From the NCBI GenBank assembly GCA_049297675.1, contig JBAQUS010000004.1:13188-77187 (forward strand): a stretch of 64,000 nt of DNA, written 5' to 3'. Below, one piece after another: positions 1 through 64,000 of this stretch. The position numbers and the translations under genes were made by a program. Below the pieces are notes generated by a model. The model was not told where the DNA came from and made no database searches. It saw only the letters and a list, made by a program, of their open reading frames with translations. This stretch comes from Minisyncoccia bacterium (GTDB taxonomy: Bacteria > Patescibacteriota > Minisyncoccia > Phycocordibacterales > DATDWN01). The stretch's first letter is position 1, and every line of letters starts with the position of its first letter.

Positions 1-813
1 AGTATATTCAACCCTGTCAACCTGTTCAGCTTTTGCTCGAGTAAGTCTCTCCAGCTGACTACTTGCATTTATCCCCTCGTCTGTAAGTCTTTGAATGATC
101 TGGATTTTTCCCTCGATTATTTTTGCTAAACTAAAGGCATCTTGGGTTTTAGTAGCTAACTGAGTTATCTCATCGTATGCCCTAAGAGCACTTGTCATAG
201 TCCTATCTATTGAATCTATTTTTTTCTTCAAAATCTCAATCTCACTTGTAAAATCCTCAACTTGCTTTTTTATTGTATATGTATTTTCTGAGAAATCTCT
301 AGGGTTAAGACTTTTTATTACCTCGACAACCTCTGGGACATTTTTGTGCAATACTTTGAACGTGTAGTTACAGCTCGTCTCAGACTCTGTGTTGTTTTCA
401 AAGACAACATAGGCTAGTGATTTGAGCTTCAAAATCTCCTGACAATCTCTCGACTTGTTTCTGGTTTCAATATTTGCGTTATAATCCGTCACTTCAAAAT
501 CTTCTGCTCCGTCACCTACCCCACCTCCACCACCGCCAACTGGTGGATATATCATGTTTCGAGTTGAAAGAGTAGGAGCGGATTTTTCATACATTTCATC
601 TGCATACGAATCATAGACAGGCATCTCAGCCATTCCACCATATCCAGGTGCTATTGAACTAACACTAGGATAACTTCCAGTAGTCAAAGTCGAAGGAAAA
701 CTAGAGTTAAAAAGATTATACGAGAAAACAATAACAAAAAGGCTTACGAACAGAACACCAAGAGCCTTAAGTACGTTTATGGGTGTGAAAGTGAAGTTTT
801 TAATGAAATCCAT
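1..813 (-). CDS. DUF4349-like membrane-anchored protein; C-terminus runs off the window start
   Basis: Absent from the ORF track. My hand translation from the ATG (811-813) stays open to base 1: MDFIKNFTFTPINVLKALGVLFVSLFVIVFS (TM), then a GGGGGG linker, then the coiled-coil-like EDFTSEIEILKKKIDSIDRT. The family call is from remembered architecture only. Confidence 0.5.
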   Translation of the reverse strand, partial: MDFIKNFTFTPINVLKALGVLFVSLFVIVFSYNLFNSSFPSTLTTGSYPSVSSIAPGYGGMAEMPVYDSYADEMYEKSAPTLSTRNMIYPPVGGGGGGVGDGAEDFEVTDYNANIETRNKSRDCQEILKLKSLAYVVFENNTESETSCNYTFKVLHKNVPEVVEVIKSLNPRDFSENTYTIKKQVEDFTSEIEILKKKIDSIDRTMTSALRAYDEITQLATKTQDAFSLAKIIEGKIQIIQRLTDEGINASSQLERLTRAKAEQVDRVEYT

Positions 814-841
814 AGGTAATTATATTATAATTATAATATCA

Positions 842-1969
842 CTATCTCCATTCTTTGACGATCTGGTGTTTTATAGAACCTATAACACCAACTGAAAGTA
901 ACATCATAATCACCTGGAAGATAAAACCGAAGAACGGAACTAATCCCAAAACCTTAAAGACGACGACACCAATAAATATTGTTTTCAAACTGATTTCCGT
1001 TTCATCTTTTTTAAAGTAACCATAAACCAAACTTCCGACAATTATAGGTGAGATTACCCATCCAAACAAAAGTAGAGAAACGAATGCTATTATCCCCATA
1101 AGCCCAAGTGGAGCTCCTATAATAGTCATAATCAAAAGAACTGAAAGTAGTGGTAATAGAAGTAGAATAAGTAAACCTCTTCCAATCTCAAGCATTGGAC
1201 GCTCCATTGCCTTACTTACAACTTCGCTACTGTATCGTTTCAAATTTAGCCCGATTACAGAAGCGGTAACAAATAGTGCCAGGAATTTCCCAATAACCCA
1301 TAGTGACAGAACTCCCAGGAGTACATCTTTAGGAATCTGCCTTTTAGTTTGAGGCTTAAATTCAATCTCTCCTAAAACTACTGCTCCATCCTCTTTTATT
1401 AGTTCACTATTGGCCTTGTATGACAACTTGCCTTTAATAATTGCTGATTTACCTAGAGTTACAGACTCAGCCATAATACTAATCTCGCCTTCAATCGGTG
1501 AATTAATATAAACTTCTCCTCCAGCAATTTTTACTTTCCCGGAAACCGGCGCGTCAATTCTGATGCTCCCCGCACCCACAGTGACATCCCCTCCTACACC
1601 ACTTCCTCCTATGGTAACCTGGCCACCGGCTATTACAACATCCCCAGAAACTTTTCCTTGTATAACAATATTGCCACCAGCTATGCGTAAGTCATCTAAT
1701 ACATTTGAGACCACAGTCACACTACCTCCGCCAGCCAAAAGATCTGCTCCGACCGTACCACTGACCAAAACATTTCCACCACCAACTATGAGATCTCCCG
1801 TTACTTCTCCCATGCTTGTAACACTTCCCCCACCCAAATAAGCATCTCCAGTAATTTTCTCCCCCGATCCGATAGTGGGCTGTTCTCCACCTCGAAACTC
1901 AGCACTAAAGGCAAGTAAAGGGATGAAAACAAACAAAATCGACAAGAAATAAAGATATGATTTTTTCAT
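842..1969 (-). CDS. Secreted/membrane protein with bactofilin-like beta-helical G-rich repeats and a C-terminal multi-TM domain
   Basis: Signal peptide MKKSYLYFLSILFVFIPLLAFSA. Repeated GD..(V/I)(A/G)GG.V.(V/I).G units. Hydrophobic C-terminal third. Confidence 0.5.
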   Translation of the reverse strand: MKKSYLYFLSILFVFIPLLAFSAEFRGGEQPTIGSGEKITGDAYLGGGSVTSMGEVTGDLIVGGGNVLVSGTVGADLLAGGGSVTVVSNVLDDLRIAGGNIVIQGKVSGDVVIAGGQVTIGGSGVGGDVTVGAGSIRIDAPVSGKVKIAGGEVYINSPIEGEISIMAESVTLGKSAIIKGKLSYKANSELIKEDGAVVLGEIEFKPQTKRQIPKDVLLGVLSLWVIGKFLALFVTASVIGLNLKRYSSEVVSKAMERPMLEIGRGLLILLLLPLLSVLLIMTIIGAPLGLMGIIAFVSLLLFGWVISPIIVGSLVYGYFKKDETEISLKTIFIGVVVFKVLGLVPFFGFIFQVIMMLLSVGVIGSIKHQIVKEWR

Positions 1970-2070
1970 GTTCTAATAGTTAATTTTAATGTTTATATTA
2001 TACACCCACATCTTTTTCATTCAAGACAAACCTAATCCCATGAATACCTGCAACAAATATGTAAAAATTC

Positions 2071-2098
2071 ATTCCAAAATTCTCAAGAATTTTGGAAT
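2071..2098. promoter_or_regulatory. 13+2+13 inverted repeat (attccaaaattct ca agaattttggaat); putative operator
   Basis: Verified by hand. It shares the 16-nt core aaattctcaagaattt with the repeat at 2471-2508. It overlaps the ArsR stop codon and lies about 100 nt upstream of the 842-1969 gene start. Confidence 0.45.
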
Positions 2099-2454
2099 TC
2101 AGTTAAAAATTTGACAAATCTTTCTCCGTAAGGAGTTAGAGAGTGAACAACATTATGACCTTTATAATTTTTATTTATTAGTCCTGCGCCTGAAAGCCTA
2201 CGTAAATGTTCGGATATAGTTTTAAAATTGCCTTTTAGGCTTGACGCAATATTTTCAACACTTGCTCCCTTTTCTTTTGATACTAGAAGTAAAATGGCTA
2301 TTCTCCAATGATTTGCGATTCCTTTTAAGTGCCTTTCCATTTGTTTGGCTGTTTTTGGAACACGATAAAAAGATGCTCCTCCATTAGATGATTTTTTTGA
2401 TTTACTTTTTTTGAAGGCTAATCCCGCTCCCATAGATTGACAGCATCCTAGCAC
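2083..2454 (-). CDS. ArsR/SmtB-family winged-helix transcriptional regulator
   Basis: HWRIAILLLVSKEKGASVENIASSLKGNFKTISEHLRRLSGAGLINK is an ArsR-type HTH. The true start may be an internal Met. Confidence 0.65.
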   Translation of the reverse strand: MLGCCQSMGAGLAFKKSKSKKSSNGGASFYRVPKTAKQMERHLKGIANHWRIAILLLVSKEKGASVENIASSLKGNFKTISEHLRRLSGAGLINKNYKGHNVVHSLTPYGERFVKFLTEFQNS

Positions 2455-2470
2455 AATTCCATATATTGTA

Positions 2471-2508
2471 AACTTATTCTTAAATTCTCAAGAATTTAAG
2501 AATAAGTT
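2471..2508. promoter_or_regulatory. 18+2+18 perfect inverted repeat upstream of the ArsR gene; putative auto-operator
   Basis: aacttattcttaaattct ca agaatttaagaataagtt, arms verified as reverse complements. It lies 17 nt upstream of the ORF start. Confidence 0.5.
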
Positions 2509-2567
2509 ATATTTGGATATTTATAATGAATAATTCTGACTACAAAAATTTCGATACTGACGTTTAC

Positions 2568-2882
2568 TCACTTAAACTCGAAAACAATTTTTTTAAAATT
2601 TATTATTTTGCCTTTTTCGACTTCTATTTTCTCTTTCTTGTACAATGCCATCCTCTCTTTTCTGTGTTTATTGTCCGTCCAGAACTTGCCGTCAGTATAA
2701 ACTATCCTATGCCATGGGATTTTATGATTGCCCTCCTGCCAAGCCTTGTACAAAATGCCTGTGATACTTCTCGAAGCCATGCTTCCCCCACCCCCTGCCT
2801 TAGCAATTTTACCGTAAGTCGTCACTCTGCCTTTTGGAATAGACATTGCCAGTTTTACAACTCTTTCTGAAAAAGTTTGCAT
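2568..2882 (-). CDS. Alkyltransferase-like (ATL) protein; MGMT DNA-binding domain without the catalytic Cys
   Basis: PWHRIV replaces the MGMT PCHRV motif. Upstream is the helix-turn-helix region TTYGKIAKAGG. Confidence 0.65.
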   Translation of the reverse strand: MQTFSERVVKLAMSIPKGRVTTYGKIAKAGGGGSMASRSITGILYKAWQEGNHKIPWHRIVYTDGKFWTDNKHRKERMALYKKEKIEVEKGKIINFKKIVFEFK

Positions 2883-2898
2883 GATATTTAAAAAAATC

Positions 2899-3768
2899 TT
2901 ATTTAACTATCATTTCTAAAAATTTAGAAAGTGAGATGAATGCTGCAGCGGCTTTTTTGTGACCATTTCCTCCCAAAATCTGAGCCAAGGTCAAGGCGTT
3001 TGGCTCATGACCATCTCTTCCTCGAAAACTTATTTTGACAGTGTTACCACTTATTCCAAATATACCTACGGTTTTGTTTTGTTGGCTAGAGAGAATATTT
3101 CCTCCAACCGATCTCAAACCAGAGTCAATGTTGTAAACTGGGACTTCAAAATCACCTATTTTTATAGTAATTGGCAGTTTCTCGAGCTCTTTAGTCAGCC
3201 TCTTGTCTTCGTATATGGATATCATTCTACCCTTATCCTTTTTTTCATCTAAATCAGAATTTATCAAACCAGCTACAGCTTTTGAATCATTTTGAAATAT
3301 TGATAAATAATTCCCCATATCTTTTGTATCATCTCTGTATTTCAACTTAAACAAGTCAGCATCTTCAACCAGTTTTATTAGTTCTGGAACTTCATCATCA
3401 GGGAAAAAATATGACCATGATAATGATGCCCCCGACTTATCATTATCAAAAATGAAAGTGAAATTTTTGTTTTCAATCGCCAACTTTTCGTATTCTTCCT
3501 TTGCACCTATATGATGATCTATTGATGTAACCTTAAAACCTAGACTCAAAATTTCCTTAACGCCCAAAACATTATCAACTGTATAGACATCTGTGCCTTC
3601 ATCAATCAAAGACAAAATATTCTCCAACTCTTCCCTCGTGTGTGAGTGAGATAGTGGAAAAACTTTTGCCTCAGGAAATTTCCTCAAAACCACCGCTCCG
3701 GCAGTTGTCCCGTCATTGCAATCCTTATGATATATGGCTATTACTTTTTTCATGATTTTTTCCTCCAT
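2899..3768 (-). CDS. DHH-family phosphoesterase (DHH/DHHA1)
   Basis: Motifs HKDCNDGTTAG, SIDHHIG and the C-terminal GGNGHKKAAAA. Confidence 0.65.
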   Translation of the reverse strand: MEEKIMKKVIAIYHKDCNDGTTAGAVVLRKFPEAKVFPLSHSHTREELENILSLIDEGTDVYTVDNVLGVKEILSLGFKVTSIDHHIGAKEEYEKLAIENKNFTFIFDNDKSGASLSWSYFFPDDEVPELIKLVEDADLFKLKYRDDTKDMGNYLSIFQNDSKAVAGLINSDLDEKKDKGRMISIYEDKRLTKELEKLPITIKIGDFEVPVYNIDSGLRSVGGNILSSQQNKTVGIFGISGNTVKISFRGRDGHEPNALTLAQILGGNGHKKAAAAFISLSKFLEMIVK

Positions 3769-3789
3769 CTTGGAGCAAAACCTGTAGAA

Positions 3790-4083
3790 CTACCAAACCT
3801 GGAATATTTCTCTTGAGCCGGTCAGGTACATCTCAGTATAACCCTTCATTTTCTCCATAGCCTTTTTCATTTCTTTTGTCGGATTTTTGTATTTTTCCCA
3901 ACTTTTTTCATAAGCTGTCAGATCTTTATATTTTGAAACCATAATCACTCTGTTATATTGACCAGTCATGTCGGTCATTATGTTGACCAGATTCTTGTCA
4001 CTAGCCATCACCCCTTTAAATAACTTAGCCATTTTCGAAGCATTACCAGGCTTACAAACAAATACATCATGTACGATAATCAT
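3790..4083 (-). CDS. Hypothetical small protein
   Basis: Clean 97-aa ORF in a gene-dense minus-strand run. No motif recognised. Confidence 0.35.
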   Translation of the reverse strand: MIIVHDVFVCKPGNASKMAKLFKGVMASDKNLVNIMTDMTGQYNRVIMVSKYKDLTAYEKSWEKYKNPTKEMKKAMEKMKGYTEMYLTGSREIFQVW

Positions 4084-4142
4084 AATTATTTTGGTTAATG
4101 ATAATTATTTATTATACACCTTTTAGATAAATACAAAGTGAA

Positions 4143-5330
4143 CTATATAAAAGTTAGTGCCTTACCAAGCTTTCCGGCTCTCCCTGTTCGTCCTATTCTA
4201 TGTATGTAGTCTTCATGCGTGCCCGGTACATCGAAGTTAATAACGTGGCTTACATTTGGAATGTCCAAGCCTCTTGCCGCCACGTCTGTTGCAACGAGTA
4301 CTTTAGTTTTGTTTGCTTTAAAATCATTTAGAGCTCTCTGTCTTTGAGTTTGGTTTTTATTTCCATGTATTGCTGTGGAAGAGACTCCTCTTTTTGAGAG
4401 CTCATCAGATAGTTTTTGAACACCATGTTTTGTTCTAGCAAAAACCAAAACCTTCTCGAATTCATCTTTTGAGAGTAATCCGTGTAACACATCAACTTTT
4501 GGCAAATCGTTAACCCGTACAACATCTTGATGAACATTTTTTGCAGTATCACCTGTTTTAACAGAAATTCTAACAGGATTATTCAAAAATTCAGAAATAA
4601 GTTTTTCGATCTCATTTGAGAGCGTTGCTGAAAAGAAAAGGGTTTGTCTTTCTTTTGGCATTTTAGACATAACAAGTCTCATGTCGTTTATAAAACCCAT
4701 GTCTAGCATCCTATCTGCTTCATCCAAAACCACAGATCTATAATTTGAAATATTCAGAACTCCTCTTTCCATTAAATCTTTTATTCTTCCGGGTGTACCG
4801 ATTACAAATTGATTGTGAAATCGTAGCTGTCTTATTTGCCCGCCAATAGGTACTCCTCCAACAGCACAAACCGAATGAATGCCTACATTGCCAACAAATC
4901 CTTTAAGTTCATCGTTTATCTGTACTGCCAGTTCACGTGTCGGAGCTATGATAAGAACCTGCTCATTGACACCGTTGTAAACTTTATGAATAAGCGGAAT
5001 AAGAAAAGCCGCAGTTTTGCCTGTACCTGTATTTGCAATTCCAACAATATCTCTGCCAGCTAAAATCTCTGGAATGGCACCGTCTTGAATAGGTGTAGGT
5101 GTTACGTAACCTTTTTTTATAATGTTACCCTTCAAACCTTCCACAATTTTAAAGTCAGCAAAACTATGCTTAGGCACGAATGGTATTTCCTTCGCTACTT
5201 CAACTTTAGTATTTATATATCTAGAGACATCAATGCTTTTTTGTGCAAATTTTCCTCTACCTCTACCTCTTCCATTAAATCGTGGACTGGAAAAACTTCC
5301 ACGTCCAAAATTTCCATTATTTCTGTACAT
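4143..5330 (-). CDS. DEAD-box ATP-dependent RNA helicase with an N-terminal RG-rich tail
   Basis: Motifs NTGTGKTAAF, PTRELA, LDEADRMLD, FSATL and HRIGRTGRAG. Confidence 0.9.
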   Translation of the reverse strand: MYRNNGNFGRGSFSSPRFNGRGRGRGKFAQKSIDVSRYINTKVEVAKEIPFVPKHSFADFKIVEGLKGNIIKKGYVTPTPIQDGAIPEILAGRDIVGIANTGTGKTAAFLIPLIHKVYNGVNEQVLIIAPTRELAVQINDELKGFVGNVGIHSVCAVGGVPIGGQIRQLRFHNQFVIGTPGRIKDLMERGVLNISNYRSVVLDEADRMLDMGFINDMRLVMSKMPKERQTLFFSATLSNEIEKLISEFLNNPVRISVKTGDTAKNVHQDVVRVNDLPKVDVLHGLLSKDEFEKVLVFARTKHGVQKLSDELSKRGVSSTAIHGNKNQTQRQRALNDFKANKTKVLVATDVAARGLDIPNVSHVINFDVPGTHEDYIHRIGRTGRAGKLGKALTFI

Positions 5331-5562
5331 ATTATTTAGCGAATACTCGCTATAACCCTGAGCGTTATATTAAAATCTTGCTCCGACTCAAGGGTTTTAT
5401 GAAGGTCTAGCCTTCGCAATTAGAGAGTTAAAAGTCCCTGAAACCACTGAGATATTAAGTTATCCCACCATTATAGCAAATCCACATATTTTTGTCAAAT
5501 AAGCCGAAATAAACGCTTTGTTAGTAAATAAAAATGATATAATTCTTAACATACTTTGAACT

Positions 5563-5688
5563 ATGAAACTCGACGAAAACACATGTTTTCTGGCGTATCT
5601 CGGAATGCGTGTAGCATGAGAGTTAAGGAAAATTTTCAGCAGAAAATTATTCCGGCACCATAAAATATGTGTTGAGTAAGAGTTTCAT
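5563..5688. ncRNA. Candidate structured RNA or repeat, copy A (related to 26279-26401)
   Basis: Closing stems atgaaactc/gagtttcat and aacacat/atgtgtt. The conserved centre ..tcggaa..gag.ttaaggaaaatttt cagcag aaaatta.. is shared with copy B. An extended -10-like tgatataat lies about 20 nt upstream. Confidence 0.3.
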
Positions 5689-5706
5689 GTTCCATAACAA
5701 AAAACA

Positions 5707-6897
5707 ATGCAATTTGGTTATACCAACATCTTTCCCTACTTTGTAATCAGTGCCTTTATGGTCGCATTTTCTATTTTTGTGTTAAAAAGAAGTAGTTTTT
5801 TTCAAAAAATAGCCGAGGCTGAAGTATCTGAGAGATACGAAGCCTTGGATGGTTTACGTGGGTTTCTAGCTATCGGGGTTTTCTTTCAGCATGCTGTACA
5901 AAATTTCTCTTTCTTTCAAACTGGTGTTTGGGTAATCACCGACTCACGGTTTTACAGATTTTTAGGGGGAGAAGCTGTTATATTATTTTTCATTACCACA
6001 AGCTTTTTATATTGGACAAAACTGGTCTTAGTAAAAAGTCACGGTGAAAATCAAATGTTTCGGTTGTATCGAAGCCGGTTACTTAGATTAGCTCCTCTTT
6101 ATCTTTTTTCGGGACTATTGGTCAGTATTATTGCCCTGTATAATGTTGACTTCAGTATTATTTCAATAAGTGGTTTTTTTAGAGATATTTTTTATTGGCT
6201 AACACTTGGACTACACACCATCCAAAGCTTTAACGGCACTGACATAATACCTATCAATGCCGGAATACACTGGACACTAAGATACGAATGGGCATTTTAT
6301 CTCTTACTACCCCTAGTAGCATTTTTGATGAAAAATTCACTTGGTAAAATTGCTTCAGTTCTTATTTTGATAGGAATATTCTCCCTTCCCGACAGAGGAT
6401 ACTGGGCAATATTTCTTTTTGGCATTCTCTCCGCCTATATTGTAAGTTACTACCCATCTATTCCATGGTTTAAGAAAAATAATTGGTCAGCTTTGGTTCC
6501 ACTCGTGGGCCTGTTTCTTGTGTACTCAATAAATTACAAACCATACTCTTATGTTCAATATTTTATCAGTATGATAGTCTTTCTGTGTTTCGTATATGGC
6601 AACAATTTATTTGGATTGTTGAAAACGCCTTTCGCAAAATTTTTGAGCACTATTAGTTACAGTGTCTATCTTTTACATGGAATAGTCCTGTATATTGTTC
6701 TAAATATTGTAAACAAGTTCTATCCCGTAGCATCTCTTAGTCCGCTTCAGTATTGGACTGTCATTCTCTTTGCTGGAATAATAGTTATTGTTGTTTCGGC
6801 TCTATCTTATAGGTTCATTGAACACAGGTTCATAGAGAAAATCAAACTTGGTAAGAAAGGGTCGTCGCCTACACCTGTAATAGAAAAAGTTATTTGA
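5707..6897 (+). CDS. Acyltransferase family 3 integral membrane protein
   Basis: Multi-TM protein. The N-terminal LDGLRGFLAIGVFFQH motif is typical of acyltransferase_3. Confidence 0.7.
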   Translation: MQFGYTNIFPYFVISAFMVAFSIFVLKRSSFFQKIAEAEVSERYEALDGLRGFLAIGVFFQHAVQNFSFFQTGVWVITDSRFYRFLGGEAVILFFITTSFLYWTKLVLVKSHGENQMFRLYRSRLLRLAPLYLFSGLLVSIIALYNVDFSIISISGFFRDIFYWLTLGLHTIQSFNGTDIIPINAGIHWTLRYEWAFYLLLPLVAFLMKNSLGKIASVLILIGIFSLPDRGYWAIFLFGILSAYIVSYYPSIPWFKKNNWSALVPLVGLFLVYSINYKPYSYVQYFISMIVFLCFVYGNNLFGLLKTPFAKFLSTISYSVYLLHGIVLYIVLNIVNKFYPVASLSPLQYWTVILFAGIIVIVVSALSYRFIEHRFIEKIKLGKKGSSPTPVIEKVI

Positions 6898-7910
6898 TTA
6901 TGCAACACCATATTCATCACAATCATAAAAGGAAAAGGAGAAAAGTTTTTTGGCTTGTCTCACTTTTGGTTATTTCAACTATTTTGATAGCAATGTATTT
7001 TAGCAATAAGGATTCACTCGTAGTAAACGAAAAAATTGCTGTTGCCACTACAACAAAAATAACAAAACCAAAAACAACAGTTAAACCTGAAAAAATCAAA
7101 CCACAGACAAATGGCGAAATGAGTATCTCCGTTTTTCCAGATTCTATTATGCAGGGAGAACCAGCTATTATAAAAGTAAATGGATTGTCATCGACAACAA
7201 ACGTAAAGTCTTTCACGTTCGACAGTCGCCCTCTTATCTTTTTTCTCTATGAGGATGAAGTTACAGCCTTTCTCGGTGTAGATCTAAACTATGCAACCGG
7301 TACTTTTCCACTTGTACTAACCATGAAAGACGGTAAGCAAATTCGTCAAGATTTTGTCATAAAGACACGCCCCGTGGTCAGAATTCCTTTTGATATTCCT
7401 GAAAAACTCGGCGGTAATACACCGCAGAGCGTCAAAATTCTTTTCGCAACACTTGCGCAGGAGGCAAAAATTGTTAACGCCATTCCAACCGGTTACACTA
7501 GACTCTGGACAGATAAATTTAGATCGCCATTAGACACTCCTATTGTTGTAGAAGATCCTTATGGCTACACAAGAATTACCGGAAACTCCACCATGCCTCA
7601 CAAAGGTACGGATATAAGAGCACCTATCGGCACCCCCGTCTATGCTATGAATCGCGGCTTGGTTAAATTTACAGACAATCTTCGCAACTACGGTAACACA
7701 GTGGTTATAGATCATGGACTGGGATTGCAAACTGTCTATATGCATCTTTCAGAAATTAAAGTAGCCAAAGACCAGATGGTAGAAAGAGGAGACATGATTG
7801 CCCTAAGTGGTGACACTGGTTATGTTCTAAACCCACATCTTCATCTGACAGTCAGAATTTGGGATATTTCCATAGACGCCATGAAATTTTTAGAACTTTT
7901 AGGTGAGTAA
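6894..7910 (+). CDS. M23-family metallopeptidase, membrane anchored
   Basis: HKGTDIRAPIGTPV ... DHGLGLQTVYMHLS ... GDTGYVLNPHLHL. There is a 4-nt overlap with the upstream gene. Confidence 0.8.
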   Translation: MIMQHHIHHNHKRKRRKVFWLVSLLVISTILIAMYFSNKDSLVVNEKIAVATTTKITKPKTTVKPEKIKPQTNGEMSISVFPDSIMQGEPAIIKVNGLSSTTNVKSFTFDSRPLIFFLYEDEVTAFLGVDLNYATGTFPLVLTMKDGKQIRQDFVIKTRPVVRIPFDIPEKLGGNTPQSVKILFATLAQEAKIVNAIPTGYTRLWTDKFRSPLDTPIVVEDPYGYTRITGNSTMPHKGTDIRAPIGTPVYAMNRGLVKFTDNLRNYGNTVVIDHGLGLQTVYMHLSEIKVAKDQMVERGDMIALSGDTGYVLNPHLHLTVRIWDISIDAMKFLELLGE

Positions 7911-7928
7911 AATTATCTGAGTGTTAAT

Positions 7929-8855
7929 TTAATTCTTTTTTGACTCCATTAGGTCGTAAATCTCTCTTGAGAGTTTTTTCAGTGAAAATTCCTGCCAAGG
8001 CCACTTAGTTTTAGTAATGGTCAGAACAGCAATAGCATAATGTGAATTTTTACCTTCCACAACTCCTGCATCTCCACTATATTTAATAACAGCATAGCCT
8101 TTATTAAAAGCAGTTCTAATACCATGGTATATGTTCCATTTATATCCATTAATTACTAACCATCCTCCTTTACGGTAGTAACTCTTAAAATCTTTGAGAT
8201 TTAAACCACCCCTTCTGTCCCTGTTCCATCTTAGTAAATAGCTTTTTAATTTTTCTGATACCCACGGATTAACTAATTGTCCTTGCTCCACTTTATAGAA
8301 AAATTCAGCTAAATGACGTGCATTGGATACTGTAATCTTAGAAACACGATATTCACCTTCCTCTTTTAATCTGTCTAGGAACTTTCTAGTTACATCACTC
8401 CCATTCCATCCATTCGGTAAAATTATATTGTTATTAATATTTTCTCTATTGGCTATATCAATAAGTACATTTGAGGCGGTGTTATCACTCCTTGTAAGCA
8501 TGAGGTCTAAAAGGTAGTCTGTGGTGACTTTATCTCCTGTTTTAAGTAGAGGTCTATAATCTTTGTGGGTACATTTTGGGAAAAATCTTACGTTTTTATC
8601 AACCTCATTTACAAGAGTAATCTCTACGACATCTTCAAGTTTTCTCAAACCAGCATTTATTTGTCTCAATATTTCAGCTCCAACAAAAACCTTGTATATA
8701 CTTGCTGGGTAAATAAAGTGATCCATATTAAATCCAGCAATTTGTGCTTCAGGATTTTTTAAATCAATGATGGCCAAAGATATTTCGTTTGGTTTTGGAT
8801 GGAAATTTTCAACAATTTCTTTTATTTTTTGACTAAGTTGTAGATTTTCTTTCAT
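7929..8855 (-). CDS. Class A beta-lactamase-like serine hydrolase
   Basis: SxxK (SIYK) and SDN (RSDNTASN) motifs. Confidence 0.6.
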   Translation of the reverse strand: MKENLQLSQKIKEIVENFHPKPNEISLAIIDLKNPEAQIAGFNMDHFIYPASIYKVFVGAEILRQINAGLRKLEDVVEITLVNEVDKNVRFFPKCTHKDYRPLLKTGDKVTTDYLLDLMLTRSDNTASNVLIDIANRENINNNIILPNGWNGSDVTRKFLDRLKEEGEYRVSKITVSNARHLAEFFYKVEQGQLVNPWVSEKLKSYLLRWNRDRRGGLNLKDFKSYYRKGGWLVINGYKWNIYHGIRTAFNKGYAVIKYSGDAGVVEGKNSHYAIAVLTITKTKWPWQEFSLKKLSREIYDLMESKKN

Positions 8856-8960
8856 GCTTTTTAATCATTTCCATTTCAGGTAATATTGCTCCACTTCTCA
8901 TCCTAAACCTTTCATCATTAAATCTTCTTCCTGTGTCTACAAAACCAAGTTTGTTGGGAG

Positions 8961-8983
8961 TAGTGGACACCGAGTGTCCACTA
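8961..8983. repeat. Orphan palindrome tagtggacac cga gtgtccacta
   Basis: 10-bp perfect arms with a 3-nt centre. About 50 nt further on is the motif cccctcgcttattcgctta, also seen at 59124-59142. Confidence 0.5.
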
Positions 8984-9060
8984 TTCGACTACATTTTATG
9001 GTTATTTTAGGATTTTGAACAGTAGTAGTGGGAATCCCCTCGCTTATTCGCTTAGACTGT

Positions 9061-9552
9061 TTAGAGCTCTATACGAAAAAATACTTGTGGTCCCCATTTT
9101 GATTCCAAGGGAAAACTTTTAATAATCCTCTCCTTATAATGCCTGGATATATTTTCAGCAAAGTCATTTGCAATAAGAGCATTTCTTTCTAGATATTTAA
9201 AGCCACGAATCTTTAATTCATTTTCCAATTTATCCATAATAACCCCGAGTAGACCCTTACCCCTATAATCTTTTTTAATCACCGTGTCCCACATCCATGC
9301 AGTTTCTCCAGGTAAGGCTGGACTACCAGATGTTTCTGGTTCCATTGGTTTAGCATAAGCAAAGCCAATTATTTCTTGATTATCAAGATTTTTTAATAAT
9401 ACAATGGTATTTTCAGAATTTATAAAATCTTTCTCCAGTTCATCTTCAGTAAAAGGATGTTGTTCAAAAGCCTCATTTTCCAAAGAAATAATAGAATCTT
9501 TTGTTTCATTCCAACTAGATTGGTTACTATTAAATACCTCTGCCAAAATCAT
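9061..9552 (-). CDS. GNAT-family N-acetyltransferase
   Basis: IKKDYRGKGLLGVIMDKLENELKIRGFKYLERNA is an acetyl-CoA-binding Q/RxxGxG-like segment. Confidence 0.7.
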   Translation of the reverse strand: MILAEVFNSNQSSWNETKDSIISLENEAFEQHPFTEDELEKDFINSENTIVLLKNLDNQEIIGFAYAKPMEPETSGSPALPGETAWMWDTVIKKDYRGKGLLGVIMDKLENELKIRGFKYLERNALIANDFAENISRHYKERIIKSFPLESKWGPQVFFRIEL

Positions 9553-9601
9553 GTATACATTATATCAGTTTTATTCTGCTAATGTTTCTGTTTCGTTTAT
9601 T

Positions 9602-10666
9602 TTAATTTTCCCTCTTAGCTTCATTATTTGCTCTTTCAACCATAAATTTCACTGATTCATTCATATTAATATCCTGTATCTGAATACTAGGTCTCTTATT
9701 TTTAAAAACTCTATAAATCTCATCTGCAAAAGCTTGTCCAACCGTAGGAACTTTATCGTAATCCATAATAATCACCTTAAATTTCTCAAGACCAGAAAGA
9801 ACTCTGCGGGCTTGTGATCGAGATATGTGTACTCCGCCCATAACATACAATCTAACTCTTATTTCAGTTTTATCAAATCCGTAGTCACTATTTTCACCTA
9901 CGTTTGTATACTTTTTAAATATATCACTCAGATGATGTCTATCACCAACATTCACACGAAAAGTAACCTTCGTGCCCTGTTTCTGACCTTTGACTTTTTT
10001 AATAAAAATATCTTTTATTACATTATTAGCAATAAATTGATAACCATAACTATTTAGTATAAACTCGTCACCAATTTTCGAAGTGAAAAAAATACCCTCA
10101 CCGGAGTGAAGCTTAGGGGCTGTTGTAGTTTTACCTTTAAGTAAATCTTGTATAGCTTCAATTTCAGAGTGTAAGTGTTTTTTTTGCATAATATTTCTAA
10201 AAGCACCAATACCAAAGTCGTCAACAATGAAAGTTAAGACATTTTTATTAAGAGAAACAAATATCTTTATTTTCTTTGAAGTTGAGTGTTCAATGGCATT
10301 ATTTAGCATTTCGGAAAACGCATATTCAAAAATACTTTTTACATTTTCAGATATTTTTAACACTGGAAGAAATTGCTTTTCAATATCATTAAAAATTTTA
10401 TGTTCTTCTAAATTTTTATTTGTTAGGATTTTTGAGTATGAGTTTGGCGCAAGTTTTGTATTCTTTTGCAAAAATTCTTCAGTAGTATAAAAGGCTGATC
10501 GTGTTGAGCCAATCTTAATAATCATGTTTTCATACACCAAACTTGATAGAAGTTTTGAAACGTACTGCCTAGACACACCAAAAGGCTCAATAAAATCCGA
10601 AGACCTTACCGTTCCCTTTTCTTTTATCTCTTGTATTATTTTTGCTTTAGTAAGCATTGTAAACAT
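9602..10666 (-). CDS. wHTH + histidine-kinase-like ATPase (HATPase_c) + C-terminal STAS-like (DUF4325-type) domain protein
   Basis: N-terminal FGVSRQYVSKLLSSL HTH. N-box EMLNNAIEHS, G-box DDFGIG. The C-terminal GQAFADEIYRVF segment is STAS-like. Confidence 0.5.
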   Translation of the reverse strand: MFTMLTKAKIIQEIKEKGTVRSSDFIEPFGVSRQYVSKLLSSLVYENMIIKIGSTRSAFYTTEEFLQKNTKLAPNSYSKILTNKNLEEHKIFNDIEKQFLPVLKISENVKSIFEYAFSEMLNNAIEHSTSKKIKIFVSLNKNVLTFIVDDFGIGAFRNIMQKKHLHSEIEAIQDLLKGKTTTAPKLHSGEGIFFTSKIGDEFILNSYGYQFIANNVIKDIFIKKVKGQKQGTKVTFRVNVGDRHHLSDIFKKYTNVGENSDYGFDKTEIRVRLYVMGGVHISRSQARRVLSGLEKFKVIIMDYDKVPTVGQAFADEIYRVFKNKRPSIQIQDINMNESVKFMVERANNEAKREN

Positions 10667-10667
10667 A

Positions 10668-10707
10668 ATTGTAAACTAATGCTTTTCAATTGTCAACCAA
10701 TTGTCAA
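10668..10707 (-). promoter_or_regulatory. Sigma70-like promoter with a duplicated -35 box
   Basis: On the minus strand: TTGACAattggTTGACA-17 nt-TACAAT-t-ATG. The -10 box ends 1 nt before the annotated ATG, so the transcript may be leaderless from Met4. Confidence 0.45.
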
Positions 10708-10725
10708 CCAATTCTACATCCTCTG

Positions 10726-11328
10726 TTAAATCCAGTTATTTTCCGTTAGAAAACCCTTAACCTTCTCATATATTTTACGATGTCCTTCAGCATTGGGATG
10801 CAGACCATCATCAAAGTCCTCATTTTCAAGTAACCCTACATCTAGAAAAGGAACGTTGTTTTCTCTACAAACCTCTTCCATTATCTTGCTATATTTCTTT
10901 ATATTCTCATTTGTGTAATAAATAGGAATCCAAGGTACTGGGGTTGTTTTAGATTCATCACAGTTTTTCAAATCCATAAAAACAATTTTGTCAGTAATCT
11001 TTTTTGCTCTTTTGATTATTTCTTCAAGATTACTCCTGAATTTCTCTGGCTGAACCATAAAATTACCTGGTTTATCATAAGAAGCATCATTACCACCAGT
11101 TTGAAATATAATTGCATCAGCACCTCTTATCTTTGCTTCATTTTCAAATCTCTCCAAAATTGTCTCTGTTGTTCCTCCAGAAATACTTTGATTATATATT
11201 TCTACATAATCTTCGTCTCTTTTTGCAACATAAAACCAAAGACGATTTACCCATCCACCTTTTTCCATATCCCAAGCGCCCCAAGCTGTGCTATCTCCAA
11301 ATATACAAATAGATTCTGGCTTTTTCAT
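10726..11328 (-). CDS. SGNH/GDSL hydrolase
   Basis: Block I ICIFGDSTAWG, block III GGND and block V DGLHPN. Confidence 0.8.
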   Translation of the reverse strand: MKKPESICIFGDSTAWGAWDMEKGGWVNRLWFYVAKRDEDYVEIYNQSISGGTTETILERFENEAKIRGADAIIFQTGGNDASYDKPGNFMVQPEKFRSNLEEIIKRAKKITDKIVFMDLKNCDESKTTPVPWIPIYYTNENIKKYSKIMEEVCRENNVPFLDVGLLENEDFDDGLHPNAEGHRKIYEKVKGFLTENNWI

Positions 11329-11413
11329 ATAGTTTCTAAAGGATAAATATCAATACCCCCGCAACATTTTCTTCAGTTTCTCCATGTCTAACTAAAAATA
11401 ATTTCATATAAAT

Positions 11414-11977
11414 TTATATATCTAAGTTAATTACTTTGTACTCATATTCCTTAAGAAATAAATTCTCTAAGTCTTGTGCTATATCTTTGAATACATCCTT
11501 ATATTCCTCTTTATAATGGGGAATGATTTTAAGAGGAAGAATACCAAGACCTTCCATTATTTGATTTGCACTTGGACTAAAGAAGAATCTACCAAATACA
11601 TTCGCACCAGCTGACTCTCCAGCTACGGTTTTTCCTTTCAATGAGTCTTTCAATTCAGGAAACTTTTTCAATGCCTCTAGTAGTTTTAGAGAAGTGCCAC
11701 CTTGAAAATATATAATATCCGCATATTTTACCTGTTCAATAAAAGACTCTTCATTCGCAACCTCAAAGTTAAGTTTCTCTTGGTGTTTATTTTGATTAAA
11801 TTCACCCTTAACTCTTTCTGTGGTGATATGTATTCGTTCAATATCTTTTGCAAAAGGAACAATCAAAACCTTTGCATTTTCAGGAGCATCTTTCAGGATT
11901 TCCTTATAGAAATCTGAATTATTCTCTTCTTGATTACCAGGAGTGAACCCCCCATGGAGAATAAACTTTGTTTTCAT
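11414..11977 (-). CDS. Peptidase S51 (dipeptidase E)-like protein
   Basis: FQGGTSLKLL ... GESAGANVF is the nucleophile-elbow pattern of the S51 family. Confidence 0.55.
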   Translation of the reverse strand: MKTKFILHGGFTPGNQEENNSDFYKEILKDAPENAKVLIVPFAKDIERIHITTERVKGEFNQNKHQEKLNFEVANEESFIEQVKYADIIYFQGGTSLKLLEALKKFPELKDSLKGKTVAGESAGANVFGRFFFSPSANQIMEGLGILPLKIIPHYKEEYKDVFKDIAQDLENLFLKEYEYKVINLDI

Positions 11978-12381
11978 ATAACTTTACCTAAATTACCATT
12001 CAAAATAATAGCGTCATAAGCCTGGAGTTCATCGTCAATGTATTTTTGATGTGGTAAAGAATTAAGAACAAAAATTTTCTTATCTCTATAATGAGCAAAC
12101 GCCATTTCAAGAAAAGTGCTAGCGCCAATATAATTTTCGATATCTCCTTTTGTATAATTACAGACTAATATAGCATCTGAGGCTTCAATTTTGTCTAAAT
12201 GTACTTTTGCTAAATTTAAACTTTTCTTTGCTTCCACACGACTCGAGCCATCTTCACTGAAATAATCTACATTTTCAACCTTTATTGGTCTGTACACTTC
12301 ATGACCATTGGCCTCAAGTTGTTTTTGAATTTCAATCATATTATCAAAAAACTTTATTGATCCACAAAGCGTAATTTTCAT
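11974..12381 (-). CDS. Nucleoside 2-deoxyribosyltransferase-like protein
   Basis: MKITLCGSIKF ... ASTFLEMAFA ... KIFVLN is a Rossmann-like pattern of that fold. There is a 4-nt overlap with the downstream gene. Confidence 0.45.
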   Translation of the reverse strand: MKITLCGSIKFFDNMIEIQKQLEANGHEVYRPIKVENVDYFSEDGSSRVEAKKSLNLAKVHLDKIEASDAILVCNYTKGDIENYIGASTFLEMAFAHYRDKKIFVLNSLPHQKYIDDELQAYDAIILNGNLGKVI

Positions 12382-12384
12382 AAG

Positions 12385-12945
12385 TTATGATTTTAATCCG
12401 AATAATTTTTGACCCTCATCAAACAAATCGAGCATATCCTTCGAAAGAATGAGTGGGATAAACTTTTGTCTATCTTCTGGAGTAAGATTGTTTAGAGAAT
12501 CAATCTTCCAAGCTTCAAAGCCTATCGCTTTACCGGACTCGACCTGAAGGTCGCTGACCTTACCATCAAAAAGATAAACGTATTGTGAACGAATAGTATT
12601 ATTCGTAAGTTTTGTTACTTCATCAAAACTTTTCTTAAACATCTTTTTTACTAGCTTTAATTTTGAAAGATCTACATTAATTCCAGTTTCTTCTTTACAT
12701 TCTTTAACCGCTGTCTCATCATAAGTCATTTTTGGATCAACATGCCCACCAACAGTTGCATCAAGAAGATCTGGATATGTGTCTTTATCTTTTGCTCGAT
12801 GTTGGAAAACAATCTCCCTATCTGGAGTTATAAACCAAATATGAATTTCGCGATGCAATAATCCTTTTTCATGAACAGTTTTCCTTGGTTCAAGACCAAT
12901 TATTTCATCATTTTCATTTACAACTTCAAGCATTTCTTCTTTCAT
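12385..12945 (-). CDS. NUDIX hydrolase
   Basis: Nudix box GGHVDPKMTYDETAVKECKEETGI. Confidence 0.8.
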   Translation of the reverse strand: MKEEMLEVVNENDEIIGLEPRKTVHEKGLLHREIHIWFITPDREIVFQHRAKDKDTYPDLLDATVGGHVDPKMTYDETAVKECKEETGINVDLSKLKLVKKMFKKSFDEVTKLTNNTIRSQYVYLFDGKVSDLQVESGKAIGFEAWKIDSLNNLTPEDRQKFIPLILSKDMLDLFDEGQKLFGLKS

Positions 12946-12960
12946 ATTTAGTATAATAAC

Positions 12961-12992
12961 AAAAAATCACCGAGTTGTATCGGTGATTTTTT
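12961..12992. terminator. Bidirectional hairpin aaaaaatcaccga-gttgta-tcggtgatttttt
   Basis: 13-bp stem flanked by A and T runs, downstream of tRNA-Gln. A near-identical copy lies at 33933-33964. Confidence 0.6.
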
Positions 12993-13085
12993 GTCTTGAA
13001 TACTGCACTCAGCAGGTATGCTATGTCGGAATAGGTACTTGAGCCATTTCGACCCTCCTCGGAGTCCGAAACTATCTCAAGCTGG

Positions 13086-13156
13086 CTGGGGGGGAAGGAA
13101 TCGGACCTTCATTAGAAGCTTCAAAGGCTCCTGTCCTACCATTAGACGACCCCCCA
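13086..13156 (-). tRNA. tRNA-Gln (anticodon TTG)
   Basis: Hand-folded cloverleaf: TGGGGGG/CCCCCCA acceptor (U1-A72), anticodon arm GGAGC-CTTTGAA-GCTTC, T arm GAAGG-TCCGATT-CCTTC. CCA is encoded after the discriminator. Confidence 0.85.
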
Positions 13157-13266
13157 AATTTCTAGAATCAGGAAATCGGTCACAAATAATTTTCTGATGA
13201 AAATTTTCGCGACCCCGCCTCCTTCGTCTTCACTCAGTCCGGCCTTGCAAAAACATAACATGTTTT

Positions 13267-13319
13267 CTCACCCCTCTAAAGGCTTCAAAGGCCTCTGTTC
13301 TAGCGTGGGGCGTCTCCCA
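13267..13319 (-). pseudogene. Degenerate tRNA-Gln-like fragment
   Basis: The minus strand reads TGGGAGAC...GAGGC-CTTTGAA-GCCTT. The anticodon arm and 5' acceptor resemble the adjacent tRNA-Gln, but there is no foldable T arm or 3' acceptor. Confidence 0.35.
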
Positions 13320-13435
13320 ATATGCAATACAGTAACACTTTTTTTTGTCATCCTCAACTATTAGTCTAATCCAATTCACAATTACATACAAATATAAATT
13401 GATTAAACTTTAACTACTAATTAATTTACTTTGCT

Positions 13436-13473
13436 ATACACTTAACTTATGCTATAGCATAAGTTAAGTGTAT
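13436..13473. promoter_or_regulatory. 38-nt perfect palindrome atacacttaacttatgcta|tagcataagttaagtgtat
   Basis: Verified base by base. It lies 26 nt downstream of the PaaX-like stop and is related to the repeat at 14082-14131. Confidence 0.5.
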
Positions 13474-13498
13474 GTAGTCTTAGTATAGTATTTTAAGT

Positions 13499-14071
13499 TC
13501 AATCGAGAGAAAGAGAAAATAATTTTCTAATTCTCTTATCACCTTCGATAGAATCTGCAATTATGTAAAGTAGATCCTTCCCTATTTTGAAATCAGCTTT
13601 CAGTAAATTAATAAAGTCCTCACAATCGTAAGGGTAAATCCAGACACTATCTTGTAATCTCAGAAAACCAACACTACTAAGAGTCAACCTGACCTTGTTT
13701 CTAAGAATTTTTCTTGTTTCGGGAATATCAAAAATGAGCATTCTCCATCTTTTATCCCATTTCTTTGGTTTGCTAATTTTCCAATCCCTTATTTCCATGC
13801 CTTCTAAATATTTTAGTCCCTTTTCAGTTATTCTTATTAACCCGTTCTCACGTCCTAAAAATCCATTTTGTAGCAATTTATCACGAGATCTAGCCATTAC
13901 TTCTCTCTGCCTCTTTATCGGCTTAAAACCTGCTTTCTCTAGATACTGAACGGCATTAGGAGCAAGCAGTGCGAGACTGACATACCCCGCTAACTTTACT
14001 GAGGTTAGTATTATTTTTTTGAGATCATTTCTTGCCTTCCTTTTTCTTGATTTATTCTCTATATCCCCCAT
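13499..14071 (-). CDS. PaaX-like transcriptional regulator (wHTH + PaaX C-terminal-type domain)
   Basis: WDKRWRMLIFDIPETRKILRNKVRLTLSSVGFLRLQDSVWIYP is the characteristic PaaX-family segment. Confidence 0.55.
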   Translation of the reverse strand: MGDIENKSRKRKARNDLKKIILTSVKLAGYVSLALLAPNAVQYLEKAGFKPIKRQREVMARSRDKLLQNGFLGRENGLIRITEKGLKYLEGMEIRDWKISKPKKWDKRWRMLIFDIPETRKILRNKVRLTLSSVGFLRLQDSVWIYPYDCEDFINLLKADFKIGKDLLYIIADSIEGDKRIRKLFSLSLD

Positions 14072-14081
14072 TATTCGAATA

Positions 14082-14131
14082 TATCATATACACTTAACTA
14101 GTGCTATAGCACTGATTAAGTGTATATGATA
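14082..14131. promoter_or_regulatory. 50-nt inverted repeat (two mismatched pairs) immediately upstream of the PaaX-like gene
   Basis: tatcatatacacttaactagtgctat|atagcactgattaagtgtatatgata. It shares the atacacttaa arms and the gctatagc centre with 13436-13473. Confidence 0.5.
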
Positions 14132-14280
14132 GTTACGTAATATGCGTTAGTGTGTCTAATTCGTGTGCTAATATGTTTGTCTAGGACTATCAATAATATA
14201 TTATGAATCTATAATCAGTTTATTTATTCTGCTATTATTACAAATGTTACTAATCCTTCGTAGAATTCAAGAAAACGATA

Positions 14281-14958
14281 ATGCAAACTAATGTGGACCA
14301 AGTAGAGAAATTAAAAAATAAATTAATTGGTAGTAGGATTTCAGGTTTAGCTCTAGACATAGATGAAACACTTGCAGATTCAAACACACATTGGTTCGAA
14401 AATATGTTTAAATTCCACGCACCAGAGGGACTGAATCTAAAGGACGTCATGAGTAAACATAAATTTGTGGAGGAGGTTCCTGAATGGTCTACTGTAGAAG
14501 CTTTTGAATTCATGCAGGAAATGCTCCATTCGGAAGAATTCAATGAGTCAGTTCCTCTAATTGAAGATTCTAACCATATTGTAAATAAAATAGACAAGCT
14601 AATTCCAATAGTTGCTTATATAACAGCAAGACCTAGCACTGTGATTAACGCCACAAATAGATGGCTAAAAAGACATGACTTTCCTGCGGTTGACTTGATA
14701 ACTCGCCCACATGACATACAAGCTACTGTAACTGATATTATAGACAGAAACAAATGGAAAGCGAAAATCCTAATTGATCTCTTTCCATATGTTTCAGGAA
14801 TTATCGATGACAACTTGCTATTAGCACAATCACTTGACGATCTAGGTTACAAAGGTACGCTCTATCTTTATGGAACCAAAACAACAAAGTTTGATCACAT
14901 GAATCATGTTATAACATGCCCTACATGGAATGATGTTTTAGATAATATAGTAAAATAA
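14281..14958 (+). CDS. HAD-superfamily hydrolase, 5'(3')-deoxyribonucleotidase-like
   Basis: DxDxT motif LDIDETLAD and a later IIDDN motif. Confidence 0.5.
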   Translation: MQTNVDQVEKLKNKLIGSRISGLALDIDETLADSNTHWFENMFKFHAPEGLNLKDVMSKHKFVEEVPEWSTVEAFEFMQEMLHSEEFNESVPLIEDSNHIVNKIDKLIPIVAYITARPSTVINATNRWLKRHDFPAVDLITRPHDIQATVTDIIDRNKWKAKILIDLFPYVSGIIDDNLLLAQSLDDLGYKGTLYLYGTKTTKFDHMNHVITCPTWNDVLDNIVK

Positions 14959-15005
14959 ATAAAAAAAATAATAATTACAATTGTCTTAATTTTACTAGGA
15001 AGTGA

Positions 15006-16025
15006 CTAACTATTTATAATATTTATAAGAGCAAGTTCAAGTGGAAGAGATGGAATATATGAGGTTCCCACTCTCTCATAAGAATTTAGAAGTTCAATAA
15101 GTGTTTTGGATGAAAAATCCCCTGAAGCTTTGGCTATTTTAGATACAAACTCAAATTCCTTTTCTGATAGTTTGTTTTTGACTGAATTTTCTGTCCCAAA
15201 GCGGACAAGTAATACTGCTCTGGTAGTTTGTAGTATTAGTTTCAAAAATACAGACATATCTATGTTTTGTGATACAGCTTTTTTTACTGCATTAAGTCCA
15301 TTTTCAAGTTTCTTTTCGCTAATTGACTCAAGTATTTCATGAACTAACTCAACAGATGGTGCTCCTGTAACAAGCCGGACTTCTTCTTCTGAAATTTTTT
15401 TGTCCTTTGTATAAGACAAGACTTTTTGTAAAATTCCTTGAGTATCACGAAAAGAACCATCTCCCAAAAGTGCGATGAGCTCGGCAGAAGAATCTTCAAT
15501 CGAATACCCTTCTTTTTTGGATATATTCAATGCAACCTTTTTCAATGTTTCTTCACTTGGTTTTTTGAAAGTAAAGACTTCACAGCGTGAGAGAACAGTT
15601 TCTGGAATTTTGTGCGTTTCCGTGGTGGCTAAAATGAAAACAACATGAGAGGGTGGCTCCTCCAAAGTTTTTAGTAGTGCATTTGAAGCGGACTTTGAGA
15701 GCATGTGAACTTCATCCAAAATGTAAACTTTGTATTTTGACTCAAAAGGTAATGTAAAAACTGATTCGTTCAGTGACCTAATATCATCTACTGAAGTATT
15801 TGAAGCGGCATCAATCTCATATATATCGTTTTGAGTTGTGCCAATTTCCTTTGCAAATATTCTGGCAACCGAAGTCTTACCGGTCCCCCTAGTACCAGAA
15901 AAAAGATAGGCGTGGGAGATGTTACCTGAGCCTACTTCAGCCTCTAAAACCTTTACAACATGGTCCTGACCAATAACATCTTTAAATTTTGCTGGGCGAT
16001 ATTTACGATATAGTGACTCTGACAT
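15006..16025 (-). CDS. dnaX: DNA polymerase III gamma/tau subunit (short form)
   Basis: Walker A GTRGTGKTS, Walker B ILDEVHML and sensor SRC. Confidence 0.85.
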   Translation of the reverse strand: MSESLYRKYRPAKFKDVIGQDHVVKVLEAEVGSGNISHAYLFSGTRGTGKTSVARIFAKEIGTTQNDIYEIDAASNTSVDDIRSLNESVFTLPFESKYKVYILDEVHMLSKSASNALLKTLEEPPSHVVFILATTETHKIPETVLSRCEVFTFKKPSEETLKKVALNISKKEGYSIEDSSAELIALLGDGSFRDTQGILQKVLSYTKDKKISEEEVRLVTGAPSVELVHEILESISEKKLENGLNAVKKAVSQNIDMSVFLKLILQTTRAVLLVRFGTENSVKNKLSEKEFEFVSKIAKASGDFSSKTLIELLNSYERVGTSYIPSLPLELALINIINS

Positions 16026-16088
16026 GAAAGTAGTATAAACGAATCAGACCGCGGAGTACACACGCGGTCTGATAATCTGAATGCTGAA

Positions 16089-16271
16089 CTACATAGGCGG
16101 CTTCTTCTCTACCCTGAGACCACGAAGTGTGTGATTACGTCGGAAACGCACCATTATGACATTTCCGTTTCGTTTGATGTATCTAAATGGAATATTGCGC
16201 TTTTTTGTGAAAACATGTGCAACACAATCCATTCTGGGGAAACTGGTTTTGAACACCAAAGGTGATCTCAT
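16089..16271 (-). CDS. Hypothetical basic 60-aa protein; GC-richer orphan
   Basis: AGGGGG sits 6 nt upstream of the ATG. A GC-rich 11-bp hairpin terminator (atcagaccgcg...cgcggtctgat) lies at about 16044-16074. Confidence 0.35.
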   Translation of the reverse strand: MRSPLVFKTSFPRMDCVAHVFTKKRNIPFRYIKRNGNVIMVRFRRNHTLRGLRVEKKPPM

Positions 16272-16394
16272 GATGGCCCCCTGTTTCTAGTAGAACAGTA
16301 ACATTGTATTAAAAATAAAGTCAAACAATTTTGTGTAAAAAAACAAAGAGGTCTAGTGACCCCTTGAAACAGACAAAACAAAACTGAATAAAAC

Positions 16395-16476
16395 GACTCG
16401 GTGCACAAAGCCCTCACCACCCCTGGTTATGGACAGCTTTGCGGAGAATCCCGCCGGACTGCCAATGCACCGAGTC
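16395..16476 (-). ncRNA. Candidate small structured RNA of unknown class
   Basis: A GC-rich 82-nt block closed by a perfect 11-bp stem, gactcggtgca/tgcaccgagtc. On the minus strand it is followed by a small hairpin plus T-run near 16345-16370. The strand assignment is tentative. Confidence 0.3.
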
Positions 16477-16500
16477 AATTACACACTACTATAAAAAATA

Positions 16501-17493
16501 TTAGTCGTCAATTTTTTTAATATATTTTTCGATTACCTTTTCTACATCTAGGGAATTATTAGTTTCCATGAGTTTAATTCTTAACTCCTTTGCACTCCAT
16601 CCACTTAGATGAACATCAAAACCCGTCACATATGCTTTGAAATGTTTTTTCATAATTGAAAAATTTTTATGAGGTAGCATTTCTTCAAATAGTTTTGTGT
16701 GCTCAATCAGAATTTTCAGTTTTTCTTCTACATTAATTGGTAATTTCGATTCAGAAAAAAGCCATGGGTTTCCAAAAATAGCTCTTCCGAGCATTGCACC
16801 ATCACAACGATTCTCAAGACACTTTCTTCTAGCGTCCTCAATATCAATCAAGTCACCATTTCCAAAAATTAGAGTTTTACTTTTCTTACCATTTGAGTTT
16901 ACAAACGCATTTCGAATCTTAACAGCTCTTTTTACATGTTCCCATCTAGCTGGCACGAGTGACATCTCCTTTCGGGTACGTGCGTGAATTGTTATAACAG
17001 CAGGCTCCGCTTCAAGCAAAGTAGGTAGCCACGTTTCGAGTTCATTTTTATTGTATCCAATTCTAGTTTTGACAGAAACAGGAAGATCTCCCGCACCCCT
17101 CTTAGCTGACAAAATTAACTCTTGAGCAAGTTTTGGGTTTTTAATGAGTGCGGCACCAGCACCCTGCTTCTCAACACTTTTATCTGGACAACCAATATTT
17201 ATGTCCACTCCGTCAAAACCAAGTTCATTAGCTAATCTTCCAGCCTTCTCCATCATCTCAAGACTTGATGTAAAGAACTGAGCAACAATTGGTCTTTCAC
17301 TTTCATCAAAAGCTAAATCTTTTATTAATACATCATAGCCACCTTTAAACAAACCATCAGCAGAGACAAACTCAGTCCACATTACATCGGGTTTACCATA
17401 TTTTGCAATAATATACCTAAAGGCCGGATCAGTAACGTCCGCCATAGGTGCTAGAGTCATTATCGGTTTTTTAAGTTGATCCCAAAAACTCAT
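16501..17493 (-). CDS. dus: tRNA-dihydrouridine synthase
   Basis: LAPMADVTD motif and TIM-barrel FMN motifs. I moved the start to Met28 (MSFWDQ), which overlaps the folD stop within ATATGA. Confidence 0.85.
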   Translation of the reverse strand: MSFWDQLKKPIMTLAPMADVTDPAFRYIIAKYGKPDVMWTEFVSADGLFKGGYDVLIKDLAFDESERPIVAQFFTSSLEMMEKAGRLANELGFDGVDINIGCPDKSVEKQGAGAALIKNPKLAQELILSAKRGAGDLPVSVKTRIGYNKNELETWLPTLLEAEPAVITIHARTRKEMSLVPARWEHVKRAVKIRNAFVNSNGKKSKTLIFGNGDLIDIEDARRKCLENRCDGAMLGRAIFGNPWLFSESKLPINVEEKLKILIEHTKLFEEMLPHKNFSIMKKHFKAYVTGFDVHLSGWSAKELRIKLMETNNSLDVEKVIEKYIKKIDD

Positions 17494-18290
17494 ATGTTTA
17501 AAAACAAACAAGATAAAGTTACCGGACCAACTCCCCCAGGAACAGGAGTCACGAGTAGAGCCTTTGGAAAACAATCTGGATCAACATCACCAACAATTTT
17601 TCCCTCTGACTCACTTGTTCCTGCGTCAATTAAGATCACTCCTTCCTTTATCATGTCGGGTTTAATAAAATGAGAATCACCAGCACCAGAAATAATAATG
17701 TCAGAAGTTTTAAGTAATTCATCTTTTTTTGTTGGATCAGTATTTTTATCTATTTGAGCATAGTTTATTTTCTTCATACTAAGCATGTTTGAAACAGGCT
17801 CACCCACCAATTTTCCAGAACCAATAATCAAAATTTTTTTGTCACTTAAATCAATACCGTGATATTTTATTATTTCTTCAACGGCTCTCGAAACAGGTGG
17901 GACTTTATCTGTTTGTCCTAACTTGTATTGTCTTTTAGCATTTTCACTTAGAACATCAATATCTAAATCAACTGGAACTAGATTTAAAACTTGATCAGTG
18001 TCAAGATTTTTAGGTAATGGAAGCTGTATAACAATACCAGAATAATTTCTCAATGTAATTTCATCAATAATTCTTTTTACATCTGTAAAAGTAACGTTCT
18101 CCGGATGTTCTGAAACAATTGCTTTAATACCCAAACCTTCAGCAAAACGACATTTCATATTTATAAACTGTCTACTACCTGGATCATTTCCAAATATAAT
18201 AAAGCAAACCTTCTTTTGAGAAGCTTTTGATAGATTATTTATTATTTGCTCTTTTAACAAAGAAGCGACTTGTTTTCCGTCAGCGATCAT
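17490..18290 (-). CDS. folD: Methylenetetrahydrofolate dehydrogenase/cyclohydrolase
   Basis: Short FolD: GNDPGSRQF, VIQLPLP, GSGKLVGEP and PVPGGVGPVT. Confidence 0.85.
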   Translation of the reverse strand: MIADGKQVASLLKEQIINNLSKASQKKVCFIIFGNDPGSRQFINMKCRFAEGLGIKAIVSEHPENVTFTDVKRIIDEITLRNYSGIVIQLPLPKNLDTDQVLNLVPVDLDIDVLSENAKRQYKLGQTDKVPPVSRAVEEIIKYHGIDLSDKKILIIGSGKLVGEPVSNMLSMKKINYAQIDKNTDPTKKDELLKTSDIIISGAGDSHFIKPDMIKEGVILIDAGTSESEGKIVGDVDPDCFPKALLVTPVPGGVGPVTLSCLFLNI

Positions 18291-19165
18291 TATTCTCCCT
18301 TAAGTTTATAGAACAACTTATTACCATACCTCAAATCAATGTATTGTACAGGCAAATCCCCATCATTAGTTAAATTCAGATCTGGAGTTTTTAGTAAAGC
18401 CTCGAGATTATCATAAACTTTGGTGAGCGACTCGGCTGTGTCAAAATATATCTCCGTTCCACCAGAAAGAGTTAATGTAAACTCACCATTATCATTTCCG
18501 ACTATGTATAACGGATTTAGAGATAGCTCTTTGATTTTTGAAACAAAAATGTTTATGTCCCTAAACAAAGTGCTAGATGCCATATACTCCTTTCCTAAGA
18601 TAGATTCACCTGAAATTATTCCGTAATACTTAAAATAAGCGTCCCCGGAAAAATTTGGTGCCATGGCAAAAATAGTGCTATTTTGATCAATGAAATAACA
18701 ATTCTCCAAACTAGCAACCTCACTTATCACACCTTCAATTGTAGCATTATCCCTTCCAGGAACTGTGTTGCACCAAATAGCATAGGGCTTTCTCTCTCTA
18801 ATACTGACTATAAGTGTTTTAAAACCAGTTAATGAGATATCAATTTCTTCAATCCTTTTAAATGATTCCTTTAAATGATTATTTAAACCAGTCTTTGAGT
18901 ACCAAAAAAAGTTGTCTTTTGGAAAAAGCCACAGGTATGATCCTTCCAGATATTCTTTTGATTTTTTTCCTACTTCCTCCTCTGTCACTAAAACACCCCC
19001 AGAAAGCTTGATCTTTGATATTCGAAATTCAGAACGATGAGATATGTAGGAGAAGGCAGAAATAAAAATAATGACAAGCAAAACAGAAAGTCCTAATTTT
19101 ATCTGTCTTTGTTTTCTTTTTTTTCTTAAATATTCCTCTCTGTGTGTTAAATTGCTTATTGGCAT
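18290..19165 (-). CDS. FtsQ/DivIB-like POTRA-domain cell-division protein
   Basis: Basic N-terminus, one TM, then FRISKIKLSGGVLVTEEEV, a POTRA-like start. Confidence 0.5.
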   Translation of the reverse strand: MPISNLTHREEYLRKKRKQRQIKLGLSVLLVIIFISAFSYISHRSEFRISKIKLSGGVLVTEEEVGKKSKEYLEGSYLWLFPKDNFFWYSKTGLNNHLKESFKRIEEIDISLTGFKTLIVSIRERKPYAIWCNTVPGRDNATIEGVISEVASLENCYFIDQNSTIFAMAPNFSGDAYFKYYGIISGESILGKEYMASSTLFRDINIFVSKIKELSLNPLYIVGNDNGEFTLTLSGGTEIYFDTAESLTKVYDNLEALLKTPDLNLTNDGDLPVQYIDLRYGNKLFYKLKGE

Positions 19166-19230
19166 GTGACTAATTTCAAATTTTAATGAGTGTTTTTTAG
19201 AAATTAAAAATTAGAAATTAGAAATTTAGA

Positions 19231-20502
19231 TTATTTTCTTGAAATAATTTTCCTCCCTCCCATGTAAGGCACTAGTACTTCAGGAATTTTTACGGAGCCA
19301 TCTGCCTGCTGATAATTCTCAATAATCATTATGAGTGGTCTACCAGAGAGAGCAGTATTGTTTAGAGAGTGAACAAATCTCATTTTCCCGTTGTCATCTT
19401 TGTAGCGAATATTTAGTCTCCTAGTTTGAAAATCATGGAAATACGAAGCTGAACCAGTTTCTCTATATGTATTCTCACTTGGAAGCCATACCTCGATGTC
19501 ATATTTTTTTACCTGACCTAATCCCAAATCACCTCCACAATTTGCTACAACATGATAAGGAAGTCCGAGTACTTCTGTCATTTCTTCAGTATTTCTTTGA
19601 ACCTCCTCATGTAATCTTACTGACTCCTCGTGACTTGCTTCACACAAAACAACCTGCTCAAACTTGTAAAATTCATGGACTCTTAGAATTCCTTTTGTAT
19701 CTTTTCCATGACTCCCCGCTTCTCTTCTGAATGAGTCAGAAAATGACAAAAACTTCATGGGTAAACTTTTCTTGTCTATTACTTCGTCCATAAAATAACC
19801 CATTGTGGCAACCTCTGCAGTTCCTGAGAGGTATTCTCCATCTTGAGTTTTGTACAAATCCTCCTCTCCCTGTGGAATGTATCCAGTTCCTAGTAATAAT
19901 TCACGTTTTAAAAGTGAAGGAACGATCATCGGAGTAAATCCACTTTTTTTTGCAAAAAAATCTTGAACAAATCTCCACAAGGCAAACTGCAGACTTGCTC
20001 CATCGCCTTTCAAAAAATACCCTCTAAACCCAGCGATCTTTGTCCCTCTTTCCAAATCAAGCATATCTAAGTTTTGCATAATCTCAATGTGACTTTTGGG
20101 AATAAAATCAAACTTTGGAATTTCTCCCCAAACTTTAACTTCCTTATTATCTTTATCATCCAACCCTTCTGGCACAGAAATATCTGGAACGTTAGGAACT
20201 GCAATCATCAGAGTCTGCCATTCATGCATTACTGTTTTTAGTTCCTCCTCCTCTTTTTGCATTTCTTGCTTAAGTGATTGCATTTTTACAATCATCTCAT
20301 TTTTTTCATTTTCATTACTAATATTTACAATTTTTTGACTTACTTCATTTTGCTCTGAACGTTTTTTTTCAACTGAGGTAAGCAAATCCTTTCTTTTATC
20401 ATCAACTAAAATAAGTTTATCAACATCAAAATCAAGGTGTTTTTTTTTGGCACCCATAACCACTGTATCTTTATTTTCTCGAATAAATTTAATATCTAGC
20501 AT
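19231..20502 (-). CDS. serS: Seryl-tRNA synthetase
   Basis: N-terminal coiled-coil arm and class II motifs (FRREAGSHGKDTKGILRVHEF, GSASYFHDFQ). Confidence 0.9.
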   Translation of the reverse strand: MLDIKFIRENKDTVVMGAKKKHLDFDVDKLILVDDKRKDLLTSVEKKRSEQNEVSQKIVNISNENEKNEMIVKMQSLKQEMQKEEEELKTVMHEWQTLMIAVPNVPDISVPEGLDDKDNKEVKVWGEIPKFDFIPKSHIEIMQNLDMLDLERGTKIAGFRGYFLKGDGASLQFALWRFVQDFFAKKSGFTPMIVPSLLKRELLLGTGYIPQGEEDLYKTQDGEYLSGTAEVATMGYFMDEVIDKKSLPMKFLSFSDSFRREAGSHGKDTKGILRVHEFYKFEQVVLCEASHEESVRLHEEVQRNTEEMTEVLGLPYHVVANCGGDLGLGQVKKYDIEVWLPSENTYRETGSASYFHDFQTRRLNIRYKDDNGKMRFVHSLNNTALSGRPLIMIIENYQQADGSVKIPEVLVPYMGGRKIISRK

Positions 20503-20582
20503 GATTCTATCAGTTTAACAAAATTTCACTAATATGAGAACCCCCGCAGAGGTTGGTAGAAAATGAACATTCTCTACCAAAC

Positions 20583-20828
20583 TCATGCGGGGGAAAACAA
20601 ACGAAACAAAAACAGTAGTCCACCTGAAAAAATTAACCAGACAGTAAGACCGGCCAGTAGCGAGACAACTAGGCTTATCACTACGGCCATGCAACCCATT
20701 ACAACTGCCTGATTATCTCCTCTTGACATATACTCTCGACCCTCCTCAGAGCCGATTATGTTTCGCATCGACGCCACAAAAACCAGAATCGCCACTACTG
20801 ACAGAAAAATGTAAGCCTTGGGTTCCAT
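20583..20828 (-). CDS. Small two-TM membrane protein; GC-richer orphan
   Basis: GGAGG sits 5 nt upstream of the ATG (gaaggaggcagtATG). Nested GC-rich hairpins overlap the 3' end. Confidence 0.45.
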   Translation of the reverse strand: MEPKAYIFLSVVAILVFVASMRNIIGSEEGREYMSRGDNQAVVMGCMAVVISLVVSLLAGLTVWLIFSGGLLFLFRLFSPA

Positions 20829-20908
20829 ACTGCCTCCTTCTATATTTCAGCAGTTTTTAGTAATAAAATCAACTTCAAAGTCTCGGGAATTTGTGTACTA
20901 TTTAGTTC

Positions 20909-21763
20909 ATGATAATTAAGAACCTACCAAGAGAAGACTTTCCGCCCTTACTCCTCCAAATCAACGACCCGCCGAAGTCCTTGAGAATCGTCGGAGAATT
21001 ACCTAAAACCGAAAAATACTTGGCAGTGGTCGGCTCAAGAAAATACAGTGAGTATGGCAAAAATGTTTGTGAAAAACTTATCGAGGGACTTTCTGGATAC
21101 TCTATTACAATAGTATCTGGCTTGGCTCTTGGTATTGATTCAATCGGACACAGGTCGGCGATAAGAGCGGGACTCCCAACAATCGCTATCCCAGGGTCAG
21201 GTTTAGCAGAAGAAGTCCTGTATCCACACAGTCATAAAAATTTAGCAAAAGAGATCGTTGAGAAAGGCGGATGTTTGCTTTCTGAATTCCCTGATACTTA
21301 TCCATCTCTACCAAAAAATTTTCCTGAAAGAAACAGGATCATTGCTGGAATGTCACATGCTACCCTGGTTATTGAAGCGGAACTACAATCAGGTACACTC
21401 ATCACATCCAAACTAGCCACAGAATATAACAGGGACGTCTTTACAGTTCCAAATTCCATTTTTTCCAAAACATCTGAAGGTCCACACATGCTCCTGCGTC
21501 TTGGTGCAACACCAATAACACAGTCAGCAGATATTGTTTCAGCACTTGGGCTAACTCCCCACGATAACTTATTTCAAAAGAGAGATTATAAAAATTGTTC
21601 ATCTGATGAACATGAAGTCATTTCACTACTTTCTGAACCGTTTTCCCGCGATGAAATAATTCGTAAACTAGAAAAGCCTGTTTACGTAACTCAGACCATA
21701 CTAGCCACAATGGAGATCAAAGGACTAATAGAGGAAACAATGGGAGAAATACACTTAAAATAA
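20909..21763 (+). CDS. dprA: DNA-processing protein DprA (Smf)
   Basis: VVGSRKYSEYG ... SGLALGIDSIGH ... ERNRIIAG. Confidence 0.85.
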   Translation: MIIKNLPREDFPPLLLQINDPPKSLRIVGELPKTEKYLAVVGSRKYSEYGKNVCEKLIEGLSGYSITIVSGLALGIDSIGHRSAIRAGLPTIAIPGSGLAEEVLYPHSHKNLAKEIVEKGGCLLSEFPDTYPSLPKNFPERNRIIAGMSHATLVIEAELQSGTLITSKLATEYNRDVFTVPNSIFSKTSEGPHMLLRLGATPITQSADIVSALGLTPHDNLFQKRDYKNCSSDEHEVISLLSEPFSRDEIIRKLEKPVYVTQTILATMEIKGLIEETMGEIHLK

Positions 21764-21803
21764 ATTTCTAATTAACATAATTTCTAATTTCTAAATAAAA
21801 ACA

Positions 21804-22154
21804 ATGAACAACAACTCAAAATATGATCTCGAAGAGAGGACTGCAAAGTTTGGAGAAAATATAATAGTATTTTGTAAAGACTTGCCTAAAAATGAAATAA
21901 CCAAACCCTTAATCAATCAACTAATAAAATGTGGCACCAGTGTTGGTGCAAATTATTGCGAAGCAGACGATGCAGAGAGTAAAGCTGATTTTAAACATAA
22001 AATTGGAATTTGTAAAAAAGAAGCAAGAGAATCAAAACATTTCTTAAGAATGGTGGTTACAGCAGCACCAGAAACTAAATCGAGTGCAACAAAACTTTGG
22101 TTAGAGGCAAAAGAAATAAACTTAATTTTTAATTCGATATACAAAAAGTGCTAA
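21804..22154 (+). CDS. Four-helix-bundle protein (23S rRNA intervening-sequence / Avd family)
   Basis: LINQLIKCGTSVGANYCEADDAESKADFKHKIGICKKEARESKHFL is the family signature. Confidence 0.7.
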   Translation: MNNNSKYDLEERTAKFGENIIVFCKDLPKNEITKPLINQLIKCGTSVGANYCEADDAESKADFKHKIGICKKEARESKHFLRMVVTAAPETKSSATKLWLEAKEINLIFNSIYKKC

Positions 22155-22266
22155 TTGAGTATTGTGACTTATTTAGAAATTAGGTTAATTAGAAATTAGA
22201 AATTTAAATATAAATTTGCTTTTTATAATATTTTTCTGTAATACTTAGTAAACAAAATAAAATAGT

Positions 22267-24516
22267 ATGAAATTACTTATTGTCGAATCCCCTGCCAAAG
22301 CTAAAACCATTTCAAAATATTTGGATGGCAAATATAAAGTGGTCGCATCTGTTGGTCATATTCGCGATTTGCCAAAATCAAACAAAAAAGCCATCGACAT
22401 CGAGGGTGGGTTTATTCCGCATTACGAAATATCCAAAGGTAAAGAACGTATTGTAAAAGAACTCCATGATCTTGCAGACAAAGCAGATGAGATACTTTTG
22501 GCAACTGACCCCGACCGAGAAGGCGAAGCTATCGCCTGGCATATTGCCCAAGCCACAAAGCTCAAAAATCCGAAGAGAGTAGTTTTTAACGAAATCACTA
22601 AAGAGGCAGTGACTGAAGCGGTAGAGCATCCTAGAAAGATAGATATGAATCTCAAGGAAGCACAGGAAGCAAGGAGAGTCTTAGATCGCTTAGTGGGTTA
22701 CGACCTATCCGGACTTATTTGGAAAAAGGTTCGTTACGGTCTGTCAGCTGGTAGAGTTCAATCCCCTGCTCTTCGAATAATAATGGAGCGTGAGCGTGAA
22801 ATCCGAGCTTTCAAACCTGAAGATTACTGGGTTATCTCCGCCTTAGTTTCCCCTACTTCGGATATAGGGGAAAAATTCACAACAATATGTGAGGAAGAGC
22901 CGAGAGATAAGAAGGAGTTTGAAAAAATTGTTGAGCTTACGGAAAAAGCCGGAAAGGAAAAAAGATGGAGAGTTGTAGATGTTAAAGAAACTGAAGCCAA
23001 AAAAACTCCAAAGCCTCCTTTTATTACTTCAACACTTCAGCAGTCAGCTTCTTCGAGACTAGGATTTTCTCCATCGAGAACAATGGGTATCGCTCAGAAA
23101 CTTTATGAAGCTGGATATATTACATACATGAGAACAGACTCTACAAATCTTTCAAATCAAGCTCTGGGAGATATTGGTCAAACTGTTGAGAAAAAATATG
23201 GAAAGGAGTTTTTACAAATTAGAAAATATGCAACAAAAAGTAAAAACGCACAGGAAGCCCATGAAGCTATCCGCCCAACACACTTTAGTGTAGAAAACGC
23301 CGGTCACAACGAAGAGCAGATAAAACTTTACAAACTTATATGGCAGAGGACCTTATCATCACAGATGGTTGATGCACAAATGATAAGAACAAAAATTTCA
23401 ACTAACGTTCACAATACTAATATACGAATTAATGCGAATGAAACGAATGAAAGTCAAATTCCGGACTTTTCAATAACTGGTTCGAGAGTTAAATCACCTG
23501 GGTGGCTTTTGGCAGATCCAGCCTCTCGTGGTGAAGAAGTGGAACTACCAAAAGTAGTGAAAGATGAAAAATTAGATTTAATAAAAATAAATACTGAGGA
23601 AAAACAAACCGAGCCACCAGGAAGATATTCGGAGGCTGGGCTAGTAAAGGAGCTTGAAAAAAGAGGTATCGGCAGACCTTCTACGTACGCATCAATCATT
23701 AAGACTTTGGAGGATAGAGGTTATGTTGAGAAAATAAACAAAGCTTTAGTGCCAACAGATACGGGTGATGTGGTTTCGTCTTTTCTTGAGGACAACTTCC
23801 CTACTTATATAAGTGATGATTTTACGGCACACATGGAAGATGATTTAGATGAGATAGCTCTAGGTAAGAAAGAGTACATCAAAACTCTAAGTGATTTTTA
23901 TAAACCATTTTCTAAGGAAGTTAAGAGCAAAGAAAAAATGGATAAAGTCACAAACATGGGTGATGCTGATCCGAAAATGAAATGCCCAACTTGCGGAGAC
24001 TCTATGATAATAAAACTTTCCAGAAATGGAAAATTTTTATCGTGTTCTCGATATCCTGAATGCGAGGGAGCACTGACGATGGATGGATTAGAGATAAAGA
24101 AAGATGAACCAATTGGTATCGACCCTGAGTCAGGACTGCAAGTTTTTATTCAAGTCGGGAAATATGGTCCATATGTTCAGTTGGGTGAAAGGGTGAAAGG
24201 AAAAGGAAGCAAGAAAGCATTGAAACCCAGGATGGCAAGCATCCCGAAAGAGAAACCTCTAAACGAAGTATCAATGGAAGATGCTATGAAATATCTCTCT
24301 CTTCCAAAAGTTTTAGGTTCACACCCAGAGACTGGTGAGACCATTACTGCAAATATAGGTCGCTTTGGGCCTTACATAGCTCATAATACCAAACCTAAAG
24401 CTGACTTCCGTTCGCTTAAAGTGGATGATGTTTACGAAATCGAGCTTCCTCGAGCACTAGAAATTCTGAAGGAAGAGAAAAAAAAGCGTGGATTTTTGAG
24501 AAAAAAGAAAGCTTAG
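22267..24516 (+). CDS. topA: DNA topoisomerase I
   Basis: TOPRIM start MKLLIVESPAKAKTI, active-site region YITYMRTDS and a C-terminal CPTCG...CSRYPEC zinc ribbon. Confidence 0.95.
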   Translation: MKLLIVESPAKAKTISKYLDGKYKVVASVGHIRDLPKSNKKAIDIEGGFIPHYEISKGKERIVKELHDLADKADEILLATDPDREGEAIAWHIAQATKLKNPKRVVFNEITKEAVTEAVEHPRKIDMNLKEAQEARRVLDRLVGYDLSGLIWKKVRYGLSAGRVQSPALRIIMEREREIRAFKPEDYWVISALVSPTSDIGEKFTTICEEEPRDKKEFEKIVELTEKAGKEKRWRVVDVKETEAKKTPKPPFITSTLQQSASSRLGFSPSRTMGIAQKLYEAGYITYMRTDSTNLSNQALGDIGQTVEKKYGKEFLQIRKYATKSKNAQEAHEAIRPTHFSVENAGHNEEQIKLYKLIWQRTLSSQMVDAQMIRTKISTNVHNTNIRINANETNESQIPDFSITGSRVKSPGWLLADPASRGEEVELPKVVKDEKLDLIKINTEEKQTEPPGRYSEAGLVKELEKRGIGRPSTYASIIKTLEDRGYVEKINKALVPTDTGDVVSSFLEDNFPTYISDDFTAHMEDDLDEIALGKKEYIKTLSDFYKPFSKEVKSKEKMDKVTNMGDADPKMKCPTCGDSMIIKLSRNGKFLSCSRYPECEGALTMDGLEIKKDEPIGIDPESGLQVFIQVGKYGPYVQLGERVKGKGSKKALKPRMASIPKEKPLNEVSMEDAMKYLSLPKVLGSHPETGETITANIGRFGPYIAHNTKPKADFRSLKVDDVYEIELPRALEILKEEKKKRGFLRKKKA

Positions 24517-24549
24517 TAACTTTCCTTTAAAGTTATATAATTATATCTT

Positions 24550-25953
24550 GTGAATGATCTAAAAGAAATAACCTCTTTGATGCTAAATCCGACGGAGAAT
24601 GATATTTCTCTTGTCGAAAAAGCCTTTAGTTTTGCTAAAAAGGCTCATGAAGGTAGTATGAGAAAAAGTGGTGAACCTTATTTTAACCATGTTTTTGGCA
24701 CCGCGAAAAATATTGCTGAGATTGGCATGGGAGCTACCACAATAGCTTCTGGACTTTTGCATGACACTATTGAGGACACAAAAGTAACCGAGGAGGAAAT
24801 CGAGAGAGAATTCGGAAGTGAGATATTGTTCCTAGTTGAAGGTGTAACCAAGCTCGGTAAATTGAAATATCACGGTACTGAGAGATATAACGAGAGTCTA
24901 AGAAAGCTTTTTGTGGCAACTTCAAAAGATATTAGGGTTCTTATCATAAAACTCTGTGACAGGCTTAATAATATGCAAACTCTTTCTGCCATTCCGAAGG
25001 AGAAACAAATTCGTATTGCTAAAGAAACTCTTGAGATATATGCACCTATCGCCTACCGGCTGGGCATAAAGAAACTCCAGAGAGATCTAGAGGACACTTC
25101 TTTCGGCTACGTATATCCAAAAGAATATGAGGAAATAAAAAAGATTTTGAATGTAAAGAAGAACGAAGTCGAGAAACATCTTGATAAATTTCAAAAGTCA
25201 TTAAAAAAGGAGTTGGCAAAAAACGATATTACAGATTTTAAGATTGATTACAGAGTAAAAAGCCTATACTCACTTTATAAAAAATTACAAAAATACAAAT
25301 GGAATGTTGAATCAGTTTACGATATTTCAGCCATTCGCATAACTGTTCCAGAGATTTCCGATTGTTATAGAGTTTTAGGAGTAGTTCACGGATCATGGAG
25401 ACCACTTCCTGAGAGAATAAAAGACTACATTGCATCCCCTAAGCTAAACGGGTATAGATCGATACACACGACTATTTTCACAGGAGATGGTGGAATTATA
25501 GAGGTCCAGATCCGAACTGAGGAGATGCATAAGGAAGCGGAGTACGGTATCGCTTCTCATTTATCGTACAAGCAAGGAGGAAAATCCGCCACTGGCTGGA
25601 TAAAAGACTTGATAGAATATCAAAAAGAAGCTGGCGACGAATTCATTGAAAACATAAAGACTGACTTTTTCGAGGAGAGAATTTTTATTTTCACCCCCAT
25701 AGGAGACGTCATGGACCTACCCAAAGGCTCATCAGTTATAGACTTTGCCTATGCTGTTCACACTGATATTGGAGACCACATGTCGGGGGCAAAAATAAAC
25801 GGTAAATTTGTGGCAATCACTACCACGCTTCAAAACGGCGACAGGGTTGAGATAGAAACCAAAAAATCCGCCAAGCCAAGCTCCAAGTGGCTAGAGTTCT
25901 GCAAGACTACCGTTGCCCGTCGAAAAATCCAACATTCACTCGAGAGAAAATAA
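24550..25953 (+). CDS. rel: RelA/SpoT-homologue (p)ppGpp synthetase/hydrolase (HD + synthetase + TGS)
   Basis: GTG start. HD domain LLHDTIEDT, synthetase region GYRSIHTTI, and a TGS-like C-terminus. Confidence 0.85.
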   Translation: MNDLKEITSLMLNPTENDISLVEKAFSFAKKAHEGSMRKSGEPYFNHVFGTAKNIAEIGMGATTIASGLLHDTIEDTKVTEEEIEREFGSEILFLVEGVTKLGKLKYHGTERYNESLRKLFVATSKDIRVLIIKLCDRLNNMQTLSAIPKEKQIRIAKETLEIYAPIAYRLGIKKLQRDLEDTSFGYVYPKEYEEIKKILNVKKNEVEKHLDKFQKSLKKELAKNDITDFKIDYRVKSLYSLYKKLQKYKWNVESVYDISAIRITVPEISDCYRVLGVVHGSWRPLPERIKDYIASPKLNGYRSIHTTIFTGDGGIIEVQIRTEEMHKEAEYGIASHLSYKQGGKSATGWIKDLIEYQKEAGDEFIENIKTDFFEERIFIFTPIGDVMDLPKGSSVIDFAYAVHTDIGDHMSGAKINGKFVAITTTLQNGDRVEIETKKSAKPSSKWLEFCKTTVARRKIQHSLERK

Positions 25954-25961
25954 TCACTACA

Positions 25962-26042
25962 CAAAATTTCTTTCTCACTATTTATTTTTCCAGACCGCAT
26001 AAATCCTTGGTAGGATTTTGCTTAGCCTCGGCACTCTAAGAG
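25962..26042 (+). repeat. Conserved ~82-nt post-stop element, copy X1
   Basis: caaaatttctttctcac...tttttccagaccgcataaa-[hairpin]-ttgcttagcctcg...tctaaga. About four-fifths identical to 63919-64000 by hand alignment. Confidence 0.55.
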
Positions 26043-26278
26043 ACTCATCAAAGGATTACCTTTGTGATTCTCTAAAGTGCCTGCGGAGTCTTCCGAAGAG
26101 TTCACACTGACTACTGCGTCGGATATAAGACTTCGCATGCTAAACCTCCCTGTTCTTGCAAAAGGATACCAATCAAATCTAGTTTTGTCAAAAAATATTT
26201 TACAAATAAATAAACGAAGACTCCCATCGCTTGTTCACAATTGTGGCAAAAAATTCTCACAATGAGAACATGATGAAT

Positions 26279-26401
26279 AAAATCTCGTTGACTTGTAATT
26301 TTTTCAGAATATGTCGGAAGCCGAAGAGACCGAGACTTAAAGGAAAATTTCAGCAGAAATTTATCATGGTTCTGAAAAAATTATAAGGAAAAAGAGATTT
26401 T
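26279..26401. ncRNA. Candidate structured RNA or repeat, copy B (related to 5563-5688)
   Basis: Outer stems aaaatctc/gagatttt and ttgtaattttttcagaa/ttctgaaaaaattataa. The centre tcggaagcc..gagacttaaaggaaaattt cagcag aaatttatc is conserved with copy A. Confidence 0.3.
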
Positions 26402-26414
26402 GTAATTGAAGTTT

Positions 26415-27461
26415 TTATATGCTGAAGTTTTTGATGGAGTATAATTCTTCATCACTGCTATTTTCATCTCGAGACTTCTCTAGAGGTGTTCGGTCGTCCA
26501 TTTCCTTTAGGTCGCTTATAGTAAGGTCAACTGCAGTTGAGTCGTTAATATAGTTTGGAACATTTTCGTTTTTTGGGGGAATGGGATTTTCTACAATATG
26601 TTTATCTAACATTTCTGTGCCAGTCATTTTTTGATTGGATTTTATAAGTTCGAGAATTTGATGGAGGTCTTCGTTTGAGAAATAATCTATAAGAATTTTC
26701 CCGCCATTTTCTCTTTTCTCGATCGAAACCCTTGTTCCTAGTGTCTCTGTTAGTCTCTCTTCCATCTCCTGCGTTTCAGGATCTAGTGTAGCTCCCTTCT
26801 TTTTTATTTTGTCATAGGCAATCCTCCTACCAATTGCTTCGGTTTCCCTAACGGTCAATTTTTTATACATTATTTCCTTAAACAGTGTTTGTTGTTCGTC
26901 TGGTCTGTCACCCAGCATCATGAGGGGTCTTGCATGACCCTCTGTGATCTTGCCTTGAGAGATAGCATCTAGAATCTCCTTGGGAAGGGCTAAGAGCCTT
27001 ACGGAGTTTGAAACATATTCACGGCTCTTTCCAACTTTCTTGCCAATCTCATGGTGTTTAAAACCAAACTCATCAATAAGTCTTTGAAAAGCTCTGGCTC
27101 TATCAACAGGATTTAGATCCTCTCTTTGGATATTTTCTATTATTGCTAACTCAAGCTTCAATAAATCATTTTCTTCATCCCCTACTTTTATAAGTGCAGG
27201 CACTTGAGAAAGCCCGGCTATCTTCGATGCTCGAAGTCGTCTTTCGCCCGCTATGAGTTCATACTGAACATCGAGTCCTCCATCTTCTTTTTGAATCTCC
27301 TTTCGAGTGACAACGAGTGCTTGCAAAACTCCGTACTGCCTTATTGAATCTGCAAGAGACTGGAGTTCAGCTTCGTTAAATTCCCTTCTAGGTTGAAAGG
27401 GGTTAGGAATTATTTTGTCTACATCTATCCAGAAAATTGAATCCTTATAAAACTGGGACAT
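26415..27461 (-). CDS. parB: ParB/Spo0J partition protein
   Basis: LIAGERRLRASK ParB box, an HTH region and an acidic C-terminal extension. Confidence 0.85.
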   Translation of the reverse strand: MSQFYKDSIFWIDVDKIIPNPFQPRREFNEAELQSLADSIRQYGVLQALVVTRKEIQKEDGGLDVQYELIAGERRLRASKIAGLSQVPALIKVGDEENDLLKLELAIIENIQREDLNPVDRARAFQRLIDEFGFKHHEIGKKVGKSREYVSNSVRLLALPKEILDAISQGKITEGHARPLMMLGDRPDEQQTLFKEIMYKKLTVRETEAIGRRIAYDKIKKKGATLDPETQEMEERLTETLGTRVSIEKRENGGKILIDYFSNEDLHQILELIKSNQKMTGTEMLDKHIVENPIPPKNENVPNYINDSTAVDLTISDLKEMDDRTPLEKSRDENSSDEELYSIKNFSI

Positions 27462-27535
27462 AAAATAGTTAAAGTTTGTAAAGTTATAAAGTTTGTAAAG
27501 TTATGAGATCATTTTATCACATAAGAAAATCTGGC

Positions 27536-28618
27536 TCAATCAAAATCTCCGACTAGTTCTGGCTCTATCCTAAGCCTTATTCCAAATTCTTTATACACTT
27601 TTTCTGACACCTCTTTTGAAAGATTGTAAATATCCTTGGCCTTAGCACGACCAGTAAAGTTATTTATTACCCCAGCATGACTCTCTAAAATCTTTGCACC
27701 CCCTCTGGATTTTCCTCTGTAGCCAAGTATCTCCACAAACAATCCTGGTGTAACTTTCATACCCTGCTTAACCCTAAATACACTTTTTTTGTCTACCATT
27801 TCTTGTGCCTTTTTATTGTGACCCATCTTTCTTAATTTATGAATTATTGAATCGAATGTTTTTGAATTTACGGATTTGGCATTCCAGAAACTGCCGACAG
27901 AACCATTCTTAGGACTGCCGGGAAATGGAAATTTGTTATCTCTTACTGAAATAATTGCCATCCTCAATGTTTTTAAACTAGGAATAATTTTAGGATGATT
28001 CTCAAAGTACTTCTTTAGATCGTTGTATTCAAAATTTAGTTTTCCTTTTTTCCATAATCGAAAGACTATACTTGTTACAACATATTTATTTTTATATTTT
28101 CTAGGATCATTTAAACAACTTTTTCTATAAGAAAATTTTATTTCTTTTCTGGATAAGATTTTCTCTTTTAGGGTTTTTCTATTTATTACTTTCACAAAAA
28201 CAACACTACTTGAAACTTCCTGACCGTATGCGCCTATATTCTGGACAACTGAAGCACCAACAGTTCCAGGAATATGTGAGAGATTTTCAACTCCATATAG
28301 TTTCTGATTTACTGAAAACTTAGCAAAATCATCCCAAATTTCACCGGAAAAAACCTCATAATCCCTATACTTACTACTCTCTCTCACAACCTTCACACCT
28401 CTCAAATTTACTTTTATAACTAATCCAGAAAAACCACTATCTGAAACAATAATATTACTTCCTCCCCCAAGAATAAAAACTGGAACTCTTTTTTCTTTTG
28501 CAAAAATTAAAGCCATTTTTAGTTCAGCGAGACTAGATACTGATGCAAAAAACCTTGCTTTACCTCCTACATGCATGCTTGTTAGAGGTTTAAGACTATG
28601 ATTTTCTTTAATCTTCAT
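27536..28618 (-). CDS. murB: UDP-N-acetylenolpyruvoylglucosamine reductase
   Basis: FAD-binding GGGSNI motif and the MurB C-terminal domain. Start moved to MKIKENHSL. Confidence 0.8.
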   Translation of the reverse strand: MKIKENHSLKPLTSMHVGGKARFFASVSSLAELKMALIFAKEKRVPVFILGGGSNIIVSDSGFSGLVIKVNLRGVKVVRESSKYRDYEVFSGEIWDDFAKFSVNQKLYGVENLSHIPGTVGASVVQNIGAYGQEVSSSVVFVKVINRKTLKEKILSRKEIKFSYRKSCLNDPRKYKNKYVVTSIVFRLWKKGKLNFEYNDLKKYFENHPKIIPSLKTLRMAIISVRDNKFPFPGSPKNGSVGSFWNAKSVNSKTFDSIIHKLRKMGHNKKAQEMVDKKSVFRVKQGMKVTPGLFVEILGYRGKSRGGAKILESHAGVINNFTGRAKAKDIYNLSKEVSEKVYKEFGIRLRIEPELVGDFD

Positions 28619-28657
28619 ATTCAGCCCAAATATACCATATATGATATAATCGCCAAC

Positions 28658-29980
28658 GTGGAAAAAACTCAAAAAAACACAGACGATTTTGAGATAGAGG
28701 GCGGGAGAAAACTTTCTGGAACAATAAAAACTAACTACTCCAAAAACGGTGCAATGGGTCTTTTTTGCGCATCTCTTTTAAACAAAAGTACTACTATTCT
28801 TCATGGAATTCCTAGGATAGAGGAAATCGCTAGAGCAATGGAGATATTTGAAAGCATTGGGGTAAAAACCGAATGGATAGCAAAAAATTCTGTAAAAATC
28901 ACACCGCCGAAAAGATTTAAACTCCACAATATAAATATGAAATCTGCTGGGAGAATACGATCGGTGCTTATGATGATCGGTTCACTTATCCATTCTGAAA
29001 AAAAATTTAAAATTCCTCATGAAGGTGGATGCAAAATGGGTCAGAGAACAATCGCTGCGCACAGGTTCGGACTAGAATCCCTCGGAGTAAAAATTGTTAC
29101 CAAAGAATCATATTATGAGATAAGTCGTGGAAACCTTAAACCTGGAGAGATAGTGATGTATGAAGCTAGCGACACAGCTACAGAAAACTTGCTTATGGCA
29201 TCTTCACTTATACCAGGTAAAACCACTATAAAGTTTTGCCCATCAAACTATCAGGTTCAGGAGATTTGTTTTTTTCTGGAAAAATGTGGAGTAAAGATAG
29301 AAGGTATCGGAACAACCACACTAACAGTTCACGGCATAAAAAGAATAAACAAAAAAATCGAGTATCACAATAGTGAAGACCCTATTGAATCCATGATGTT
29401 TATTTCCTCCGCTATCGTTACAAAATCAAAACTAAAAATAACACGATGTCCTATTGATTTTCTTTCTCTAGAACTCCTGAAGTTAGAAAAAATGGGTTTA
29501 AAATTTTTAAAATCAAAGGAATACACTTCAGAAAATGGAAGAACCAAACTTGTCGATATTACAGTTTACCCATCAAAGCTTAAGGCTTTGTATGACAAAA
29601 TTCACGCCTCAGCCTACCCAGGAATAAATTCAGACAATCTTCCTTTCTTTGTGCCTATCGCCACACAAGCTAAGGGAACGACTCTTATTCACGATTGGAT
29701 GTGGGAAAACCGAGCTATATACTTTACAGAACTGAATCGCCTCGGAGCCAATATTGTCTTAGCCGATCAGCATAGGGTTTTTGTAAACGGCCCGACGGAA
29801 CTCAAAGCTAATCAGGTTATTTGTCCACCAGCCCTCAGGCCTGCCATGATAGTTTTCGTAGCAATGCTAGGAGCAAAGGGCACATCAATTCTAAGAAATG
29901 TATACTCTATAAAGCGCGGATACGAGAACGTAGCAGAGAGACTAAATGTAATCGGCGCAAAAATAAAACTATTGGAGTAA
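28658..29980 (+). CDS. murA: UDP-N-acetylglucosamine 1-carboxyvinyltransferase
   Basis: FEIEGGRKLSGTIKTNYSKNGA N-terminus and the active-site loop HEGGCKMGQRTI. The start is uncertain; an in-frame GTG at 28658 avoids overlap with murB. Confidence 0.8.
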   Translation: MEKTQKNTDDFEIEGGRKLSGTIKTNYSKNGAMGLFCASLLNKSTTILHGIPRIEEIARAMEIFESIGVKTEWIAKNSVKITPPKRFKLHNINMKSAGRIRSVLMMIGSLIHSEKKFKIPHEGGCKMGQRTIAAHRFGLESLGVKIVTKESYYEISRGNLKPGEIVMYEASDTATENLLMASSLIPGKTTIKFCPSNYQVQEICFFLEKCGVKIEGIGTTTLTVHGIKRINKKIEYHNSEDPIESMMFISSAIVTKSKLKITRCPIDFLSLELLKLEKMGLKFLKSKEYTSENGRTKLVDITVYPSKLKALYDKIHASAYPGINSDNLPFFVPIATQAKGTTLIHDWMWENRAIYFTELNRLGANIVLADQHRVFVNGPTELKANQVICPPALRPAMIVFVAMLGAKGTSILRNVYSIKRGYENVAERLNVIGAKIKLLE

Positions 29981-29985
29981 AAGCA

Positions 29986-30273
29986 CTATTTTATTTCATC
30001 TTTTTTCACAATACCAGCCTCCCTAAGTGTGTCGATTTCCGCAGAAACAGTGGTATCATACACTGATTCATCGTTAGCTTTTTTTTTAACTGTAGCAGAC
30101 AAACTATCTTCTGACACGTATAAATAGTACAAGTTTGGTTCGTATATAAGATGTTTTATTGCAGAACTAAATGCACCTAAAATACTCTCTTCTGACTCCA
30201 TTGGACCTTCAAGTTCAGACTGGATTTGATCTGGTTTCAATTCCTCTATATTCCTTATTTGTTCATTATTCAT
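29986..30273 (-). CDS. Hypothetical acidic 95-aa protein
   Basis: Clean ORF adjacent to a tRNA. No motif recognised. Confidence 0.3.
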   Translation of the reverse strand: MNNEQIRNIEELKPDQIQSELEGPMESEESILGAFSSAIKHLIYEPNLYYLYVSEDSLSATVKKKANDESVYDTTVSAEIDTLREAGIVKKDEIK

Positions 30274-30301
30274 ATCTTTCTATTTTAACATAAAAACTTG
30301 G

Positions 30302-30384
30302 TGCCGGGAGAGAGAATCGAACTCTCAATGGATTGCTCCGCACGATTTTGAGTCGTGTGCGTCTACCAATTCCGCCATCCCGGC
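30302..30384 (-). tRNA. tRNA-Leu (anticodon CAA)
   Basis: Hand fold: GCCGGGA/TCCCGGC acceptor, CACGA-CTCAAAA-TCGTG anticodon arm, long variable arm, GAGAG-TTCGATT-CTCTC T arm. Confidence 0.85.
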
Positions 30385-30464
30385 ATTTGTAAAATAAATA
30401 TATCACAAGTCTTAAAAAAGTTCAGGGTCAGCTCTCGCTAACCCTTAAACATCTTATAATTATC

Positions 30465-30872
30465 TCACTCTTTCCTTCTTCTCCGCAATTTCTTGTTGAG
30501 TGAATTGATCTCAGAAACTATCTCGGGCTTCATGCAATTGATCGAAGAGACTCTCAAGACAAGGCCACGAATTCCAGGACCAGCATTTGACGTCCCCTTT
30601 TGCTCTTGATTCCAGCTAAAGATCATGCCCACTTGAGCATGTGGACCCCTTTGCTTTAACATTATCCCACTAACAACTATTACCGCTTGACGTGATGCAT
30701 CCTCAAGTCTTTTGAGACTGGGAAGATTAAGTAGTGGACTTTCAATTCTTTCCTCAAAGATTCGAACTACAGCCACTTTCTGCCCCCTCCTACTTCCTAT
30801 CCAAACTGCATTGAGCAGTTTAGTTAGAATCGACTTGTTCAAAACATCCTGTGACTCAATTTTCTTGATCAT
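30465..30872 (-). CDS. Hypothetical 135-aa protein; GC-richer orphan
   Basis: ggaggaaaaATG gives the start at MIKKIES. The C-terminus is basic (KKLRRRRKE). No family recognised. Confidence 0.4.
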   Translation of the reverse strand: MIKKIESQDVLNKSILTKLLNAVWIGSRRGQKVAVVRIFEERIESPLLNLPSLKRLEDASRQAVIVVSGIMLKQRGPHAQVGMIFSWNQEQKGTSNAGPGIRGLVLRVSSINCMKPEIVSEINSLNKKLRRRRKE

Positions 30873-30930
30873 TTTTCCTCCAATCAACGTTGCGGGAATC
30901 TACAATCCATTGTAAAGTATCTCTTAATTT

Positions 30931-31845
30931 ATGAAAAAATCAAGTGTTAAAAATGGACTTCCGAAAGTCCTTGTTATTCTCGGACCAACTTCAATGGGAA
31001 AAAGTGACCTAGCTGTTAGGCTTGCAAAAAAATTTAATGGTGAAATTATTTCCGCTGACTCAAGACAGGTTTATAAAGGACTAAACATTGGCACTGGAAA
31101 AATCACAGAAAAGGAAATGCTAGGTGTCCCCCATCATCTCCTGGACGTGGTTTCTCCTAAAAAAATTTTTTCTGTGTCAGATTTTCAAAAAATAGCAATC
31201 GAGAGAATCGAGAATATTTTATCAAGAGGTAAACTGCCCATAATCTGTGGCGGTACTGGATTTTATATCGACTCAATCGTCCACGGCATAGTTTTACCAG
31301 AAGTTCCACCAAATCCTAAATTGAGAAAAATCTTAGAGAAAAAAAGTCTGGAGGAATTAGTAAAAATATTAAAAAAATTAGACAAAAATAGACTGGAAAA
31401 TATTGATCAAAAAAACAAAGTCAGGTTAATCCGTGCTATTGAGATAGCAAAAAGTCTTGGTAAAGTACCAAAAGTTAAAAAGGAGGAAAGTAAGTATGAT
31501 TTTTGCCAAATAGGACTGAGGATTGATGACTATAATTTGAAAAAAAAGATTCGTAACAGGCTATTTTTGAGAATAAAAAAAGGAATGATAAAAGAAGCTG
31601 AAAATATTCACAAAAATGGGCTCACATACAAGCGAATGAAAGAGCTCGGTCTTGAATATAGGTTTTTAACTGACTTTTTAGAGAAGAAAATTACAAAAGT
31701 GGAATTGTTTAAAAAAATTATGGATGGAAATTGGAACTATGCCAAGAGACAAGTAACTTGGTTTAAAAGAGATGAAAAAATAAAGTGGTTCAAACCCACA
31801 GAGGAAAACTCAATTAAAAGAACTGTGGAAAAATTTTTGACATAA
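30931..31845 (+). CDS. miaA: tRNA dimethylallyltransferase
   Basis: P-loop GPTSMGKS, then ISADSRQVYKGLNIGT. Confidence 0.9.
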   Translation: MKKSSVKNGLPKVLVILGPTSMGKSDLAVRLAKKFNGEIISADSRQVYKGLNIGTGKITEKEMLGVPHHLLDVVSPKKIFSVSDFQKIAIERIENILSRGKLPIICGGTGFYIDSIVHGIVLPEVPPNPKLRKILEKKSLEELVKILKKLDKNRLENIDQKNKVRLIRAIEIAKSLGKVPKVKKEESKYDFCQIGLRIDDYNLKKKIRNRLFLRIKKGMIKEAENIHKNGLTYKRMKELGLEYRFLTDFLEKKITKVELFKKIMDGNWNYAKRQVTWFKRDEKIKWFKPTEENSIKRTVEKFLT

Positions 31846-31884
31846 ATTCGTAACACATATAAAATCAAAAAGGAGGTCTTCAGA

Positions 31885-32433
31885 ATGAAGTTGCCGACTG
31901 TATCAGCGAATACTATCGTCCGAAGTTGGGATGGTAGACTAGTCATTGTCAAACACAAACAGAAAGCCTACGACATTAGGCTCGAATGTCCGTGGGGTCT
32001 GCCAGGAGGTGGACTTGAAGACGGTGAAACTCCAATCGAAAATGCGATAAGAGAAACGAGACAAGAGATTGGAGTGGATATCAAAGCTCCAAAACTCATC
32101 GGAACGTTCATCCAGAGAGTTAGGGATGACGAAGCTCCGGGTGGCTTCGTCAGTGGCGTACTCCACCTTTTTGTATCAATTGAGTCAGATTTGGAAGGAA
32201 GGATCAGATGGGAAGGATGTGACGAAATAGAGGAGATTGCCCTTCTTGCACCCAAATCCATCTGCGAAAAACGACAGGAGATCGGACTCGGCTACTTTCG
32301 CATGATTCTCAAGTACATGAGATGCATCGACGGTGCTGACAGGTACGGATTCCAAAACCTCCGACTGTCCTTACCTGTTGAGTATCCACGATTCGGACTA
32401 AAAGACAAAGACCAACTTGTTCTTCAGACTTAA
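31885..32433 (+). CDS. NUDIX hydrolase; GC-richer, with SD and GC-rich terminator
   Basis: Nudix box GGGLEDGETPIENAIRETRQEIGV. aaaggaggtcttcagaATG start. Hairpin aaggggtgtgcc...ggcacgcccctt at 32433-32467. Confidence 0.75.
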   Translation: MKLPTVSANTIVRSWDGRLVIVKHKQKAYDIRLECPWGLPGGGLEDGETPIENAIRETRQEIGVDIKAPKLIGTFIQRVRDDEAPGGFVSGVLHLFVSIESDLEGRIRWEGCDEIEEIALLAPKSICEKRQEIGLGYFRMILKYMRCIDGADRYGFQNLRLSLPVEYPRFGLKDKDQLVLQT

Positions 32434-32617
32434 GGGGTGTGCCAGTAATCTCGGCACGCCCCTTAAAATTTTACATGAAATTTAATATGAATTAGTGTAG
32501 ATTAATATATATGAATCCCGTTAGAAGTTGTAATATAAAACAATTCTTGAGAAATAATTATCAACTAGATTTAATTTTTGTACCAAAGAGTTAACAGCTA
32601 CTGGTACTTCTAACGGG

Positions 32618-33295
32618 ATGAAATCTGTGATACTTTGTGCAGGCGAAGGAACGAGAATGAGACCACTTACCTTTACTTTGCCTAAACCACTCATTGACGT
32701 ATCTGGCAAAACAATAATTGAAAGAATTTTAGAGTCTCTTCCAGAGGAAATCGATGAAGTTATTTTGGTTGTGGATTATTTGAGAGAGAAAATCATATCT
32801 CATCTTGTAGAAAACTTTTTAGGAAGAAAAATAAGCTATGCCATTCAAGGAGAAAAAAGGGGTACATTTGGTGCACTACTTAGTGCAAAAAATTTTATAG
32901 AGGAAAATGAAAGATTTCTTGTTCTAAATGGTGATGACATACATGATAAGTTTGAGTTAAGAGAATATTTAAAACACCCAAGAAGTTTCGGTATACAGAA
33001 AATGATAATGCCAAACTATTATAGTGTTTCAGTGGATGAGAACAAACATGTTATTGGTTTTGCCAAACAAACAGATAAGGAAAAACTATATGGAACCTTT
33101 GTCGCAACTGGAGCTTATGTTTTGGATTCAAATATATTTAAACATCCTGGAGTGATAGTTTTTGGCGGAGAATTAGGGCTTCCTCAAACTATTCTTGCCC
33201 AAAAAGACTACCCTATCAATGCAGTAGTCACAGAAAGGTGGGTACCTATAAACTCGTTTGAGGATCTAGAAAAAGCTAAAAAAATATTTTCTTAA
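32618..33295 (+). CDS. Sugar-phosphate nucleotidyltransferase
   Basis: LCAGEGTRMRPLTFTLPKPL signature. Confidence 0.75.
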   Translation: MKSVILCAGEGTRMRPLTFTLPKPLIDVSGKTIIERILESLPEEIDEVILVVDYLREKIISHLVENFLGRKISYAIQGEKRGTFGALLSAKNFIEENERFLVLNGDDIHDKFELREYLKHPRSFGIQKMIMPNYYSVSVDENKHVIGFAKQTDKEKLYGTFVATGAYVLDSNIFKHPGVIVFGGELGLPQTILAQKDYPINAVVTERWVPINSFEDLEKAKKIFS

Positions 33296-33349
33296 TTTAC
33301 AGACGATCTTGTCCTGTGTGAATCCACTCTTTTCTGGATCATGAGTTTC

Positions 33350-33397
33350 CTAAATAGCACTATCTCCAAATATGCAAATTCATTCTGGTTTTTTCAT
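33350..33397 (-). pseudogene. Remnant of an SGNH-hydrolase paralogue (first ~16 codons only)
   Basis: About 42 nt align with the 5' end of the gene at 10726-11328 (6 mismatches by hand). It reads MKKPE*ICIFGDSAI*. Confidence 0.6.
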
Positions 33398-33401
33398 ACT
33401 T

Positions 33402-33917
33402 TCATTTTAAGATCTTGTAATGTAGCTGGATCGTATCCTCATTAAGTTTGTTAACTTCCATAAGTTTTAGATCGTATTCAAAATCAGCCTCAGAAAAAAC
33501 TTTTATTCCTTTTCCAAATATCAATGGTTCAACATCTAAATAAATCTCATCTATTAAGTTTTCTTTAAGAAAAGAACTATTTAATTGACCTCCTCCAGCC
33601 ACAAACGCTGTTTTAAAGTTTTTTGTTTCTAATAAATTCAATATATCTTTTGGTGACTTTTTTGTAATCAAAACATTGTCACCCCATTTATTTTCTATCT
33701 CCTGGTTAGATACTACAATATTCAAAGCATCTGGAAATGGAAAATATCCATACTTAGAAGTTTCTATATATGTATTTTTACCCATTATTGTATTTCCTGC
33801 TGATTTACTATGTTCGTAAAATCCTTTCAAGTCTTCTTCTTAAGTAAACTCTGAATTACCATTTTCTCTAGCAATATAACCATTAGCAGATATTCCCATA
33901 TAGATAATTGTCTTCAT
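33402..33917 (-). pseudogene. RibD-C/dihydrofolate-reductase-like gene interrupted by an in-frame TAA
   Basis: My translation from the ATG at 33915-33917 gives MKTIIYMGISANGYIARENGNSEFT-TAA(33840-33842)-EEDLKGFYEHS... This is in frame with the 142-aa ORF, whose first codon is TTG. Confidence 0.6.
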
Positions 33918-33932
33918 AATCATCATAATAAC

Positions 33933-33964
33933 AAAAAATCACTGATTTGTATCGGTGATTTTTT
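33933..33964. terminator. Bidirectional hairpin aaaaaatcactga-tttgta-tcggtgatttttt
   Basis: Second copy of the 12961-12992 hairpin, within a shared ~50-nt block, downstream of tRNA-Trp. Confidence 0.6.
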
Positions 33965-34030
33965 GTCTCAAATATTGCTTTACTTTCTCGCAAAAACGTC
34001 ACATTGACGCGTCTCGTGCGACGCTCGACT

Positions 34031-34104
34031 TGGCGGGGGGTGGAAGAATCGAACTCCCGACAACGGTTTTGGAGACCGTAGTTATACCACTTAACTAACC
34101 CCCC
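34031..34104 (-). tRNA. tRNA-Trp (anticodon CCA), CCA end encoded
   Basis: Hand fold: GGGGGGT/ACCCCCC acceptor, ACGGT-CTCCAAA-ACCGT anticodon arm, GGGAG-TTCGATT-CTTCC T arm. Confidence 0.85.
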
Positions 34105-34162
34105 AGATTTACAAAATATAGCAAAAAAACGCCTGATTGGCGAATAAAAAAACAAAATATAG

Positions 34163-35296
34163 CTAAATAACTATCCTCTCTATTAGTGGATTAAGTCGAG
34201 TAACAAATTCATAGTTTGTAGTTCCAGATACTTCTGCTAATTCATTTACTAAAACAGACAAACTGCCGGATCTACCCAAGAGAATAACTTCATCAAAAAT
34301 TTTTGCATTTTTTACATCTGTAACATCTACAACTATCATATCCATTGAAACTCTCCCTAAAACTTTGCAAAATTTATTTCCTATTATTACAACCCCTTTG
34401 CTTGAAAGACTTCTGGAATATCCATGCCAGTAACCAATAGGAATAATAGCAATTTTGGAGTCTCTTTTTAATTTTTCGGTTAGATCATATCCGACGCCAC
34501 TACCTTTTGGAACGTTTTTTATCTGGGAAATAATACTTTTCCAAGTTAACACAGGTTTAAGTATTACTTTATTTTTGTAATATTCTTCGATTTTTTTCGA
34601 TGGCCACAAACCGTAAATACCGATACCAATTCTAAGCATATCCATTTTATTACTTATAAGTATCGCTCCGCTTGTGGATTGACTATGAGTAATAAAATTT
34701 TTAAACCTAGCTTCTTTAAAAAAGTCGACGGCTATTTGGAATTTTTTTACCTGCAGCTCCGTCTGAGTTTTATCATCAGGATCTTTGGCTGAGGAAAAAT
34801 GCGTGTAAATCCCTTCTAACTTTATATTTTTTGATACTTTAATTAGCTCAATTACTTTTGGAATTTCCTCTAGAAAAAAACCTTGTCTGTGCATGCCTGT
34901 ATCAACTTTGACGTGAACGTTAATTTTTTCCTTAGACTTTCTAAGTTTATTTAAAGATTCGAAATCAGAAACGGTAATAGAAACACGATTCTTTATGGCC
35001 TCCTTAACTCTATCCGGAAGTGTAAAACCTAAAACAAGTATTGGTTTTCTTATCCCATTTTCTCTCAAAGCACTTGCTTCAACAATAGAATCCACTCCTA
35101 AAAAATCCACAGCAAGGTTTTGAAGTATACTAGAAATTGTGAGAAGTCCGTGACCATAAGCGTTTGATTTAACCACTCCCATGAGTTTCATTCCTTTAGC
35201 AATTTTTCTAAAAGTTTTGTAGTTACTTTTTATCGCCTTTTCGTCAATTTCAATCCAAGTTCTTAGCTTTTTTTTAATATTTACTGATTTAATCAT
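34163..35296 (-). CDS. alr: Alanine racemase
   Basis: PLP-lysine motif VVKSNAYGHG and the C-terminal beta domain. Confidence 0.85.
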   Translation of the reverse strand: MIKSVNIKKKLRTWIEIDEKAIKSNYKTFRKIAKGMKLMGVVKSNAYGHGLLTISSILQNLAVDFLGVDSIVEASALRENGIRKPILVLGFTLPDRVKEAIKNRVSITVSDFESLNKLRKSKEKINVHVKVDTGMHRQGFFLEEIPKVIELIKVSKNIKLEGIYTHFSSAKDPDDKTQTELQVKKFQIAVDFFKEARFKNFITHSQSTSGAILISNKMDMLRIGIGIYGLWPSKKIEEYYKNKVILKPVLTWKSIISQIKNVPKGSGVGYDLTEKLKRDSKIAIIPIGYWHGYSRSLSSKGVVIIGNKFCKVLGRVSMDMIVVDVTDVKNAKIFDEVILLGRSGSLSVLVNELAEVSGTTNYEFVTRLNPLIERIVI

Positions 35297-35338
35297 TTAA
35301 TATTATGTTGAAAGTAAAAAAACGCTATTAAGCGTTTT

Positions 35339-35494
35339 TTACTTTTTTGCCTCTTTGAAAGCAACTCTCTTACGGAGTTTTTTGCTGTACTTTTTGAGTT
35401 CGATTTTTCTCTCGACTTTTTTCTTGTTTTTCCTGGTCCAGTATACTTCCCCAGATTCTTTATTTCGAAGTGGTATTAATCTATCTTGTGACAT
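35339..35494 (-). CDS. rpmG: 50S ribosomal protein L33 (non-zinc type)
   Basis: Absent from the ORF track at 51 aa. Hand translation: MSQDRLIPLRNKESGEVYWTRKNKKKVERKIELKKYSKKLRKRVAFKEAKK. A hairpin terminator aaaaaacgct-atta-agcgtttttt follows. Confidence 0.7.
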   Translation of the reverse strand: MSQDRLIPLRNKESGEVYWTRKNKKKVERKIELKKYSKKLRKRVAFKEAKK

Positions 35495-35711
35495 AGTACC
35501 TTGAGATTAATATAAAATTAGAGAAAATGCAAGGAGACCAACCCGTTCGGATTGGCCTCTAGAAATCACAAACCATCGTCTGGAAAAACTCCTGGCAGTA
35601 TGAGCTGAATACTTCTGACAAATTTCTCGTACTCAGTAATGAATACATAGGAAATTCCTATGTAAGTGCCGTACGAAAAAATCCCAAGCAGTTGGGATTT
35701 GTTTCGTCGTG

Positions 35712-35857
35712 TGCGCCGGGTTGGAATTTCTCCCTCGCCTCTCAAGTTTGCCGTCGCAAACTCTCGGGCTGGTCACCGACTCGCGTTCGGCTTTTACTAA
35801 AGCCGAAATCGCTCCGTCGTTCGAATCCAACACGCAAAGCATGCTTTGCTCCGGCAC
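35712..35857 (-). ncRNA. tRNA-like structured RNA candidate carrying a duplicated tRNA-Tyr 3' end
   Basis: 5' GUGCCGG pairs with 3' CCGGCGC+A, and GUUGG...CCAAC form a T-stem identical to that of tRNA-Tyr. About 95 nt of GC-rich hairpins are inserted in the T-loop position, and a palindrome gcaaagcatgctttgc replaces the D and anticodon arms. It has its own terminator hairpin at 35680-35700. Confidence 0.3.
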
Positions 35858-35889
35858 ACACGAAAAAATCCCTTGCGGGATTTGTCGTG

Positions 35890-35972
35890 TGCGCCGGGTT
35901 GGATTCGAACCAACGAAGCCCGAGGGCGACAGATTTACAGTCTGTTGTGATAGACCACTCCACCACCGACGC
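35890..35972 (-). tRNA. tRNA-Tyr (anticodon GTA), long variable arm
   Basis: Hand fold: GCGTCGG/CCGGCGC acceptor, ACAGA-CTGTAAA-TCTGT anticodon arm, GTTGG-TTCGAAT-CCAAC T arm. Confidence 0.85.
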
Positions 35973-36027
35973 AACAGTTAGAGAATATCATAAAGCAACA
36001 CAATTTCAAATTTTTATATTCACAAAC

Positions 36028-38712
36028 TTACGCCATAGTAGATTCTGGAATGAAGCTTTCTGAAACAAATGAGCCGTTTCTTCCCTTCTTTACGTTGAAA
36101 TTAAACTCACCTCCCTTTAAATCAACATGAATTGTTCCGCCTTTTGAAATGCCTTTGCTGACCATGAGGGATGCAATGGGTGTTAGAATTTTGGACTGAA
36201 TCAGACGCTTCAGAGGTCTCGCCCCATATTGTGGGTTATAACCCTCTTTTGCTAGATGCTCTATAACGGAATTTGAAAACACCAGCTTTATTTCTTTTTG
36301 CAAGAGTCTATCTTTGACTTGTTCTACCTGAATATTAACAATTTCTGCTATGGCTTCTTTGGATAAAATATCAAATATTATTATCTCATCCAATCTGTTT
36401 AAAAATTCTGGTCTAAAGTGATCCTTAAGAGCTGACATGACATTAGTTTTGGCATTTTCATAATTTGCCTTCTCTCCACTACCAGAGGCAAAACCGATTT
36501 TCTCCATTTTGTCTATGAATCTCGAGCCAATATTTGATGTCAAAATAATAACTGTATTTCTAAAGTTTACCACCCTGCCCTTTGAGTCTGTTAGTTTGCC
36601 ATTATCAAGCACCTGAAGCAGAATATTGAAAACCTCTGGATGAGCCTTTTCTATCTCGTCGAAAAGAATAACCGAATATGGTCTGTGTCGAACCATTTCC
36701 GTAATGGTTCCTCCTTCATCATGACCTACATAACCTGGTGGAGCACCTATAATTTTTGAAACTGAGTGCTTTTCCATAAACTCCGACATATCGATACGTA
36801 TAAGAGCTTTGTCGTCGTCGAACATAAATTGGGCAAGAGCTTTAGTAAGCTCGGTCTTTCCAACCCCTGTTGGACCAAGAAAAAGAAAAGATCCTATTGG
36901 TCTGTTGGGGTCAGAAATCCCAACCCTACTTCTCTTTATAGTATCCGAAATCTTCTGCACTGGTTCGTTTTGACCGACTATTCTTTTCGTTAAGACTTCT
37001 TCCATTCTGCCAAGCTTTTCTGCCTCTTCCTCTAGCATTCTAGTAACTGGAATTCCTGTCCATTTTGAAACTATAGTTGCAATATCGTTTTCAGTTATTT
37101 CTTCTTTCAAAATTCTTCTTGACGATTGAAGTTTTTTTAATCGCTTTAACTTGCCATCTAGTTCTTTCTCAAGCGCCGGAATTTTACCATAGCGAATCTC
37201 AGCAGCACGTGAAAGGTCCGTTCTAGCCTCTGCGCTATCTGCCTCTAACCTCAAACTCTCAAGTTGTTTCTTTATTGATTTAATATCATTAACTGTTTCT
37301 TTCTCGTTATTCCATTTGAGCTCTATCTCACTAATGTCTTCCTTCAAATCGGCAACACTTTTTTCTATCTCCTTTAATCGTGTCTTTGATTTTGTGTCAG
37401 TCTCTTTTTTTAAGGCTTCTTGCTCGATCTGGAGCTTGACGATTTTTGAGTGAGCAGTCTGCAGAACTGGAGGTTTGTTCTCTAGTGCTATTTTTAAGTA
37501 GGATGAAGCTTCATCAATAAGATCGACTGCCTTGTCCGGTAAAAATCTATCAGAAATATATCTTGCTGAAAGATTTACAGCAGAAACTATTGCCTCGTCT
37601 GTGATATGAACTCCATGATACAGTTCATACTTCTCCTTAAGCCCTCGTAAAATAGTTACAGCATCATCGATAGAAGGTTCATTTACGTAAACTGGCTGGA
37701 AACGTCTTGTCAGAGCTGGATCTTTCTCGATATGCTTTTGGTACTCCTTAAGTGTCGTAGCTCCAATTGCTCTTAACTCTCCACGAGCCAAAGCAGGCTT
37801 CAGCATGTTTGAGGCATCAAGCGACCCTTCAGCCGCACCTGCTCCGACAATAGTATGAATTTCATCAACAAAAAGAACTATTTTGCCGTCAGCTCTCTCG
37901 ACTTCTTTCAAAATATTTTTAAGTCTTTCCTCAAACTCACCTCTATATTTTGTTCCAGCAATAAGAAGTCCTAGATCAAGTGAAACTAGCTCTTTATCCC
38001 TCAAAGATTCTGGCACTTCCCCCATAGACATTCTTGTAGCCAGTCCTTCAACAATGGCAGTCTTTCCCACACCAGCTTCGCCAATAAGTATCGGATTATT
38101 TTTTGTTCTTCGAGAGAGAATTTGTATTATCCTACCTATTTCATCATCTCTTCCTATAACAGGATCAAGTTTGTTTTGTTGGGCAAGTTTAGTAAGTGAC
38201 CTAGTATACTTTGAAAGAGCCTTAAATTTTTTCGGAGCCTCACTTTCAACAGTTTTAGCACTTCGAATATCTTCTAAAACCTTCAAAACCGCATCCTTGT
38301 TTATTTTAAATTTCAAAAGTAAATCTCTTGCTGAACTTTGAACTTCCGTAAGTGAAAGAAAAAGGTGTTCTGTCGATACAAACTCATCTTTCAGGCTAGA
38401 TGCTTCTTTTGCTGAAATTTCTATGGTCTGTGCCAAATCAGGTGTGAGATAAATCTGATACGAAGCAGATAAGGTTTGTCCGGCCTCAGTACCTTCTATG
38501 AGCTCAAGAAGTGAGTCCGTCAGTAATATTGTATCAATCTCCATTCTGTCCAATATAGAGGCGACTATACTCTCTTCCTGAAGAATAAGCGCTGTCAAAA
38601 GATGGTTGGTATTAACATGATTTTGACCACGTTCAATAGCCAGCTCATGAGCCTTTCTTATAGCTTCTTTAGCCTTTGTGGTAAATTTCCCAAATGGTGG
38701 CATGCTGTTCAT
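36028..38712 (-). CDS. clpB: ATP-dependent chaperone ClpB
   Basis: Clp_N domain, two AAA+ modules ([18 protein letters not shown]) and a long coiled-coil M-domain between them. Confidence 0.9.
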
Positions 38713-38750
38713 TACACCACTATATCAGAAATTATTGCAAAATCAAAAAT

Positions 38751-39599
38751 TTATTGAGTTACAGTTTTCTTTTCGGATACTGTCTCAGTAAGACTATTTA
38801 GCTCATTTTTTAATACTGAAATTGGTGTAAAAATCCTAGTTTCGTTGTTTGAAAGTTTTATCCCAACAACATCACCAGAGAGATTAAATATCGGACTACC
38901 AGATACCATATCCCTTGAAGTAATATCAGTATTTATACTTGATATAACTTTTACTGTTGAAGTCCCAACACCAGAATCTTTGGTTGAAAGTGATGTAACT
39001 CTGCCTACTGTGACCGAGTTATCCGAAGTACCACCAAGACCTATAAGAGTCTGCCCGAGCTTAACTTCTGCTTCTGATATTACACTCGGCTCTAGATTTA
39101 TTTCCGATTTCTCAGGTAGGTTAGCTAGAAATAAAATAAAGTTTGTCTGTTTATCAATACCTTGGGGAATAATTTCAACAACTTCCCCATCGCTTAGTTC
39201 CGCAGAATATTTGTTTGTCTTCAAAACAGTTTTTCTGTCAGTAGCTATGCCCCCTCCGCCAATTATTATTCCTATCCCGTAAAAACTAGCCTCTTCTGTG
39301 AAAGGATTTCTCTCCCTTATCCTGACAACACTTTTTAAATTTTTGTTGATCGAATCTATTATTCTGTCTTCTTCCTTAACTACAACAGTAGTTATCTCCT
39401 TTTGGTTCGACTGAATGATGGACGGCGTTGCTGGCACGATCGTCTCAACAGTCTTTTCCACAATACTGTTTATGTTTCGTGTTATTTCTATCGGAGCCTC
39501 TTGAAGAAGAGCATTAGTCATTATTCCTGTGGCAATCGAGGTGACAAAACTAACAAGAAGTGTCAGCAGTACAATCTGATTTTTGTTAAGGTCCTCCAT
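38751..39599 (-). CDS. Membrane-anchored trypsin-like serine protease (no PDZ domain)
   Basis: N-terminal TM and a C-terminal VSGSPIFNLSGDVVGI serine motif. Confidence 0.5.
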   Translation of the reverse strand: MEDLNKNQIVLLTLLVSFVTSIATGIMTNALLQEAPIEITRNINSIVEKTVETIVPATPSIIQSNQKEITTVVVKEEDRIIDSINKNLKSVVRIRERNPFTEEASFYGIGIIIGGGGIATDRKTVLKTNKYSAELSDGEVVEIIPQGIDKQTNFILFLANLPEKSEINLEPSVISEAEVKLGQTLIGLGGTSDNSVTVGRVTSLSTKDSGVGTSTVKVISSINTDITSRDMVSGSPIFNLSGDVVGIKLSNNETRIFTPISVLKNELNSLTETVSEKKTVTQ

Positions 39600-39665
39600 A
39601 TATGCTGCATAATATCATTTCTTTTTATAATGGTAAACGACTACATTTATGATAGTATAAAATGT

Positions 39666-40778
39666 ATGAGTTTTGAATTACATACAATTGAAAATCCGAG
39701 TAGTCGAGATGACCAAGGTCACTTAAGTAGAAAGTTGGAAAAAATTAATCCTGGGAGAGACAGGGTTGAGGCTTTTAGAGTAGCCCGAGAAAGAATTCTC
39801 GGTAACCCTGATCTATACGAGAAATTTATAAAAGGCTTCATAAAAAGCAGTGATTCAATCCCTGTTGAGCTTGCCAGTGTACAAAATGAATTTCTATCAA
39901 ACTGTGTTGAATTATCTGATCAAGAGATAGACTCTCTGGTTAGACAATTCAACAAGGGATTAGCAGATTATCTAATAAAAAATTATGCAAAATTAGGAAT
40001 AGACTCGCAAAGAAAGGAGCATCTACTTTCTTCTCTTGATAGCCTTGGGATGAATTCAGTAGGAATAATTAGTGCAGTTGAATACATTAGGTCCAGAAAA
40101 AAACTATTCGAATTGGGTCCTGAACAGGATTATGGTTTTTATTTCGAGGATAGTCTAGATGCTAGATATAAAATTGATCTAATTGAAGTTTTATATTTGG
40201 ACGGGAAAGTAAATTCAATGAATTTAGTACAAATTAAATCGCGTAAACCCGATGACAACGAGATAGAAAAAATATTAGATGACCATAGGAGTTGGGTAGC
40301 AAGTTCTATGATGGATTTAGAGACTTTTGAGAGAGAATACACTGACGGTATTCCTGATAATTTGACTATAGAAATCATGTTAGAAAATGCTCAAGATGTC
40401 GAGGATTTACTTGTGGATGTCTGTACTGATCCAGACGGATTTAAACCTGATAAATTCATTGAAAAATTAGATCTGGGAAATCTAAATAACAAACAAAAAG
40501 CGTGGTTGCTACTTAAATACGGAAAAATCATGATTGAAAAAATTGCTAGTGCTGTCAAAAACCAAGTTCTTGATGCTAATCAAGCTGAAGAAATACTAGG
40601 AGCACTTAGCAAACTAACAAATAAAGTTATTGCAAAAGCAAAACTTCCAAAAAATTTTTCAACAGTAAGAAATATAAACTCAGTAATTGCTGTTGGTCCT
40701 GAGATTATTCGTGAAGAAAGAATACATGGAGATAGTATTTCAGACATACATAAAAAAGTTGTCGGTCTAAGTAATTGA
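39666..40778 (+). CDS. Hypothetical protein with a possible PD-(D/E)xK-like motif
   Basis: The track ORF overlaps the upstream gene, so I start at MSFELHT (Met77 at 39630 is an alternative). DARYKIDLIEVLY...MNLVQIKSRK loosely fits D..(D/E)xK. Confidence 0.4.
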   Translation: MSFELHTIENPSSRDDQGHLSRKLEKINPGRDRVEAFRVARERILGNPDLYEKFIKGFIKSSDSIPVELASVQNEFLSNCVELSDQEIDSLVRQFNKGLADYLIKNYAKLGIDSQRKEHLLSSLDSLGMNSVGIISAVEYIRSRKKLFELGPEQDYGFYFEDSLDARYKIDLIEVLYLDGKVNSMNLVQIKSRKPDDNEIEKILDDHRSWVASSMMDLETFEREYTDGIPDNLTIEIMLENAQDVEDLLVDVCTDPDGFKPDKFIEKLDLGNLNNKQKAWLLLKYGKIMIEKIASAVKNQVLDANQAEEILGALSKLTNKVIAKAKLPKNFSTVRNINSVIAVGPEIIREERIHGDSISDIHKKVVGLSN

Positions 40779-40819
40779 TAAATAGACCAAATAATGATAT
40801 AAAATAAGTGGAGTCAGAC

Positions 40820-40969
40820 ATGAAAAAATCATCCTTACCTGGTCTTAAATCAATATCAGTGAATAATAAACCCACGGATAGAGGAGTGGCTAAGGTCAGG
40901 CTTGAAAAGGCGCGTGCTGAGTTCGAACGTCGCTTAGATCGTGTATTGAACGAAGGTAAGAAAAAGTGA
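40820..40969 (+). CDS. Hypothetical basic 49-aa protein; GC-richer orphan
   Basis: Absent from the ORF track. gtggagtcagacATG start. Sequence MKKSSLPGLKSISVNNKPTDRGVAKVRLEKARAEFERRLDRVLNEGKKK. A hairpin gggttactacca...tggtggtagccc follows. Confidence 0.35.
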   Translation: MKKSSLPGLKSISVNNKPTDRGVAKVRLEKARAEFERRLDRVLNEGKKK

Positions 40970-41008
40970 GGGTTACTACCAGTATGCCTTGGTGGTAGCC
41001 CTTTTCGT

Positions 41009-42217
41009 TTATTTAAAAATCTTTTTCAAGACAGAAACAAGCTCATCAATATCCCTCTTTGTGCTTTCCCTTCCTAGAGTAAACCGAAGAGAAGACATTT
41101 TGCATTCCTCCTTTCCGAGAGCCTCAACCACATACGAAGATGAATCCTCTTTTAGTGTTCGACAAGACGATGAGTATGAAGCTGAAATCCCTGCGACATC
41201 TAGTGAGATGACCCCAAACTCTGCATCCAAACCCGGAAAACAAATATTAATGTTGTTTGGAAGTCTTTCCTCCTTTGAGCCATTTAGACTAGTCTTCGGA
41301 AAGGTATTGAGAATTTTCTCAATTTCATAATCTCTAATTTCTTTAAGTCTAGTGGATTCGCTTTCTTTCATTTTTTCTGCAATTTCCAATGCCTTAGCAA
41401 ATCCTATTGCACTTGAAACGTTCTCCGTGCCACTCCTAAGCCCTCCCTCTTGTCCTCCGCCGAAAATAATAGGTGATATTTCTACTCCATTCTTTACAAA
41501 CAGAACTCCAGTGCTTCTCGGACCATAAATTTTAATGCCATCAAGTGTCATCATATCCACACCAAGTTTCAAAACGTTTACATCGAGATAAAGTGGTGCT
41601 TGGCAGGCATCTGTATGAAAATAAGGATACTCGGTGTTGTTCTTTATCCTAAAATCCTTAATCACTTTGCTGATTTCCTTTATTGGTTGGATTGTTCCAA
41701 TCTCATTGTTTGCGTACATTATTGAAACCAGAACAGTCTCTTTTTTTATTGCATCTCTTATGTCCTTAATTGAAACTAATCCCTCGGAATTTACTGAAAG
41801 TTTTGTCACCTCTCCTCCTCTTTTTTCTATTTCACTAAAAACTTCCAGGACAGACGGATGCTCGATTTGTGAAGTAATGAAATGTGGTCTAGAAATAAAA
41901 CTTTTGCTTTTTTCAAAAACTCCTAAAATAGTCATATTGTTTCCCTCAGTCCCACCACTGGTGAAATAAATAGATTTACTTTGAGTGCTTAGAATTTCTG
42001 CAACCTTTCTTCTAGCTTTTTCAAGATTTTCCTTTGCCGTAATTGCCTGACTGTAAAGTGCAGAAGGGTTAGCAAAAATTTTCTCTTCATATTCACGCAT
42101 TACTCTCACTACTTCCTTGTCTATGGGAGTGGTCGATGCATAATCTAAAAAAATCCTCTCTTTTTTACCTAATAAATTAAATAAATTCATGATTTTATGA
42201 TACAGATTATTTTGCAA
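41009..42217 (-). CDS. Cysteine desulfurase (class V aminotransferase, NifS/IscS-like)
   Basis: FLDYASTTP, HTDACQA and SASYSSSC (catalytic Cys loop). Confidence 0.8.
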   Translation of the reverse strand: MQNNLYHKIMNLFNLLGKKERIFLDYASTTPIDKEVVRVMREYEEKIFANPSALYSQAITAKENLEKARRKVAEILSTQSKSIYFTSGGTEGNNMTILGVFEKSKSFISRPHFITSQIEHPSVLEVFSEIEKRGGEVTKLSVNSEGLVSIKDIRDAIKKETVLVSIMYANNEIGTIQPIKEISKVIKDFRIKNNTEYPYFHTDACQAPLYLDVNVLKLGVDMMTLDGIKIYGPRSTGVLFVKNGVEISPIIFGGGQEGGLRSGTENVSSAIGFAKALEIAEKMKESESTRLKEIRDYEIEKILNTFPKTSLNGSKEERLPNNINICFPGLDAEFGVISLDVAGISASYSSSCRTLKEDSSSYVVEALGKEECKMSSLRFTLGRESTKRDIDELVSVLKKIFK

Positions 42218-42240
42218 ATGACAACAAATTATGACATACT

Positions 42241-42717
42241 ATGGAAATGTCATTTGATCTACTAACTATAATTTATATTACTTTAGTAATACTTGTAGTT
42301 TTAGTTGGATGGATTATAAGACTTGAAATAAAGTTAGGAAGGCTACTTTTGGGTAAAAATGCCAAAACGCTTGAAGACAGCATCTTTTTTGCCAAGGATA
42401 ATCTTGAAAAACTTAACAATTTCGAGAAGAAAACTTTGGAAAATTTCTCCCAAATGGAGAAGAAACTTAAAAGAAGCGTGCAGGCTGTTGAAACAATCCG
42501 TTTTAATCCCTTTAAAGGAAATGGGGATGGTGGAAGTCAGAGTTTTTCCACTTCTTTTTTATCTGAAGACGGAAACGGAGTGGTCATTTCCAGTCTATAT
42601 TCAAGAGATAGGGTCAGTATTTTTTCGAAACCACTTCAAAAGTTTGAGAGTAGTTTCGAACTAACGGGTGAAGAAAAAGAAGTGGTAGAAAATTCTAAGA
42701 AAGTTTTAGTAAATTAA
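42241..42717 (+). CDS. DUF4446-like membrane-anchored protein
   Basis: N-terminal TM, a coiled segment, then RFNPFKGNGDGGSQSFSTSFLSEDGNGVVISSLYSRD. Confidence 0.5.
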   Translation: MEMSFDLLTIIYITLVILVVLVGWIIRLEIKLGRLLLGKNAKTLEDSIFFAKDNLEKLNNFEKKTLENFSQMEKKLKRSVQAVETIRFNPFKGNGDGGSQSFSTSFLSEDGNGVVISSLYSRDRVSIFSKPLQKFESSFELTGEEKEVVENSKKVLVN

Positions 42718-42751
42718 TGCCAGATGGTCATGAACCAGCCCAAACACTGCT

Positions 42752-44257
42752 ATGAAAACAGAAAATCAAAATTCAGAAAAGCGTGGTCCTATCGTGGCTG
42801 TAATGGGTCATATTGATCATGGCAAGTCAACTCTCCTCTCTTTCATAAGAAAAAGTACTAAGCCTCTAGATGAAGCCGGAGGTATCACTCAACACATTTC
42901 TGCCTATGAAGTCCCCCACACAGACAAGGAGGGAAAAACAAGGAATATAACTTTTCTCGATACTCCTGGTCACGAGGCGTTTTCGGGAATAAGAAAAAGA
43001 GGGGCAAAAGTGGCTGATATAGCTGTTCTTGTTGTATCTGCAGAAGATGGAGTGAAACCTCAAACAAAAGAGGCACTGGAATCCATAAAGAACAGCAAAA
43101 CTCCATTCATTGTTGCTATAAATAAAATAGACAAGCCAGATGCAAACATAGAGAGAACTAAACAAAGTCTGGCAGAAAATGAAATTTATATTGAGGGATA
43201 TGGAGGAGATGTTCCATGTGTAAACATTTCAGCGAAGAACGGTGATGGCGTTGAAGATCTATTGGATATGATTATTCTAATTTCTGAACTTGAAAATCTT
43301 TCAGGAAACCCAGATGAAAACGCAGAAGGAATAGTAATAGAAAGTAATAGAGACTCCAAAAAAGGAATCTCTTCGACTTGTATAATAATTGATGGCAAAA
43401 TTCAAAAAGGAATGTATATTACTTCAGGAACCTCGAGTTCACCGGTTAGGATTATTGAAAACTTTCTTGGAAAACAAGTTGAATCAGCTCAATTTCCAAG
43501 CCCAGTAAAAATTATCGGTTGGGATTCGCTTCCAGAGGTTGGCGATAGTTTCCATGTTTGGAAAACAAGGGAAGAAGCAAGAGAAGCTGTACAGAAAGAG
43601 GTGGAAAATAAAAGCTCTAAGTCAATAAGTGGTGAGGACCTCAAATGTGAAAATTCCATAGCAATTGTAGTCAAGGCGGATACGGGTAGCAGTCTTGAAG
43701 CTATGATTGGTGAAATAAATAAACTTAGGCTTGAAAAAATATGTCCGGAAATTATTGCCTCAGGAATAGGAAATATTTCTGAAAATGATGTGAGACTTGC
43801 CGATGGTGGAAATAAAAAGGCTATTGTTGTTGGTTTCAATGTTGATACCGATTCTCTAGCAAAAAACTTATCGGAAAGAAACGGAACTCAAATAAAAACT
43901 TTCAACATTATTTATAAAATGAGTGAATGGTTAAGTAAGCTACTTATTGAAAACACGCCAAAGGAAAAAGTCTCTGAGAGCGTTGGTGTGGCTAAAATTT
44001 TGAAGATTTTTAGTAAAGTTCGTGACAAACAGATTGTCGGTGGGAAGGTTGAGAAAGGTAAAATCGATCTTGGCTCTCAAGTAAAAATTTTAAGGAGAGA
44101 GGCTGAAATTGCAGAAGGCAAAATAAGAGAGCTTCAAAGCCAGAAAAATCAAGTCAGTGAAGTCGTTGAGGGTAAAGAATTTGGAGCAATGATAGAATCA
44201 AAAATCGAAATAGTGCCGGGAGATAGGATTGAATGTTTTATTATTGTTGAAAAATAA
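42752..44257 (+). CDS. infB: Translation initiation factor IF-2 (lacks the long N-terminal domains)
   Basis: G domain VMGHIDHGKSTL, DTPGHEAF, NKID, then the domain II-IV pattern. Confidence 0.9.
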   Translation: MKTENQNSEKRGPIVAVMGHIDHGKSTLLSFIRKSTKPLDEAGGITQHISAYEVPHTDKEGKTRNITFLDTPGHEAFSGIRKRGAKVADIAVLVVSAEDGVKPQTKEALESIKNSKTPFIVAINKIDKPDANIERTKQSLAENEIYIEGYGGDVPCVNISAKNGDGVEDLLDMIILISELENLSGNPDENAEGIVIESNRDSKKGISSTCIIIDGKIQKGMYITSGTSSSPVRIIENFLGKQVESAQFPSPVKIIGWDSLPEVGDSFHVWKTREEAREAVQKEVENKSSKSISGEDLKCENSIAIVVKADTGSSLEAMIGEINKLRLEKICPEIIASGIGNISENDVRLADGGNKKAIVVGFNVDTDSLAKNLSERNGTQIKTFNIIYKMSEWLSKLLIENTPKEKVSESVGVAKILKIFSKVRDKQIVGGKVEKGKIDLGSQVKILRREAEIAEGKIRELQSQKNQVSEVVEGKEFGAMIESKIEIVPGDRIECFIIVEK

Positions 44258-44580
44258 TGAGTAACAGAAATCAAAGACTAAGTGAAATTCTAAGAGATTT
44301 AGGTGCCCGTTTTCTGCTTCTTAATGGAAACAAATCCTCGCTTTTAACCGTGACAAAATTGGAATTAACAAGGGATGGAAAAAATGCTACTATTTTCTTT
44401 ACGGTTTTTCCAAATAGTTTTGAAAAAACTGCTCTTGAGTTTGCCAAGAGAAAAAGAAGTGATTTTAGAGAATTCGTTAAGGAAAATTCAAAACTAGGAC
44501 ACCTCCCCCAGTTTGATTTTGAAATTGATCTAGGAGAGAAAAACCGTCAAAAAATTGACGGATTATTAAATGAAAAATGA
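44257..44580 (+). CDS. rbfA: Ribosome-binding factor A
   Basis: RLSEILRDLGARFLLL...LTVTKLELTRDGKNATIFF. The ATGA overlap with infB couples the two genes. The gene ends in TGA. Confidence 0.75.
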   Translation: MSNRNQRLSEILRDLGARFLLLNGNKSSLLTVTKLELTRDGKNATIFFTVFPNSFEKTALEFAKRKRSDFREFVKENSKLGHLPQFDFEIDLGEKNRQKIDGLLNEK

Positions 44581-44650
44581 CCTAGTCGCCAAGTGGTAAG
44601 GCAAAGCTCTGCAAAAGCTTTATACGGCGGTTCGATTCCGCCCTAGGTCT
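44579..44650 (+). tRNA. tRNA-Cys (anticodon GCA)
   Basis: Hand fold: GACCTAG/CTAGGTC acceptor, AAGCT-CTGCAAA-AGCTT anticodon arm, GGCGG-TTCGATT-CCGCC T arm. It starts inside the rbfA stop codon. Confidence 0.85.
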
Positions 44651-44719
44651 CCCTAAAACATTTACACAGTAAGTGTTTGGGTGAACAATTCATCCAGAGA
44701 GTTGTTGTAACCAAATTTT

Positions 44720-44801
44720 GCTCGGGTGGCGGAACTGGTATACGCGTTCGACTTAAAATCGAATCCCGAAAGGGGTATGGGTTCGATTCCCATCCCGAGC
44801 A
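44720..44801 (+). tRNA. tRNA-Leu (anticodon TAA)
   Basis: GCTCGGG/CCCGAGC acceptor, TTCGA-CTTAAAA-TCGAA anticodon arm, long variable arm, ATGGG-TTCGATT-CCCAT T arm. Confidence 0.85.
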
Positions 44802-44850
44802 CAAAATTGAAATAAACTAAAATTAATGTTATAAATTTAAAGTAAAATTT

Positions 44851-44923
44851 GCGCCTATAGCTCAGCTGGTAGAGCAGATCCCTCTTAAGGATAAGGTCCC
44901 AGGTTCGATCCCTGGTGGGCGCA
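44851..44923 (+). tRNA. tRNA-Lys (anticodon CTT)
   Basis: GCGCCTA/TGGGCGC acceptor, GCTC-AGCTGGTA-GAGC D arm, CTCTTAA anticodon loop, CCAGG-TTCGATC-CCTGG T arm. Confidence 0.85.
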
Positions 44924-45119
44924 CAAGCCGAAATAATCTAAACTGCTTTAGATTATTTCGGACTTGTGCGCAACCAGAATATACCTTTAGGTGATTCTGG
45001 TTGAGGTTTCGGGCTTGTGCGTTATTAAAACATGTTTACTAAATAGTTTGAATCGTGGTTTCAAATTTGTGTGTGAAAGTAAGATAGCAATATAATGTTT
45101 TAGTTTCAAGTTAACAATT

Positions 45120-45203
45120 GGGCGAGTGGCGTAACAGTAGCCGCGCCAGTCTTAGGAACTGGTCCCGTAAGGGGTGGAGGTGCGATTCCTCTCTCGCCCA
45201 CCA
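45120..45203 (+). tRNA. tRNA-Leu (anticodon TAG), atypical D and T loops, CCA encoded
   Basis: GGGCGAG/CTCGCCC acceptor, perfect CCAGT-CTTAGGA-ACTGG anticodon arm, long variable arm. The D loop lacks GG, and the T loop is TGCGATT rather than TTCGA.. . Confidence 0.6.
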
Positions 45204-45490
45204 ATAAGGAACTAAAGGGTTCTGAATGCGAACCCAAGCGGAACGCCCGAAGGGCGTGCCAAGGATTTTCGCCTGATTCTGCAAGAGAATTCGGGAATTT
45301 TGGTGTGCAAGCGTGCAAGGTTTTTTCGTCGAGACGCAGGTTCGAGCCAAAGATTTCTTTGGCATAGACCTTTTTAGTAAAAAGATCTGAATCAGAAGCG
45401 ATTCTGTCCAATGATTCCGCGTCTTTTAGCCATTGTTGGAAAGGTGCGAGCCAATCATTCTACTTGTGTGAAAGAGAGGTCATTTCTCAT

Positions 45491-46277
45491 CTGTCAAACA
45501 TCCGATGTTTGACAGTAAGTTAGGGGTAGATTATTACCGAAAATGTTAAAACTTTTTATACTTCAAAAGTTTTGGTGTCAGCTTTTACCCCGCTATTTTT
45601 TACAAATTTATAATATTCATATTTATCCTCAAATTGGTCTAATACTACTTCCCTTTTTAATATTTCCTTCCAACGATTTTCTGTAACGTAATCCTGATAG
45701 CTAGACCACTCATATTTTTCTGGATTATTACTCCAATGTGAAAGCTCTTTTGGATTTAAATGAACATACGCAGATAAATGTAGTAGTTGTTCATTACTTT
45801 CAACATGAACTGCTTTATACGGACCTTCAAAAAGATGCCCCGAAATTTTATATTTAGTATTGAAGTATTTTGTATACGAGTTAAGTACACGTTGCATATA
45901 TTTCCCAGTTCCACCTTCTTCATTTTCACGAACTATTAGATGAAAATGGTTAGTCATCATCGCAAAAGAAACTAGGTCAACGTATCTTTTCGAAATTATC
46001 TTTTCGTAATCATCACTGTTAATGTCAAACATCCGATGTTTGACATAATTCGAGATCATTCTTGAAACTTGAGGAAAAATAACATTTGCTTGAAAGTATA
46101 AAATGAGAAATAAAAATCTAATTCTATCTCTATCATCCTTGAAGATGATTTTCTTCCCAACTCCCCGATTATATATATGATAGTGTTCCCCAATTTCAAT
46201 ATTATCTCTTCTCATAACCTCTCATCCTACATGGACAACTATCCATCTGTCAAACATCGGATGTTTGACAGATGGAT
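45491..46277 (-). mobile_element. RAYT/IS200-like unit 1: Y1 gene bracketed by copies of the palindrome tgtcaaacatc-N-gatgtttgaca
   Basis: Palindromes at 45491-45515 (12+c+12), 46022-46046 (inside the CDS) and 46241-46277 (18+g+18). The centre base is complemented in the third copy. Confidence 0.6.
45556..46215 (-). CDS. HUH/Y1 tyrosine transposase-like protein (REP-associated, IS200-like domain)
   Basis: HYHIYNRGVGK, HUH motif TNHFHLIV and the catalytic-Tyr region LSAYVHLNP. Confidence 0.75.
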   Translation of the reverse strand: MRRDNIEIGEHYHIYNRGVGKKIIFKDDRDRIRFLFLILYFQANVIFPQVSRMISNYVKHRMFDINSDDYEKIISKRYVDLVSFAMMTNHFHLIVRENEEGGTGKYMQRVLNSYTKYFNTKYKISGHLFEGPYKAVHVESNEQLLHLSAYVHLNPKELSHWSNNPEKYEWSSYQDYVTENRWKEILKREVVLDQFEDKYEYYKFVKNSGVKADTKTFEV

Positions 46278-46367
46278 AAGATCGATTATTAGAAAGGCTT
46301 GTGATTTTTTTAAAATCGATCTTGTTGCAAATAACGGCTTAATGGTGGGGGTTTTTTGACGACACCC

Positions 46368-46401
46368 TTGACTTGACTTTTGGATTTAATTGTGATAGAA
46401 T
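46368..46401 (+). promoter_or_regulatory. Consensus sigma70-type promoter of the GC-rich cassette
   Basis: TTGACTTGACT (overlapping -35 boxes), then a 17-nt spacer, then TAGAAT (46396-46401) preceded by tgtga. Confidence 0.5.
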
Positions 46402-46499
46402 GGTGAGCAGAACGGGAGCGGCAATTCTTGCCCCTTTCGTCGCTCCTTGACACTCTAGTTTTTAGTTTACAAGCGCTTAAATGCGCAGAAGAGGTTAGC

Positions 46500-48038
46500 A
46501 TGTTTTACACTATCGCAATTTCCGTTCTCGTTGCAGTGACAATCTCGGTCCTGATCGTCGTCGGTTGGCTTATCTTCCGTGTCGTACAGACACGGAGGAG
46601 GACACCAGTCATTCATGATTGGGCGCGGAGGGATGATAGTCGCGAGACGACACCCTCCCCGACTCCTACCACGACATCCGGAATTGATGTCGACCTCACA
46701 CTGAATCCTCCCCGCCATACTCCGAAAGGAAATAGCGGAAGAGAACCCGAACCGTTGCCTCCATGTAAATGGAAAAAAGGCACGTTTCGTATCATCTACT
46801 GGGCGGTAATAATTCCGCTCGGAATGATATCTGTCTTCGTTCTGGAGTGGGGTATCCTATCGGGTCTGCCACTCACGTGGAATACCCTGTTGGAATTCAA
46901 CGCAACTTCAGTTGGGCTGACCCTTGTTGTTCTCTGGGTAGCCTACTTCTTGGACACATTCAAGATCGTCAAGTTCAATGAACTCGGCGGTCGTGTGGTA
47001 CTTGGTAGTTTCGAGTCCTACTCTGACGGGATAACTCTCGCACCGAGATGGATTACCGATCTGGTCAAGGTAACGAGAGCAACTGAAGAACTTGATCAAC
47101 CTCACAGTGACCCGTCAAAAATTTTCTGGGGAGACCTAAGCAAACTTCCAGACGGGAAAATCCCGGACGGTATGGTACTACCAATTCGTGTGCCATTCCT
47201 CCAGAGGTCAAGCGATGAAGACTTCGAAGTTCGCTGGCCACTTGAAACAGGAGAGGTCAAAACCAGAATTACAAAGGGCTATGACCTTCTTAGTGCAACG
47301 GATGCTCCTGTCGAGTATTCGATCGGAATCAGATTCATCGACATCCAACGTGTTATCGTTCGACTCAGGTCACTCAAAGCAGCCTACGACTTGGCAACAG
47401 ACTATGCAGAGACGCTCATAACGGGCACTTTGCAGAAAATGTCCGCTGCCGAAGCCCAAGTACTGAAACAGGAAATTTCAGTACATCTTGAGGAACAGAC
47501 GGACAACCGTGTTTTCCAATCGTACGGCTTCGTGATCGACTTCGTGACTTTGAAGTCAATCGGGACTTCGCACACAATCGCGGAATCGCGAGCGCAGGCG
47601 GCAGCAGCTGTCAACCTTGCGAATAAAACGGTTAGAGACGCAAAAGCTACAGCTAAGGCAACCGAACTTCAAGGTGCTTCTGTGGCTGGAGCTGAATTGG
47701 CACTACTCAACGCGAGGTCAGTAGGACTACGCAACATCGTCGACGCTGCGACTTCACGGTCAGGGGGAGTTGAACTCGCCAAAGCTATGGAAGCGGCACG
47801 CGCTATTCAGTTTGGCGCAGATTCGACAGTTGTTGTCCCAGGTGGAAACACTGGGGACGGTCTCGGACTCTTTGGCGCAGCGGTCGGTACAGCAATTAGT
47901 GCTTCGGCCGCACTTGGGAGAAAACCAGCTGGTGAAAAAGCTCTAACAGAGACCCAACCAGCACAACCAACAACTACTACAACACCCCCTGCACGTGGCG
48001 ACAGACGTGGCCATAAGAAAGGGGGTAAGAGGAGTTAG
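46500..48038 (+). CDS. Multi-TM SPFH/band-7 (prohibitin/HflK-like) domain protein with Ala-rich coiled C-terminus and basic P/T tail
   Basis: Start set at MFYTIAIS (GAGG 5 nt upstream). FKIVKFNELGGRVVLGSF ... YSIGIRFIDIQRVI ... YGFVIDFVTLKSIGTSHTIAESRAQAAAA fits the SPFH pattern. The DNA is GC-rich. Confidence 0.6.
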   Translation: MFYTIAISVLVAVTISVLIVVGWLIFRVVQTRRRTPVIHDWARRDDSRETTPSPTPTTTSGIDVDLTLNPPRHTPKGNSGREPEPLPPCKWKKGTFRIIYWAVIIPLGMISVFVLEWGILSGLPLTWNTLLEFNATSVGLTLVVLWVAYFLDTFKIVKFNELGGRVVLGSFESYSDGITLAPRWITDLVKVTRATEELDQPHSDPSKIFWGDLSKLPDGKIPDGMVLPIRVPFLQRSSDEDFEVRWPLETGEVKTRITKGYDLLSATDAPVEYSIGIRFIDIQRVIVRLRSLKAAYDLATDYAETLITGTLQKMSAAEAQVLKQEISVHLEEQTDNRVFQSYGFVIDFVTLKSIGTSHTIAESRAQAAAAVNLANKTVRDAKATAKATELQGASVAGAELALLNARSVGLRNIVDAATSRSGGVELAKAMEAARAIQFGADSTVVVPGGNTGDGLGLFGAAVGTAISASAALGRKPAGEKALTETQPAQPTTTTTPPARGDRRGHKKGGKRS

Positions 48039-48040
48039 TC

Positions 48041-49396
48041 ATGCCTATCGTCGCAATCGTTATCGTACTCCTCTTTCTCGTCTTCGGACGAAGGAAAGGA
48101 AACGATAGCAAATACATTCGAGAGTCAGAGGTCGTTGATACCAAGCCAAATGGTAAAACAGAGACGGAAAAACACACTCTGTGGTGGCACGTCGGCCACT
48201 ACAAACTCGTGTGGCTACAGCACTGGAGGAGGTCAACAACCCTCCGTGTCTCCGCCGGACTGCTTGCTTTCGGGCTGGGAGTCTGGATCTTCCCTCTAAC
48301 GAGGGAATGGTGGAGTTCGCAGTGGGTTAGCTTCGGCCTTTACCTAATTGCCGCTCTGGCCATTATCTGCCTTGGGTTCATGTTGGGCCCGGCGCAGAAA
48401 GTGCCGTTCGAGTACAGGCTCCGGCCTTTATTGCTCATCATTGGAATTGCGATCGCAGTCTACGGACTCGGTGCGAACACCAAGTTCGGTCAGAGCACCT
48501 GGTCGTGGATCGCCTCTCACTTCGGGAGAACAGATGGAAACATCGGTCTAACTCCAGAGGAGACAGCTGACCTACCGGACGGGTTCGTCGAGAGCGACAA
48601 TCCGAACCACTGGTCAAACCACGTCACCGATGAAAATCGTGATGTGGTCAACATGGTCCGGGCTGCCGTCCAGAGCGAACTTGTCCCAACCCATTGGGAC
48701 CTCGCCATGCAGATCTGCGGTATGGAATCGGCATGGTTTCGTCAGTTCGATGAGGACGGTAATGTTCTCAGAAACGTCAAAAACAATGACGGGTCAATCG
48801 ACTACGGAGTCTGTCAGATCAACTCCATATGGATGAAAAAGTCCAAGGAGTTGGGAGATGGTTTCCGGATCGACGGGCCGGCTGACGAAAACATTCGAAT
48901 GGCCATGTGGATCTGGACGAATCCAGAAACACGTGGGCCACGCGAGTGGACCGGTACGTACAACACAGCTCTTGCTGTTGTCCGCAATGCGCGGACAACG
49001 CCAGAGACTGTGAACGCACGTCGAACTCCAGAGAGGTCACCGGCTGAACAGGAGACTGTTCAGGCTGGGATCGCACTGGTCTCACAAACTGAGCCAATTC
49101 ACCAGCAACGCAACCCACAAAGAGAGGTGTCTGTCACAGCCATGTTTCCAGGATGGGTCACCGACAAGTCCTCCATGACCTGCGACCTCGAAGAGGACGC
49201 AGAAATCGAGGCGGTCGGTGAGCCTGGAATATTTTACTGGAGTGACACAAACTTCAGTACGAACATCCTAAAGCCTGGAGAAACTGCTTCACTTGCTGGA
49301 TTCAAATGCGTTGCAGTCAGATACTTTTCCCCAACGTTTGGGGGAAAACTGACTGAGGGTCAGAGCCCTTACGCAATCGTGAGACGATACAAATAA
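48041..49396 (+). CDS. Membrane-anchored lytic transglycosylase (SLT domain) with a C-terminal domain of unknown function
   Basis: Four to five N-terminal TMs. ICGMESAWFRQFDEDGNV ... DYGVCQINSIW contains the SLT catalytic E-S and the Q-I-N motif. AGAGGAG SD. The ATG lies 2 nt after the upstream stop. Confidence 0.7.
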   Translation: MPIVAIVIVLLFLVFGRRKGNDSKYIRESEVVDTKPNGKTETEKHTLWWHVGHYKLVWLQHWRRSTTLRVSAGLLAFGLGVWIFPLTREWWSSQWVSFGLYLIAALAIICLGFMLGPAQKVPFEYRLRPLLLIIGIAIAVYGLGANTKFGQSTWSWIASHFGRTDGNIGLTPEETADLPDGFVESDNPNHWSNHVTDENRDVVNMVRAAVQSELVPTHWDLAMQICGMESAWFRQFDEDGNVLRNVKNNDGSIDYGVCQINSIWMKKSKELGDGFRIDGPADENIRMAMWIWTNPETRGPREWTGTYNTALAVVRNARTTPETVNARRTPERSPAEQETVQAGIALVSQTEPIHQQRNPQREVSVTAMFPGWVTDKSSMTCDLEEDAEIEAVGEPGIFYWSDTNFSTNILKPGETASLAGFKCVAVRYFSPTFGGKLTEGQSPYAIVRRYK

Positions 49397-49430
49397 ACTA
49401 GAGTTAGAGAGGAGTACACATGTTCGCATG

Positions 49431-49466
49431 AGGCCGTTACCCGATAAGGGAACGGCCTCTTTTTAT
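49431..49466 (+). terminator. Rho-independent terminator of the GC-rich cassette
   Basis: aggccgtt...aacggcct stem followed by ctttttat. Confidence 0.6.
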
Positions 49467-49492
49467 GCATGATGATATATAAAATTTCTCTA

Positions 49493-49525
49493 CAGAAAAC
49501 CGCTCAAGTTGTGAGCGGTTTTCTG
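49493..49525. terminator. Bidirectional 14-bp hairpin cagaaaaccgctca-agttg-tgagcggttttctg
   Basis: Perfect arms, verified. It lies between the convergent cassette and the pilin operon. Confidence 0.6.
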
Positions 49526-49536
49526 TGACTAACTTG

Positions 49537-49827
49537 TTAATAGTTTCGTATTATAGCGTTGACTGCTGCGTTATTAGGTGCCACCCCGAAAGTGTTAAGG
49601 ACGAAGTGAACCAACCCATAAACCGAAAACATTATGACCATTCCCACTATTCCCCAGACCATGGAATCTCTGGACTCCTTTCTGGTATTTCCTTTATCGT
49701 CTGCATCAGAAGATAAAAACTTGATGGCCCCCCATACAAAGTACAGAAAGGCTATAGCAAACATGAGGAAAATCAATGGATTCAGTATAACGTTTGCTAC
49801 ATTACGTAGAAAAGGAACAATAGTCAT
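49537..49827 (-). CDS. VirB2/TrbC-like mini-pilin paralogue a (no signal peptide; possibly truncated)
   Basis: Core YFVWGAIKFLSSDADDKGNTRKESRDSMVWGIVGMV (TM-loop-TM). It lacks the leader present in the other six copies. Confidence 0.5.
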   Translation of the reverse strand: MTIVPFLRNVANVILNPLIFLMFAIAFLYFVWGAIKFLSSDADDKGNTRKESRDSMVWGIVGMVIMFSVYGLVHFVLNTFGVAPNNAAVNAIIRNY

Positions 49828-49852
49828 GTACTAGTTTCGTTAACTAGACTGA

Positions 49853-50206
49853 TTACAGACCTGTAACTGTTGGAACTGTACCAGTTGTGATGTTTTGAAC
49901 ACCAAATGTAGATTGTAACCATGCAACCAATCCGTAGATTGAGATCATGACTGCTATTGCAATCACACCCCAAATCATCTGGTTTCTACCTGCCTCCTGT
50001 GCCTTAGGATCCCCAGCTGAACGTAGGAATGTAACCAAGCCCCAGAAGAAGAACACTATCGCTAGACCGAAAACTATAGGGATAAGTGTTCTAACTGTTG
50101 TTGCAATGAAAGTAAGAAGTGCTTGCAAACCTGTTAAGTTTGGAGTCTGGGCGAAAGCCAAGACTGGAGCAAGAAAAGATCCTACTGAAATGACAATTTT
50201 TTTCAT
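49853..50206 (-). CDS. VirB2/TrbC-like mini-pilin paralogue b
   Basis: Leader ...PVLAFAQ. Core FFFWGLVTFLRSAGDPKAQEAGRNQMIWGVIAIAVM. Confidence 0.6.
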   Translation of the reverse strand: MKKIVISVGSFLAPVLAFAQTPNLTGLQALLTFIATTVRTLIPIVFGLAIVFFFWGLVTFLRSAGDPKAQEAGRNQMIWGVIAIAVMISIYGLVAWLQSTFGVQNITTGTVPTVTGL

Positions 50207-50311
50207 TTTTTTGTTAATATTACGATTAATAATGCTATTATAGTACTTTTTAAAAATAATGCAAGTCCTCGGTCAAATAGACTCTGTGGATTAGTTTACT
50301 TCCAGTTATAC

Positions 50312-50689
50312 TTAGTTTGGACTAAAACATGTTTCAAAGTTAGTACAAGACTCAATACTAAAGACATTTCCAAGAAATGCCACTATTCCAAATAATGATA
50401 GAATGATGAACATGCCTATAATACCCCATAACATCCTTTGTTTTCCTTCCTCACGGGATTTAGAATCACCAGAATTTAGTACAAATTGTGCCACACCCCA
50501 TATAAAGAAAAGCAAAGCAACACTGCCTAGGATTGGTACTAATATATCAACTAAATCCTTAAATTCCTGAGCAAAAGTCTGAATAGTTTGAGCCGAAAGA
50601 ATGGTTGGAAAAATAGACCAAGACAAAGACACTACAAAAAATATTCTGCTGGTGTAACCATGAGAAAATATAAATTTTCTTACCATCAA
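50312..50689 (-). CDS. VirB2/TrbC-like mini-pilin paralogue c
   Basis: Leader ...ILSAQ. Core FFIWGVAQFVLNSGDSKSREEGKQRMLWGIIGMF. The C-tail has a Cys pair. Confidence 0.6.
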   Translation of the reverse strand: MMVRKFIFSHGYTSRIFFVVSLSWSIFPTILSAQTIQTFAQEFKDLVDILVPILGSVALLFFIWGVAQFVLNSGDSKSREEGKQRMLWGIIGMFIILSLFGIVAFLGNVFSIESCTNFETCFSPN

Positions 50690-50711
50690 AATAGTTAATG
50701 TTACAAAATTA

Positions 50712-51071
50712 TTATAAAGAAGTACAGATCATTGACCCGATTGGACACCCTGTTTGTGGTATCCCTAGAGCAGTATTTATAAATGCCACTATTCCGAATA
50801 TAGACATTATTACGAACATACCAACTACACCCCATATCATCCTTTGTTTTCCCTCTTCTCTCAGTTTGGTATCGCCAGCATTTAGAATAAATGTAGCTAC
50901 ACCCCACATAAAGAACATAAAAGCCAAACCGAAGACGATGGGTATAAGAAGTCGAACTATATTTCCGAATTCAGTCACTAGTGTTCTTACCACGGCTAGA
51001 CTCTGGGCAAAAATAAAAACAGGAAATAAAAGTTGTGGTGCATAAATTAAAAATTTTAGATTTTTCTTCAT
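50712..51071 (-). CDS. VirB2/TrbC-like mini-pilin paralogue d
   Basis: Leader ...FIFAQ. Core FFMWGVATFILNAGDTKLREEGKQRMIWGVVGMF. The C-tail has a Cys pair. Closest to paralogue c at the DNA level. Confidence 0.6.
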   Translation of the reverse strand: MKKNLKFLIYAPQLLFPVFIFAQSLAVVRTLVTEFGNIVRLLIPIVFGLAFMFFMWGVATFILNAGDTKLREEGKQRMIWGVVGMFVIMSIFGIVAFINTALGIPQTGCPIGSMICTSL

Positions 51072-51140
51072 ATTTTTTATTTATTTCTATTTATTACTAT
51101 CAGTTATGCATTATAATACATACAACACAAAAGTACAAGG

Positions 51141-51524
51141 CTAAAATCTAATGAAAACAAAGGCAGGATCAGCATCAGTAGAGCCATTCAACCCTACAGC
51201 GTTTATAACAACACCAATGATTGCTCTTACAGATAGTAGGACAAATAAAGCAATTGTTCCCCAAAGCATATATTTTCTTCCATTTTCTATTTCCGTTTTA
51301 TTTCCAGATCGAATAAAAAATTTAGAAAGACCCCAAATAAATACTAAAACAGCTAAAGAAAGAAAGGCTGGCAGGATTGTGTTGTAAATAAGTTCTCCTG
51401 TGGTGAAGGCGGCATCTCCAAATGTGCCACCCGGAGGTATAAGTTGGGCATAAGCAATAATCGGAAAAACACTGACAACAAGGTTTGAAATGAACCTGTA
51501 GTGCTTTAAAAAAAAAGTTTTCAT
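51141..51524 (-). CDS. VirB2/TrbC-like mini-pilin paralogue e
   Basis: Leader ...IIAYAQ. Core VFIWGLSKFFIRSGNKTEIENGRKYMLWGTIALF. Confidence 0.55.
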   Translation of the reverse strand: MKTFFLKHYRFISNLVVSVFPIIAYAQLIPPGGTFGDAAFTTGELIYNTILPAFLSLAVLVFIWGLSKFFIRSGNKTEIENGRKYMLWGTIALFVLLSVRAIIGVVINAVGLNGSTDADPAFVFIRF

Positions 51525-51536
51525 TATTGATAAATT

Positions 51537-51899
51537 TTAACCAACAGTGATTAGTTGACTAACCGTATTTCTAACCAGCTCTGATATGGCCACAGCTCCG
51601 AGGAGAATTCCTCCGCCTATGAGAGCCCAGAGAAGTCTCTGTTTTGCCTCGCCAAGTTTTTTCTCATTACCTTGGGCAGTTACAAAAGTAAAGCCTGCAT
51701 AAATAATGTACATTACAACCACCACGGCTCCTATAGGCAAAACCACGTTGTTAAGGAGTGCAGTTAAAATATCAATGAGATTGCTTCCTGCTTTGGTGGC
51801 CGGATTGGTAATGGTAATATTTTGAGCGAACAAAACTACTGGCAAAATAATATTAGCGAGTATCAGAAGAATTTTTGTGTATTTTTTATATATTTTCAT
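51537..51899 (-). CDS. VirB2/TrbC-like mini-pilin paralogue f
   Basis: Leader ...VVLFAQ. Core IYAGFTFVTAQGNEKKLGEAKQRLLWALIGGG. Confidence 0.55.
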   Translation of the reverse strand: MKIYKKYTKILLILANIILPVVLFAQNITITNPATKAGSNLIDILTALLNNVVLPIGAVVVVMYIIYAGFTFVTAQGNEKKLGEAKQRLLWALIGGGILLGAVAISELVRNTVSQLITVG

Positions 51900-51903
51900 A
51901 TTA

Positions 51904-52314
51904 TTAACCTAGAAAAGTTGGAATATTATCATCTAATAATGCTGTGGTGATAAGTCTAACTAACACCCAGGCGATTATTATAATAGCAATACCCTGTACA
52001 ACTTTAAGAAGCATACCCGCGGCTTTTGCCCGCTCCGAAGCACTCTCTCCACCCATCATAAACCTAAAGCCAGCCCAAGCGATAACTATAACAGAAAAAC
52101 CTAGGGCAAACTTAGTTCCTTCGTTTGTCACTCGTCTTACGGCTCTTATCAGGTCATCAAATGTACACTCTCCTGCTATCCCACCAACTCCGGGACACTC
52201 GTAAACAAACTGGGCATGGCTTACTAGTGGTGTAAAAAGAAAAAGAAAAACAAGAAACAGGAGAATTTTTGATGCCAAATTATTTAAAAATGTACTTCTC
52301 ATTTTGTTAAACAT
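51904..52314 (-). CDS. VirB2/TrbC-like mini-pilin paralogue g (most divergent)
   Basis: Leader ...LVSHAQ. The mature N-terminus has CPGVGGIAGEC. Core IAWAGFRFMMGGESASERAKAAGMLLKVVQGIAII. Its start overlaps the stop of the upstream gene. Confidence 0.5.
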   Translation of the reverse strand: MFNKMRSTFLNNLASKILLFLVFLFLFTPLVSHAQFVYECPGVGGIAGECTFDDLIRAVRRVTNEGTKFALGFSVIVIAWAGFRFMMGGESASERAKAAGMLLKVVQGIAIIIIAWVLVRLITTALLDDNIPTFLG

Positions 52315-53603
52315 TATGATTTGATTAGAGCAGTCAGTTCTGTTTCCGCTCTGTTTAAGGCATCAGATGCTCTAGACCTTCCACTAGTTATGCTCTCAAT
52401 CATATCACGAAACAGATTTGAAGTTGCCTGTGGTTCAGGATCAATCCACGACCTGGAGATTAAGGCAGAATCATAGAATACTTGCATGTGAGCCTCTGGA
52501 GGCTTCACAGAAAGCATGTCTCTTCTTACAGGAGGTAGGTTTGTAATGCCACCTATTCCCTTTATAGCTTCGACCTCTGTCAGAGCGTTTAGGGCTATAA
52601 AGGAGGCCTGGATATTTTTGGATTGCTTTACAATGGATATACCGTAGAGATGTCCGAAAACTACTTTCTTTTTGCTATCTCTTATTTGTGGAACCGAAGT
52701 GACACCGTAATTTAGATTTGGATTTTTTTGTTGAATACCAACTAGCTCACTAGCAAAACCAAAATAAATAGCCAAATTTCCGGAGAGAAAGAAGTTGGAT
52801 GAAGATGGAAGGGACCTATTCCAGGAATATGAGACAAGGTTTGGATTAGAAAATTGGATGTAAAAATCTGTTGCTGACTGGCTCGGAGTCCTAGGATATC
52901 CGAACTGAAGGTTAAGCACTGTATCAAGCCCATTTTCCTCCCTCTGTATTATTGGTGTTCCAGCTTGGAGCATGAGCATTATGAGTAACTCCTTGGCACT
53001 TGTGATATTTCTCCATTCACCGAAAGCTATAGTTGATTGAGAAATATTGGCCTGACCGTCTTTTTTGGTGATCTTTGGAACCAAGTCTGGAATCTCGTCC
53101 CAGTATTTAGGAGGGGACGCAATAAAGTTGCTGGAGAATAAGTCTCTATTCCAATACATAACCATGGGATCAATAATGAATGGCAAAGCTAATATGCCTT
53201 CTGGAGTAAGAAACAATTCCCCTTCTTCTATAAACCTGTCCTTGAAATCCCTCTCTGGATAAAATTCCGATGGTATTGGATAAAGTTTATTTCTATTTTT
53301 GTAAACCAAATCCTCTCTAAGAATAACTATGTCTGGCCCTCTACCTTCTGCCAGAGCCTCGACAAAGTCTCTATCAAAATCTGATGGGTCCTTTCTGACA
53401 TACATCACTCTTATGTTTTTATTTCCAGAAAGTGACGAAGCTATATAAGCATTTGTAAATGCATCGTCCGAAATAGTTCCCCATGCGACTAGACCAGCAG
53501 ATACATTTGCTGTACCGGTATTTTTACTCAAGGCAAAAACCATAATACCTGCAACTATGGCCACAGAGAAGACGGCTATGACAGCTATTTTAAACGTACT
53601 CAT
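52314..53603 (-). CDS. Membrane-anchored extracellular solute-binding-fold protein (orphan; no permease or ATPase nearby)
   Basis: N-terminal TM, then ...PDIVILREDL...ALPFIIDPMVMYWNRDLF...PPKYWDEIPDL..., an SBP family-1-like pattern. Confidence 0.55.
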   Translation of the reverse strand: MSTFKIAVIAVFSVAIVAGIMVFALSKNTGTANVSAGLVAWGTISDDAFTNAYIASSLSGNKNIRVMYVRKDPSDFDRDFVEALAEGRGPDIVILREDLVYKNRNKLYPIPSEFYPERDFKDRFIEEGELFLTPEGILALPFIIDPMVMYWNRDLFSSNFIASPPKYWDEIPDLVPKITKKDGQANISQSTIAFGEWRNITSAKELLIMLMLQAGTPIIQREENGLDTVLNLQFGYPRTPSQSATDFYIQFSNPNLVSYSWNRSLPSSSNFFLSGNLAIYFGFASELVGIQQKNPNLNYGVTSVPQIRDSKKKVVFGHLYGISIVKQSKNIQASFIALNALTEVEAIKGIGGITNLPPVRRDMLSVKPPEAHMQVFYDSALISRSWIDPEPQATSNLFRDMIESITSGRSRASDALNRAETELTALIKS

Positions 53604-53640
53604 ATTCGCTGATTATAACAAGAAATCATTTTTTCTAAAA

Positions 53641-54168
53641 TTACATCTTCTTAAAGATTAATCCGTAGTGATGTGCTCCGGCGGAAATTTCCCTGTCTAT
53701 ACTAAAGCCCTGCTTTTCAAAAAGCTCTTTGGCTTTTGGTTTTTTAACAACATCGATCGGTTTTGGACCAATTCCACCGAATGAATCTGACCAGTCTATT
53801 ACCAATACCCTTCCCCCGGGTTTTAAAATTCTTTTGGCCTCTTTTATTGCCCCGACTTTATCATCTAGCTGAAAAAGAAGATTGCAAATAAAAACCAGAT
53901 CAACAGAAGAATCCCTAAGTTTTGCTCCATTTGGCTTTTCGACATTACCCCATACTACTTCTATGTTATAAAGGCCTTCTTTTGTTGAGTTATTTTTCAA
54001 TCTGGTCAGTAGCTCTTTATCTACGTCAATAGCGTAAACCCTACCAGTTGAAATGAGCGCCCTTGAAGCAGCCATGGAGTAATGTCCCGAGCCAGAACCA
54101 AAATCTGCAATATCCATCCCGGCCTGTATTCCACACTGCTCTATGTTTTTTATTGGATCGGAGAACAT
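53641..54168 (-). CDS. Class I SAM-dependent methyltransferase
   Basis: Motif I IADFGSGSGHYS and post-I/II LKPGGRVLVIDW. Confidence 0.75.
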   Translation of the reverse strand: MFSDPIKNIEQCGIQAGMDIADFGSGSGHYSMAASRALISTGRVYAIDVDKELLTRLKNNSTKEGLYNIEVVWGNVEKPNGAKLRDSSVDLVFICNLLFQLDDKVGAIKEAKRILKPGGRVLVIDWSDSFGGIGPKPIDVVKKPKAKELFEKQGFSIDREISAGAHHYGLIFKKM

Positions 54169-54341
54169 TGGCTAGTTATGAAGTTGAAAGTAAAAAGTTA
54201 GAAGTAATACAAACAGTATACTAACAAAATTACGTGCTATTTATTATACAACCAAAAAACCAAATCAACACTATAGTTGTTCACAAATTAGAGTTTAAAT
54301 TTTGTTAATTTTATATAAGGACTCAATATAAAAAACCTGTT

Positions 54342-55076
54342 TTACTAGGGTAACCCTAGTAATTACTAGTAACTATCTTTATATTCTAACCAATCAGTTA
54401 TATTATCATTAAAATCAAAGATACTTGAAAAATACTCAGGGAAATTAGTTTTGTCTAAAATCATACCCGCTTCCCTCTTTTGTCCGACATAATCTAAATA
54501 ACTAGAACAATCATAATTCGATAGAAATTTTTTAGCTTTACTAATGTTTTTTATTCCAGATTCTTTCCAGTCATATTCAATTAATTTAACTGGATTAAGA
54601 TGAATGTAAGAAAATAAATATTTCAAATATTCATCAGAGTCAGCATGTTCTGCTTTATATGTACCCTGAAACAACGAACCCACTCTATCATTTAATTTAT
54701 TAAAGTAGGTAGAATAGCCCGTAGTCAATTTTTCCATAAACATAGCTGTACCGCCCTCAACAATTTCTCTAACAAGAATATGAAAATGATTTGGCATTAA
54801 AACCCATGCTCCTATTGCAACGAGTTGCTCGCCCCTGTTAATATCTTTCAATGGTAAGTCTATTGTTGTGCTGTACCTATAAGGAAGAGTATTGTTTGCA
54901 AGATATAAGAGTCTAATAAATCTCTTATAATCATTCTGTGAAATAAAAATATCGCGCTTTTCAACTCCTCGATTATATATATGGTAAAACTCGCCTTCAG
55001 ATATGACTATTTTTCTTTGCATAGAAGCACTATATACTAACAACTCTCATCTTACTAGGGTAACCCTAGTAAGATG
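54342..55076 (-). mobile_element. RAYT/IS200-like unit 2: Y1 gene bracketed by the palindrome ttactagggt-a-accctagtaa
   Basis: 21-nt copy at 54342-54362 and an extended 29-nt copy (catcttactagggt a accctagtaagatg) at 55048-55076. Confidence 0.6.
54366..55022 (-). CDS. HUH/Y1 tyrosine transposase-like protein (second, divergent paralogue)
   Basis: FYHIYNRGVEK, HUH motif PNHFHILV and Tyr region LFSYIHLNP. Start moved to MQRKIVIS by analogy with paralogue 1. Confidence 0.75.
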   Translation of the reverse strand: MQRKIVISEGEFYHIYNRGVEKRDIFISQNDYKRFIRLLYLANNTLPYRYSTTIDLPLKDINRGEQLVAIGAWVLMPNHFHILVREIVEGGTAMFMEKLTTGYSTYFNKLNDRVGSLFQGTYKAEHADSDEYLKYLFSYIHLNPVKLIEYDWKESGIKNISKAKKFLSNYDCSSYLDYVGQKREAGMILDKTNFPEYFSSIFDFNDNITDWLEYKDSY

Positions 55077-55133
55077 AAATTTTGATACCATGAAGCCCTG
55101 AGACTTCATGGTCCCAGGGCTGTTACCTGCTTT

Positions 55134-55343
55134 TTATTCTTCCTTCTCAGGTTTTTGTGGTGTGAAAGTGACAGAACCTGGGAGTTGACCTGAGGCACGT
55201 CTTTGCTGACGCACGGCTTCTTTGTAAAGTAGACATTGACGGTCAGCCTCAGCAGCATCACCACGTTCCCGTGCTTCTGACGCTCTGCACATACGAGTGA
55301 GCCACTCTGGGTTTGGTTCTGGATCAGTACCACGATTCGCCAT
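55134..55343 (-). CDS. Hypothetical 69-aa helical protein; GC-rich orphan
   Basis: gaggaggttaatcATG start. Sequence MANRGTDPEPNPEWLTRMCRASEARERGDAAEADRQ... A hairpin gccctgaga...tcccagggc lies downstream. A hand-counted 60-nt line (55201-55260) is 50% G+C. Confidence 0.5.
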   Translation of the reverse strand: MANRGTDPEPNPEWLTRMCRASEARERGDAAEADRQCLLYKEAVRQQRRASGQLPGSVTFTPQKPEKEE

Positions 55344-55372
55344 GATTAACCTCCTCAAATTTTCCACATACA

Positions 55373-57841
55373 TTATAAACAAATAAGTGAGGCAATACTA
55401 TCTCCTTCGCGGAGTTTCATGATACGGACACCTTGAGTTTGACGACCAAGAACTGGGATTTCTTTGCTGTCCACTCGGATGACTTGTGATTTTTTAGATA
55501 TTGCCACAATTTCACCTTCAACACTAGCAAAAACTTTAGCGGAAATCAGACTACCTGTTTTTGGAGTAACTTTGGCAGTTTTTATTCCCGAGCCACCGCG
55601 GTTTTGGATTTTGTATTCATCAATATCTGTGCACTTGCCATACCCGTTTGCAGAGATGACCATAACGTTTGCATTGTCTAGATCATTTGGAACTGTCTCA
55701 GCAGAAATAATCTCATCACCCTTTTTTAGTTTAATAGCCCGCACTCCCATAGCGGTTCTTCCCATCTCACGAATATCTGATTCTTTGAAATGAATGGCCT
55801 GTCCCTTGCTTGTTACAACGATAACTGTATCTTTTTTTCTAGTAAATGAAGCTGAGATGAGTGCGTCACCGTCATCTAGCTTTATTGCAATAATACCCGA
55901 AATTCGTACATCGTGAAAACTAGCAGTGGCTACTTTTTTTACTGAGCCTTGTTTAGTAACCATCATTGTTGAAGACTCTTCGCCCTTAACTTTCTTTGGC
56001 ATTGGCAAAATAGAAGTGATTTTCTCACCTTCTGAAAGTGGTAAAAAGTTCATGATTGATTTCCCACGAGTAGCCCTGCGTCCCTCTGGAATGTCATACA
56101 TTTTTGTCTGATAAACTTTTCCTCTGTTAGTAAAGAAAAGCAAATCGGAGTGAGTAGAAGTTATGAGTAGATTTGTAACAAAGTCTTCTTCTTTTGTGTC
56201 CAGGTCAATCACCCCGACTCCCCCACGTTTTTGTTTTCTAAACTCATCTGGATTGGTTCGCTTTATGTATCCACCAGCGGTCAATACTAGCGCGTTTTCC
56301 TCATCAGGAACGAGATCTTCGACGGAAAGTACTTGTGCTCCACCCTTTATTATTTTTGTGCGCCTCTCGTCACCATATTTTTCCTTAATATCTTCCGACT
56401 CTTTTTTTATTATTAAAATAACTTTCTTTGGAGAGTTTAATATGGACTTTAGTTCCTCAATCATAATCTGCACTGCCTTGAGTTCATCCTCTATCTTCTT
56501 TCTCTCAAGTCCGGCCAAACGTGAAAGCTTCATTTCCAAAATAGCATTGGCTTGAATTGACGAGAATTTAAACTCTTTCATCAATCTCATGTGAGCCTCG
56601 GGAGTATCTTTGGAAGATTTGATGAGTTTAATAATGGCATCAATATGATCGAGTGCTTTTTTCAATCCCAAAAGAATATGCTCTCTTTCCAGTGCTTTTT
56701 TGAGATCAAACTCTGTTCGTCTTTTTATTACTGTTACTCTGTGAGAAATAAATTCCTCCAAAATATCTTTTAGGGAGACTGTCTCTGGTATCCCTTTTAC
56801 GAGACCAACCATATTGTAATGAAAAGTGTCTTCGAGTTGAGTATGTTTATATAAATAATTCAGAACTGTTTGAGGATGAGCTGTACCTTTTAACTCAATA
56901 ACTATTCTTATATCTTTTGCAGACTCATCACGAATGTCTTTTATTCCCTCGACTTTTTTCTCCTTGTGAAGATCAACTATTTTTAATATTAGGTCAGCCT
57001 TGTTTACTCTAAATGGTAGCGAAGTAATAACGATTTGATACTGTCCAGATTTTGTCTCAACAACTTCTGCCATACCACGCACAACTACACCACCTTTTCC
57101 TGAAGAATAAGCATGATGCATGTCCTTAGCTCCAAAAGCTATTGCTCCTATCGGAAAATCTGGACCTTTGACGAACTGCAGAAGATCCTCTGTTGTAGCA
57201 TCTTTATTATCTGCCAAATGGATAACCGCATCCATCACTTCGTTTAGGTTATGAGGCGGAATATTTGTTGCCATTCCAACGGCAATACCTAGTGTGCCGT
57301 TTAGAAGCAAGTTAGGTACAGCGGTTGGCAAAACTTTCGGCTCCTTTTTTGTGCCGTCGTAATTTGGCACAAAATCAACAGTTTCTTTTTCAATATCGTG
57401 CAGAAGTTCGGATGCCAATTTAGTCATTTTTGCCTCCGTATAACGCATGGCTGCCGCATTGTCTCCATCAATCGAACCAAAATTTCCCTGACCTAATATG
57501 AGAGGGTAACGCATAGTAAAATCCTGCGCCATCTTAACCATTGAATCATAAACTGCTACATCACCATGCGGGTGATAATTTCCCAAAACTTCTCCGACTA
57601 CCGCAGCAGATTTTCTGGATTTGGCACCAGATGTCAATCCGAGTTCTGACATAGCAAAAAGAATTCTCCTATGCACAGGTTTTAGTCCATCACGAACATC
57701 TGGTAATGCACGATCGGTAATAACAGACATTGCATAATCTATAAAAGATGTCTTCATCTCAGAAGTTATTTCCTGCGAGATAACATTTTTTACAGCTAAA
57801 GCCGAATTGGTCTCTTCTGGATTATTTTTTTTACCTGACAT
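55373..57841 (-). CDS. gyrA: DNA gyrase subunit A
   Basis: [10 protein letters not shown] active-site Tyr region, YHPHGD and C-terminal beta-pinwheel repeats. Confidence 0.95.
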
Positions 57842-57905
57842 TTAGGTGGTAAGTTAAATTAATCAGTGGATTATAGCACAACAAAAAGGCAAATTCAAAG
57901 CTTTT

Positions 57906-58274
57906 TTAATCGGAGGAAGGATTATTTTCTATTAGTAAATCTGAGGTACTAGAGGTATTTTTTGGAATATTTTCTGAATTGTTTTGAACGTAAGTCTCAG
58001 AACCAGACAAACCACCTAGAGAATTTTTAAAATTTGCCACCTCTCCTCCAAATGTCAAAAGGGATGAATAAACCAAATCAGAAAATGCCGATAAAGGACT
58101 TGGTTCACTATTTATGGCCTCAATGTCTCTTTTCTCTTGTTCCCTAAAACTGGGATATATAACAATTGCCCACATAAGCAAGATTATCCCAGAAAAAGTA
58201 ACAGCAATAAGTAAAGCAATTTTTTTTCTTATTTTATGGGGTTTTTCTCTTAATCTCTCAATGAGGTTGAGCAT
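57906..58274 (-). CDS. Hypothetical single-TM protein
   Basis: N-terminal basic stretch plus TM (IALLIAVTFSGIILLMWAIVIY). Confidence 0.4.
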   Translation of the reverse strand: MLNLIERLREKPHKIRKKIALLIAVTFSGIILLMWAIVIYPSFREQEKRDIEAINSEPSPLSAFSDLVYSSLLTFGGEVANFKNSLGGLSGSETYVQNNSENIPKNTSSTSDLLIENNPSSD

Positions 58275-58322
58275 TTAATAGTTATAAAGTTTAAAGTAGA
58301 AAGTTATAAAGTTGGTATTAAA

Positions 58323-58958
58323 TCAGATGGATTCGAGGACTAGTACGTCGCCTTCCTTGCCTTCTAGATCTTTTCTTTTGACAGTCAGTTTGTCGACAGG
58401 TTTTATTCCTTCCTCACCAGACTCCTTTAGAAATTTTTTCAATGAATCTTTTTCACCTACTTCCTCAAAATGACTAGGAATTATTATTTTTGGTTCAAAC
58501 TGCACAGCCACCTTGTGAGCTACAGCGGGATCTAAGACATCTCCACCACCTATTGGCACAAAAAGAATATCCACGCCGTCGATTCCCTCCTTTGTCTCAG
58601 AGGATAATTCCTTCTCTGAAAGTGCTCCAAGAAAACAAAGACTTATTCCCTCAAGTGAGACAGTATATATCGTGTTAATCCTTTCCTTGCCTCCGTAGTT
58701 GGACTTTGATAAAAAACCTTTTATGAAAACGCCAGAGACTTCATACTCACCCGGACCGTTTATAAGAAATGATTCCTTTTCTCCACGAGAAGTTGAGTCA
58801 GAGCCGTTGTGCTCCGGAGAATTGAGGGAAACAAGAGTAATGTCGCTTCCAAAACTCTTGCCTTTTATTTCGGAGTCCTTGGAAATTGGATTAACAGCAA
58901 TGGTGGTCTCACCAAAAGAAACCTTAAAAAAATCCGCTCCGTGGTATGTGATTATCAT
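58323..58958 (-). CDS. MBL-fold metal-dependent hydrolase (UPF0173-like)
   Basis: MIITYHGADFFKV start and later D/H-rich segments. The family call is moderate. Confidence 0.5.
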   Translation of the reverse strand: MIITYHGADFFKVSFGETTIAVNPISKDSEIKGKSFGSDITLVSLNSPEHNGSDSTSRGEKESFLINGPGEYEVSGVFIKGFLSKSNYGGKERINTIYTVSLEGISLCFLGALSEKELSSETKEGIDGVDILFVPIGGGDVLDPAVAHKVAVQFEPKIIIPSHFEEVGEKDSLKKFLKESGEEGIKPVDKLTVKRKDLEGKEGDVLVLESI

Positions 58959-59023
58959 AACGTTAGTCTAACAGAAAAATTTATTTTTTCAAACTGAGAA
59001 ATTTCAAAATTAAATTTCTTAAC

Positions 59024-59054
59024 AGGTACTTGGCGGTTTAACCGCCAAGTACCT
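59024..59054. repeat. Orphan 31-nt perfect palindrome aggtacttggcggtt-t-aaccgccaagtacct
   Basis: All 15 pairs verified. About 70 nt further on is cccctcgcttactcgctta (59124-59142). Confidence 0.55.
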
Positions 59055-59220
59055 AAGAATTTTGAAAGTTATTTATTTGACTACTCAGTTGTAGAAATCA
59101 GTCGTAGAAAATAAAGCGAGGACTCCCCTCGCTTACTCGCTTAAAATACTTAGAGAAACAGAAAACCCGCCGACCGATGCCGACGGGTTTCATAATCGTC
59201 GCTTGAGGTGATTTCCATTG

Positions 59221-59424
59221 TCAGTACGAATCGCTCATTGTTTTCCACCCGCAATATGTACAAGTTGAGTAGACAAACGTGTACATCTTGTCTTCAGTAT
59301 TACGTGCCTCCTGGCTAATCTTTCTAGAAAAGCACTCAGGGCACGACTTGATTTTGAGGGACGGGGGAACTCCAATCCCAAGACCCTTCGACAAATCTTC
59401 GATCAAATCTCTGACGATGCTCAT
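59221..59424 (-). CDS. Small zinc-ribbon protein (67 aa); GC-richer orphan
   Basis: gcggaggtttcaaccATG start at MSIVRDL. CPEC...(22 aa)...CTYC motif. Confidence 0.5.
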   Translation of the reverse strand: MSIVRDLIEDLSKGLGIGVPPSLKIKSCPECFSRKISQEARNTEDKMYTFVYSTCTYCGWKTMSDSY

Positions 59425-59696
59425 GGTTGAAACCTCCGCAACCATTATACACCCAAACACAACGCTTGTCAAGATGGTAAAAATGTGTTACTTCTGTATA
59501 CTGTTTGGGTATTTTACAAGCAGAGTCTAAAAGGAGTTAAACCATCACATTTGTGTAATCCCCTAGGTGTCACCTAGGGGAAAATGTGATAGCCTCCTCT
59601 CTAAAATACTCAAGAATACTAATGTCAAGAAAAATAAAGGAGGAAGTTAAGAGCGAAGCGCTTGAAAAAGAAGCCAAGCAAAAGGAGGAGGGGGTA

Positions 59697-60740
59697 ATGT
59701 CAAAAATGCTAAACGACGACATGATCCCCCCGGGAATTGATGATGTTGTCGAAGGAAAAGTCATAGGAATTGAAAAATCAAAAGTTTACATAGATATTCC
59801 CCCATTCGGTACGGGAATCATTTTCGGTAAGGAATATATAAACGCAAGAGACATTATAAAAAAAATAAATGTTGGTGATTCTGTTGCTGGAAAAGTAATA
59901 TCACTTGGAAACACGGAAGGCTACATTGAAATTTCCCTTAAGGAAGCTCGTCAGGCACTTATATGGTCTGAAGCAGAAGATGCAATAAGGGATAAGAAAG
60001 TTTTTGAACTCTCAGTCACAGAAGCAAATAAGGGTGGTCTTATACTTTCATGGCAAGGTATTTCAGGATTTCTACCAGCCTCACAACTGAAAACCGAACA
60101 CTACCCAAGAGTTTCCGATGGCGATAAAGACAGAATCCTAGAGGAGCTTAAGAAACTTGTTGGTCAGAGAATTTCCGTAACCATAATCGGAGCCAGTCCA
60201 AAAGAGGGAAAACTTATTTTCTCTGAAAAAAGTCCGGAGCAGAAAAATAAAGACTACATTATCGGAAAGTACGAGCTTGGTGAGGAAGTTGCTGGAGAAG
60301 TAACTGGTATGGTTGACTTCGGAGTTTTCGTAAAGCTTGAGGAGGGACTGGAAGGTTTGGTACACATATCAGAAATTGATTGGGCGCTAGTAGAGAATCC
60401 GAAGCTTATGTTTCATATTGGCGAAAAAGTCAGAGTAAAAATAATTGAAATAAAGGATGGGAAGATTTCCCTTTCAATAAAGGCTCTCAAAGAAAATCCT
60501 TGGAAAGATGCAGAAAAGAAATACAAAAAAGACGACATTGTGGATGGTGTGGTTATTAAGTTCAATAAACACGGAGCTCTAGCATCCATAGAAGAAGGCA
60601 TTGCAGGCTTGGTTCATATTTCAGAGTTCGGAAGTGACCAAACACTACATGAAAAACTTGAGCTAGGTAAGAACTACAAGTTCAAGATTAGTATGTTCGA
60701 CTCAAAGGAACAGAAAATGACATTAAATTTTGTAGGATAA
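59697..60740 (+). CDS. rpsA: 30S ribosomal protein S1-like (four S1 domains)
   Basis: Repeated G.V.G.V..i..fG.FV units. Start placed at MSKMLNDD, after ggaggagggggta. Confidence 0.75.
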   Translation: MSKMLNDDMIPPGIDDVVEGKVIGIEKSKVYIDIPPFGTGIIFGKEYINARDIIKKINVGDSVAGKVISLGNTEGYIEISLKEARQALIWSEAEDAIRDKKVFELSVTEANKGGLILSWQGISGFLPASQLKTEHYPRVSDGDKDRILEELKKLVGQRISVTIIGASPKEGKLIFSEKSPEQKNKDYIIGKYELGEEVAGEVTGMVDFGVFVKLEEGLEGLVHISEIDWALVENPKLMFHIGEKVRVKIIEIKDGKISLSIKALKENPWKDAEKKYKKDDIVDGVVIKFNKHGALASIEEGIAGLVHISEFGSDQTLHEKLELGKNYKFKISMFDSKEQKMTLNFVG

Positions 60741-60762
60741 TCTCCACTCTACTAGTGGCATG

Positions 60763-60787
60763 AAGGGCGACCTTGTGGGTCGCCCTT
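60763..60787. terminator. Bidirectional GC-rich hairpin aagggcgacc-ttgtg-ggtcgccctt
   Basis: 10-bp perfect stem between convergent genes. Confidence 0.65.
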
Positions 60788-60799
60788 TGGCACGAATAC

Positions 60800-60988
60800 T
60801 TACTTCGTCCTGATAACTGCCTCTAGAATTTTTACGAGAGATTGCTTGGCAGTAGAAATGACTTCGGCAGCTTCGTTGCTTGTGACCTGATCCGACCTTC
60901 GCCAGGTTGGAGGGTGAGACAAGAGAGACTTGGATGATTCTTGTGAACTACCTCTCCTCCACATTTTTTCGATTTCTTGATGTGACAT
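60800..60988 (-). CDS. Hypothetical 62-aa protein; second gene of a GC-richer pair
   Basis: The start lies 8 nt after the upstream stop. A G-rich stretch (agggggaaat) precedes the ATG. Confidence 0.4.
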   Translation of the reverse strand: MSHQEIEKMWRRGSSQESSKSLLSHPPTWRRSDQVTSNEAAEVISTAKQSLVKILEAVIRTK

Positions 60989-60996
60989 ATTTCCCC

Positions 60997-61224
60997 CTAT
61001 CTTTCCTCAACTCCAAAACGTCTCAGGACTATACCATGGAAATTTTCTATTCTCCCCCATGATTTAGGGTCAAGTGTGAGAGTAGTCAAGAATGCCATCT
61101 CATACGAGGAAAAGCCAATTTCTACTACTTTCCACTCGCCTACAGACGATCTAGGGTCAGGAATGTAGTAAAAGAGTATTACTGGATCACTCTGAGACTC
61201 ACTAGAACGAGAATTCATACACAT
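60997..61224 (-). CDS. Hypothetical 75-aa protein; first gene of a GC-richer pair
   Basis: gaggagggtgaaaATG start at MCMNSRS. No family recognised. Confidence 0.4.
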   Translation of the reverse strand: MCMNSRSSESQSDPVILFYYIPDPRSSVGEWKVVEIGFSSYEMAFLTTLTLDPKSWGRIENFHGIVLRRFGVEER

Positions 61225-61306
61225 TTTCACCCTCCTCAGGATGAAGTTCTGACATAGACTATGCCACAACATAACACCAAAAACAAGGGAGTCTAACGAT
61301 TTAGAT

Positions 61307-61894
61307 TCAATTAAACCCTGTCATGGTTTTCTCCAGTCCCATAGTGACGAAAGTCTCTAATGACTCGTTTACTTTCTTTGATAACTTTTTCAGTTCCTTA
61401 ATTTCCTCGTCCTTAAACTTTCCTAATATAACTTTTGTTACAGCTTCATCACCACTTGGTTTTTTGATTTTTCCGCTAGAGGTCACAGGCGAAATCCCAA
61501 CACGAATACGTGCAAATTTTTCTGTTTTGACAGCCTTTATTATTGATTCCAGTCCCTTGTGTCCGCCGGAAGATTTGTTAAAGGAAATTTTAGATTTTCC
61601 AAAAGATAAATCGAGATCATCGTATATCACAACCATTTTTTCTGCTCCCTTAATACTAGATACAAGATTCTTTATGCTACTCCCTGATTTATTCATGAAA
61701 GTTTCTGGCAAAACAAGAGTCACAGGTGATTTACCCACTTTTACCTTAGCCAATGTAGCATTCTGCTTTTTATCAAAATTCCACTCTGCATCAAGGGTCT
61801 TTCCAAACCATGTGAGGAGCATCCGTCCAGTGTTATGACGAGTGTCTTTGTATTCTTCTCCCGGATTACCAAGACCTACAAAAATATATGACAT
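61307..61894 (-). CDS. pth: Peptidyl-tRNA hydrolase
   Basis: IFVGLGNPGEEYKDTRHNTG and GGHKGLESI. Confidence 0.9.
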   Translation of the reverse strand: MSYIFVGLGNPGEEYKDTRHNTGRMLLTWFGKTLDAEWNFDKKQNATLAKVKVGKSPVTLVLPETFMNKSGSSIKNLVSSIKGAEKMVVIYDDLDLSFGKSKISFNKSSGGHKGLESIIKAVKTEKFARIRVGISPVTSSGKIKKPSGDEAVTKVILGKFKDEEIKELKKLSKKVNESLETFVTMGLEKTMTGFN

Positions 61895-61921
61895 TTGATT
61901 ATCTTAGCATAAGATAATCAA
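61895..61921. promoter_or_regulatory. 12+3+12 perfect inverted repeat abutting the pth start codon
   Basis: ttgattatctta gca taagataatcaa. It begins 1 nt upstream of the pth ATG. Confidence 0.45.
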
Positions 61922-62052
61922 AAATTTCCAATTACTAATTTCTAATTGCTAATTACTAAAATTACGTGTCTAAGTTTAAAAATTATAAATTTGAAATTAA
62001 AAATTAACTTTTTCTATTGTGTCAAACGAGCTTTGCTTGTATACTTCTTTTT

Positions 62053-62652
62053 ATGAATTCTGAAAATCCAGATAAAATTGTTGTTGAAAAAAATCAGGAA
62101 AAGAAAAGTACTTGGAAAGACATTGTCAAAGAAATAGTTATTTTTGTAATCATTGCTTTTGGTATTGTCTTACCTTTTAGAATGTATGTGGCTGAGCCGT
62201 ATTTAGTTGATGGCAGGTCAATGGATCCGACATTTAAAACAGGAGACTATCTGATAGTCAACAAAATACTTTACAGATACAAGACTCCAGAAAGAAATAC
62301 AGTTCTAGTCTTCAAATACCCAAACGATCCCAAAAAAAGCTTTATAAAAAGAGTGATTGGGCTTCCTGGTGAGACTGTAGAAATCAAGGGCAACACTGTC
62401 ACAATAAAAAACAAGGAAAATCCAGAGGGTTTGGTTTTAGACCAATCTTATGTTATACATACCTCTCAACAGGATATTAAGAGGGTGCTCTCCGAAGATG
62501 AATATTTTGTTATGGGAGATAATAGAACTGAAAGCTTTGACTCGAGAGCTTGGGGTCCGCTTAACAAAAAATACGTATCTGGTGAGCCACTTATTAGGCT
62601 TTGGCCACTAAATAAAATTGAACTTTTGCCAGGCATTTTGCAAGTTAAGTAA
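62053..62652 (+). CDS. lepB: Signal peptidase I
   Basis: DGRSMDPTF (catalytic Ser), KRVIGLPGE and GDNRTESFDSR. The track ORF begins at a TTG, so I use the first ATG. Confidence 0.85.
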   Translation: MNSENPDKIVVEKNQEKKSTWKDIVKEIVIFVIIAFGIVLPFRMYVAEPYLVDGRSMDPTFKTGDYLIVNKILYRYKTPERNTVLVFKYPNDPKKSFIKRVIGLPGETVEIKGNTVTIKNKENPEGLVLDQSYVIHTSQQDIKRVLSEDEYFVMGDNRTESFDSRAWGPLNKKYVSGEPLIRLWPLNKIELLPGILQVK

Positions 62653-62674
62653 TTAGGCAAGTAATTAGAAAAAG

Positions 62675-63910
62675 ATGACAAAAAAATTAGGAAAAAACTC
62701 CGGTGAAAAGCAGTCTAAATCGCACTTAGAGAGTGTTACTGATAAGGTTGGTGAAACAGCAATTCACTATGGATTTACGGTTGTCAGACCTCCCCAAATA
62801 ACATCTGATGATATTTCAAAGTATAAACAATTCAAAGAATCCGATCACTACGGTGACGCACTAGAAAAAATAGCTTTGACTCGCTGGTATATAGAAAACA
62901 GACTTGAAACAGAAGCCCAACCTATTACAATTCATTATAAACGGCCTCTTCTGGGAGGACACTTAAAGAAAAAACCAAACATTGAGATGTATGGCTTTGA
63001 AGTAATGGGTAACACCAAAGCTACTTCTGAAGCTCTGATTTTAAAAACCATTTTGGCAGTTTTAGACGATTTGGGATATAGGGATTTGTATTTAGACATA
63101 AATAGTATAGGTGACAGAGAATCTATTTCAAGATTTGAAAGAGAGCTTCAGTCATACTTTAGAAAAAATCAACACATACTACCAGCCAAACTACGTAATG
63201 ATTTTAAAAAGAATCATTACTCTTTTGTCATAGAAAACCACCCTGAATCAAAAGAGTTTTTAAAAAATGCTCCACAAACCGTCGGCACTCTCTCTGAAGC
63301 AGGCCGTCTTCACTTTAAAGAAGTTTTAGAGTCAATTGAAGCTTTTGACGTGTCCTACAAAATTAAGCCACACGCAATAGCAAGCAAACATTATGCTTCC
63401 TATACAATATTTGAAGTTAGACAAATTTCAGAGAAAAAAGAGGAGGATGGAATCCTTTTGGCTTACGGTTACAGATACAACCACTTGGCCAAGAAAATAG
63501 GAGGAAAAAAGGATATATCAAGTGTCGGTGGCACAATCCTTGTAAAAAAGCACCCCTCATTTACAAAAAAAGTAGCTATAAAAAATATAAAGAAACCAAG
63601 ATTTTACTTGGTTCAGCTAGGCTCCATTGCTAAACTAAAAGTTCTAAACGTTGTTGAAATGCTTCGTAAAAATAAAATCGGCGTTTATCACTCTATAACT
63701 AAAGACAAAATCACGGGACAACTAAATGGGGCTGAATACATGAAAGCCTCTCACGTTCTCATAATGGGTCAGAAGGAAGCCATAGAAAACAGTATCGTTG
63801 TCAGAAACCTAATAAACCGAGAACAAGAAACTGTCTCACTTGAGAAACTACCTGAGTTTTTAAAAAGTTTGGATAAAGATGAGGTAAAGAAGAAAAAGAT
63901 GAAGAAATAG
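62675..63910 (+). CDS. Histidyl-tRNA synthetase-like protein (divergent class II core + HGTP anticodon-binding-type domain)
   Basis: LDINSIGDRE and YGYRYNHLAKKIGGKKD resemble HisRS-specific blocks. The C-terminus FYLVQLGS...HVLIMGQKE is anticodon-binding-like. Motif 2 looks degenerate. Confidence 0.5.
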   Translation: MTKKLGKNSGEKQSKSHLESVTDKVGETAIHYGFTVVRPPQITSDDISKYKQFKESDHYGDALEKIALTRWYIENRLETEAQPITIHYKRPLLGGHLKKKPNIEMYGFEVMGNTKATSEALILKTILAVLDDLGYRDLYLDINSIGDRESISRFERELQSYFRKNQHILPAKLRNDFKKNHYSFVIENHPESKEFLKNAPQTVGTLSEAGRLHFKEVLESIEAFDVSYKIKPHAIASKHYASYTIFEVRQISEKKEEDGILLAYGYRYNHLAKKIGGKKDISSVGGTILVKKHPSFTKKVAIKNIKKPRFYLVQLGSIAKLKVLNVVEMLRKNKIGVYHSITKDKITGQLNGAEYMKASHVLIMGQKEAIENSIVVRNLINREQETVSLEKLPEFLKSLDKDEVKKKKMKK

Positions 63911-63918
63911 TTGATTTT

Positions 63919-64000
63919 CAAAATTTCTTTCTCACCAAATCTTTTTCCAGACCGCATAAAAGTTTGCTAACTTTTTGCTTAGCCTCGAAAATCTAAGAAA
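63919..64000 (+). repeat. Conserved post-stop element, copy X2 (runs to the window end)
   Basis: Aligns over 82 nt with 25962-26042. The internal hairpin changes from AAATCC/GGATTT to AAAAGTT/AACTTTT. Confidence 0.55.

Follow-up and report, generated by a model that had tools for sequence, protein, structure and literature searches.

A G+C-rich operon of two genes, both on the plus strand at 46.37-49.47 kb of the window (the whole 64-kb stretch of Minisyncoccia DNA that was analyzed), is predicted to encode a divergent, membrane-anchored SPFH/band-7 protein (gene 1) followed by a membrane-anchored lysozyme-like peptidoglycan glycosidase (gene 2). We compared the locus with 12 related Minisyncoccia lineages, one of them a Ca. 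Zambryskibacteria MAG. On balance, we lean toward the view that the operon is a native, vertically retained and very fast-evolving unit of this Minisyncoccia (CPR/Patescibacteria) lineage, in which an SPFH ring would confine a glycosidase for a VirB2-like pilin apparatus. Direct results of the analysis are the identities of the domains, the signals of the operon, the conservation of the pair, its unvarying position beside the pilin array, the rapid divergence and the shared G+C excess.

Gene 1 (46500..48038, plus strand) encodes a protein of 512 amino acids. An N-terminal transmembrane helix (residues 2-34), a disordered P/T-rich linker (35-94) and a helical hairpin (95-120 and 135-153) precede the SPFH domain (about 154-357; 46959-47570), which continues into long coiled-coil helices (358-442) and a disordered, P/T-rich basic tail. 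The initial annotation had counted one plus about three membrane helices; three are predicted. On its own, the protein has no match to Band_7 (PF01145) or any other Pfam family at E ≤ 0.1. A phmmer search of 1.84 billion representatives returned 92 relatives, linked at E-values of 1e−50 to 1e−10, and when the window protein was aligned with the top 40 of these 92, Band_7 was matched by 39 of the 41 sequences (best E-value, 2e−17). Against the PDB, the family profile matches stomatin, QmcA and HflK with an E-value of about 1e−18. The AF2 model built from a 41-sequence alignment (pLDDT of 77.6, above 90 over residues 150-420) has strands at 154-354 and helices at 358-418 and 423-442, and Foldseek matched it to HflC, HflK, stomatin, prohibitin, erlin, QmcA and flotillin with a probability of 1.00 and E-values of 5e−11 to 1e−6. 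The model combines the SPFH alpha/beta fold, long coiled-coil helices and an N-terminal membrane anchor, and the SPFH-like domain first suspected from the sequence is borne out by the Band_7 matches of the relatives, the PDB profile matches and Foldseek. Its SPFH domain and long coiled-coil helices are those of family members that form rings or cages (HflK/C, stomatin and QmcA), and the coiled-coil architecture suggests that the protein may assemble likewise.

Gene 2 begins with a membrane anchor (residues 1-145; 48041..48475, plus strand) recognized by hydropathy and model helices. It consists of TM1 (2-16), a basic loop of ~45 residues and TM2 to TM4 (66-83, 96-114 and 123-145). Comparison of 10 family members shows W49, W91 and P122 to be conserved. 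Of the four to five membrane helices proposed earlier, four are thus predicted, and no fifth. According to the positive-inside rule, the domains after the anchor would lie outside the cell.

The catalytic domain (residues about 176-320; 48566..49000, plus strand) was recognized from the Pfam match of an orthologue and from family profiles, and carries the motifs HWSNHVTDENR, DLAMQIxxxES, DGSxDYGVxQIN and GPREWxxTYNTA. The second of these contains Glu229 (codon at 48725-27) and the third Asp254 (48800-02). Because the sequence is so divergent, standard profiles miss gene 2: the window protein has no Pfam match on its own, while orthologue P0004 scores 24.3 against SLT, above the gathering cutoff of 21.3, and P0003 scores 17.6 (Lys), 15.9 (SLT) and 15.0 (SLT_3), all below the Pfam cutoff. 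Family profiles match C-type lysozymes in the PDB at an E-value of 1.8e−5; Glu229-Ser230 aligns with Glu35-Ser36 of canine milk lysozyme and Asp254 with its Asp53. In hhalign, the family matches residues 43 to 63 of hen lysozyme with a probability of 93% and 57% identity, placing Asp254 at Asp52. Glu229, Ser230, Asp254 and Gln259 do not vary within the closest subfamily, Glu-Ser is invariant in the four closest homologues, and conservation of Asp254 extends to at least 90% of 10 family members; in L018, a distant member, no catalytic Glu is evident. Between lineages, conservation of gene 2 is confined to the lysozyme-like domain, at 53-65% (tblastn).

Which kind of glycosidase is it? C-type (GH22) lysozymes are the best sequence matches of solved structure, with the ESxFxxQ and DGSxDYGxFQIN motifs falling on Glu35 and Asp52. 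However, only about 70 residues align (E-value of about 1e−5), the gene 2 protein is bacterial and membrane anchored and lacks the disulfide pattern of lysozymes, and the orthologue scores better on Pfam SLT. An Asp52-type second carboxylate separates hydrolytic lysozymes from classical lytic transglycosylases. With Glu229 and Asp254 at the positions of Glu35 and Asp52 in C-type lysozymes, gene 2 could encode a muramidase or a lytic transglycosylase. The assignment to a polytopic anchor followed by the lysozyme-like domain of a peptidoglycan glycosidase (SLT, PF01464/GH23, or C-type lysozyme, PF00062/GH22) is, as far as sequence comparison can tell, essentially right; the label SLT used initially was too specific.

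The remainder of gene 2 (49001..49396, plus strand) encodes a linker and a variable, apparently beta-rich C-terminal domain (residues 321-451) and ends with the stop codon. The AF2 model of the protein, built from 4 sequences, is unusable (pLDDT of 41, 30-45 over the catalytic domain; Foldseek uninformative), so the catalytic and C-terminal folds are proposed from sequence only. For the C-terminal domain, whose structure the initial annotation had wanted predicted, the model gives seven strands (378-448) at a pLDDT of only 54-64, and Foldseek found only cupin-like matches that are not reliable (E-value of ≥0.009), with no OB-fold among them. Searches with tblastn between lineages detected no similarity in this domain.

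The two genes form a self-contained transcription unit, as initially proposed, with its promoter, Shine-Dalgarno sites and terminator all in place. The sigma-70-type promoter (46368..46401, plus strand), identified by consensus match and by conservation upstream of orthologues, consists of TTGACT (46373-46378), a 17-nt spacer and a TG-extended TAGAAT (46396-46401), and a second TTGACT (46368-46373) overlaps the first. It scores 10/12, the joint top score within 45.4-50.4 kb together with two minus-strand sites, and is the only one of the three with a TG extension. TTGACT-N16-18-TA(G/A)AAT also precedes the orthologous gene in L004, L014/L015, L005, L012, L018, L021 and L020; with L014 and L015 counted as two, nine loci share the conserved promoter. 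The 5′ leader of ~98 nt (46402..46499, plus strand) contains a G+C-rich hairpin (GGAGCGG...CGTCGCTCC) and is 79% identical to positions 4197-4307 of L004, although gene 1 cannot be aligned with its L004 counterpart. Aligned leaders of 6 lineages share CAGAAC, the hairpin and a TTCCTTGA motif, and RNAalifold gives the common structure weak support (10 pairs, 3 with double changes).

A GAGG Shine-Dalgarno sequence (46491-94) lies 5 nt ahead of the gene 1 ATG at 46500, and AAGAGGAG (48027-34) lies 6 nt ahead of the gene 2 ATG at 48041. The TAG stop codon of gene 1 (48036-38) leaves a gap of 2 nt; in ten other loci the genes share 1-4 nt, and in L005 they are separated by 37 nt. This arrangement indicates translational coupling of gene 2 to gene 1. 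The operon ends with an intrinsic terminator (49430..49466, plus strand), a hairpin with 13-bp arms followed by TTTTTAT. The hairpin (49430-49459), taken with TTTTT, has a folding energy of −25.4 kcal/mol (z = −6.0), a stability that 0 of 200 shuffles matched. An internal mismatch hid it from a simple terminator scanner. A second, terminator-like hairpin with a weak T-run faces the pilin operon (49491..49527, minus strand; −24.9 kcal/mol, z = −6.4 on that strand).

The composition of the operon differs sharply from its surroundings, as the initial annotation had noticed. Its G+C content is 51-53%, compared with 37% in the neighbors; in 300-nt windows it rises from 0.30-0.33 (45.5-46.3 kb) to 0.48-0.56 (46.45-49.3 kb) and returns to 0.33-0.43 beyond, and at the 1-kb scale values above 0.50 occur only at 47-49 kb within the whole window. 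Gene 1 has a G+C content of 0.512 (GC1/2/3 of 0.58/0.48/0.48) and gene 2 of 0.530 (0.54/0.45/0.60). The GC3 of the 51 other open reading frames averages 0.298 (standard deviation, 0.052; maximum, 0.454), giving z-scores of 3.5 (gene 1) and 5.8 (gene 2); GC1 and GC2 are shifted as well. GARP amino acids make up 0.30 and 0.26 of the two proteins, compared with 0.20 elsewhere in the window, and FYMINK amino acids 0.20 and 0.24, compared with 0.34. Codon choice is also sharply different (operon versus other frames: ATC, 0.60 versus 0.14; GTC, 0.46 versus 0.15; TTA, 0.01 versus 0.20; AGA, 0.21 versus 0.54).

Is the operon then a recent acquisition, with a foreign G+C-rich islet or the remains of a phage or plasmid having entered this genome next to the pilin operon? 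The shift at all three codon positions and the foreign-looking codon use are what such an event would leave; the composition boundaries coincide with the operon's own promoter and terminator, the genes immediately upstream include tRNA genes and a Y1 transposase, and the type of gene 1 is discordant with the relatedness of the flanks. However, 12 of 12 lineages have the same operon at this site, its promoter is conserved, and the search for donor lineages found relatives only in these same syntenic loci of related bacteria. No direct or inverted repeats bracket the operon, and the palindromes around the Y1 transposase are its own and leave the operon outside. PHROGs, viral contigs, and phage and plasmid records gave no matches, and no defense-system relatives were found. 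Of the features of a mobile island, variable presence, flanking repeats or an integrase, and relatives in mobile elements were not found, and atypical composition is the sole island-like trait. We therefore regard recent import as highly improbable and a one-off insertion as largely refuted, and the terms foreign, inserted, and phage- or plasmid-derived are not supported. The G+C content of the operon exceeds that of its flanks in 12 of 12 lineages, and the excess does not mark a recent import into this genome. Our leading guess is that it stems from repeated allele exchange or recombination among relatives that differ in G+C content. Mis-assembly of the segment was excluded by three other assemblies, from other samples, that are 100% identical over the operon stretch, one of which (L001) spans both junctions.

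The layout common to all 12 lineages comprises an SPFH gene, an abutting or overlapping partner gene and a convergent T4SS-pilin array, so that the pair, whose co-occurrence elsewhere had been put forward as a check, is found always tail-to-tail with the pilins. In the window, the array consists of seven VirB2-like pilin genes encoding 96-136 amino acids (49537..52314, minus strand), with matches to Pfam T4SS_pilin (PF18895) at 31.2 and 35.1 bits (cutoff, 26.6) and weaker matches to PF18895 and TrbC. Upstream of the array and co-directional with it are genes for a solute-binding protein (52314-53603, minus strand; Pfam SBP_bac_1, E-value of 3e−14) and a methyltransferase (53641-54168, minus strand); this order recurs on every contig long enough to include them. 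The neighbors upstream of the operon differ between lineages and are of at least eight kinds; the pilin array is always downstream.

Between the window and L004, the solute-binding protein is 84% identical and the pilins are 50-95% identical. Gene 2 is 43% identical overall, with 61% in the catalytic core and no detectable similarity in the anchor and C terminus, and no similarity was detectable between the two gene 1 proteins. These comparisons indicate that the operon evolves far faster than its flanks. In L019 and L020, the partner lacks the lysozyme-like domain. Because of these two partners and of L018, cutting of the wall cannot be the universal function of the pair.

Pairs of a coiled-coil SPFH protein and a co-encoded polytopic partner are familiar from the SPFH-NfeD operons (QmcA-YbbJ, FloT-YuaF and PH1511-PH1510) and from HflK/C-FtsH, and here, too, a putative enzyme domain and an apparently all-beta C-terminal domain are part of the partner. 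NfeD proteins have three hydrophobic stretches and an all-beta domain that is soluble, and are sometimes fused to a ClpP-type protease (PMC2636767). Ten members of the gene 2 family have no Pfam match to NfeD (PF01957) at an E-value of ≤1; only the overall layout of hydrophobic stretches and an all-beta C terminus is similar, most clearly in L019 and L020. In contrast to these systems, the partner bears a predicted peptidoglycan glycosidase and not a protease, and its soluble domains and the SPFH domain are predicted to lie on opposite sides of the membrane. We found no operon pairing an SPFH protein with a lytic transglycosylase in the literature searched.

The second relevant group is the specialized VirB1-type peptidoglycan glycosidases that belong to type III/IV secretion systems (VirB1, P19 and EtgA), which likewise have a lysozyme-like/SLT domain with Glu-Ser. 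Secretion-system glycosidases such as EtgA have a conserved Glu and an Asp equivalent to lysozyme Asp52 (PMC10880428), a position at which gene 2 also has an Asp. Gene 2 further resembles this group in having VirB2-like pilin neighbors and in the role expected from it, local opening of the wall, and it is membrane anchored like the monoderm proteins PrgK, TraG and TcpG. It differs by its four-helix anchor, where VirB1-type enzymes have a signal peptide or a single helix, by the lack of a second CHAP/NlpC-P60 or M23 domain, and by its constant pairing with an SPFH protein. Moreover, gene 2 is convergent to the pilin genes and not part of their operon; what lies beside it is the pilin array, and the ten large window open reading frames scanned with Pfam are housekeeping genes, with no virB4, virD4 or virB6 among them. 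Patescibacteria carry arrays of 2-11 divergent VirB2-like pilin genes, a size that fits the seven-gene array here, and most VirB2-bearing genomes lack VirB1 according to the same survey (PMC12102498), in which SPFH and Band_7 have 0 occurrences.

How could the pair serve a pilin apparatus? We hypothesize that the SPFH protein oligomerizes on the cytoplasmic face and that the oligomer keeps the glycosidase anchor within a patch of membrane, which would confine wall cutting to discrete sites. There, the enzyme may open the peptidoglycan, either the cell's own or that of a host at the contact site, for a pilin or T4SS-like apparatus, in a VirB1-like role. Because the SPFH domain is predicted to lie inside the cell and the enzyme outside it, any control of the enzyme would have to pass through the membrane helices. 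The link to the pilin operon is one of conserved adjacency only; the units are convergent and not co-transcribed.

The separate termination of the two units would also suit a housekeeping envelope module, in which the SPFH scaffold organizes a membrane-bound autolysin for wall growth, division or turnover and the pilin genes are neighbors by inherited gene order. Gene order is generally conserved in the clade, with IF-2 and RbfA upstream and the solute-binding protein, the methyltransferase and GyrA downstream recurring, and SPFH proteins elsewhere organize diverse membrane clients (PMC2636767; PDB matches). We nevertheless consider such a module unlikely: the pilin array stays constant while the upstream neighbors vary, housekeeping enzymes are not expected to be 43% or undetectably identical beside flanks that are 84% identical, and some lineages have lost the catalytic domain from the partner.

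The extreme divergence outside the catalytic core, with a C-terminal domain unrecognizable between lineages, raises another idea, that of a host-directed weapon or adhesin whose outward glycosidase and variable C-terminal domain act on the host wall, with divergence and allele exchange reflecting host adaptation. Patescibacteria live as epibionts, and, as cited in PMC12102498, lysozyme and peptidase homologues by virB4 are essential for epibiotic growth of Ca. Southlakia epibionticum. However, a protein with a four-helix anchor and only about 300 residues outside is doubtful to reach the wall of another cell, and no secretion or cleavage signal was identified in the gene 2 protein; we give this idea little credence.

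The constant tail-to-tail position relative to the pilins fits the initial idea of a module for a surface apparatus. Because the operon adjoins a pilin array in every related CPR bacterium examined, we propose the SPFH protein and its glycosidase partner as a candidate wall-opening accessory for the surface filaments of these ultra-small bacteria.

The two-gene unit at 46.37 to 49.47 kb is a resident operon and not an insertion. It encodes an SPFH-type protein (gene 1, 46500 to 48038, forward strand) and a partner with a lysozyme-like domain (gene 2, 48041 to 49396, forward strand). The pairing of SPFH gene and partner is conserved, and its adjacency to VirB2-like pilin genes is constant. On all contigs on which relatives were placed, the SPFH gene is followed by the partner gene and then by a convergent array of 5 to 8 pilin genes of the PF18895/TrbC type, as in the window with its seven pilin genes (49537 to 52314, reverse strand). 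The partner gene abuts the SPFH gene or overlaps it by 1 to 4 nt; in locus L005 the two are 37 nt apart. Beyond the pilin array, contigs of sufficient length carry genes for a solute-binding protein and a methyltransferase. We count twelve lineages with this locus: the window, L004, L005, L009, L010, L012, L013/L016, L014/L015, L018 (a Ca. Zambryskibacteria MAG), L019, L020, and L021. Downstream, the neighbor is invariably the pilin array, whereas upstream it is of at least eight kinds, including a Y1 transposase, enolase, an RNase H-like protein, a LAGLIDADG protein, RbfA, a glycosyltransferase cluster, and unknowns. The suggestion in the initial annotation that the pair is a surface-apparatus module gains support from the co-occurrence of the two genes, with the adjoining pilin array, in all twelve lineages.

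The initial annotation also described the unit as foreign and inserted, possibly a phage or plasmid remnant. The same layout in 12 lineages, the retention of the promoter in nine loci, and the lack of bracketing repeats argue against a foreign insertion, and the remnant idea is not supported: phage, plasmid, viral-contig, and defense-system searches for the pair were all empty, as was a tblastn comparison with phage and plasmid records. Could the segment instead be a chimera of the assembly? The window protein sequences were found on seven contigs. One of these, L001 from the Logan assembly of SRR28011830, is 100% identical from 44897 to 59396 and thereby spans both junctions. Two more are 100% identical without spanning both: L002, a contig of a second GenBank MAG that ends at 49419, just past gene 2, and L003 (SRR28012410), which begins at 46749 inside gene 1. 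We therefore reject a chimeric assembly. A diversity-generating retroelement (DGR), phase variation, and repeat-mediated mobility are rejected as well, because no direct or inverted repeat touches 46.37 to 49.47 kb and the assemblies of three other samples are identical. The independent MAG contig L002 (GCA_049296155.1, JBAQRY010000020.1) extends 23 nt past gene 2 and ends where G+C-rich sequence gives way to A+T-rich sequence, which suggests that either the shift in composition or the repeated pilin genes causes assemblies to break here.

Neither window protein has a significant family match in direct Pfam, PHROGs, NCBIfam, or PADLOC scans, and a word-indexed protein search with gene 1, as a single sequence or as a 3-sequence profile, matched only gene 1 itself. 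Searched exhaustively with phmmer, 1.84 billion representatives yielded 92 relatives of the 512-residue product, 26 of them at an E-value of ≤1e−10, and GTDB genomes scanned with an alignment of four gene 1 relatives (A5) yielded 3 loci. Pfam Band_7 is matched by 39 of 41 aligned sequences (the window protein and its top 40 matches), and the family profile matches stomatin, QmcA, and HflK/C in the PDB at E-values of about 1e−18. The AlphaFold2 model from the 41-sequence alignment (pLDDT 77.6, and above 90 over residues 150 to 420) predicts an N-terminal helix (residues 2 to 34) followed by a disordered P/T-rich linker, two helices (95 to 120 and 135 to 153), an alpha/beta domain (154 to 357), and long helices (358 to 418 and 423 to 442). 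Foldseek matched this model to HflC, HflK, stomatin, prohibitin, erlin, QmcA, and flotillin with a probability of 1.00 and E-values down to 5e−11. Hence, the relatives, the Band_7 profiles, and the model with its structural matches identify gene 1 as an SPFH protein, as originally proposed, and one of ring-forming architecture.

The gene 2 product (451 residues) is predicted to have four membrane helices, the first followed by a basic loop of about 45 residues, and it has only about four close homologues among 5.8 billion proteins; no relative was confirmed when GTDB genomes, IMG/VR, and JGI metagenomes were scanned with gene 2 patterns. Its conserved block (residues ∼176 to 320) reads HWSNHVTDENR ... 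DLAMQIxxES ... DGSxDYGVxQIN ... GPREWxxTYNTA. The orthologue P0004 clears the Pfam SLT gathering score (24.3 versus 21.3), another orthologue, P0003, weakly matches Lys, SLT, and SLT_3, and family profiles match C-type lysozymes in the PDB at an E-value of 1.8e−5. In these alignments the Glu-Ser of gene 2 corresponds to Glu35-Ser36 and Asp254 takes the position of Asp52/53, and hhalign against hen lysozyme gives a probability of 93%. The secretion-system glycosidase EtgA has the same Glu-plus-Asp “hybrid” active site, the chemistry of which is itself unsettled (PMC10880428). For this reason we call the domain, on the basis of its sequence, lysozyme-like, a name that covers a muramidase and a lytic transglycosylase equally; the SLT assignment of the initial annotation thus stands at the level of a lysozyme-like/SLT domain. 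The C-terminal 130 residues are predicted, at low confidence, to be beta-rich and show no conservation across lineages. A model built on 4 sequences (pLDDT 41) is too poor for fold assignment, and its Foldseek matches, all cupin-like at E-values of ≥0.009, were disregarded. In L019 (9557 to 10360) and L020 (9275 to 9880) the SPFH partner has just 267 and 201 residues, keeping the membrane helices and the beta-rich C terminus and lacking the lysozyme-like domain, a layout that resembles NfeD proteins. Membership of gene 2 itself in the NfeD family was rejected for lack of sequence support.

The expression signals noted in the initial annotation were all found where it had placed them. The TG-extended promoter TTGACT-17-TAGAAT (46373 to 46401) shares the top consensus score in 5 kb (10/12) with two minus-strand sites, the Shine-Dalgarno sites are GAGG and AAGAGGAG, the gene 1 stop and the gene 2 start are separated by 2 nt, and a hairpin with a T-run (49430 to 49466; −25.4 kcal/mol, z = −6) follows. 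The two genes are cotranscribed and probably translationally coupled. A promoter of the form TTGACT-N16-18-(TG)ATA(G/A)AAT is kept in nine loci, with L014 and L015 counted separately. The SPFH gene also has a conserved 5′ leader of 75 to 100 nt (46402 to 46499 in the window, with equivalents in L004, L005, L012, L014, and L018), which contains a CAGAAC motif, a G+C-rich hairpin of lineage-variable sequence, a TTCCTTGA motif, and a GAAAGGA Shine-Dalgarno site. The TCCTT of the leader is complementary to AAGGA and may thus mask the ribosome-binding site. RNAalifold lends this leader weak support (10 pairs, 3 with compensatory changes), and Rfam gives no match to it; an Rfam scan of the whole window gave tRNAs only. 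The annotated SPFH starts in L014 (6388), L015 (270), and L009 (142) lie merely ∼18 nt 3′ of the conserved −10 box and render the leader as ...QERHxPLPFLxTTLER.... The true starts are probably internal methionines (MEIETV..., MSYFEA...), in which case these database proteins bear a spurious N-terminal extension of ∼45 residues.

The composition jump that first drew attention to the operon is real and large. In 300-nt windows the G+C content rises from 0.30 to 0.33 (45.5 to 46.3 kb) to 0.48 to 0.56 (46.45 to 49.3 kb) and then falls to 0.33 to 0.43, and at the 1-kb scale only 47 to 49 kb of the 64-kb window exceeds 0.50. GC3 is 0.480 in gene 1 (z = 3.5) and 0.597 in gene 2 (z = 5.8), against 51 other window ORFs with a mean of 0.298, a standard deviation of 0.052, and a maximum of 0.454; GC1, GC2, amino acid composition, and synonymous codon choice are shifted, too. 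In 12 of 12 lineages the pair exceeds the mean G+C of its neighbors, by 0.04 to 0.19. The excess is largest in the window, L004, L005, L009, L012, and L015 and small where the background is already 0.43 to 0.53; L019 and L020 have the same locus in backgrounds of 0.51 to 0.53.

Comparison with L004 shows an operon far less similar than its flanks. The solute-binding protein is 84% identical and the pilins are 50 to 95% identical, whereas gene 2 is 43% identical overall (61% in the catalytic core, with no detectable similarity in the anchor and C terminus) and gene 1 has no detectable similarity. The leader remains 79% identical between the two loci while gene 1 is unalignable. L004 shares one SPFH type with the more distant L005 (29% identity, E-value of 1e−27), and another type is common to the window, L009, L010, L012, L013, and L015, so the gene 1 tree is discordant with the flanks. 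With 84% amino acid identity in the solute-binding protein and only 74% nucleotide identity in the flank, synonymous sites in the flank are near saturation, and a single old acquisition should by now have ameliorated. The G+C excess would then reflect either repeated allele exchange among relatives of differing G+C content or a locus-specific force that maintains it, candidates being GC-biased conversion at a recombination hot spot and codon-use selection. High-expression codon bias is an unlikely source of the high GC3, because G-ending and CGN codons are increased as well and IF-2 and the pilins stay low in GC3.

The surroundings of the operon have features of their own. The methyltransferase, membrane-anchored solute-binding protein (SBP_bac_1), and seven pilin genes are codirectional (52314 to 54168 and 49537 to 52314, reverse strand), the solute-binding-protein stop and the first pilin start overlap, and every lineage whose contig reaches far enough has this gene order, suggesting that the solute-binding protein and the pilins are linked in one operon. 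Upstream, a Y1/IS200-like transposase gene (45556 to 46215, reverse strand; within 45491 to 46271) is bracketed by a 25-nt palindrome, CTGTCAAACATCCGATGTTTGACAG (45491 to 45515 and 46247 to 46271), with a degenerate third copy inside the gene (46022 to 46046), where none is expected by chance. Beyond the methyltransferase gene is a paralogue with 38% identity (54366 to 55043), and L014, L015, and L016 have Y1 transposase genes at the same relative positions; they look more like REP-associated (RAYT-like) genes with a conserved position than like active IS copies. A four-tRNA cluster (Cys-GCA, Leu-TAA, Lys-CTT, and Leu-TAG) within 44579 to 45450 is followed by ∼250 nt at 0.49 G+C (45204 to 45450) that contain neither an Rfam match nor a convincing ORF; in L004 a tRNA cluster (278 to 622) also lies upstream, with ∼3.7 kb of other genes before the operon. 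Two pairs of dispersed intergenic direct repeats (66 to 80 nt, 83 to 86% identical), at 25962 to 26041 and 63919 to 63998 and at 12941 to 13006 and 33913 to 33978, are unrelated to the operon; the second pair is a hairpin with a T-run adjoining tRNA genes.

What might the two proteins do together? The pair falls among SPFH-client operons and secretion-associated wall glycosidases, and no SPFH-lytic transglycosylase operon is described in the literature searched. By the positive-inside rule, the SPFH domain would be cytoplasmic and the glycosidase outside the cell. We hypothesize that the SPFH ring fences the four-helix anchor of the gene 2 product into a membrane patch, which, by analogy with HflK/C-FtsH and QmcA-YbbJ, could localize or limit wall cutting. 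The enzyme may open the peptidoglycan for the pilin or a type IV secretion system (T4SS)-like apparatus, a VirB1-like role. In a survey of Patescibacteria T4SSs, which does not mention SPFH proteins, most genomes with VirB2 had no recognizable VirB1, and other glycosidases may substitute (PMC12102498). Among ten large ORFs of the window scanned with Pfam, none is virB4, and the L019 and L020 partners, having no catalytic domain, speak against universal wall cutting. A fuller reading, which we consider improbable as a whole, is that the “missing VirB1” of the VirB2-pilin apparatus in Minisyncoccia is a membrane-anchored muramidase gated by an SPFH ring; that the partner is NfeD-like and gained a lysozyme domain where long NfeDs have a ClpP-type protease; and that host adaptation drives cassette exchange, or GC-biased conversion at a recombination hot spot, by which the operon stays G+C-rich and hypervariable in A+T-rich streamlined genomes. 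The pair would then be an unrecognized SPFH-client system.

For island finders the operon holds a lesson, as it looks foreign by every compositional test and yet is an old syntenic resident, and its G+C excess in all 12 lineages is an evolutionary puzzle worth explaining in its own right. The building and use of T4SS-like pili are central to the epibiotic lifestyle of Patescibacteria, and the operon is a concrete, testable candidate for the wall-opening VirB1 role in one large clade, one that standard profiles miss. A peptidoglycan glycosidase would join the short list of SPFH-associated clients (FtsH and NfeD proteases) and suggests how a cell with a wall-less margin may confine a dangerous enzyme.

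Follow-up and report, generated by a model that had tools for sequence, protein, structure and literature searches.

A solute-binding protein gene heads a conserved, ordered operon of seven VirB2/TrbC-like pilins in a Minisyncoccia bacterium

We analysed a 64-kb stretch of DNA (the window) from an ultrasmall Patescibacteria/CPR bacterium (Minisyncoccia/Paceibacteria) and found a minus-strand operon of eight ORFs, in which the gene for one 429-aa binding protein precedes genes for seven small pilins. At a probability of roughly 0.65, we read the locus as the local form of Patescibacteria's type IV secretion system (T4SS) pilin array, with the binding protein tied to the pilins. The pattern is not a product of chance, since all seven small proteins matched PF18895 and the same arrangement was present in 80 other species. 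Pilin arrays are a kind already known, published in 2023 and 2025. What is new is an array of fixed order that has a binding protein at its head and is conserved in some 80 species-level relatives of the class Paceibacteria/Minisyncoccia.

The original prediction had placed all eight ORFs exactly to the base and had given the gaps between the seven small ORFs correctly as 4, 12, 69, 22, 105 and 25 nt. The predicted coupling at the head was also observed, base 52314 being shared between the stop of the 429-aa gene and the pilin g start. The DNA of the locus was 100% identical among three independent assemblies. The features of the locus are as follows.

46428..48038, + strand: SPFH/Band-7 membrane protein, 536 aa; positional homologues reach PF01145 Band_7 above cut-off
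48041..49396, + strand: lysozyme-like membrane protein, 451 aa, convergent; a profile with positional homologues matches the hen lysozyme Glu35-Asp52 region, E 0.002
49492..49526, - strand: hairpin closing the pilin operon, 15-bp stem ACAGAAAACCGCTCA / TGAGCGGTTTTCTGT, read from the sequence
49537..49827, - strand: pilin a, 96 aa, leaderless last-position class; PF18895 31.2 bits
49853..50206, - strand: pilin b, 117 aa, penultimate class; PF18895 35.1 bits
50237..50293, - strand: internal promoter of pilins b and a, read from the sequence; DnaA-box-like TAATCCACA 50293-50285, -35 TTGCAT 50264-50259, -10 TATAAT 50242-50237
50312..50689, - strand: pilin c, 125 aa, middle copy with a Cys pair in the C-tail; PF18895 45.1 bits
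50712..51071, - strand: pilin d, 119 aa, middle copy with a Cys pair in the C-tail; PF18895 38.8 bits
51141..51524, - strand: pilin e, 127 aa, middle copy of varying number; PF18895 25.8 bits
51537..51899, - strand: pilin f, 120 aa, second-position class; PF04956 TrbC/VirB2 30.8 bits (cut-off 27.9), PF18895 25.4 bits
51904..52314, - strand: pilin g, 136 aa, first-position class; PF18895 E 7e-5, under the curated cut-off
52314..53603, - strand: family-1 solute-binding protein, 429 aa, MalE-like fold with N-terminal transmembrane anchor; PF01547 54 bits, PF13416 48 bits
53612..53639, - strand: promoter-like site TTTAGA, 16 nt, TG-TATAAT, in the 37-nt gap before the binding-protein gene; a pattern match from a consensus scan
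53641..54168, - strand: class I SAM-dependent methyltransferase, 175 aa; Pfam Methyltransf_11/25/31 and UbiE family matches

The VirB2/TrbC identity proposed for the small proteins was checked by profile-HMM search. All seven matched PF18895 (T4SS_pilin) with E values from 1e-11 to 7e-5; four copies passed the curated cut-off and three just missed it, and pilin f was above the cut-off for TrbC/VirB2 (PF04956). PF18895 is itself a predicted function. When array proteins were pooled (n = 142, with 7 from the window and 135 from 21 other species), PF18895 was found in 139 and TrbC in 27. In NCBIfam, only a Mycoplasma ICE pilin-like family matched, and this fell under its cut-off; the top-ranked profile match in the PDB was TraM, the VirB2-type pilin of pKM101 (E 0.02). 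Foldseek showed no significant structural match to solved pilins, the helical hairpin being a non-discriminating fold.

Every one of the seven pilins has two hydrophobic helices with a charged loop between them. The AlphaFold2 model of pilin d (pLDDT 79) showed a leader helix followed by a two-helix hairpin (helices 25-63 and 68-101). Six copies carry the leader ends described originally (SHAQ, LFAQ, AYAQ, IFAQ, LSAQ and LAFAQ), the 96-aa copy is leaderless, and the Cys pairs were at the expected places, in the C-tails of pilins c and d and at the mature N-terminus of pilin g. The loop motif GD.K..E.G(K/R)..M.WG, proposed for all copies, was exact in pilins b, c and d but only partial in the other four. 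Pairwise identity among the pilins averaged 25.7% (maximum 46%), and the expected conserved core with divergent tails was seen as conservation of 0.4-0.6 in the core versus 0.12-0.31 in the N-terminal region and C-tail. The TTG start of pilin c gives 125 aa, while the public gene call takes the next ATG (124 aa). Signal peptidase follows the -3/-1 rule and VirB2 is cut at Ala47|Gln48; on this basis the leader cut would fall between A and Q, not after Q as originally predicted.

The solute-binding fold claimed for the 429-aa protein was confirmed by its PF01547 and PF13416 matches and by its AlphaFold2 model (pLDDT 82), for which the top Foldseek matches were maltose-binding protein (TM about 0.7, 18% identity). 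The protein has more than 2,300 homologues, with about 60% identity among the best-scoring matches listed. In all 80 species-level loci with downstream sequence, the binding-protein gene was directly followed by same-strand pilin genes. Complete arrays contained 4-8 pilin genes, most commonly 6, and the junction between the binding protein and the first pilin had a median of 3 nt and was no longer than 25 nt in 88%. As predicted, no ABC partner was present near the binding protein, either here or in the 80 relatives; across 1,426 neighbouring ORFs, no ABC ATPase signature was found save in one SMC-like protein.

In an alternative that we consider rather unlikely, the binding protein would be a common ABC-importer receptor that takes a sugar or a ligand of the glycerol-phosphate type, with permease and ATPase elsewhere in the small genome and co-transcription with pilins a historical accident. 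In favour of such a receptor are the good PF01547/PF13416 scores, the MalE-like fold and the strong conservation expected of a ligand-binding protein (about 60% identity among the best-scoring homologues listed), but in none of the 80 species does a permease or ABC ATPase adjoin it. The synteny of the whole region across the clade means that the linkage could be passive inheritance; however, the linkage is kept where the upstream context differs (e.g., L049, L052 and L071), and in most species the binding-protein gene overlaps the first pilin gene or is tightly joined to it. Conservation of the anchor helix (residues 1-27) was 0.69 versus 0.74 for the globular part, a level that a passive tether does not need. 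A role as a free-standing ABC importer receptor is less likely than a pilin-linked one. Most likely, the binding protein acts at the membrane together with the pilins, where it would either capture or sense a ligand at the structure's base or be a partner in pilin assembly.

The original prediction that no T4SS ATPase is in view held, with no VirB4, VirD4, VirB6 or relaxase found in the 64-kb window among the larger ORFs throughout and ORFs below about 190 aa mainly within 46-55 kb. The large ORFs of the window encode housekeeping proteins (GyrA, ClpB, TopA, RelA/SpoT, IF-2, SerRS, MurA, MurB, ParB, DnaX and similar). In the 80 relatives, no T4SS machinery was found within 10 kb among the recurrent clusters and 10 of the 21 unclustered ORFs of at least 480 aa. 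A relative with the same operon, Parcubacteria C7867-006 (L013), is listed as VirB4-positive. An ATPase-free neighbourhood is ordinary for Patescibacteria, since only 1135 of the 1948 assemblies surveyed had their pilin genes close to virB4 (PMC12102498).

The separation from T4SS genes, seen in all 80 species as far as checked, would also suit a structure with no filament, in which the pilins are two-helix subunits of a membrane hetero-oligomer that forms, with the binding protein, a new T4SS-independent channel, transporter or sensor dependent on that protein. The fixed, stoichiometric-looking set in conserved order, the obligate linkage to the binding protein and the conservation of the leaderless copy are in line with this, as is the missing structural match to solved pilins. 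However, the family-level homology is to TrbC/VirB2 and T4SS_pilin, the best PDB profile match is a true conjugative pilin, and the homologous array of Southlakia sits within a T4SS cluster. The variable ends around a conserved core also argue against such an assembly. In one relative (L062), the array contains a fusion of 2,170 aa, an Ig-repeat adhesin with seven He_PIG/cadherin-like repeats, PKD and fn3 that ends in a pilin domain, and this fits surface display better than a channel. We regard a membrane channel of this kind as improbable.

The array is an ancient ordered set and not a recent variation cassette. In 53 of 54 species the best match of pilin g was the array's first gene; pilin f was second in 54 of 56, pilin b penultimate in 43 of 56 and pilin a last in 50 of 56. 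The best-match position of pilin e differed between species, and the number of middle copies ranged from 2 to 4. All 70 pilin g orthologues have at least two Cys. The orthologues of pilin a have a median length of 92 aa, two hydrophobic segments in 45 of 54 and an AQ-type leader end in none of the 54. The leaderless last copy is thereby a conserved class across orthologues and not a truncation. Against the pilin profile of all species, pilin b had the highest score of the set, and it is a candidate major subunit. Since order and class are kept over deep divergence, distinct structural roles are suggested, and a division of labour among the copies may be envisaged.

The prediction of a paralogue set for surface variation did not hold as stated, the copies being ancient paralogues in fixed order, tightly packed in one operon, with identical DNA in three assemblies. 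Several divergent tandem VirB2 genes whose exposed parts vary occur in Bartonella and Anaplasma (cited in PMC12102498); those copies are read as antigenic variants in animal pathogens, whereas the present array keeps order and class. It is very improbable that the seven can replace one another and are maintained so that an exposed surface can vary antigenically or in host range, with one or a few used at a time. The divergent N-terminal regions and tails around a kept core, the variable middle copies and the published analogy with multi-copy VirB2 genes (PMC12102498) suit that idea. Against it, the copies in first, second, penultimate and last place have one-to-one orthologues in species whose binding proteins are only 43-62% identical, and conserved features set every class apart. 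The genes of the one operon are closely packed (4-25 nt) with only one promoter inside the array, no repeats or switching signals came to notice in a non-systematic reading, and the locus DNA is the same in all three assemblies.

That internal promoter lies before pilins b and a. The corresponding gap of relatives, in front of the penultimate gene, had a median of 101 nt versus 5-20 nt for other gaps. Within this gap, 22 of 56 arrays have the DnaA-box consensus TTATCCACA exactly, and 42 of 56 have it when up to one mismatch is allowed; its density was 2.8 per kb in pre-penultimate gaps versus 0.019 per kb elsewhere in the loci. The layout in relatives is the box, N5-6, TTGt, about 14-20 nt and TAtAAT; the site in the window carries a single mismatch and is some 14 nt farther from the -35 hexamer. 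DnaA may have a role at this promoter.

At the other end of the operon, the methyltransferase gene is probably the first operon gene in most relatives. It lies directly upstream of the binding-protein gene in 64 of 80 species, usually with a 4-nt stop/start overlap (the two are 37 nt apart in the window), and a conserved promoter lies upstream of it in relatives. The window protein is 70-74% identical to its closest relatives. The T-run after the hairpin that closes the operon is weak, and a second hairpin (49430-49458), with its T-run on the + strand, serves the convergent gene.

The convergent neighbour had been proposed as a lytic transglycosylase, and a lysozyme-like muralytic motif was found through the homologue profile. 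The 451-aa protein alone had no Pfam match and only a faint NCBIfam match to IagB (E 0.023). It is possibly a VirB1-type wall-opening enzyme. Relatives have a homologue in the same position, and its GC3 is 0.60 versus about 0.30 in neighbouring genes. The co-oriented SPFH gene has a GC3 of 0.48 and positional homologues 24-28% identical to the window protein. Both neighbours keep their position and are GC-rich across the clade. Because synteny spans the whole region across the clade, GyrA and IF-2 included, neighbour conservation alone is weak evidence of shared function.

Tandem arrays of VirB2-like pilins have been described in Patescibacteria (441 arrays of 2-11 genes in 383 assemblies), with pairwise identities that average 25% and reach at most 54% (Quinonero-Coronel et al. 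2025, PMC12102498). A six-gene PF18895 array, SEML1_0014-0019, is essential in Southlakia epibionticum (Wang et al. 2023, PMC10633639; review PMC12857230), and in cultured Paceibacteria the T4SS pilins rank with the most strongly expressed genes that have a signal peptide (PMC10936435). Like the operon in the window, these arrays (six genes in Southlakia, 2-11 in the survey) consist of tandem small PF18895/TrbC-like proteins with a leader, two helices and about 25% identity, in monoderm, ultrasmall organisms. In contrast to the Southlakia array, the present one is neither within nor beside a virB4/virB6 cluster, and it differs from both the Southlakia and survey arrays in being headed by a family-1 solute-binding protein and in its clade-wide positional orthology, leaderless last member and internal promoter with a DnaA-box-like site. 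The words "solute" and "substrate-binding" are absent from the main text of the 2025 survey (PMC12102498), and the Southlakia T4SS cluster contains no solute-binding entry. In the part of survey Table S3 covered here, pilin calls made by PF18895 only are all marked "VirB4 proximity: Yes" (PMC12102498), so detached arrays like this one may be under-counted there.

The pilins also resemble the diderm VirB2/TrbC pilins (Agrobacterium VirB2, RP4 TrbC and pKM101 TraM) in having a long leader probably cut before Gln/Ala, a two-helix hairpin and a short basic loop. The diderm systems have one pilin gene inside the T4SS operon and VirB5, VirB7, VirB9 and VirB10 as partners, and their pilins are often cyclised or acetylated, whereas here there are seven divergent genes, no nearby machinery and a monoderm envelope, and Foldseek found no significant match to solved pilins. 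An orphan solute-binding fold whose own permease is absent accompanies a Gram-positive-type T4SS in the pheromone-binding PrgZ/TraC of the enterococcal plasmids pCF10/pAD1. PrgZ is a family-5 OppA-type peptide binder whose signal is imported through the chromosomal Opp permease. The binding protein of the window differs in belonging to family 1 (MalE/UgpB-like), in its transmembrane-helix anchor and in its co-translation with a pilin, and no signalling peptide system is evident.

To our knowledge, no pilus of a Patescibacteria T4SS has been seen to date. The operon specifies, in order, often a small SAM-dependent methyltransferase, then the membrane-anchored MalE-like binding protein, made in step with the first pilin, and then the seven VirB2/TrbC-like pilins, the last two of which have a promoter of their own beside the DnaA-box-like site. 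We propose that six pilins would be made with a Sec leader, probably cut by signal peptidase I at A|Q, and that the processed pilin would form a two-helix membrane hairpin whose two ends lie outside and whose charged loop lies inside; the remaining pilin would insert without a leader. The copies would be fixed subunit classes and not interchangeable, with an initiator- or tip-like first copy bearing a disulphide loop, a TrbC-like second, two to four middle copies, a penultimate and a leaderless last. A VirB4/VirB6-type machine encoded elsewhere in the genome would draw on this membrane pool of pilins to build a surface filament or conduit, which this ultrasmall bacterium would use when in contact with a host cell.

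All eight minus-strand ORFs of the original prediction, one encoding a solute-binding-fold protein of 429 aa (here the binding protein) and seven encoding small pilin-like proteins (g, f, e, d, c, b and a, in transcription order), were found at exactly the positions claimed, with gaps of 4, 12, 69, 22, 105 and 25 nt. The stop codon of the binding-protein gene overlapped the start codon of g by the single base 52314. The alignment of the seven small proteins showed a single plan of a leader, approximately 20-30 residues, a helix, a charged loop, a second helix and a short variable tail. As described earlier, the leader ended in x-x-A-Q in six of the seven copies, the last copy a (96 aa) had no leader and began directly at the pre-helix segment, and Cys pairs were present in the c and d tails and, in g, at the N-terminus of the mature protein. 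The proposed loop motif was exact in b, c and d but looser in a, e, f and g. The leader, the two hydrophobic helices and the short charged loop were supported by alignment, hydropathy and AlphaFold2; the AlphaFold2 model of d (pLDDT 79) had helices at residues 5-21, 25-63 and 68-101, forming a leader helix and then a long helical hairpin.

Features of the window at and around the pilin genes
45556-46215 (-), IS200-like gene (Y1 transposase, RAYT-like), one of two paralogues that bracket the pilin block and its neighbours
46240-46278, near-perfect palindrome with 19-bp arms, upstream of the start of this IS200-like gene
46428-48038 (+), SPFH gene, first of the convergent pair
48041-49396 (+), lysozyme-like gene, second of the convergent pair
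50237-50293 (-), putative internal promoter: TAATCCACA at 50293-50285, TTGCAT at 50264-50259, TATAAT at 50242-50237
52314-53603 (-), binding-protein gene
53641-54168 (-), SAM-dependent methyltransferase gene
54366-55043 (-), second IS200-like paralogue
55047-55077, near-perfect palindrome with approximately 15-bp arms, upstream of the start of the second paralogue

Profile-HMM searches bore out the assignment to the TrbC/VirB2 and T4SS_pilin families. PF18895 (T4SS_pilin, curated Pfam cut-off 26.6 bits) matched all seven proteins, with a, b, c and d above the cut-off (31.2-45.1 bits) and e, f and g 1-3 bits under it (25.8, 25.4 and 23.2 bits, respectively), and PF04956 (TrbC/VirB2) matched f at 30.8 bits against its curated cut-off of 27.9 bits. 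Across 142 array proteins (7 from the window and 135 from 21 other species), PF18895 matched 139 at E <= 1e-3. The only NCBIfam match was to the Mycoplasma ICE 'pilin-like conjugal transfer protein' family, under its cut-off. When the pilin sequence profile was compared with all PDB chains the top match was TraM, the VirB2-type pilin of pKM101 (E 0.02). Foldseek could not place the helical hairpin, and the d model gave non-specific helical matches in the PDB, none at E <= 0.001. These sequence comparisons support the small proteins as VirB2/TrbC-type pilins.

To place the array among its relatives, one genome per species was scanned, which gave 80 loci with a binding protein 43-62% identical to that of the window, from Zambryskibacteria, Taylorbacteria, 'Parcubacteria' and Paceibacterota MAGs (within Minisyncoccota, the equivalent of Patescibacteria/CPR, the class Minisyncoccia corresponds to GTDB class Paceibacteria). 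A word-indexed homologue search with pilin d found 10 relatives, and an HMM built from the seven window copies was then run on the relatives' loci. Same-strand pilin genes lay directly 3' of the binding protein in every locus with downstream sequence, and the median junction to the first of them was 3 nt. Complete arrays contained four (3 loci), five (3), six (33), seven (15) or eight genes (2). The conserved block consisted of GyrA, sometimes an IS200-like gene, the methyltransferase, the binding protein, the pilins, the two convergent genes and, further on, IF-2. The methyltransferase was the immediate upstream neighbour of the binding protein in 64 of the 80 loci, where stop and start usually overlapped by 4 nt, and a conserved promoter was found upstream of it in the relatives, so the transcription unit in most species is the methyltransferase, the binding protein and the pilins. 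The methyltransferase (175 aa in the window) was 70-74% identical to its closest relatives and was missing from 16 of the 80 loci. One Patescibacteria contig among the loci also carried a 939-aa ORF that matched the shoulder and repeat domains of the major vault protein (L059:2288-5107, -).

The binding protein matched SBP_bac_1 (PF01547, 54 bits) and SBP_bac_8 (PF13416, 48 bits). Its model (pLDDT 82) had a two-lobe MalE-like fold, and Foldseek aligned it with maltose-binding protein at E of approximately 1e-22 and TM of approximately 0.7, with 18% identity. The N-terminus was a single transmembrane helix without a lipobox, and conservation was 0.69 in this anchor helix compared to 0.46 in the linker and 0.74 in the globular part. 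More than 2,300 homologues were found, with identity of approximately 60% among the best-scoring matches listed. The claim that this protein has no ABC permease or ATPase partner nearby held in the window and in the neighbourhood of all 80 species. Clustering of the neighbouring ORFs found no ABC permease or ATPase in the conserved block of the relatives, and among the 1,426 neighbouring ORFs of the 80 species a single one, an SMC-like protein, combined Walker A and LSGGQ.

The pilin copies had been read as a paralogue set for surface variation, and we compared the arrays by positional orthology, in which the best match of each window pilin was located in the array of each other species. The best match of g was the first gene in 53 of 54 species and that of f the second gene in 54 of 56, while the best match of b was penultimate in 43 of 56 and that of a was last in 50 of 56. 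The best matches of e, d and c fell in a middle zone of changing copy number. Every g-type protein had at least two Cys residues. The a-type proteins had two hydrophobic segments in a median of 92 aa and lacked a leader ending of the AQ type, and since these features are kept across species the leaderless a is a class and not a decayed gene. Within a class, identity to the window copy was 40-60% in the helices and loop and 12-31% in the mature N-terminal segment and the C-tail; a conserved core with variable ends is the pattern expected if both pilin ends were exposed. The fixed order, the class features and the DNA identity of the locus in three assemblies (NCBI GCA_049296155.1, named 'Minisyncoccia bacterium', and two Logan assemblies) argue against a switching or variation cassette, and the variation reading is not supported. 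Because the copy order is conserved, we favour a hetero-subunit structure, probably with specialised members, over antigenic variation.

Inside the pilin array of one relative (L062:9747-16259, +), an ORF that crosses a short N run in the contig encoded a 2,170-aa protein with a signal peptide, seven He_PIG/Big_9/cadherin-like repeats, PKD, fn3 and a C-terminal f-type pilin domain. This protein is an adhesin fused to a VirB2-like pilin domain, and the fusion is the clearest indication that the pilin N-terminus faces outward and that the pilin module is able to carry an adhesin.

Nearly all species had a long gap before the penultimate gene (median 101 nt, compared to 5-20 nt for the remaining gaps). 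In the relatives (L007-L086) this gap had a common layout of TTATCCACA, 5-6 bases, a TTGt -35 element, approximately 14-20 bases and TAtAAT. The nine-mer TTATCCACA is the DnaA-box consensus and was exact in 22 of 56 arrays and present with at most one mismatch in 42 of 56. The motif occurred at 2.8 per kb within these gaps but at 0.019 per kb elsewhere in the loci, an enrichment of approximately 150 times. A more distant subgroup of relatives carried the inverted form, CTGTGGATTAC. Many species also had a conserved ATTACA element 3' of the -10 hexamer. Judged by its identity to the consensus, the box of the internal promoter may be bound by DnaA, and the DnaA-box-like promoter suggests that replication control and the host-contact machinery may be linked. 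The idea of a replication origin in the window was rejected: an exact DnaA box was absent, near-matches did not cluster, and 17 one-mismatch sites were present compared to 19 expected.

The window is a low-GC (approximately 0.37) housekeeping stretch of a small genome, and its large ORFs encode GyrA, ClpB, topoisomerase I, RelA/SpoT, IF-2, SerRS, MurA, MurB, ParB, DnaX and similar proteins. No VirB4, VirD4, VirB6, relaxase or ABC transporter genes were found in the 64 kb, in agreement with the original prediction for the secretion genes. Within 10 kb in the 80 relatives, no T4SS machinery was present among the recurrent gene clusters and 10 of the 21 large singletons. One Parcubacteria relative with the same operon (C7867-006, locus L013) is recorded as VirB4-positive. 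The Rfam scan found no known RNA element in the operon and only tRNAs elsewhere in the window, where a cluster of four (Cys, Leu, Lys, Leu) lay at 44579-45203 (+), between IF-2 and the first IS200-like gene. Two further ORFs of the window had unusual domain content. A 190-aa ORF (13499-14071, -) had a PaaX central Cas2-like domain and a weak CRISPR Cas2 match, with no other cas genes noticed, and a 354-aa protein (9602-10666, -) combined a Phage_rep_O-like/winged-helix N-terminus with a histidine-kinase-like ATPase and a STAS-like DUF4325.

The convergent pair differs from this background. The neighbour at 48041-49396 had been called a lytic transglycosylase. The window 451-aa protein had no Pfam match and only a faint NCBIfam match to IagB (E 0.023); it did not match the curated SLT, IagB or VirB1 profiles, and one positional homologue reached SLT only at E 0.056. 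A profile of 23 positional homologues matched residues 34-64 of hen lysozyme, the Glu35-Asp52 core, at E 0.002, and the catalytic Glu-Ser and G-x-x-Q-I-N lysozyme core was present, with the window protein reading MESAW...NNDGSIDYGVCQINSIW. The protein is best described as a putative membrane-anchored lysozyme-like enzyme and is a possible VirB1 analogue. Its 536-aa neighbour was an SPFH/Band-7 protein. Both diverge rapidly between species, with 24-30% identity compared to approximately 60% for the binding protein. In the window the pair (46428-49396, +) had a GC content of 0.52 compared to 0.37 overall, and a GC3 of 0.48-0.60 compared to approximately 0.30 for its neighbours.

A one-off horizontal transfer was rejected as the cause of the GC jump at 46-50 kb, because the positional homologues (L007-L086) were GC-rich in most species, chiefly at third codon positions, so the jump characterises the whole clade and does not reflect a recent insertion; compared to the binding-protein gene, the GC3 of the pair was a median of 14.5 points higher, and it was the higher of the two in 89% of 64 cases. 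The bracketing IS200-like pair was rejected as the sign of a mobile island, because the block and its flanks (GyrA and IF-2) were syntenic in relatives with or without these genes; 12 of the 80 relatives had an IS200-like homologue in the stretch from GyrA to the operon. For a phage origin of the convergent pair, IMG/VR yielded no relatives, a weak negative from a single-protein search that reaches close relatives only. In one relative (L002, JBAQRY010000003.1) the MAG contig ended 125 nt past the last pilin gene, exactly at the start of the GC-rich pair, a hint that assembly or binning fails at the compositional jump.

We compared the array with published Patescibacteria systems. In a 2025 survey of 3,035 Patescibacteria genomes, VirB2-like pilins were found in 1,948 VirB4-positive assemblies and were near virB4 in only 1,135 (PMC12102498), so an array with no ATPase in view is not unusual. 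The survey described 441 arrays, each of 2-11 pilin genes, in which identity averaged 25% and reached 54% at most (PMC12102498). The seven window genes form an array in the same sense (at least two tandem pilins of low mutual identity), with a similar mean pairwise identity of 25.7% and a maximum of 46%. Southlakia epibionticum has six PF18895 genes in its T4SS cluster (SEML1_0014-0019) and needs every one of them to grow on its host (PMC10633639); the window array did not lie within or beside a virB4 cluster in this way. Patescibacteria systems are the only Gram-positive-type T4SSs with pilins according to a 2025 review (PMC12857230), and in cultured methanogen-parasitising Paceibacteria T4SS pilins were among the top-expressed signal-peptide genes (PMC10936435). 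The window array is a member of the kind described in 2023-2025, and the novelty first claimed for it is reduced to this extent; the findings on the binding protein, the order and the promoter leave the basic classification unchanged. A solute-binding partner is not mentioned in the main text of the survey (PMC12102498), no solute-binding entry stands inside the Southlakia T4SS cluster annotation, and in part of the survey's component table PF18895-only pilin calls always carry 'VirB4 proximity: Yes' (PMC12102498). The array that is headed by a binding protein, detached from virB4, ordered, equipped with a DnaA-box-like promoter and kept across much of Paceibacteria is apparently an undescribed and distinct variant.

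The -3/-1 rule and VirB2 precedent point to cleavage at A|Q. In the mechanism we propose, the pilins would be exported by Sec and cut at A|Q, leaving an N-terminal Gln, and the resulting pool of membrane hairpins would be drawn out by a VirB4/VirB6 machine encoded elsewhere into a filament or conduit. Protein g may be the initiator or resemble a tip subunit; b, together with a, would supply the main subunits or ones under separate control, and the middle copies would be adaptable members. From the universal linkage, the co-translation with g and the sequence-conserved anchor helix, we infer that the binding protein acts with the pilins. Of all the steps this is the least secure, given that synteny extends over the whole region and a permease could be encoded elsewhere. 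Taken as one uptake device, the anchored MalE-like protein would sit at the base of a VirB2-type conduit of specialised subunits and capture a compound from the host there, with transcription of the main subunit genes (b and a) tied to DnaA, the replication initiator, via TTATCCACA; we give this full reading a probability of about one in ten.

If it were true, an obligate epibiont would build the organelle for host contact in step with its cell cycle, and in Paceibacteria at least the T4SS of Patescibacteria would be an importer with a dedicated receptor. The Patescibacteria T4SS is essential in the one species tested, has no relaxase and contains pilins that are normally missing from Gram-positive systems. 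A clade-wide operon of pilins and an anchored binding protein gives a concrete handle on its cargo and direction, offering a soluble domain with a screenable ligand and defined subunit classes to seek in filaments.

Follow-up and report, generated by a model that had tools for sequence, protein, structure and literature searches.

Y1 HUH enzymes and hairpins together underlie single-strand-DNA transposition in the IS200/IS605 family as well as the biology of REP and REPIN sequences. Four described systems come closest to the locus presented here, namely the TnpAREP/RAYT enzymes (E. coli, PDB 4ER8), the tnpA-only members of IS200/IS605 (IS200, IS1541), and the TnpAY1 subclasses 2.1 and 2.4. The criterion for class 2 is the Y motif YxxxNP (PMC6006769), and groups of perfectly palindromic REPs that co-evolve with their enzyme have been described (PMC8266576). 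No REP-like structures were reported beside the genes of subclass 2.1 (PMC6006769), also known as the Bertels group 1 RAYTs or TIRYTs (Quentin et al., 2018); the 2018 sample apparently contained no Patescibacteria, since the paper mentions neither 'Patescibacteria' nor 'Parcubacteria' (PMC6006769).

The window analysed here, a stretch of 64,000 nucleotides from a Minisyncoccia bacterium, contains two paralogous Y1 genes (units 1 and 2), each placed between hairpins. With TnpAREP/RAYT, unit 2 shares the best fold match, the HUH motif, the YxxxNP motif and a low-copy gene bracketed by cognate palindromes that differ between paralogues. Unlike that system, it shows no high-copy dispersed REPs in the window and flanks, no GT[AG]G foot and an NCBIfam score under the cutoff; its 218-aa protein has a different C-terminal domain, its 3' hairpin lies next to or across the stop codon, and its putative promoter is leaderless with a hairpin on the -35 position. 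The tnpA-only IS200/IS605 members resemble it in being about 0.7 kb long, in having one Y1 gene between terminal palindromes with hairpins at both ends, and in their patchy distribution, some related genomes having an empty site, whereas YxxxNP in place of YxxxQ, a longer protein, the lack of multiple near-identical copies, undefined element ends and target site, and absence from the plasmids and phages searched set unit 2 apart. By its motifs (NH[YF]H, FQ, Y[IV]HLNP, with SS in the proximal tail; Table 1, PMC6006769), and by its low copy number and divergent paralogues within a genome, it resembles subclass 2.1.

The unit 2 gene and its predicted enzyme class

The unit 2 gene (54366-55022, minus strand; 218 aa) was recognised as a Y1 HUH endonuclease/transposase-like gene from its motifs, Pfam match, alignment and AlphaFold model. 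Its product, paralogue 2, contains the HUH motif N78-H79-F80-H81, F118-Q119, Y139-I-H-L-N143-P144 and S173-S174; Tyr139 in YIHLNP corresponds to the catalytic tyrosine, and SSY in the C-terminal tail is conserved. H79-F80-H81 and Y139 were invariant in an alignment of 25 sequences, and so were NHFH, FQG and Y..HLNP. Both paralogues scored above the Pfam cutoff of 23 bits for Y1_Tnp (PF01797), marginally for unit 2 (23.9 bits) and with 30.1 bits for unit 1, and both remained under the cutoff of 80 bits for the NCBIfam equivalog REP_Tyr_transpos (NF047646; 40.4 and 27.8 bits). The AlphaFold model (pLDDT 89.9) found its best PDB match in 4er8_A, the structure of TnpAREP bound to a REP hairpin (E = 2.7e-6); the TnpA proteins of IS608, ISDra2 and IS200 came next, with 2a6o, 2xm3 and 2f4f among the matches. 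A sequence-profile search of the PDB returned no relative of the protein, and fold comparison alone succeeded. No C-terminal HTH or Bac_DnaA_C domain was matched in Pfam at E up to 0.1. Taken together, motifs, the Y1_Tnp score and the modelled fold support the assignment of the unit 2 product to the RAYT-type Y1 HUH enzymes, in agreement with the initial annotation, which had called both paralogues RAYT-like.

That annotation had also chosen Met8 as the start. An identical NCBI-sourced database entry (218 aa) begins at the same codon, the homologues begin with MQRK or MERK, and a -10-like hexamer lies 6 nt before this ATG, all of which bear out the choice. Apart from the identical entry, the nearest protein among 5.8 billion is 70% identical. 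The unit 1 gene (45556-46215, minus strand; 219 aa) encodes a protein 38% identical to paralogue 2, and a tblastn search of the window with 76 family proteins for further Y1 genes or relics found nothing below E = 0.03 outside the two units.

Hairpins of the two units

At its 3' end, 3 nt past the stop codon, unit 2 carries the perfect 10+1+10 palindrome TTACTAGGGTaACCCTAGTAA (54342-54362), and its upstream hairpin TCATCTTACTAGGGTaACCCTAGTAAGATGA (55047-55077) is a perfect 15+1+15 palindrome. For the 21-nt palindrome common to both, TTACTAGGGT-a-ACCCTAGTAA, the 64-kb window contains exactly two copies (54342-54362 and 55052-55072), and shuffled controls gave zero matches at up to 3 mismatches. 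The palindromes noted in the initial annotation are real. The CATCT...AGATG extension of the upstream copy covers 55048-55076, one further pair completing the longer palindrome. The flanks of unit 2 read ...aaaatt and gagttg.... Folding energies calculated for single-stranded DNA were -13.2 kcal/mol (z = -7.1) for the upstream copy and -7.1 kcal/mol (z = -2.2) for the downstream one. Reading of the sequence and alignment with the orthologue L161 revealed a partial duplicate of the hairpin 5' arm (sense TTACTAG; 54363-54369, minus strand). The gene takes its final Tyr codon and its TAG stop from this duplicate, and a further stop codon in frame (TAA) comes next. Rfam searches at gathering thresholds yielded no known RNA family over either unit, the only matches in the window being 8 tRNAs.

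In unit 1, the upstream hairpin (46240-46278; 19+1+19) contains CATCT...AGATG as well, as had been noted for both units, with TTGACA present in its gene-proximal arm, and the 3'-side hairpin CTGTCAAACATCcGATGTTTGACAG (45491-45515) is built as 12+1+12. Sequence comparison agrees with the earlier statement that its core, TGTCAAACATC-s-GATGTTTGACA, is unrelated to that of unit 2, and unit lengths of about 736 bp (unit 2) and about 788 bp (unit 1) are IS200-sized, as previously proposed. Unit 1 also contains a third hairpin copy within its ORF (46022-46046), which was absent from the initial annotation; it is in frame, encodes YVKHRMFDI, and is kept at +168 to +170 in the relatives L176, L178 and L180. 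In unit 2, the site that corresponds to the in-ORF hairpin of its relatives lies at 54849-54863 (minus strand; sense ATAGACTTACCATTG, peptide IDLPL), where L003, L004 and L008 carry a perfect hairpin encoding QGLPL. Since this segment of unit 2 matches its own hairpin at 10 of 15 bases and does not fold (z = +0.78), it is at most a decayed relic of an in-ORF hairpin.

Layout across the family

The same layout is found in thousands of relatives in ultra-small Patescibacteria, to which the family (about 1,200 clusters at 50% identity, E up to 1e-30) is nearly confined. A word of at least 14 nt is common to both flanks in 48 of 70 homologous loci, compared with 1 of 81 control ORFs. Perfect stems of at least 8 bp occur within 100 nt upstream in 56 of 73 homologous loci (10 of 121 control ORFs) and at the 3' end in 44 of 73 (14 of 86 controls). 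Hairpins are the rule in this family, unlike in subclass 2.1, whose distal C-terminal HTH or Bac_DnaA_C-like domain was likewise not matched here in Pfam. Seven loci (L015, L029, L039, L046, L074, L081 and L174) contain inverted hairpin doublets. The same hairpin also recurs within the ORF at 17 of 58 loci, at +152 to +209, where hairpins taken from other loci matched in only 7 of 584 control trials. A cognate palindrome inside its own ORF with the frame intact, as in unit 1, is reminiscent of subclass 2.4 (Cyanobacteria, Bacteroidetes), whose REPs lie in frame in tnpAREP; here, in contrast, the in-ORF copy precedes the HUH motif at one fixed loop, and subclass 2.4 has the motifs WQ and YIxNNP.

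In the 10 nt before and after each of 59 hairpins, we observed no conserved nucleotide and no GTAG-like or GT[AG]G foot, nor was any guide or cleavage motif conserved beside the hairpins. Two simple origins of the paired hairpins were considered and rejected: target-site duplication of a palindromic target, as the flanking copies are mutually inverted in many loci, judged from the loop sequence, and a third copy lies in the ORF; and insertion into a pre-existing hairpin, as both sides carry complete hairpins rather than half-arms. Family genes sit within long contigs, and almost all clusters at 90% identity are represented by one or a few contigs. Searches of viral contigs (one relative, 27% identity) and plasmids (21 records, at most 31% identity) gave no evidence of a phage or plasmid vector. 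Unit 2 is thus typical of what is apparently an undescribed, large variant within a known type of element.

Hairpin spacing and a putative leaderless promoter

The initial annotation had reported exactly 25 nt between start codon and upstream palindrome in both units. This number holds for the distance from the ATG to CATCT/AGATG in unit 2, whereas the corresponding distance in unit 1 is 28 nt; measured to the full perfect palindrome, it is 24 nt in both (55023-55046; 46216-46239). CATCT stands in register in both units (61 nt) only if counted from the conserved YHIYNRG codons. The shared 24-nt spacing is weak evidence for a common constraint, because 24 nt is the mode of the family and two random loci have equal spacing with P = 0.037. 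Across the family, the hairpin-ATG distance ranges from 6 to 93 nt (7 nt in L161), and of 59 loci the two window units are the only ones with CATCT in the 5' arm. The expectation that other paralogues would show consistent spacing and outer arms is not supported.

Upstream of the unit 2 gene, the hexamer TATAGT (55029-55034, minus strand) ends 6 nt before the ATG and may serve as the -10 element of a leaderless promoter, whose -35 position would be spanned by the gene-proximal arm of the upstream hairpin. A TATAAT-like hexamer followed by 6 nt and ATG is found in 44 of 74 homologous loci versus 23 of 197 control ORFs, and only 3 of the 74 loci contain Shine-Dalgarno-like motifs. The hairpin-ATG spacing is better explained by a putative leaderless promoter between hairpin and ATG than by a family constant.

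A conserved core with lineage-specific arms

L161, the orthologue of unit 2 in the same slot between gyrA and a methyltransferase gene, is 70% identical in protein and 69% in nucleotide sequence (46% at third positions). The longest identical coding run is 14 nt, yet the 21-nt hairpin is exact in three copies. One of them lies 4 nt past the gyrA stop; the 3'-end copy, identical to that of unit 2, overlaps the Tyr and stop codons (TAC-TAG inside the hairpin arm), and relative to it the window has a 10-nt insertion at the 3' end of the unit 2 gene. Because L161 keeps the 21-nt core without the CATCT/AGATG arms or the 24-nt spacing, the inner core is the conserved part and the outer arms are lineage-specific. 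This is the reverse of the initial model, in which a conserved outer-arm cleavage context surrounded a variable stem. The same holds for the unit 1 relatives L176, L178 and L180, which retain the inner core without the arms. Both upstream hairpins in the window have the outer frame CATCT-[core]-AGATG followed by AGTTGT 2-3 nt on, a feature of none of their orthologues; for comparison, 4.6% of distantly related locus pairs share an outer 5-mer.

CTAGGGTwACCCTAG is retained by unit 2 relatives that are 65-70% identical and lie in at least two different genomic contexts, and TGTCAAACA...TGTTTGACA by unit 1 relatives (69-72% identical) that occupy three contexts other than that of unit 1. Between related clades, paired changes preserve the stem (CTAGGGT/ACCCTAG, CAAGGGT/ACCCTTG, CAAGGGC/GCCCTTG). 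A core that travels with its gene within a protein clade is the pattern expected for the proposed co-evolution of enzyme and hairpin, and to this extent the comparison supports it. Beyond close relatives, however, family-wide covariation of protein and hairpin is weak (Mantel r of about 0.1, reached in 79 of 2000 permutations), a value to be read with the fast divergence of the hairpins and the crude loop-anchored comparison in mind. In double-stranded DNA, such a perfect palindrome might just as well bind a dimeric protein, and covariation in the stem does not separate the two possibilities.

The genomic slot and changes of context

The slot of unit 2 is defined by gyrA upstream (55373-57841, minus strand) and a SAM-dependent methyltransferase gene downstream (53641-54168, minus strand). 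The earlier suggestion to look for empty sites in related genomes was productive in part: the slot is empty (gap below 200 nt) in 28 of 65 syntenic loci, but these relatives are too divergent for the junctions to be aligned precisely. In 5 metagenome loci and 3 genome loci, the slot holds a Y1 gene of another hairpin type on the opposite strand; the closest relative by gyrA (83% identical) has a gene of a different type there, meaning that its best tblastn match to a panel of 74 Y1 loci is about 37% identical. Besides, the clades of unit 2 and unit 1 each occur with their own hairpins in at least three unrelated contexts, and L073 contains two identical copies in tandem. Neighbours of unit 1's relatives were sought in the window as a possible empty site of unit 1, and none is present. 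Empty and differently occupied slots point to rare relocation of such units.

The low copy number, the 38%-identical paralogues and the lack of anything more than 70% identical outside this genome give no indication of recent transposition. The changes of context could in part reflect old paralogy and genome rearrangement.

Interpretation of the unit

We consider it reasonably probable that unit 2 is a self-contained module, in which a gene for a RAYT-class Y1 single-strand-DNA endonuclease/transposase lies between two cognate stem-loops. In single-stranded DNA, for instance the lagging-strand template, the CTAGGGT/ACCCTAG stem-loops would fold and be bound by the encoded enzyme, which would cut and rejoin the adjacent DNA. 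Over evolutionary time, such cutting and rejoining could keep the hairpin copies of one locus identical, and occasionally the whole hairpin-gene-hairpin unit may move or be copied to a new intergenic site, with no spread of solo hairpins through the genome, unlike in classical REP systems. As the upstream hairpin sits on the -35 region of the putative leaderless promoter, it probably also insulates or autoregulates the gene.

A classical REP/RAYT arrangement (REPtron), with a domesticated single-copy RAYT and flanking hairpins that are local members of an enzyme-spread REP/REPIN population, would fit TnpAREP as best structural match, the class-2 YxxxNP motif, the cognate palindromes beside the gene and the REPIN-like inverted doublets at seven loci. 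Perfect-palindrome REPs are known (PMC8266576), the orthologue in the same slot suggests vertical inheritance, and a few hairpin copies do occur in neighbouring intergenic regions (L030, L041, L048, L052). We nevertheless judge it unlikely, since the 64-kb window contains no added copy of either hairpin at up to 3 mismatches and the 224 kb of flanks from 59 loci contain only 8 copies more than 200 nt away; in the sequence examined, the hairpins are not dispersed like REPs. An exact 21-mer scan of JGI metagenome contigs also returned 0 matches, a result with little bearing on dispersal, as the collection apparently lacks this organism. The missing GT[AG]G foot, a REP_Tyr_transpos score at half the cutoff and a motif set that fits subclass 2.1, reported without REPs, argue in the same direction. 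An active IS200-type insertion sequence, whose hairpins would be subterminal left and right ends in peel-and-paste transposition like that of IS200 or IS608, accounts well for the size of about 736 bp and the single tnpA-like gene bordered by palindromes, given that IS200 and IS1541 have perfect palindromic ends (PMC8266576). It would likewise account for a slot that is empty in many relatives and filled in either orientation in others, and for the same gene-plus-hairpin unit in several contexts, including two identical tandem copies in L073. This too appears improbable: the Y motif is YIHLNP, not the YxxxQ of the IS200 subclass; the protein has 218 aa with a conserved C-terminal domain, compared with about 150 aa for IS200 TnpA; L073 is the sole exception in a family otherwise devoid of near-identical copies; genes confined to one or few long contigs per cluster and essentially absent from viral contigs and plasmids are not what such an element predicts, and an orthologue persists in the same slot down to 70% identity.

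Very improbable, in our opinion, is a purely regulatory role of the palindromes as bidirectional terminators, insulators or dimeric-repressor operators that the encoded enzyme would not process. The upstream hairpin does score like a terminator on both strands and overlaps the -35 position of the putative promoter, the 3' copy adjoins the stop codon and is followed at a short distance by a run of T in both the window and L161, and one copy in L161 closely follows gyrA. However, if the hairpins were terminators of different genes, nothing would explain why they match within a locus yet differ between loci, an in-frame copy in the ORF would be harmful as a terminator, gene and hairpin remain together across changes of genomic context, the 21-nt sequence itself, beyond its structure, is conserved at 70% protein identity, and known members of the enzyme's class bind such hairpins. 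A bolder reading, which we hold to be rather doubtful, regards the patescibacterial YH(I/V)YNRG proteins and their private hairpins as a distinct, undescribed class of single-gene single-strand-DNA element that is neither IS200 nor REP/RAYT. The enzyme would keep up to three hairpin copies identical (at promoter, in-frame ORF and stop codon), and the unit would relocate to preferred intergenic slots such as gyrA-methyltransferase; the shared CATCT/AGATG frame would then represent a common palindromic target into which each hairpin inserted, or the product of exchange between the units.

Significance

Subclass 2.1 (Bertels group 1), the largest of the RAYT-like subclasses, is reported to lack an associated DNA structure, and no function is known for it. 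Should the present family belong with it, these loci supply a candidate DNA substrate for the subclass, and one that is defined and synthesisable, namely a 21-nt hairpin that is better conserved than the coding sequence. Units 1 and 2 coexist in one genome, and orthologues of both come from the same two metagenome samples (ERZ28563625, ERZ4903072), which provides natural specificity pairs. The hairpin copy inside the ORF poses the question of how identity among the copies at one locus is maintained. For annotation, these results explain the singly placed 'transposase' genes inside long contigs of metagenome-assembled Patescibacteria genomes, which are otherwise minimal and yet host nearly the whole family.

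The Unit 2 Gene, Its Hairpins, and Its Paralogue

The Y1 gene of unit 2 occupies the interval, hereafter the slot, between gyrA (55373-57841) and a SAM-dependent methyltransferase gene (53641-54168), and reads as a 218-aa minus-strand ORF from an ATG at 55022 to a TAG at 54366-54368, in a window of 37% G+C. The Met8 start chosen in the initial annotation is corroborated by the start of an identical protein in an NCBI-sourced database entry, where it is annotated as a transposase, by an alignment in which homologues open with MQRK or MERK, and by a -10-like TATAGT (55029-55034) that ends exactly 6 nt before this ATG, as is typical of the family. Exactly two copies of the 21-nt palindrome TTACTAGGGT-a-ACCCTAGTAA occur in the 64 kb (54342-54362 and 55052-55072), and no shuffle yielded a match even when three mismatches were allowed. 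Folded as ssDNA, the upstream hairpin, a perfect 15+1+15 palindrome at 55047-55077, reaches -13.2 kcal/mol (z = -7.1), and the 3' hairpin (54342-54362) reaches -7.1 kcal/mol (z = -2.2). At the site where relatives carry a hairpin inside the ORF, no folding hairpin was found in unit 2; the 10/15 match there (54849-54863) would be a relic at best.

The paralogous unit 1 gene (45556-46215, minus strand, 219 aa) is 38% identical to unit 2 and is flanked by the unrelated palindrome TGTCAAACATC-s-GATGTTTGACA at 45491-45515 and 46240-46278, with a third copy, missed by the initial annotation, in frame inside the ORF at 46022-46046. Its upstream hairpin directly adjoins a segment (46400-49500) that reaches about 52% G+C in the 37% genome and looks like horizontally acquired DNA; the two large ORFs in this segment, of 536 and 451 aa, have no significant Pfam match. 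Four clustered tRNA genes (44579-45203) flank unit 1 on its opposite side.

A RAYT-Class Enzyme Family of Patescibacteria

In profile searches the Y1 protein scored barely over the cutoff of Pfam Y1_Tnp and far under that of NCBIfam REP_Tyr_transpos, and a PDB sequence-profile search returned no relative. The AlphaFold model (pLDDT 89.9) found as its top fold match 4er8_A, E. coli TnpAREP with a REP hairpin (E = 2.7e-6), followed by the IS608, ISDra2, and IS200 transposases. Invariant in the alignment are N-H-F-H (the HUH motif), F-Q-G, Y-x-H-L-N-P, and S-S-Y, and this motif set is the one given for TnpAY1 subclass 2.1 (Bertels group 1), namely NH[YF]H, FQ, Y[IV]HLNP, and an SS tail (Quentin et al. 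2018, PMC6006769). No REP-like structure is reported for subclass 2.1 in that study, the text of which mentions neither Patescibacteria nor Parcubacteria. The in-frame hairpin copy within the gene of unit 1 recalls subclass 2.4, in which REPs are known to lie in frame within tnpAREP genes (PMC6006769). Clustered at 50% identity, the family comprises 1,216, 14,050, and 29,986 clusters for E cutoffs of 1e-30, 1e-10, and 1e-3, respectively; nearly all named matches and genome loci belong to Patescibacteria, and the viral contigs and plasmids searched are essentially devoid of it. Unit 2 is an ordinary member of this family.

The hairpin-gene-hairpin layout is a family trait. Among 80 genome loci analysed, 74 of which gave a clean gene model, perfect stems of >=8 bp were present within 100 nt upstream in 56/73 Y1 loci (control ORFs, 10/121) and at the 3' end in 44/73 (controls, 14/86), and a word of >=14 nt was common to both flanks in 48/70 (controls, 1/81). 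The same hairpin recurred inside the ORF in 17/58 loci, against 7/584 cross-locus trials. Hairpin sequences are locus-specific, with an inner stem ..AAGG/CCTT.. or ..TAGG/CCTA.. common to many loci; the 3' copy commonly adjoins or overlaps the stop codon, and copies within one locus are direct or inverted to each other without rule, as judged from loop asymmetry. The in-ORF copy stands in frame at +152 to +209 nt, in one fixed surface loop before the HUH motif (unit 1, L003, L004, L007, L008, L011, L012, L013, L016, L060, L061, L064, L070, L071, L073, L077, L080, L176, L178, and L180). In L012, inspected by eye, TCCAAGGTTCGACCTTGGA is found at both flanks and in the ORF. That the hairpin sequence is the same at all sites of one locus and different between loci points to concerted evolution or, alternatively, to repeated insertion at a single permissive position.

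Conservation of the Inner Core and Spacing to the Start Codon

The nearest relative of unit 2, protein P0002, is found on nine contigs (L161-L169) in the same position and orientation (gyrA, Y1 gene, methyltransferase). Protein identity is 70%, coding nucleotide identity 69%, and third-position identity 46%, and the longest identical coding run is 14 nt; the 21-nt hairpin is nevertheless kept identical in three copies, one lying 4 nt past the gyrA stop, one 7 nt ahead of the ATG (against 24 nt in unit 2), and one covering the codons for Tyr and stop. The outer arms differ, being CATTT and TTAAG in L161 versus CATCT and AGATG in the window. The core CTAGGGTwACCCTAG is also kept in the relatives L174 (68%), whose contig is too short to reveal neighbours, and L171 (65%), which lies in another genomic context, and is not present in L170 (66%). 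Three relatives of unit 1 at 69-72% identity (L176, L178, and L180), which lie in three further genomic contexts, each carry the complete set of three hairpins built on the core TGTCAAACA...TGTTTGACA, and CATCT/AGATG occurs in none of them. The initial annotation had proposed a conserved cleavage context, CATCT...AGATG, around a variable recognition stem; since orthologues of both units keep the core without these arms, the opposite is seen, with a conserved inner core and lineage-specific outer arms. Among 59 loci only the two window units carry CATCT in the 5' arm. Distant loci have an outer 5-mer in common with an empirical probability of 4.6% per pair, and AGTTGT follows AGATG by 2-3 nt in both window units, so that their upstream regions may possibly be related within this genome.

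Between gyrA and the unit 2 upstream hairpin lies a minus-strand 69-aa ORF (55134-55343; 51% G+C) with a strong GAGGAGG Shine-Dalgarno (SD) sequence, a rarity in these genomes, terminator-like hairpins of its own (55090-55125), and no Pfam match. L161, the orthologous locus, lacks this ORF and has a hairpin copy right behind its gyrA stop; the ORF therefore represents an insertion adjoining unit 2.

The spacing of exactly 25 nt formerly ascribed to both units applies, from ATG to CATCT/AGATG, to unit 2 and amounts to 28 nt in unit 1; equality does exist at 24 nt, counted from ATG to the full perfect palindrome, and at 61 nt, counted from the conserved YHIYNRG codons. Across the family the distance from hairpin foot to ATG spans 6-93 nt with 24 as both median and mode, and two random loci agree with P = 0.037. 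In 44/74 loci, against 23/197 control ORFs, exactly 6 nt separate the ATG from a preceding hexamer that matches TATAAT in at least five of six positions; the same layout thus occurs in about 12% of control ORFs from the same loci. SD-like motifs were found in only 3/74. These sequence features suggest that the Y1 genes are leaderless, in which case the gene-proximal hairpin arm would cover the -35 position; the similar geometry of the units is accounted for by this promoter layout, and no cleavage register is needed.

Slot Occupancy and Dispersal

The gene order gyrA, methyltransferase, solute-binding protein is widely conserved. In 65 syntenic metagenome loci the gap is below 200 nt in 28, has other content in 32, and holds a Y1 gene, always on the opposite strand, in five, which the genome loci L007, L012, and L013 resemble. 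Counting the window together with related loci, at least four hairpin types occupy the slot. In L081, the closest relative as judged by gyrA (gyrA 83%, methyltransferase 70%), the slot holds a YNRGNNK-type Y1 gene (best Y1-panel match about 37% identical) and an extra gene, so the occupant is not simply inherited. Ahead of this Y1 gene stands a 24+4+24 perfect palindrome (3895-3946), each arm of which is a TGTCAAG...CTTGACA hairpin, a REPIN-like doublet, and a related single hairpin lies at the 3' end (3214-3235). In L073 a tandem array (1152-3120, period 925 nt) comprises two 100% identical Y1 units, each with the full three-hairpin set, and part of a third spacer, which may be a genuine recent duplication or an artefact of assembly.

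No further copies of either hairpin were found in the 64-kb window, and in 224 kb of flanks from 59 loci only eight copies lie >200 nt from the gene, most of them bracketing an adjacent gene. In L030, L041, L048, and L052 an extra hairpin stands about 640-700 nt from the Y1 gene, beyond an unrelated neighbouring gene of 150-200 aa, which is thereby also bracketed.

The window contains other palindromes. Those at 2071-2098 and 2471-2508 (common core AATTCTCAAGAATT) bracket a minus-strand 123-aa ORF (2083-2454) that looks like a small DNA-binding regulator, and probably serve as operators or terminators without relation to the Y1 units. A loopless 38-nt perfect palindrome, ATACACTTAACTTATGCTATAGCATAAGTTAAGTGTAT, is intergenic near tRNA-Gln (13436-13473). 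An unusually long gene-poor stretch (58959-59585), bounded by palindromes at 59024-59054 and 59559-59581 (TCCCCTAGGTGtCACCTAGGGGA, core CCTAGG), has a small zinc-ribbon-like minus-strand ORF (CxxC...CxxC motifs, about 45% G+C, GGAGG SD), with no Rfam family and no Y1 relic in the stretch.

Interpretation

The evidence best supports a RAYT-class Y1 enzyme with its private cognate hairpins, a minimal unit of REPtron or IS200 type, palindrome-bordered coding sequences being the known architecture of REPtrons and of IS200/IS605 (PMC8266576). Enzyme class and fold, the hairpin layout and its excess over controls, sequence conservation of the core, lack of dispersal in the DNA covered, changing slot occupants, and the promoter layout are demonstrated; processing of the hairpins by the enzyme is argued from analogy. 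A classical REP system would share this architecture and the TnpAREP fold, and is unlikely given how few hairpins lie away from their genes in the window and the flanks covered. That the units are active IS200 elements, as the empty and variously occupied slots might suggest, is likewise improbable, near-identical copies having been found only in the L073 array. Purely regulatory palindromes would suit the position over a putative -35 element; with copies also in frame inside ORFs, this is a very unlikely explanation.

Returning to the minimal unit, a literature search did not find its traits described together: membership in a family that extends across Patescibacteria and bears the subclass 2.1 motifs; perfect hairpins, peculiar to each locus, that stand at the promoter, on the stop codon, and frequently within a single fixed loop of the ORF; no dispersal of these hairpins; and a leaderless promoter. 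By analogy with the chemistry of IS608 TnpA and TnpAREP (PMC6006769, PMC8266576), the enzyme would bind folded ssDNA hairpins and cut and rejoin adjacent DNA, which may keep the hairpin copies of one locus identical and occasionally relocate the whole unit, and the upstream hairpin might modulate the promoter. Taken together, the units are neither active multicopy insertion sequences nor the source of a REP population, and appear as low-copy residents, rarely moved or copied and with some site preference.
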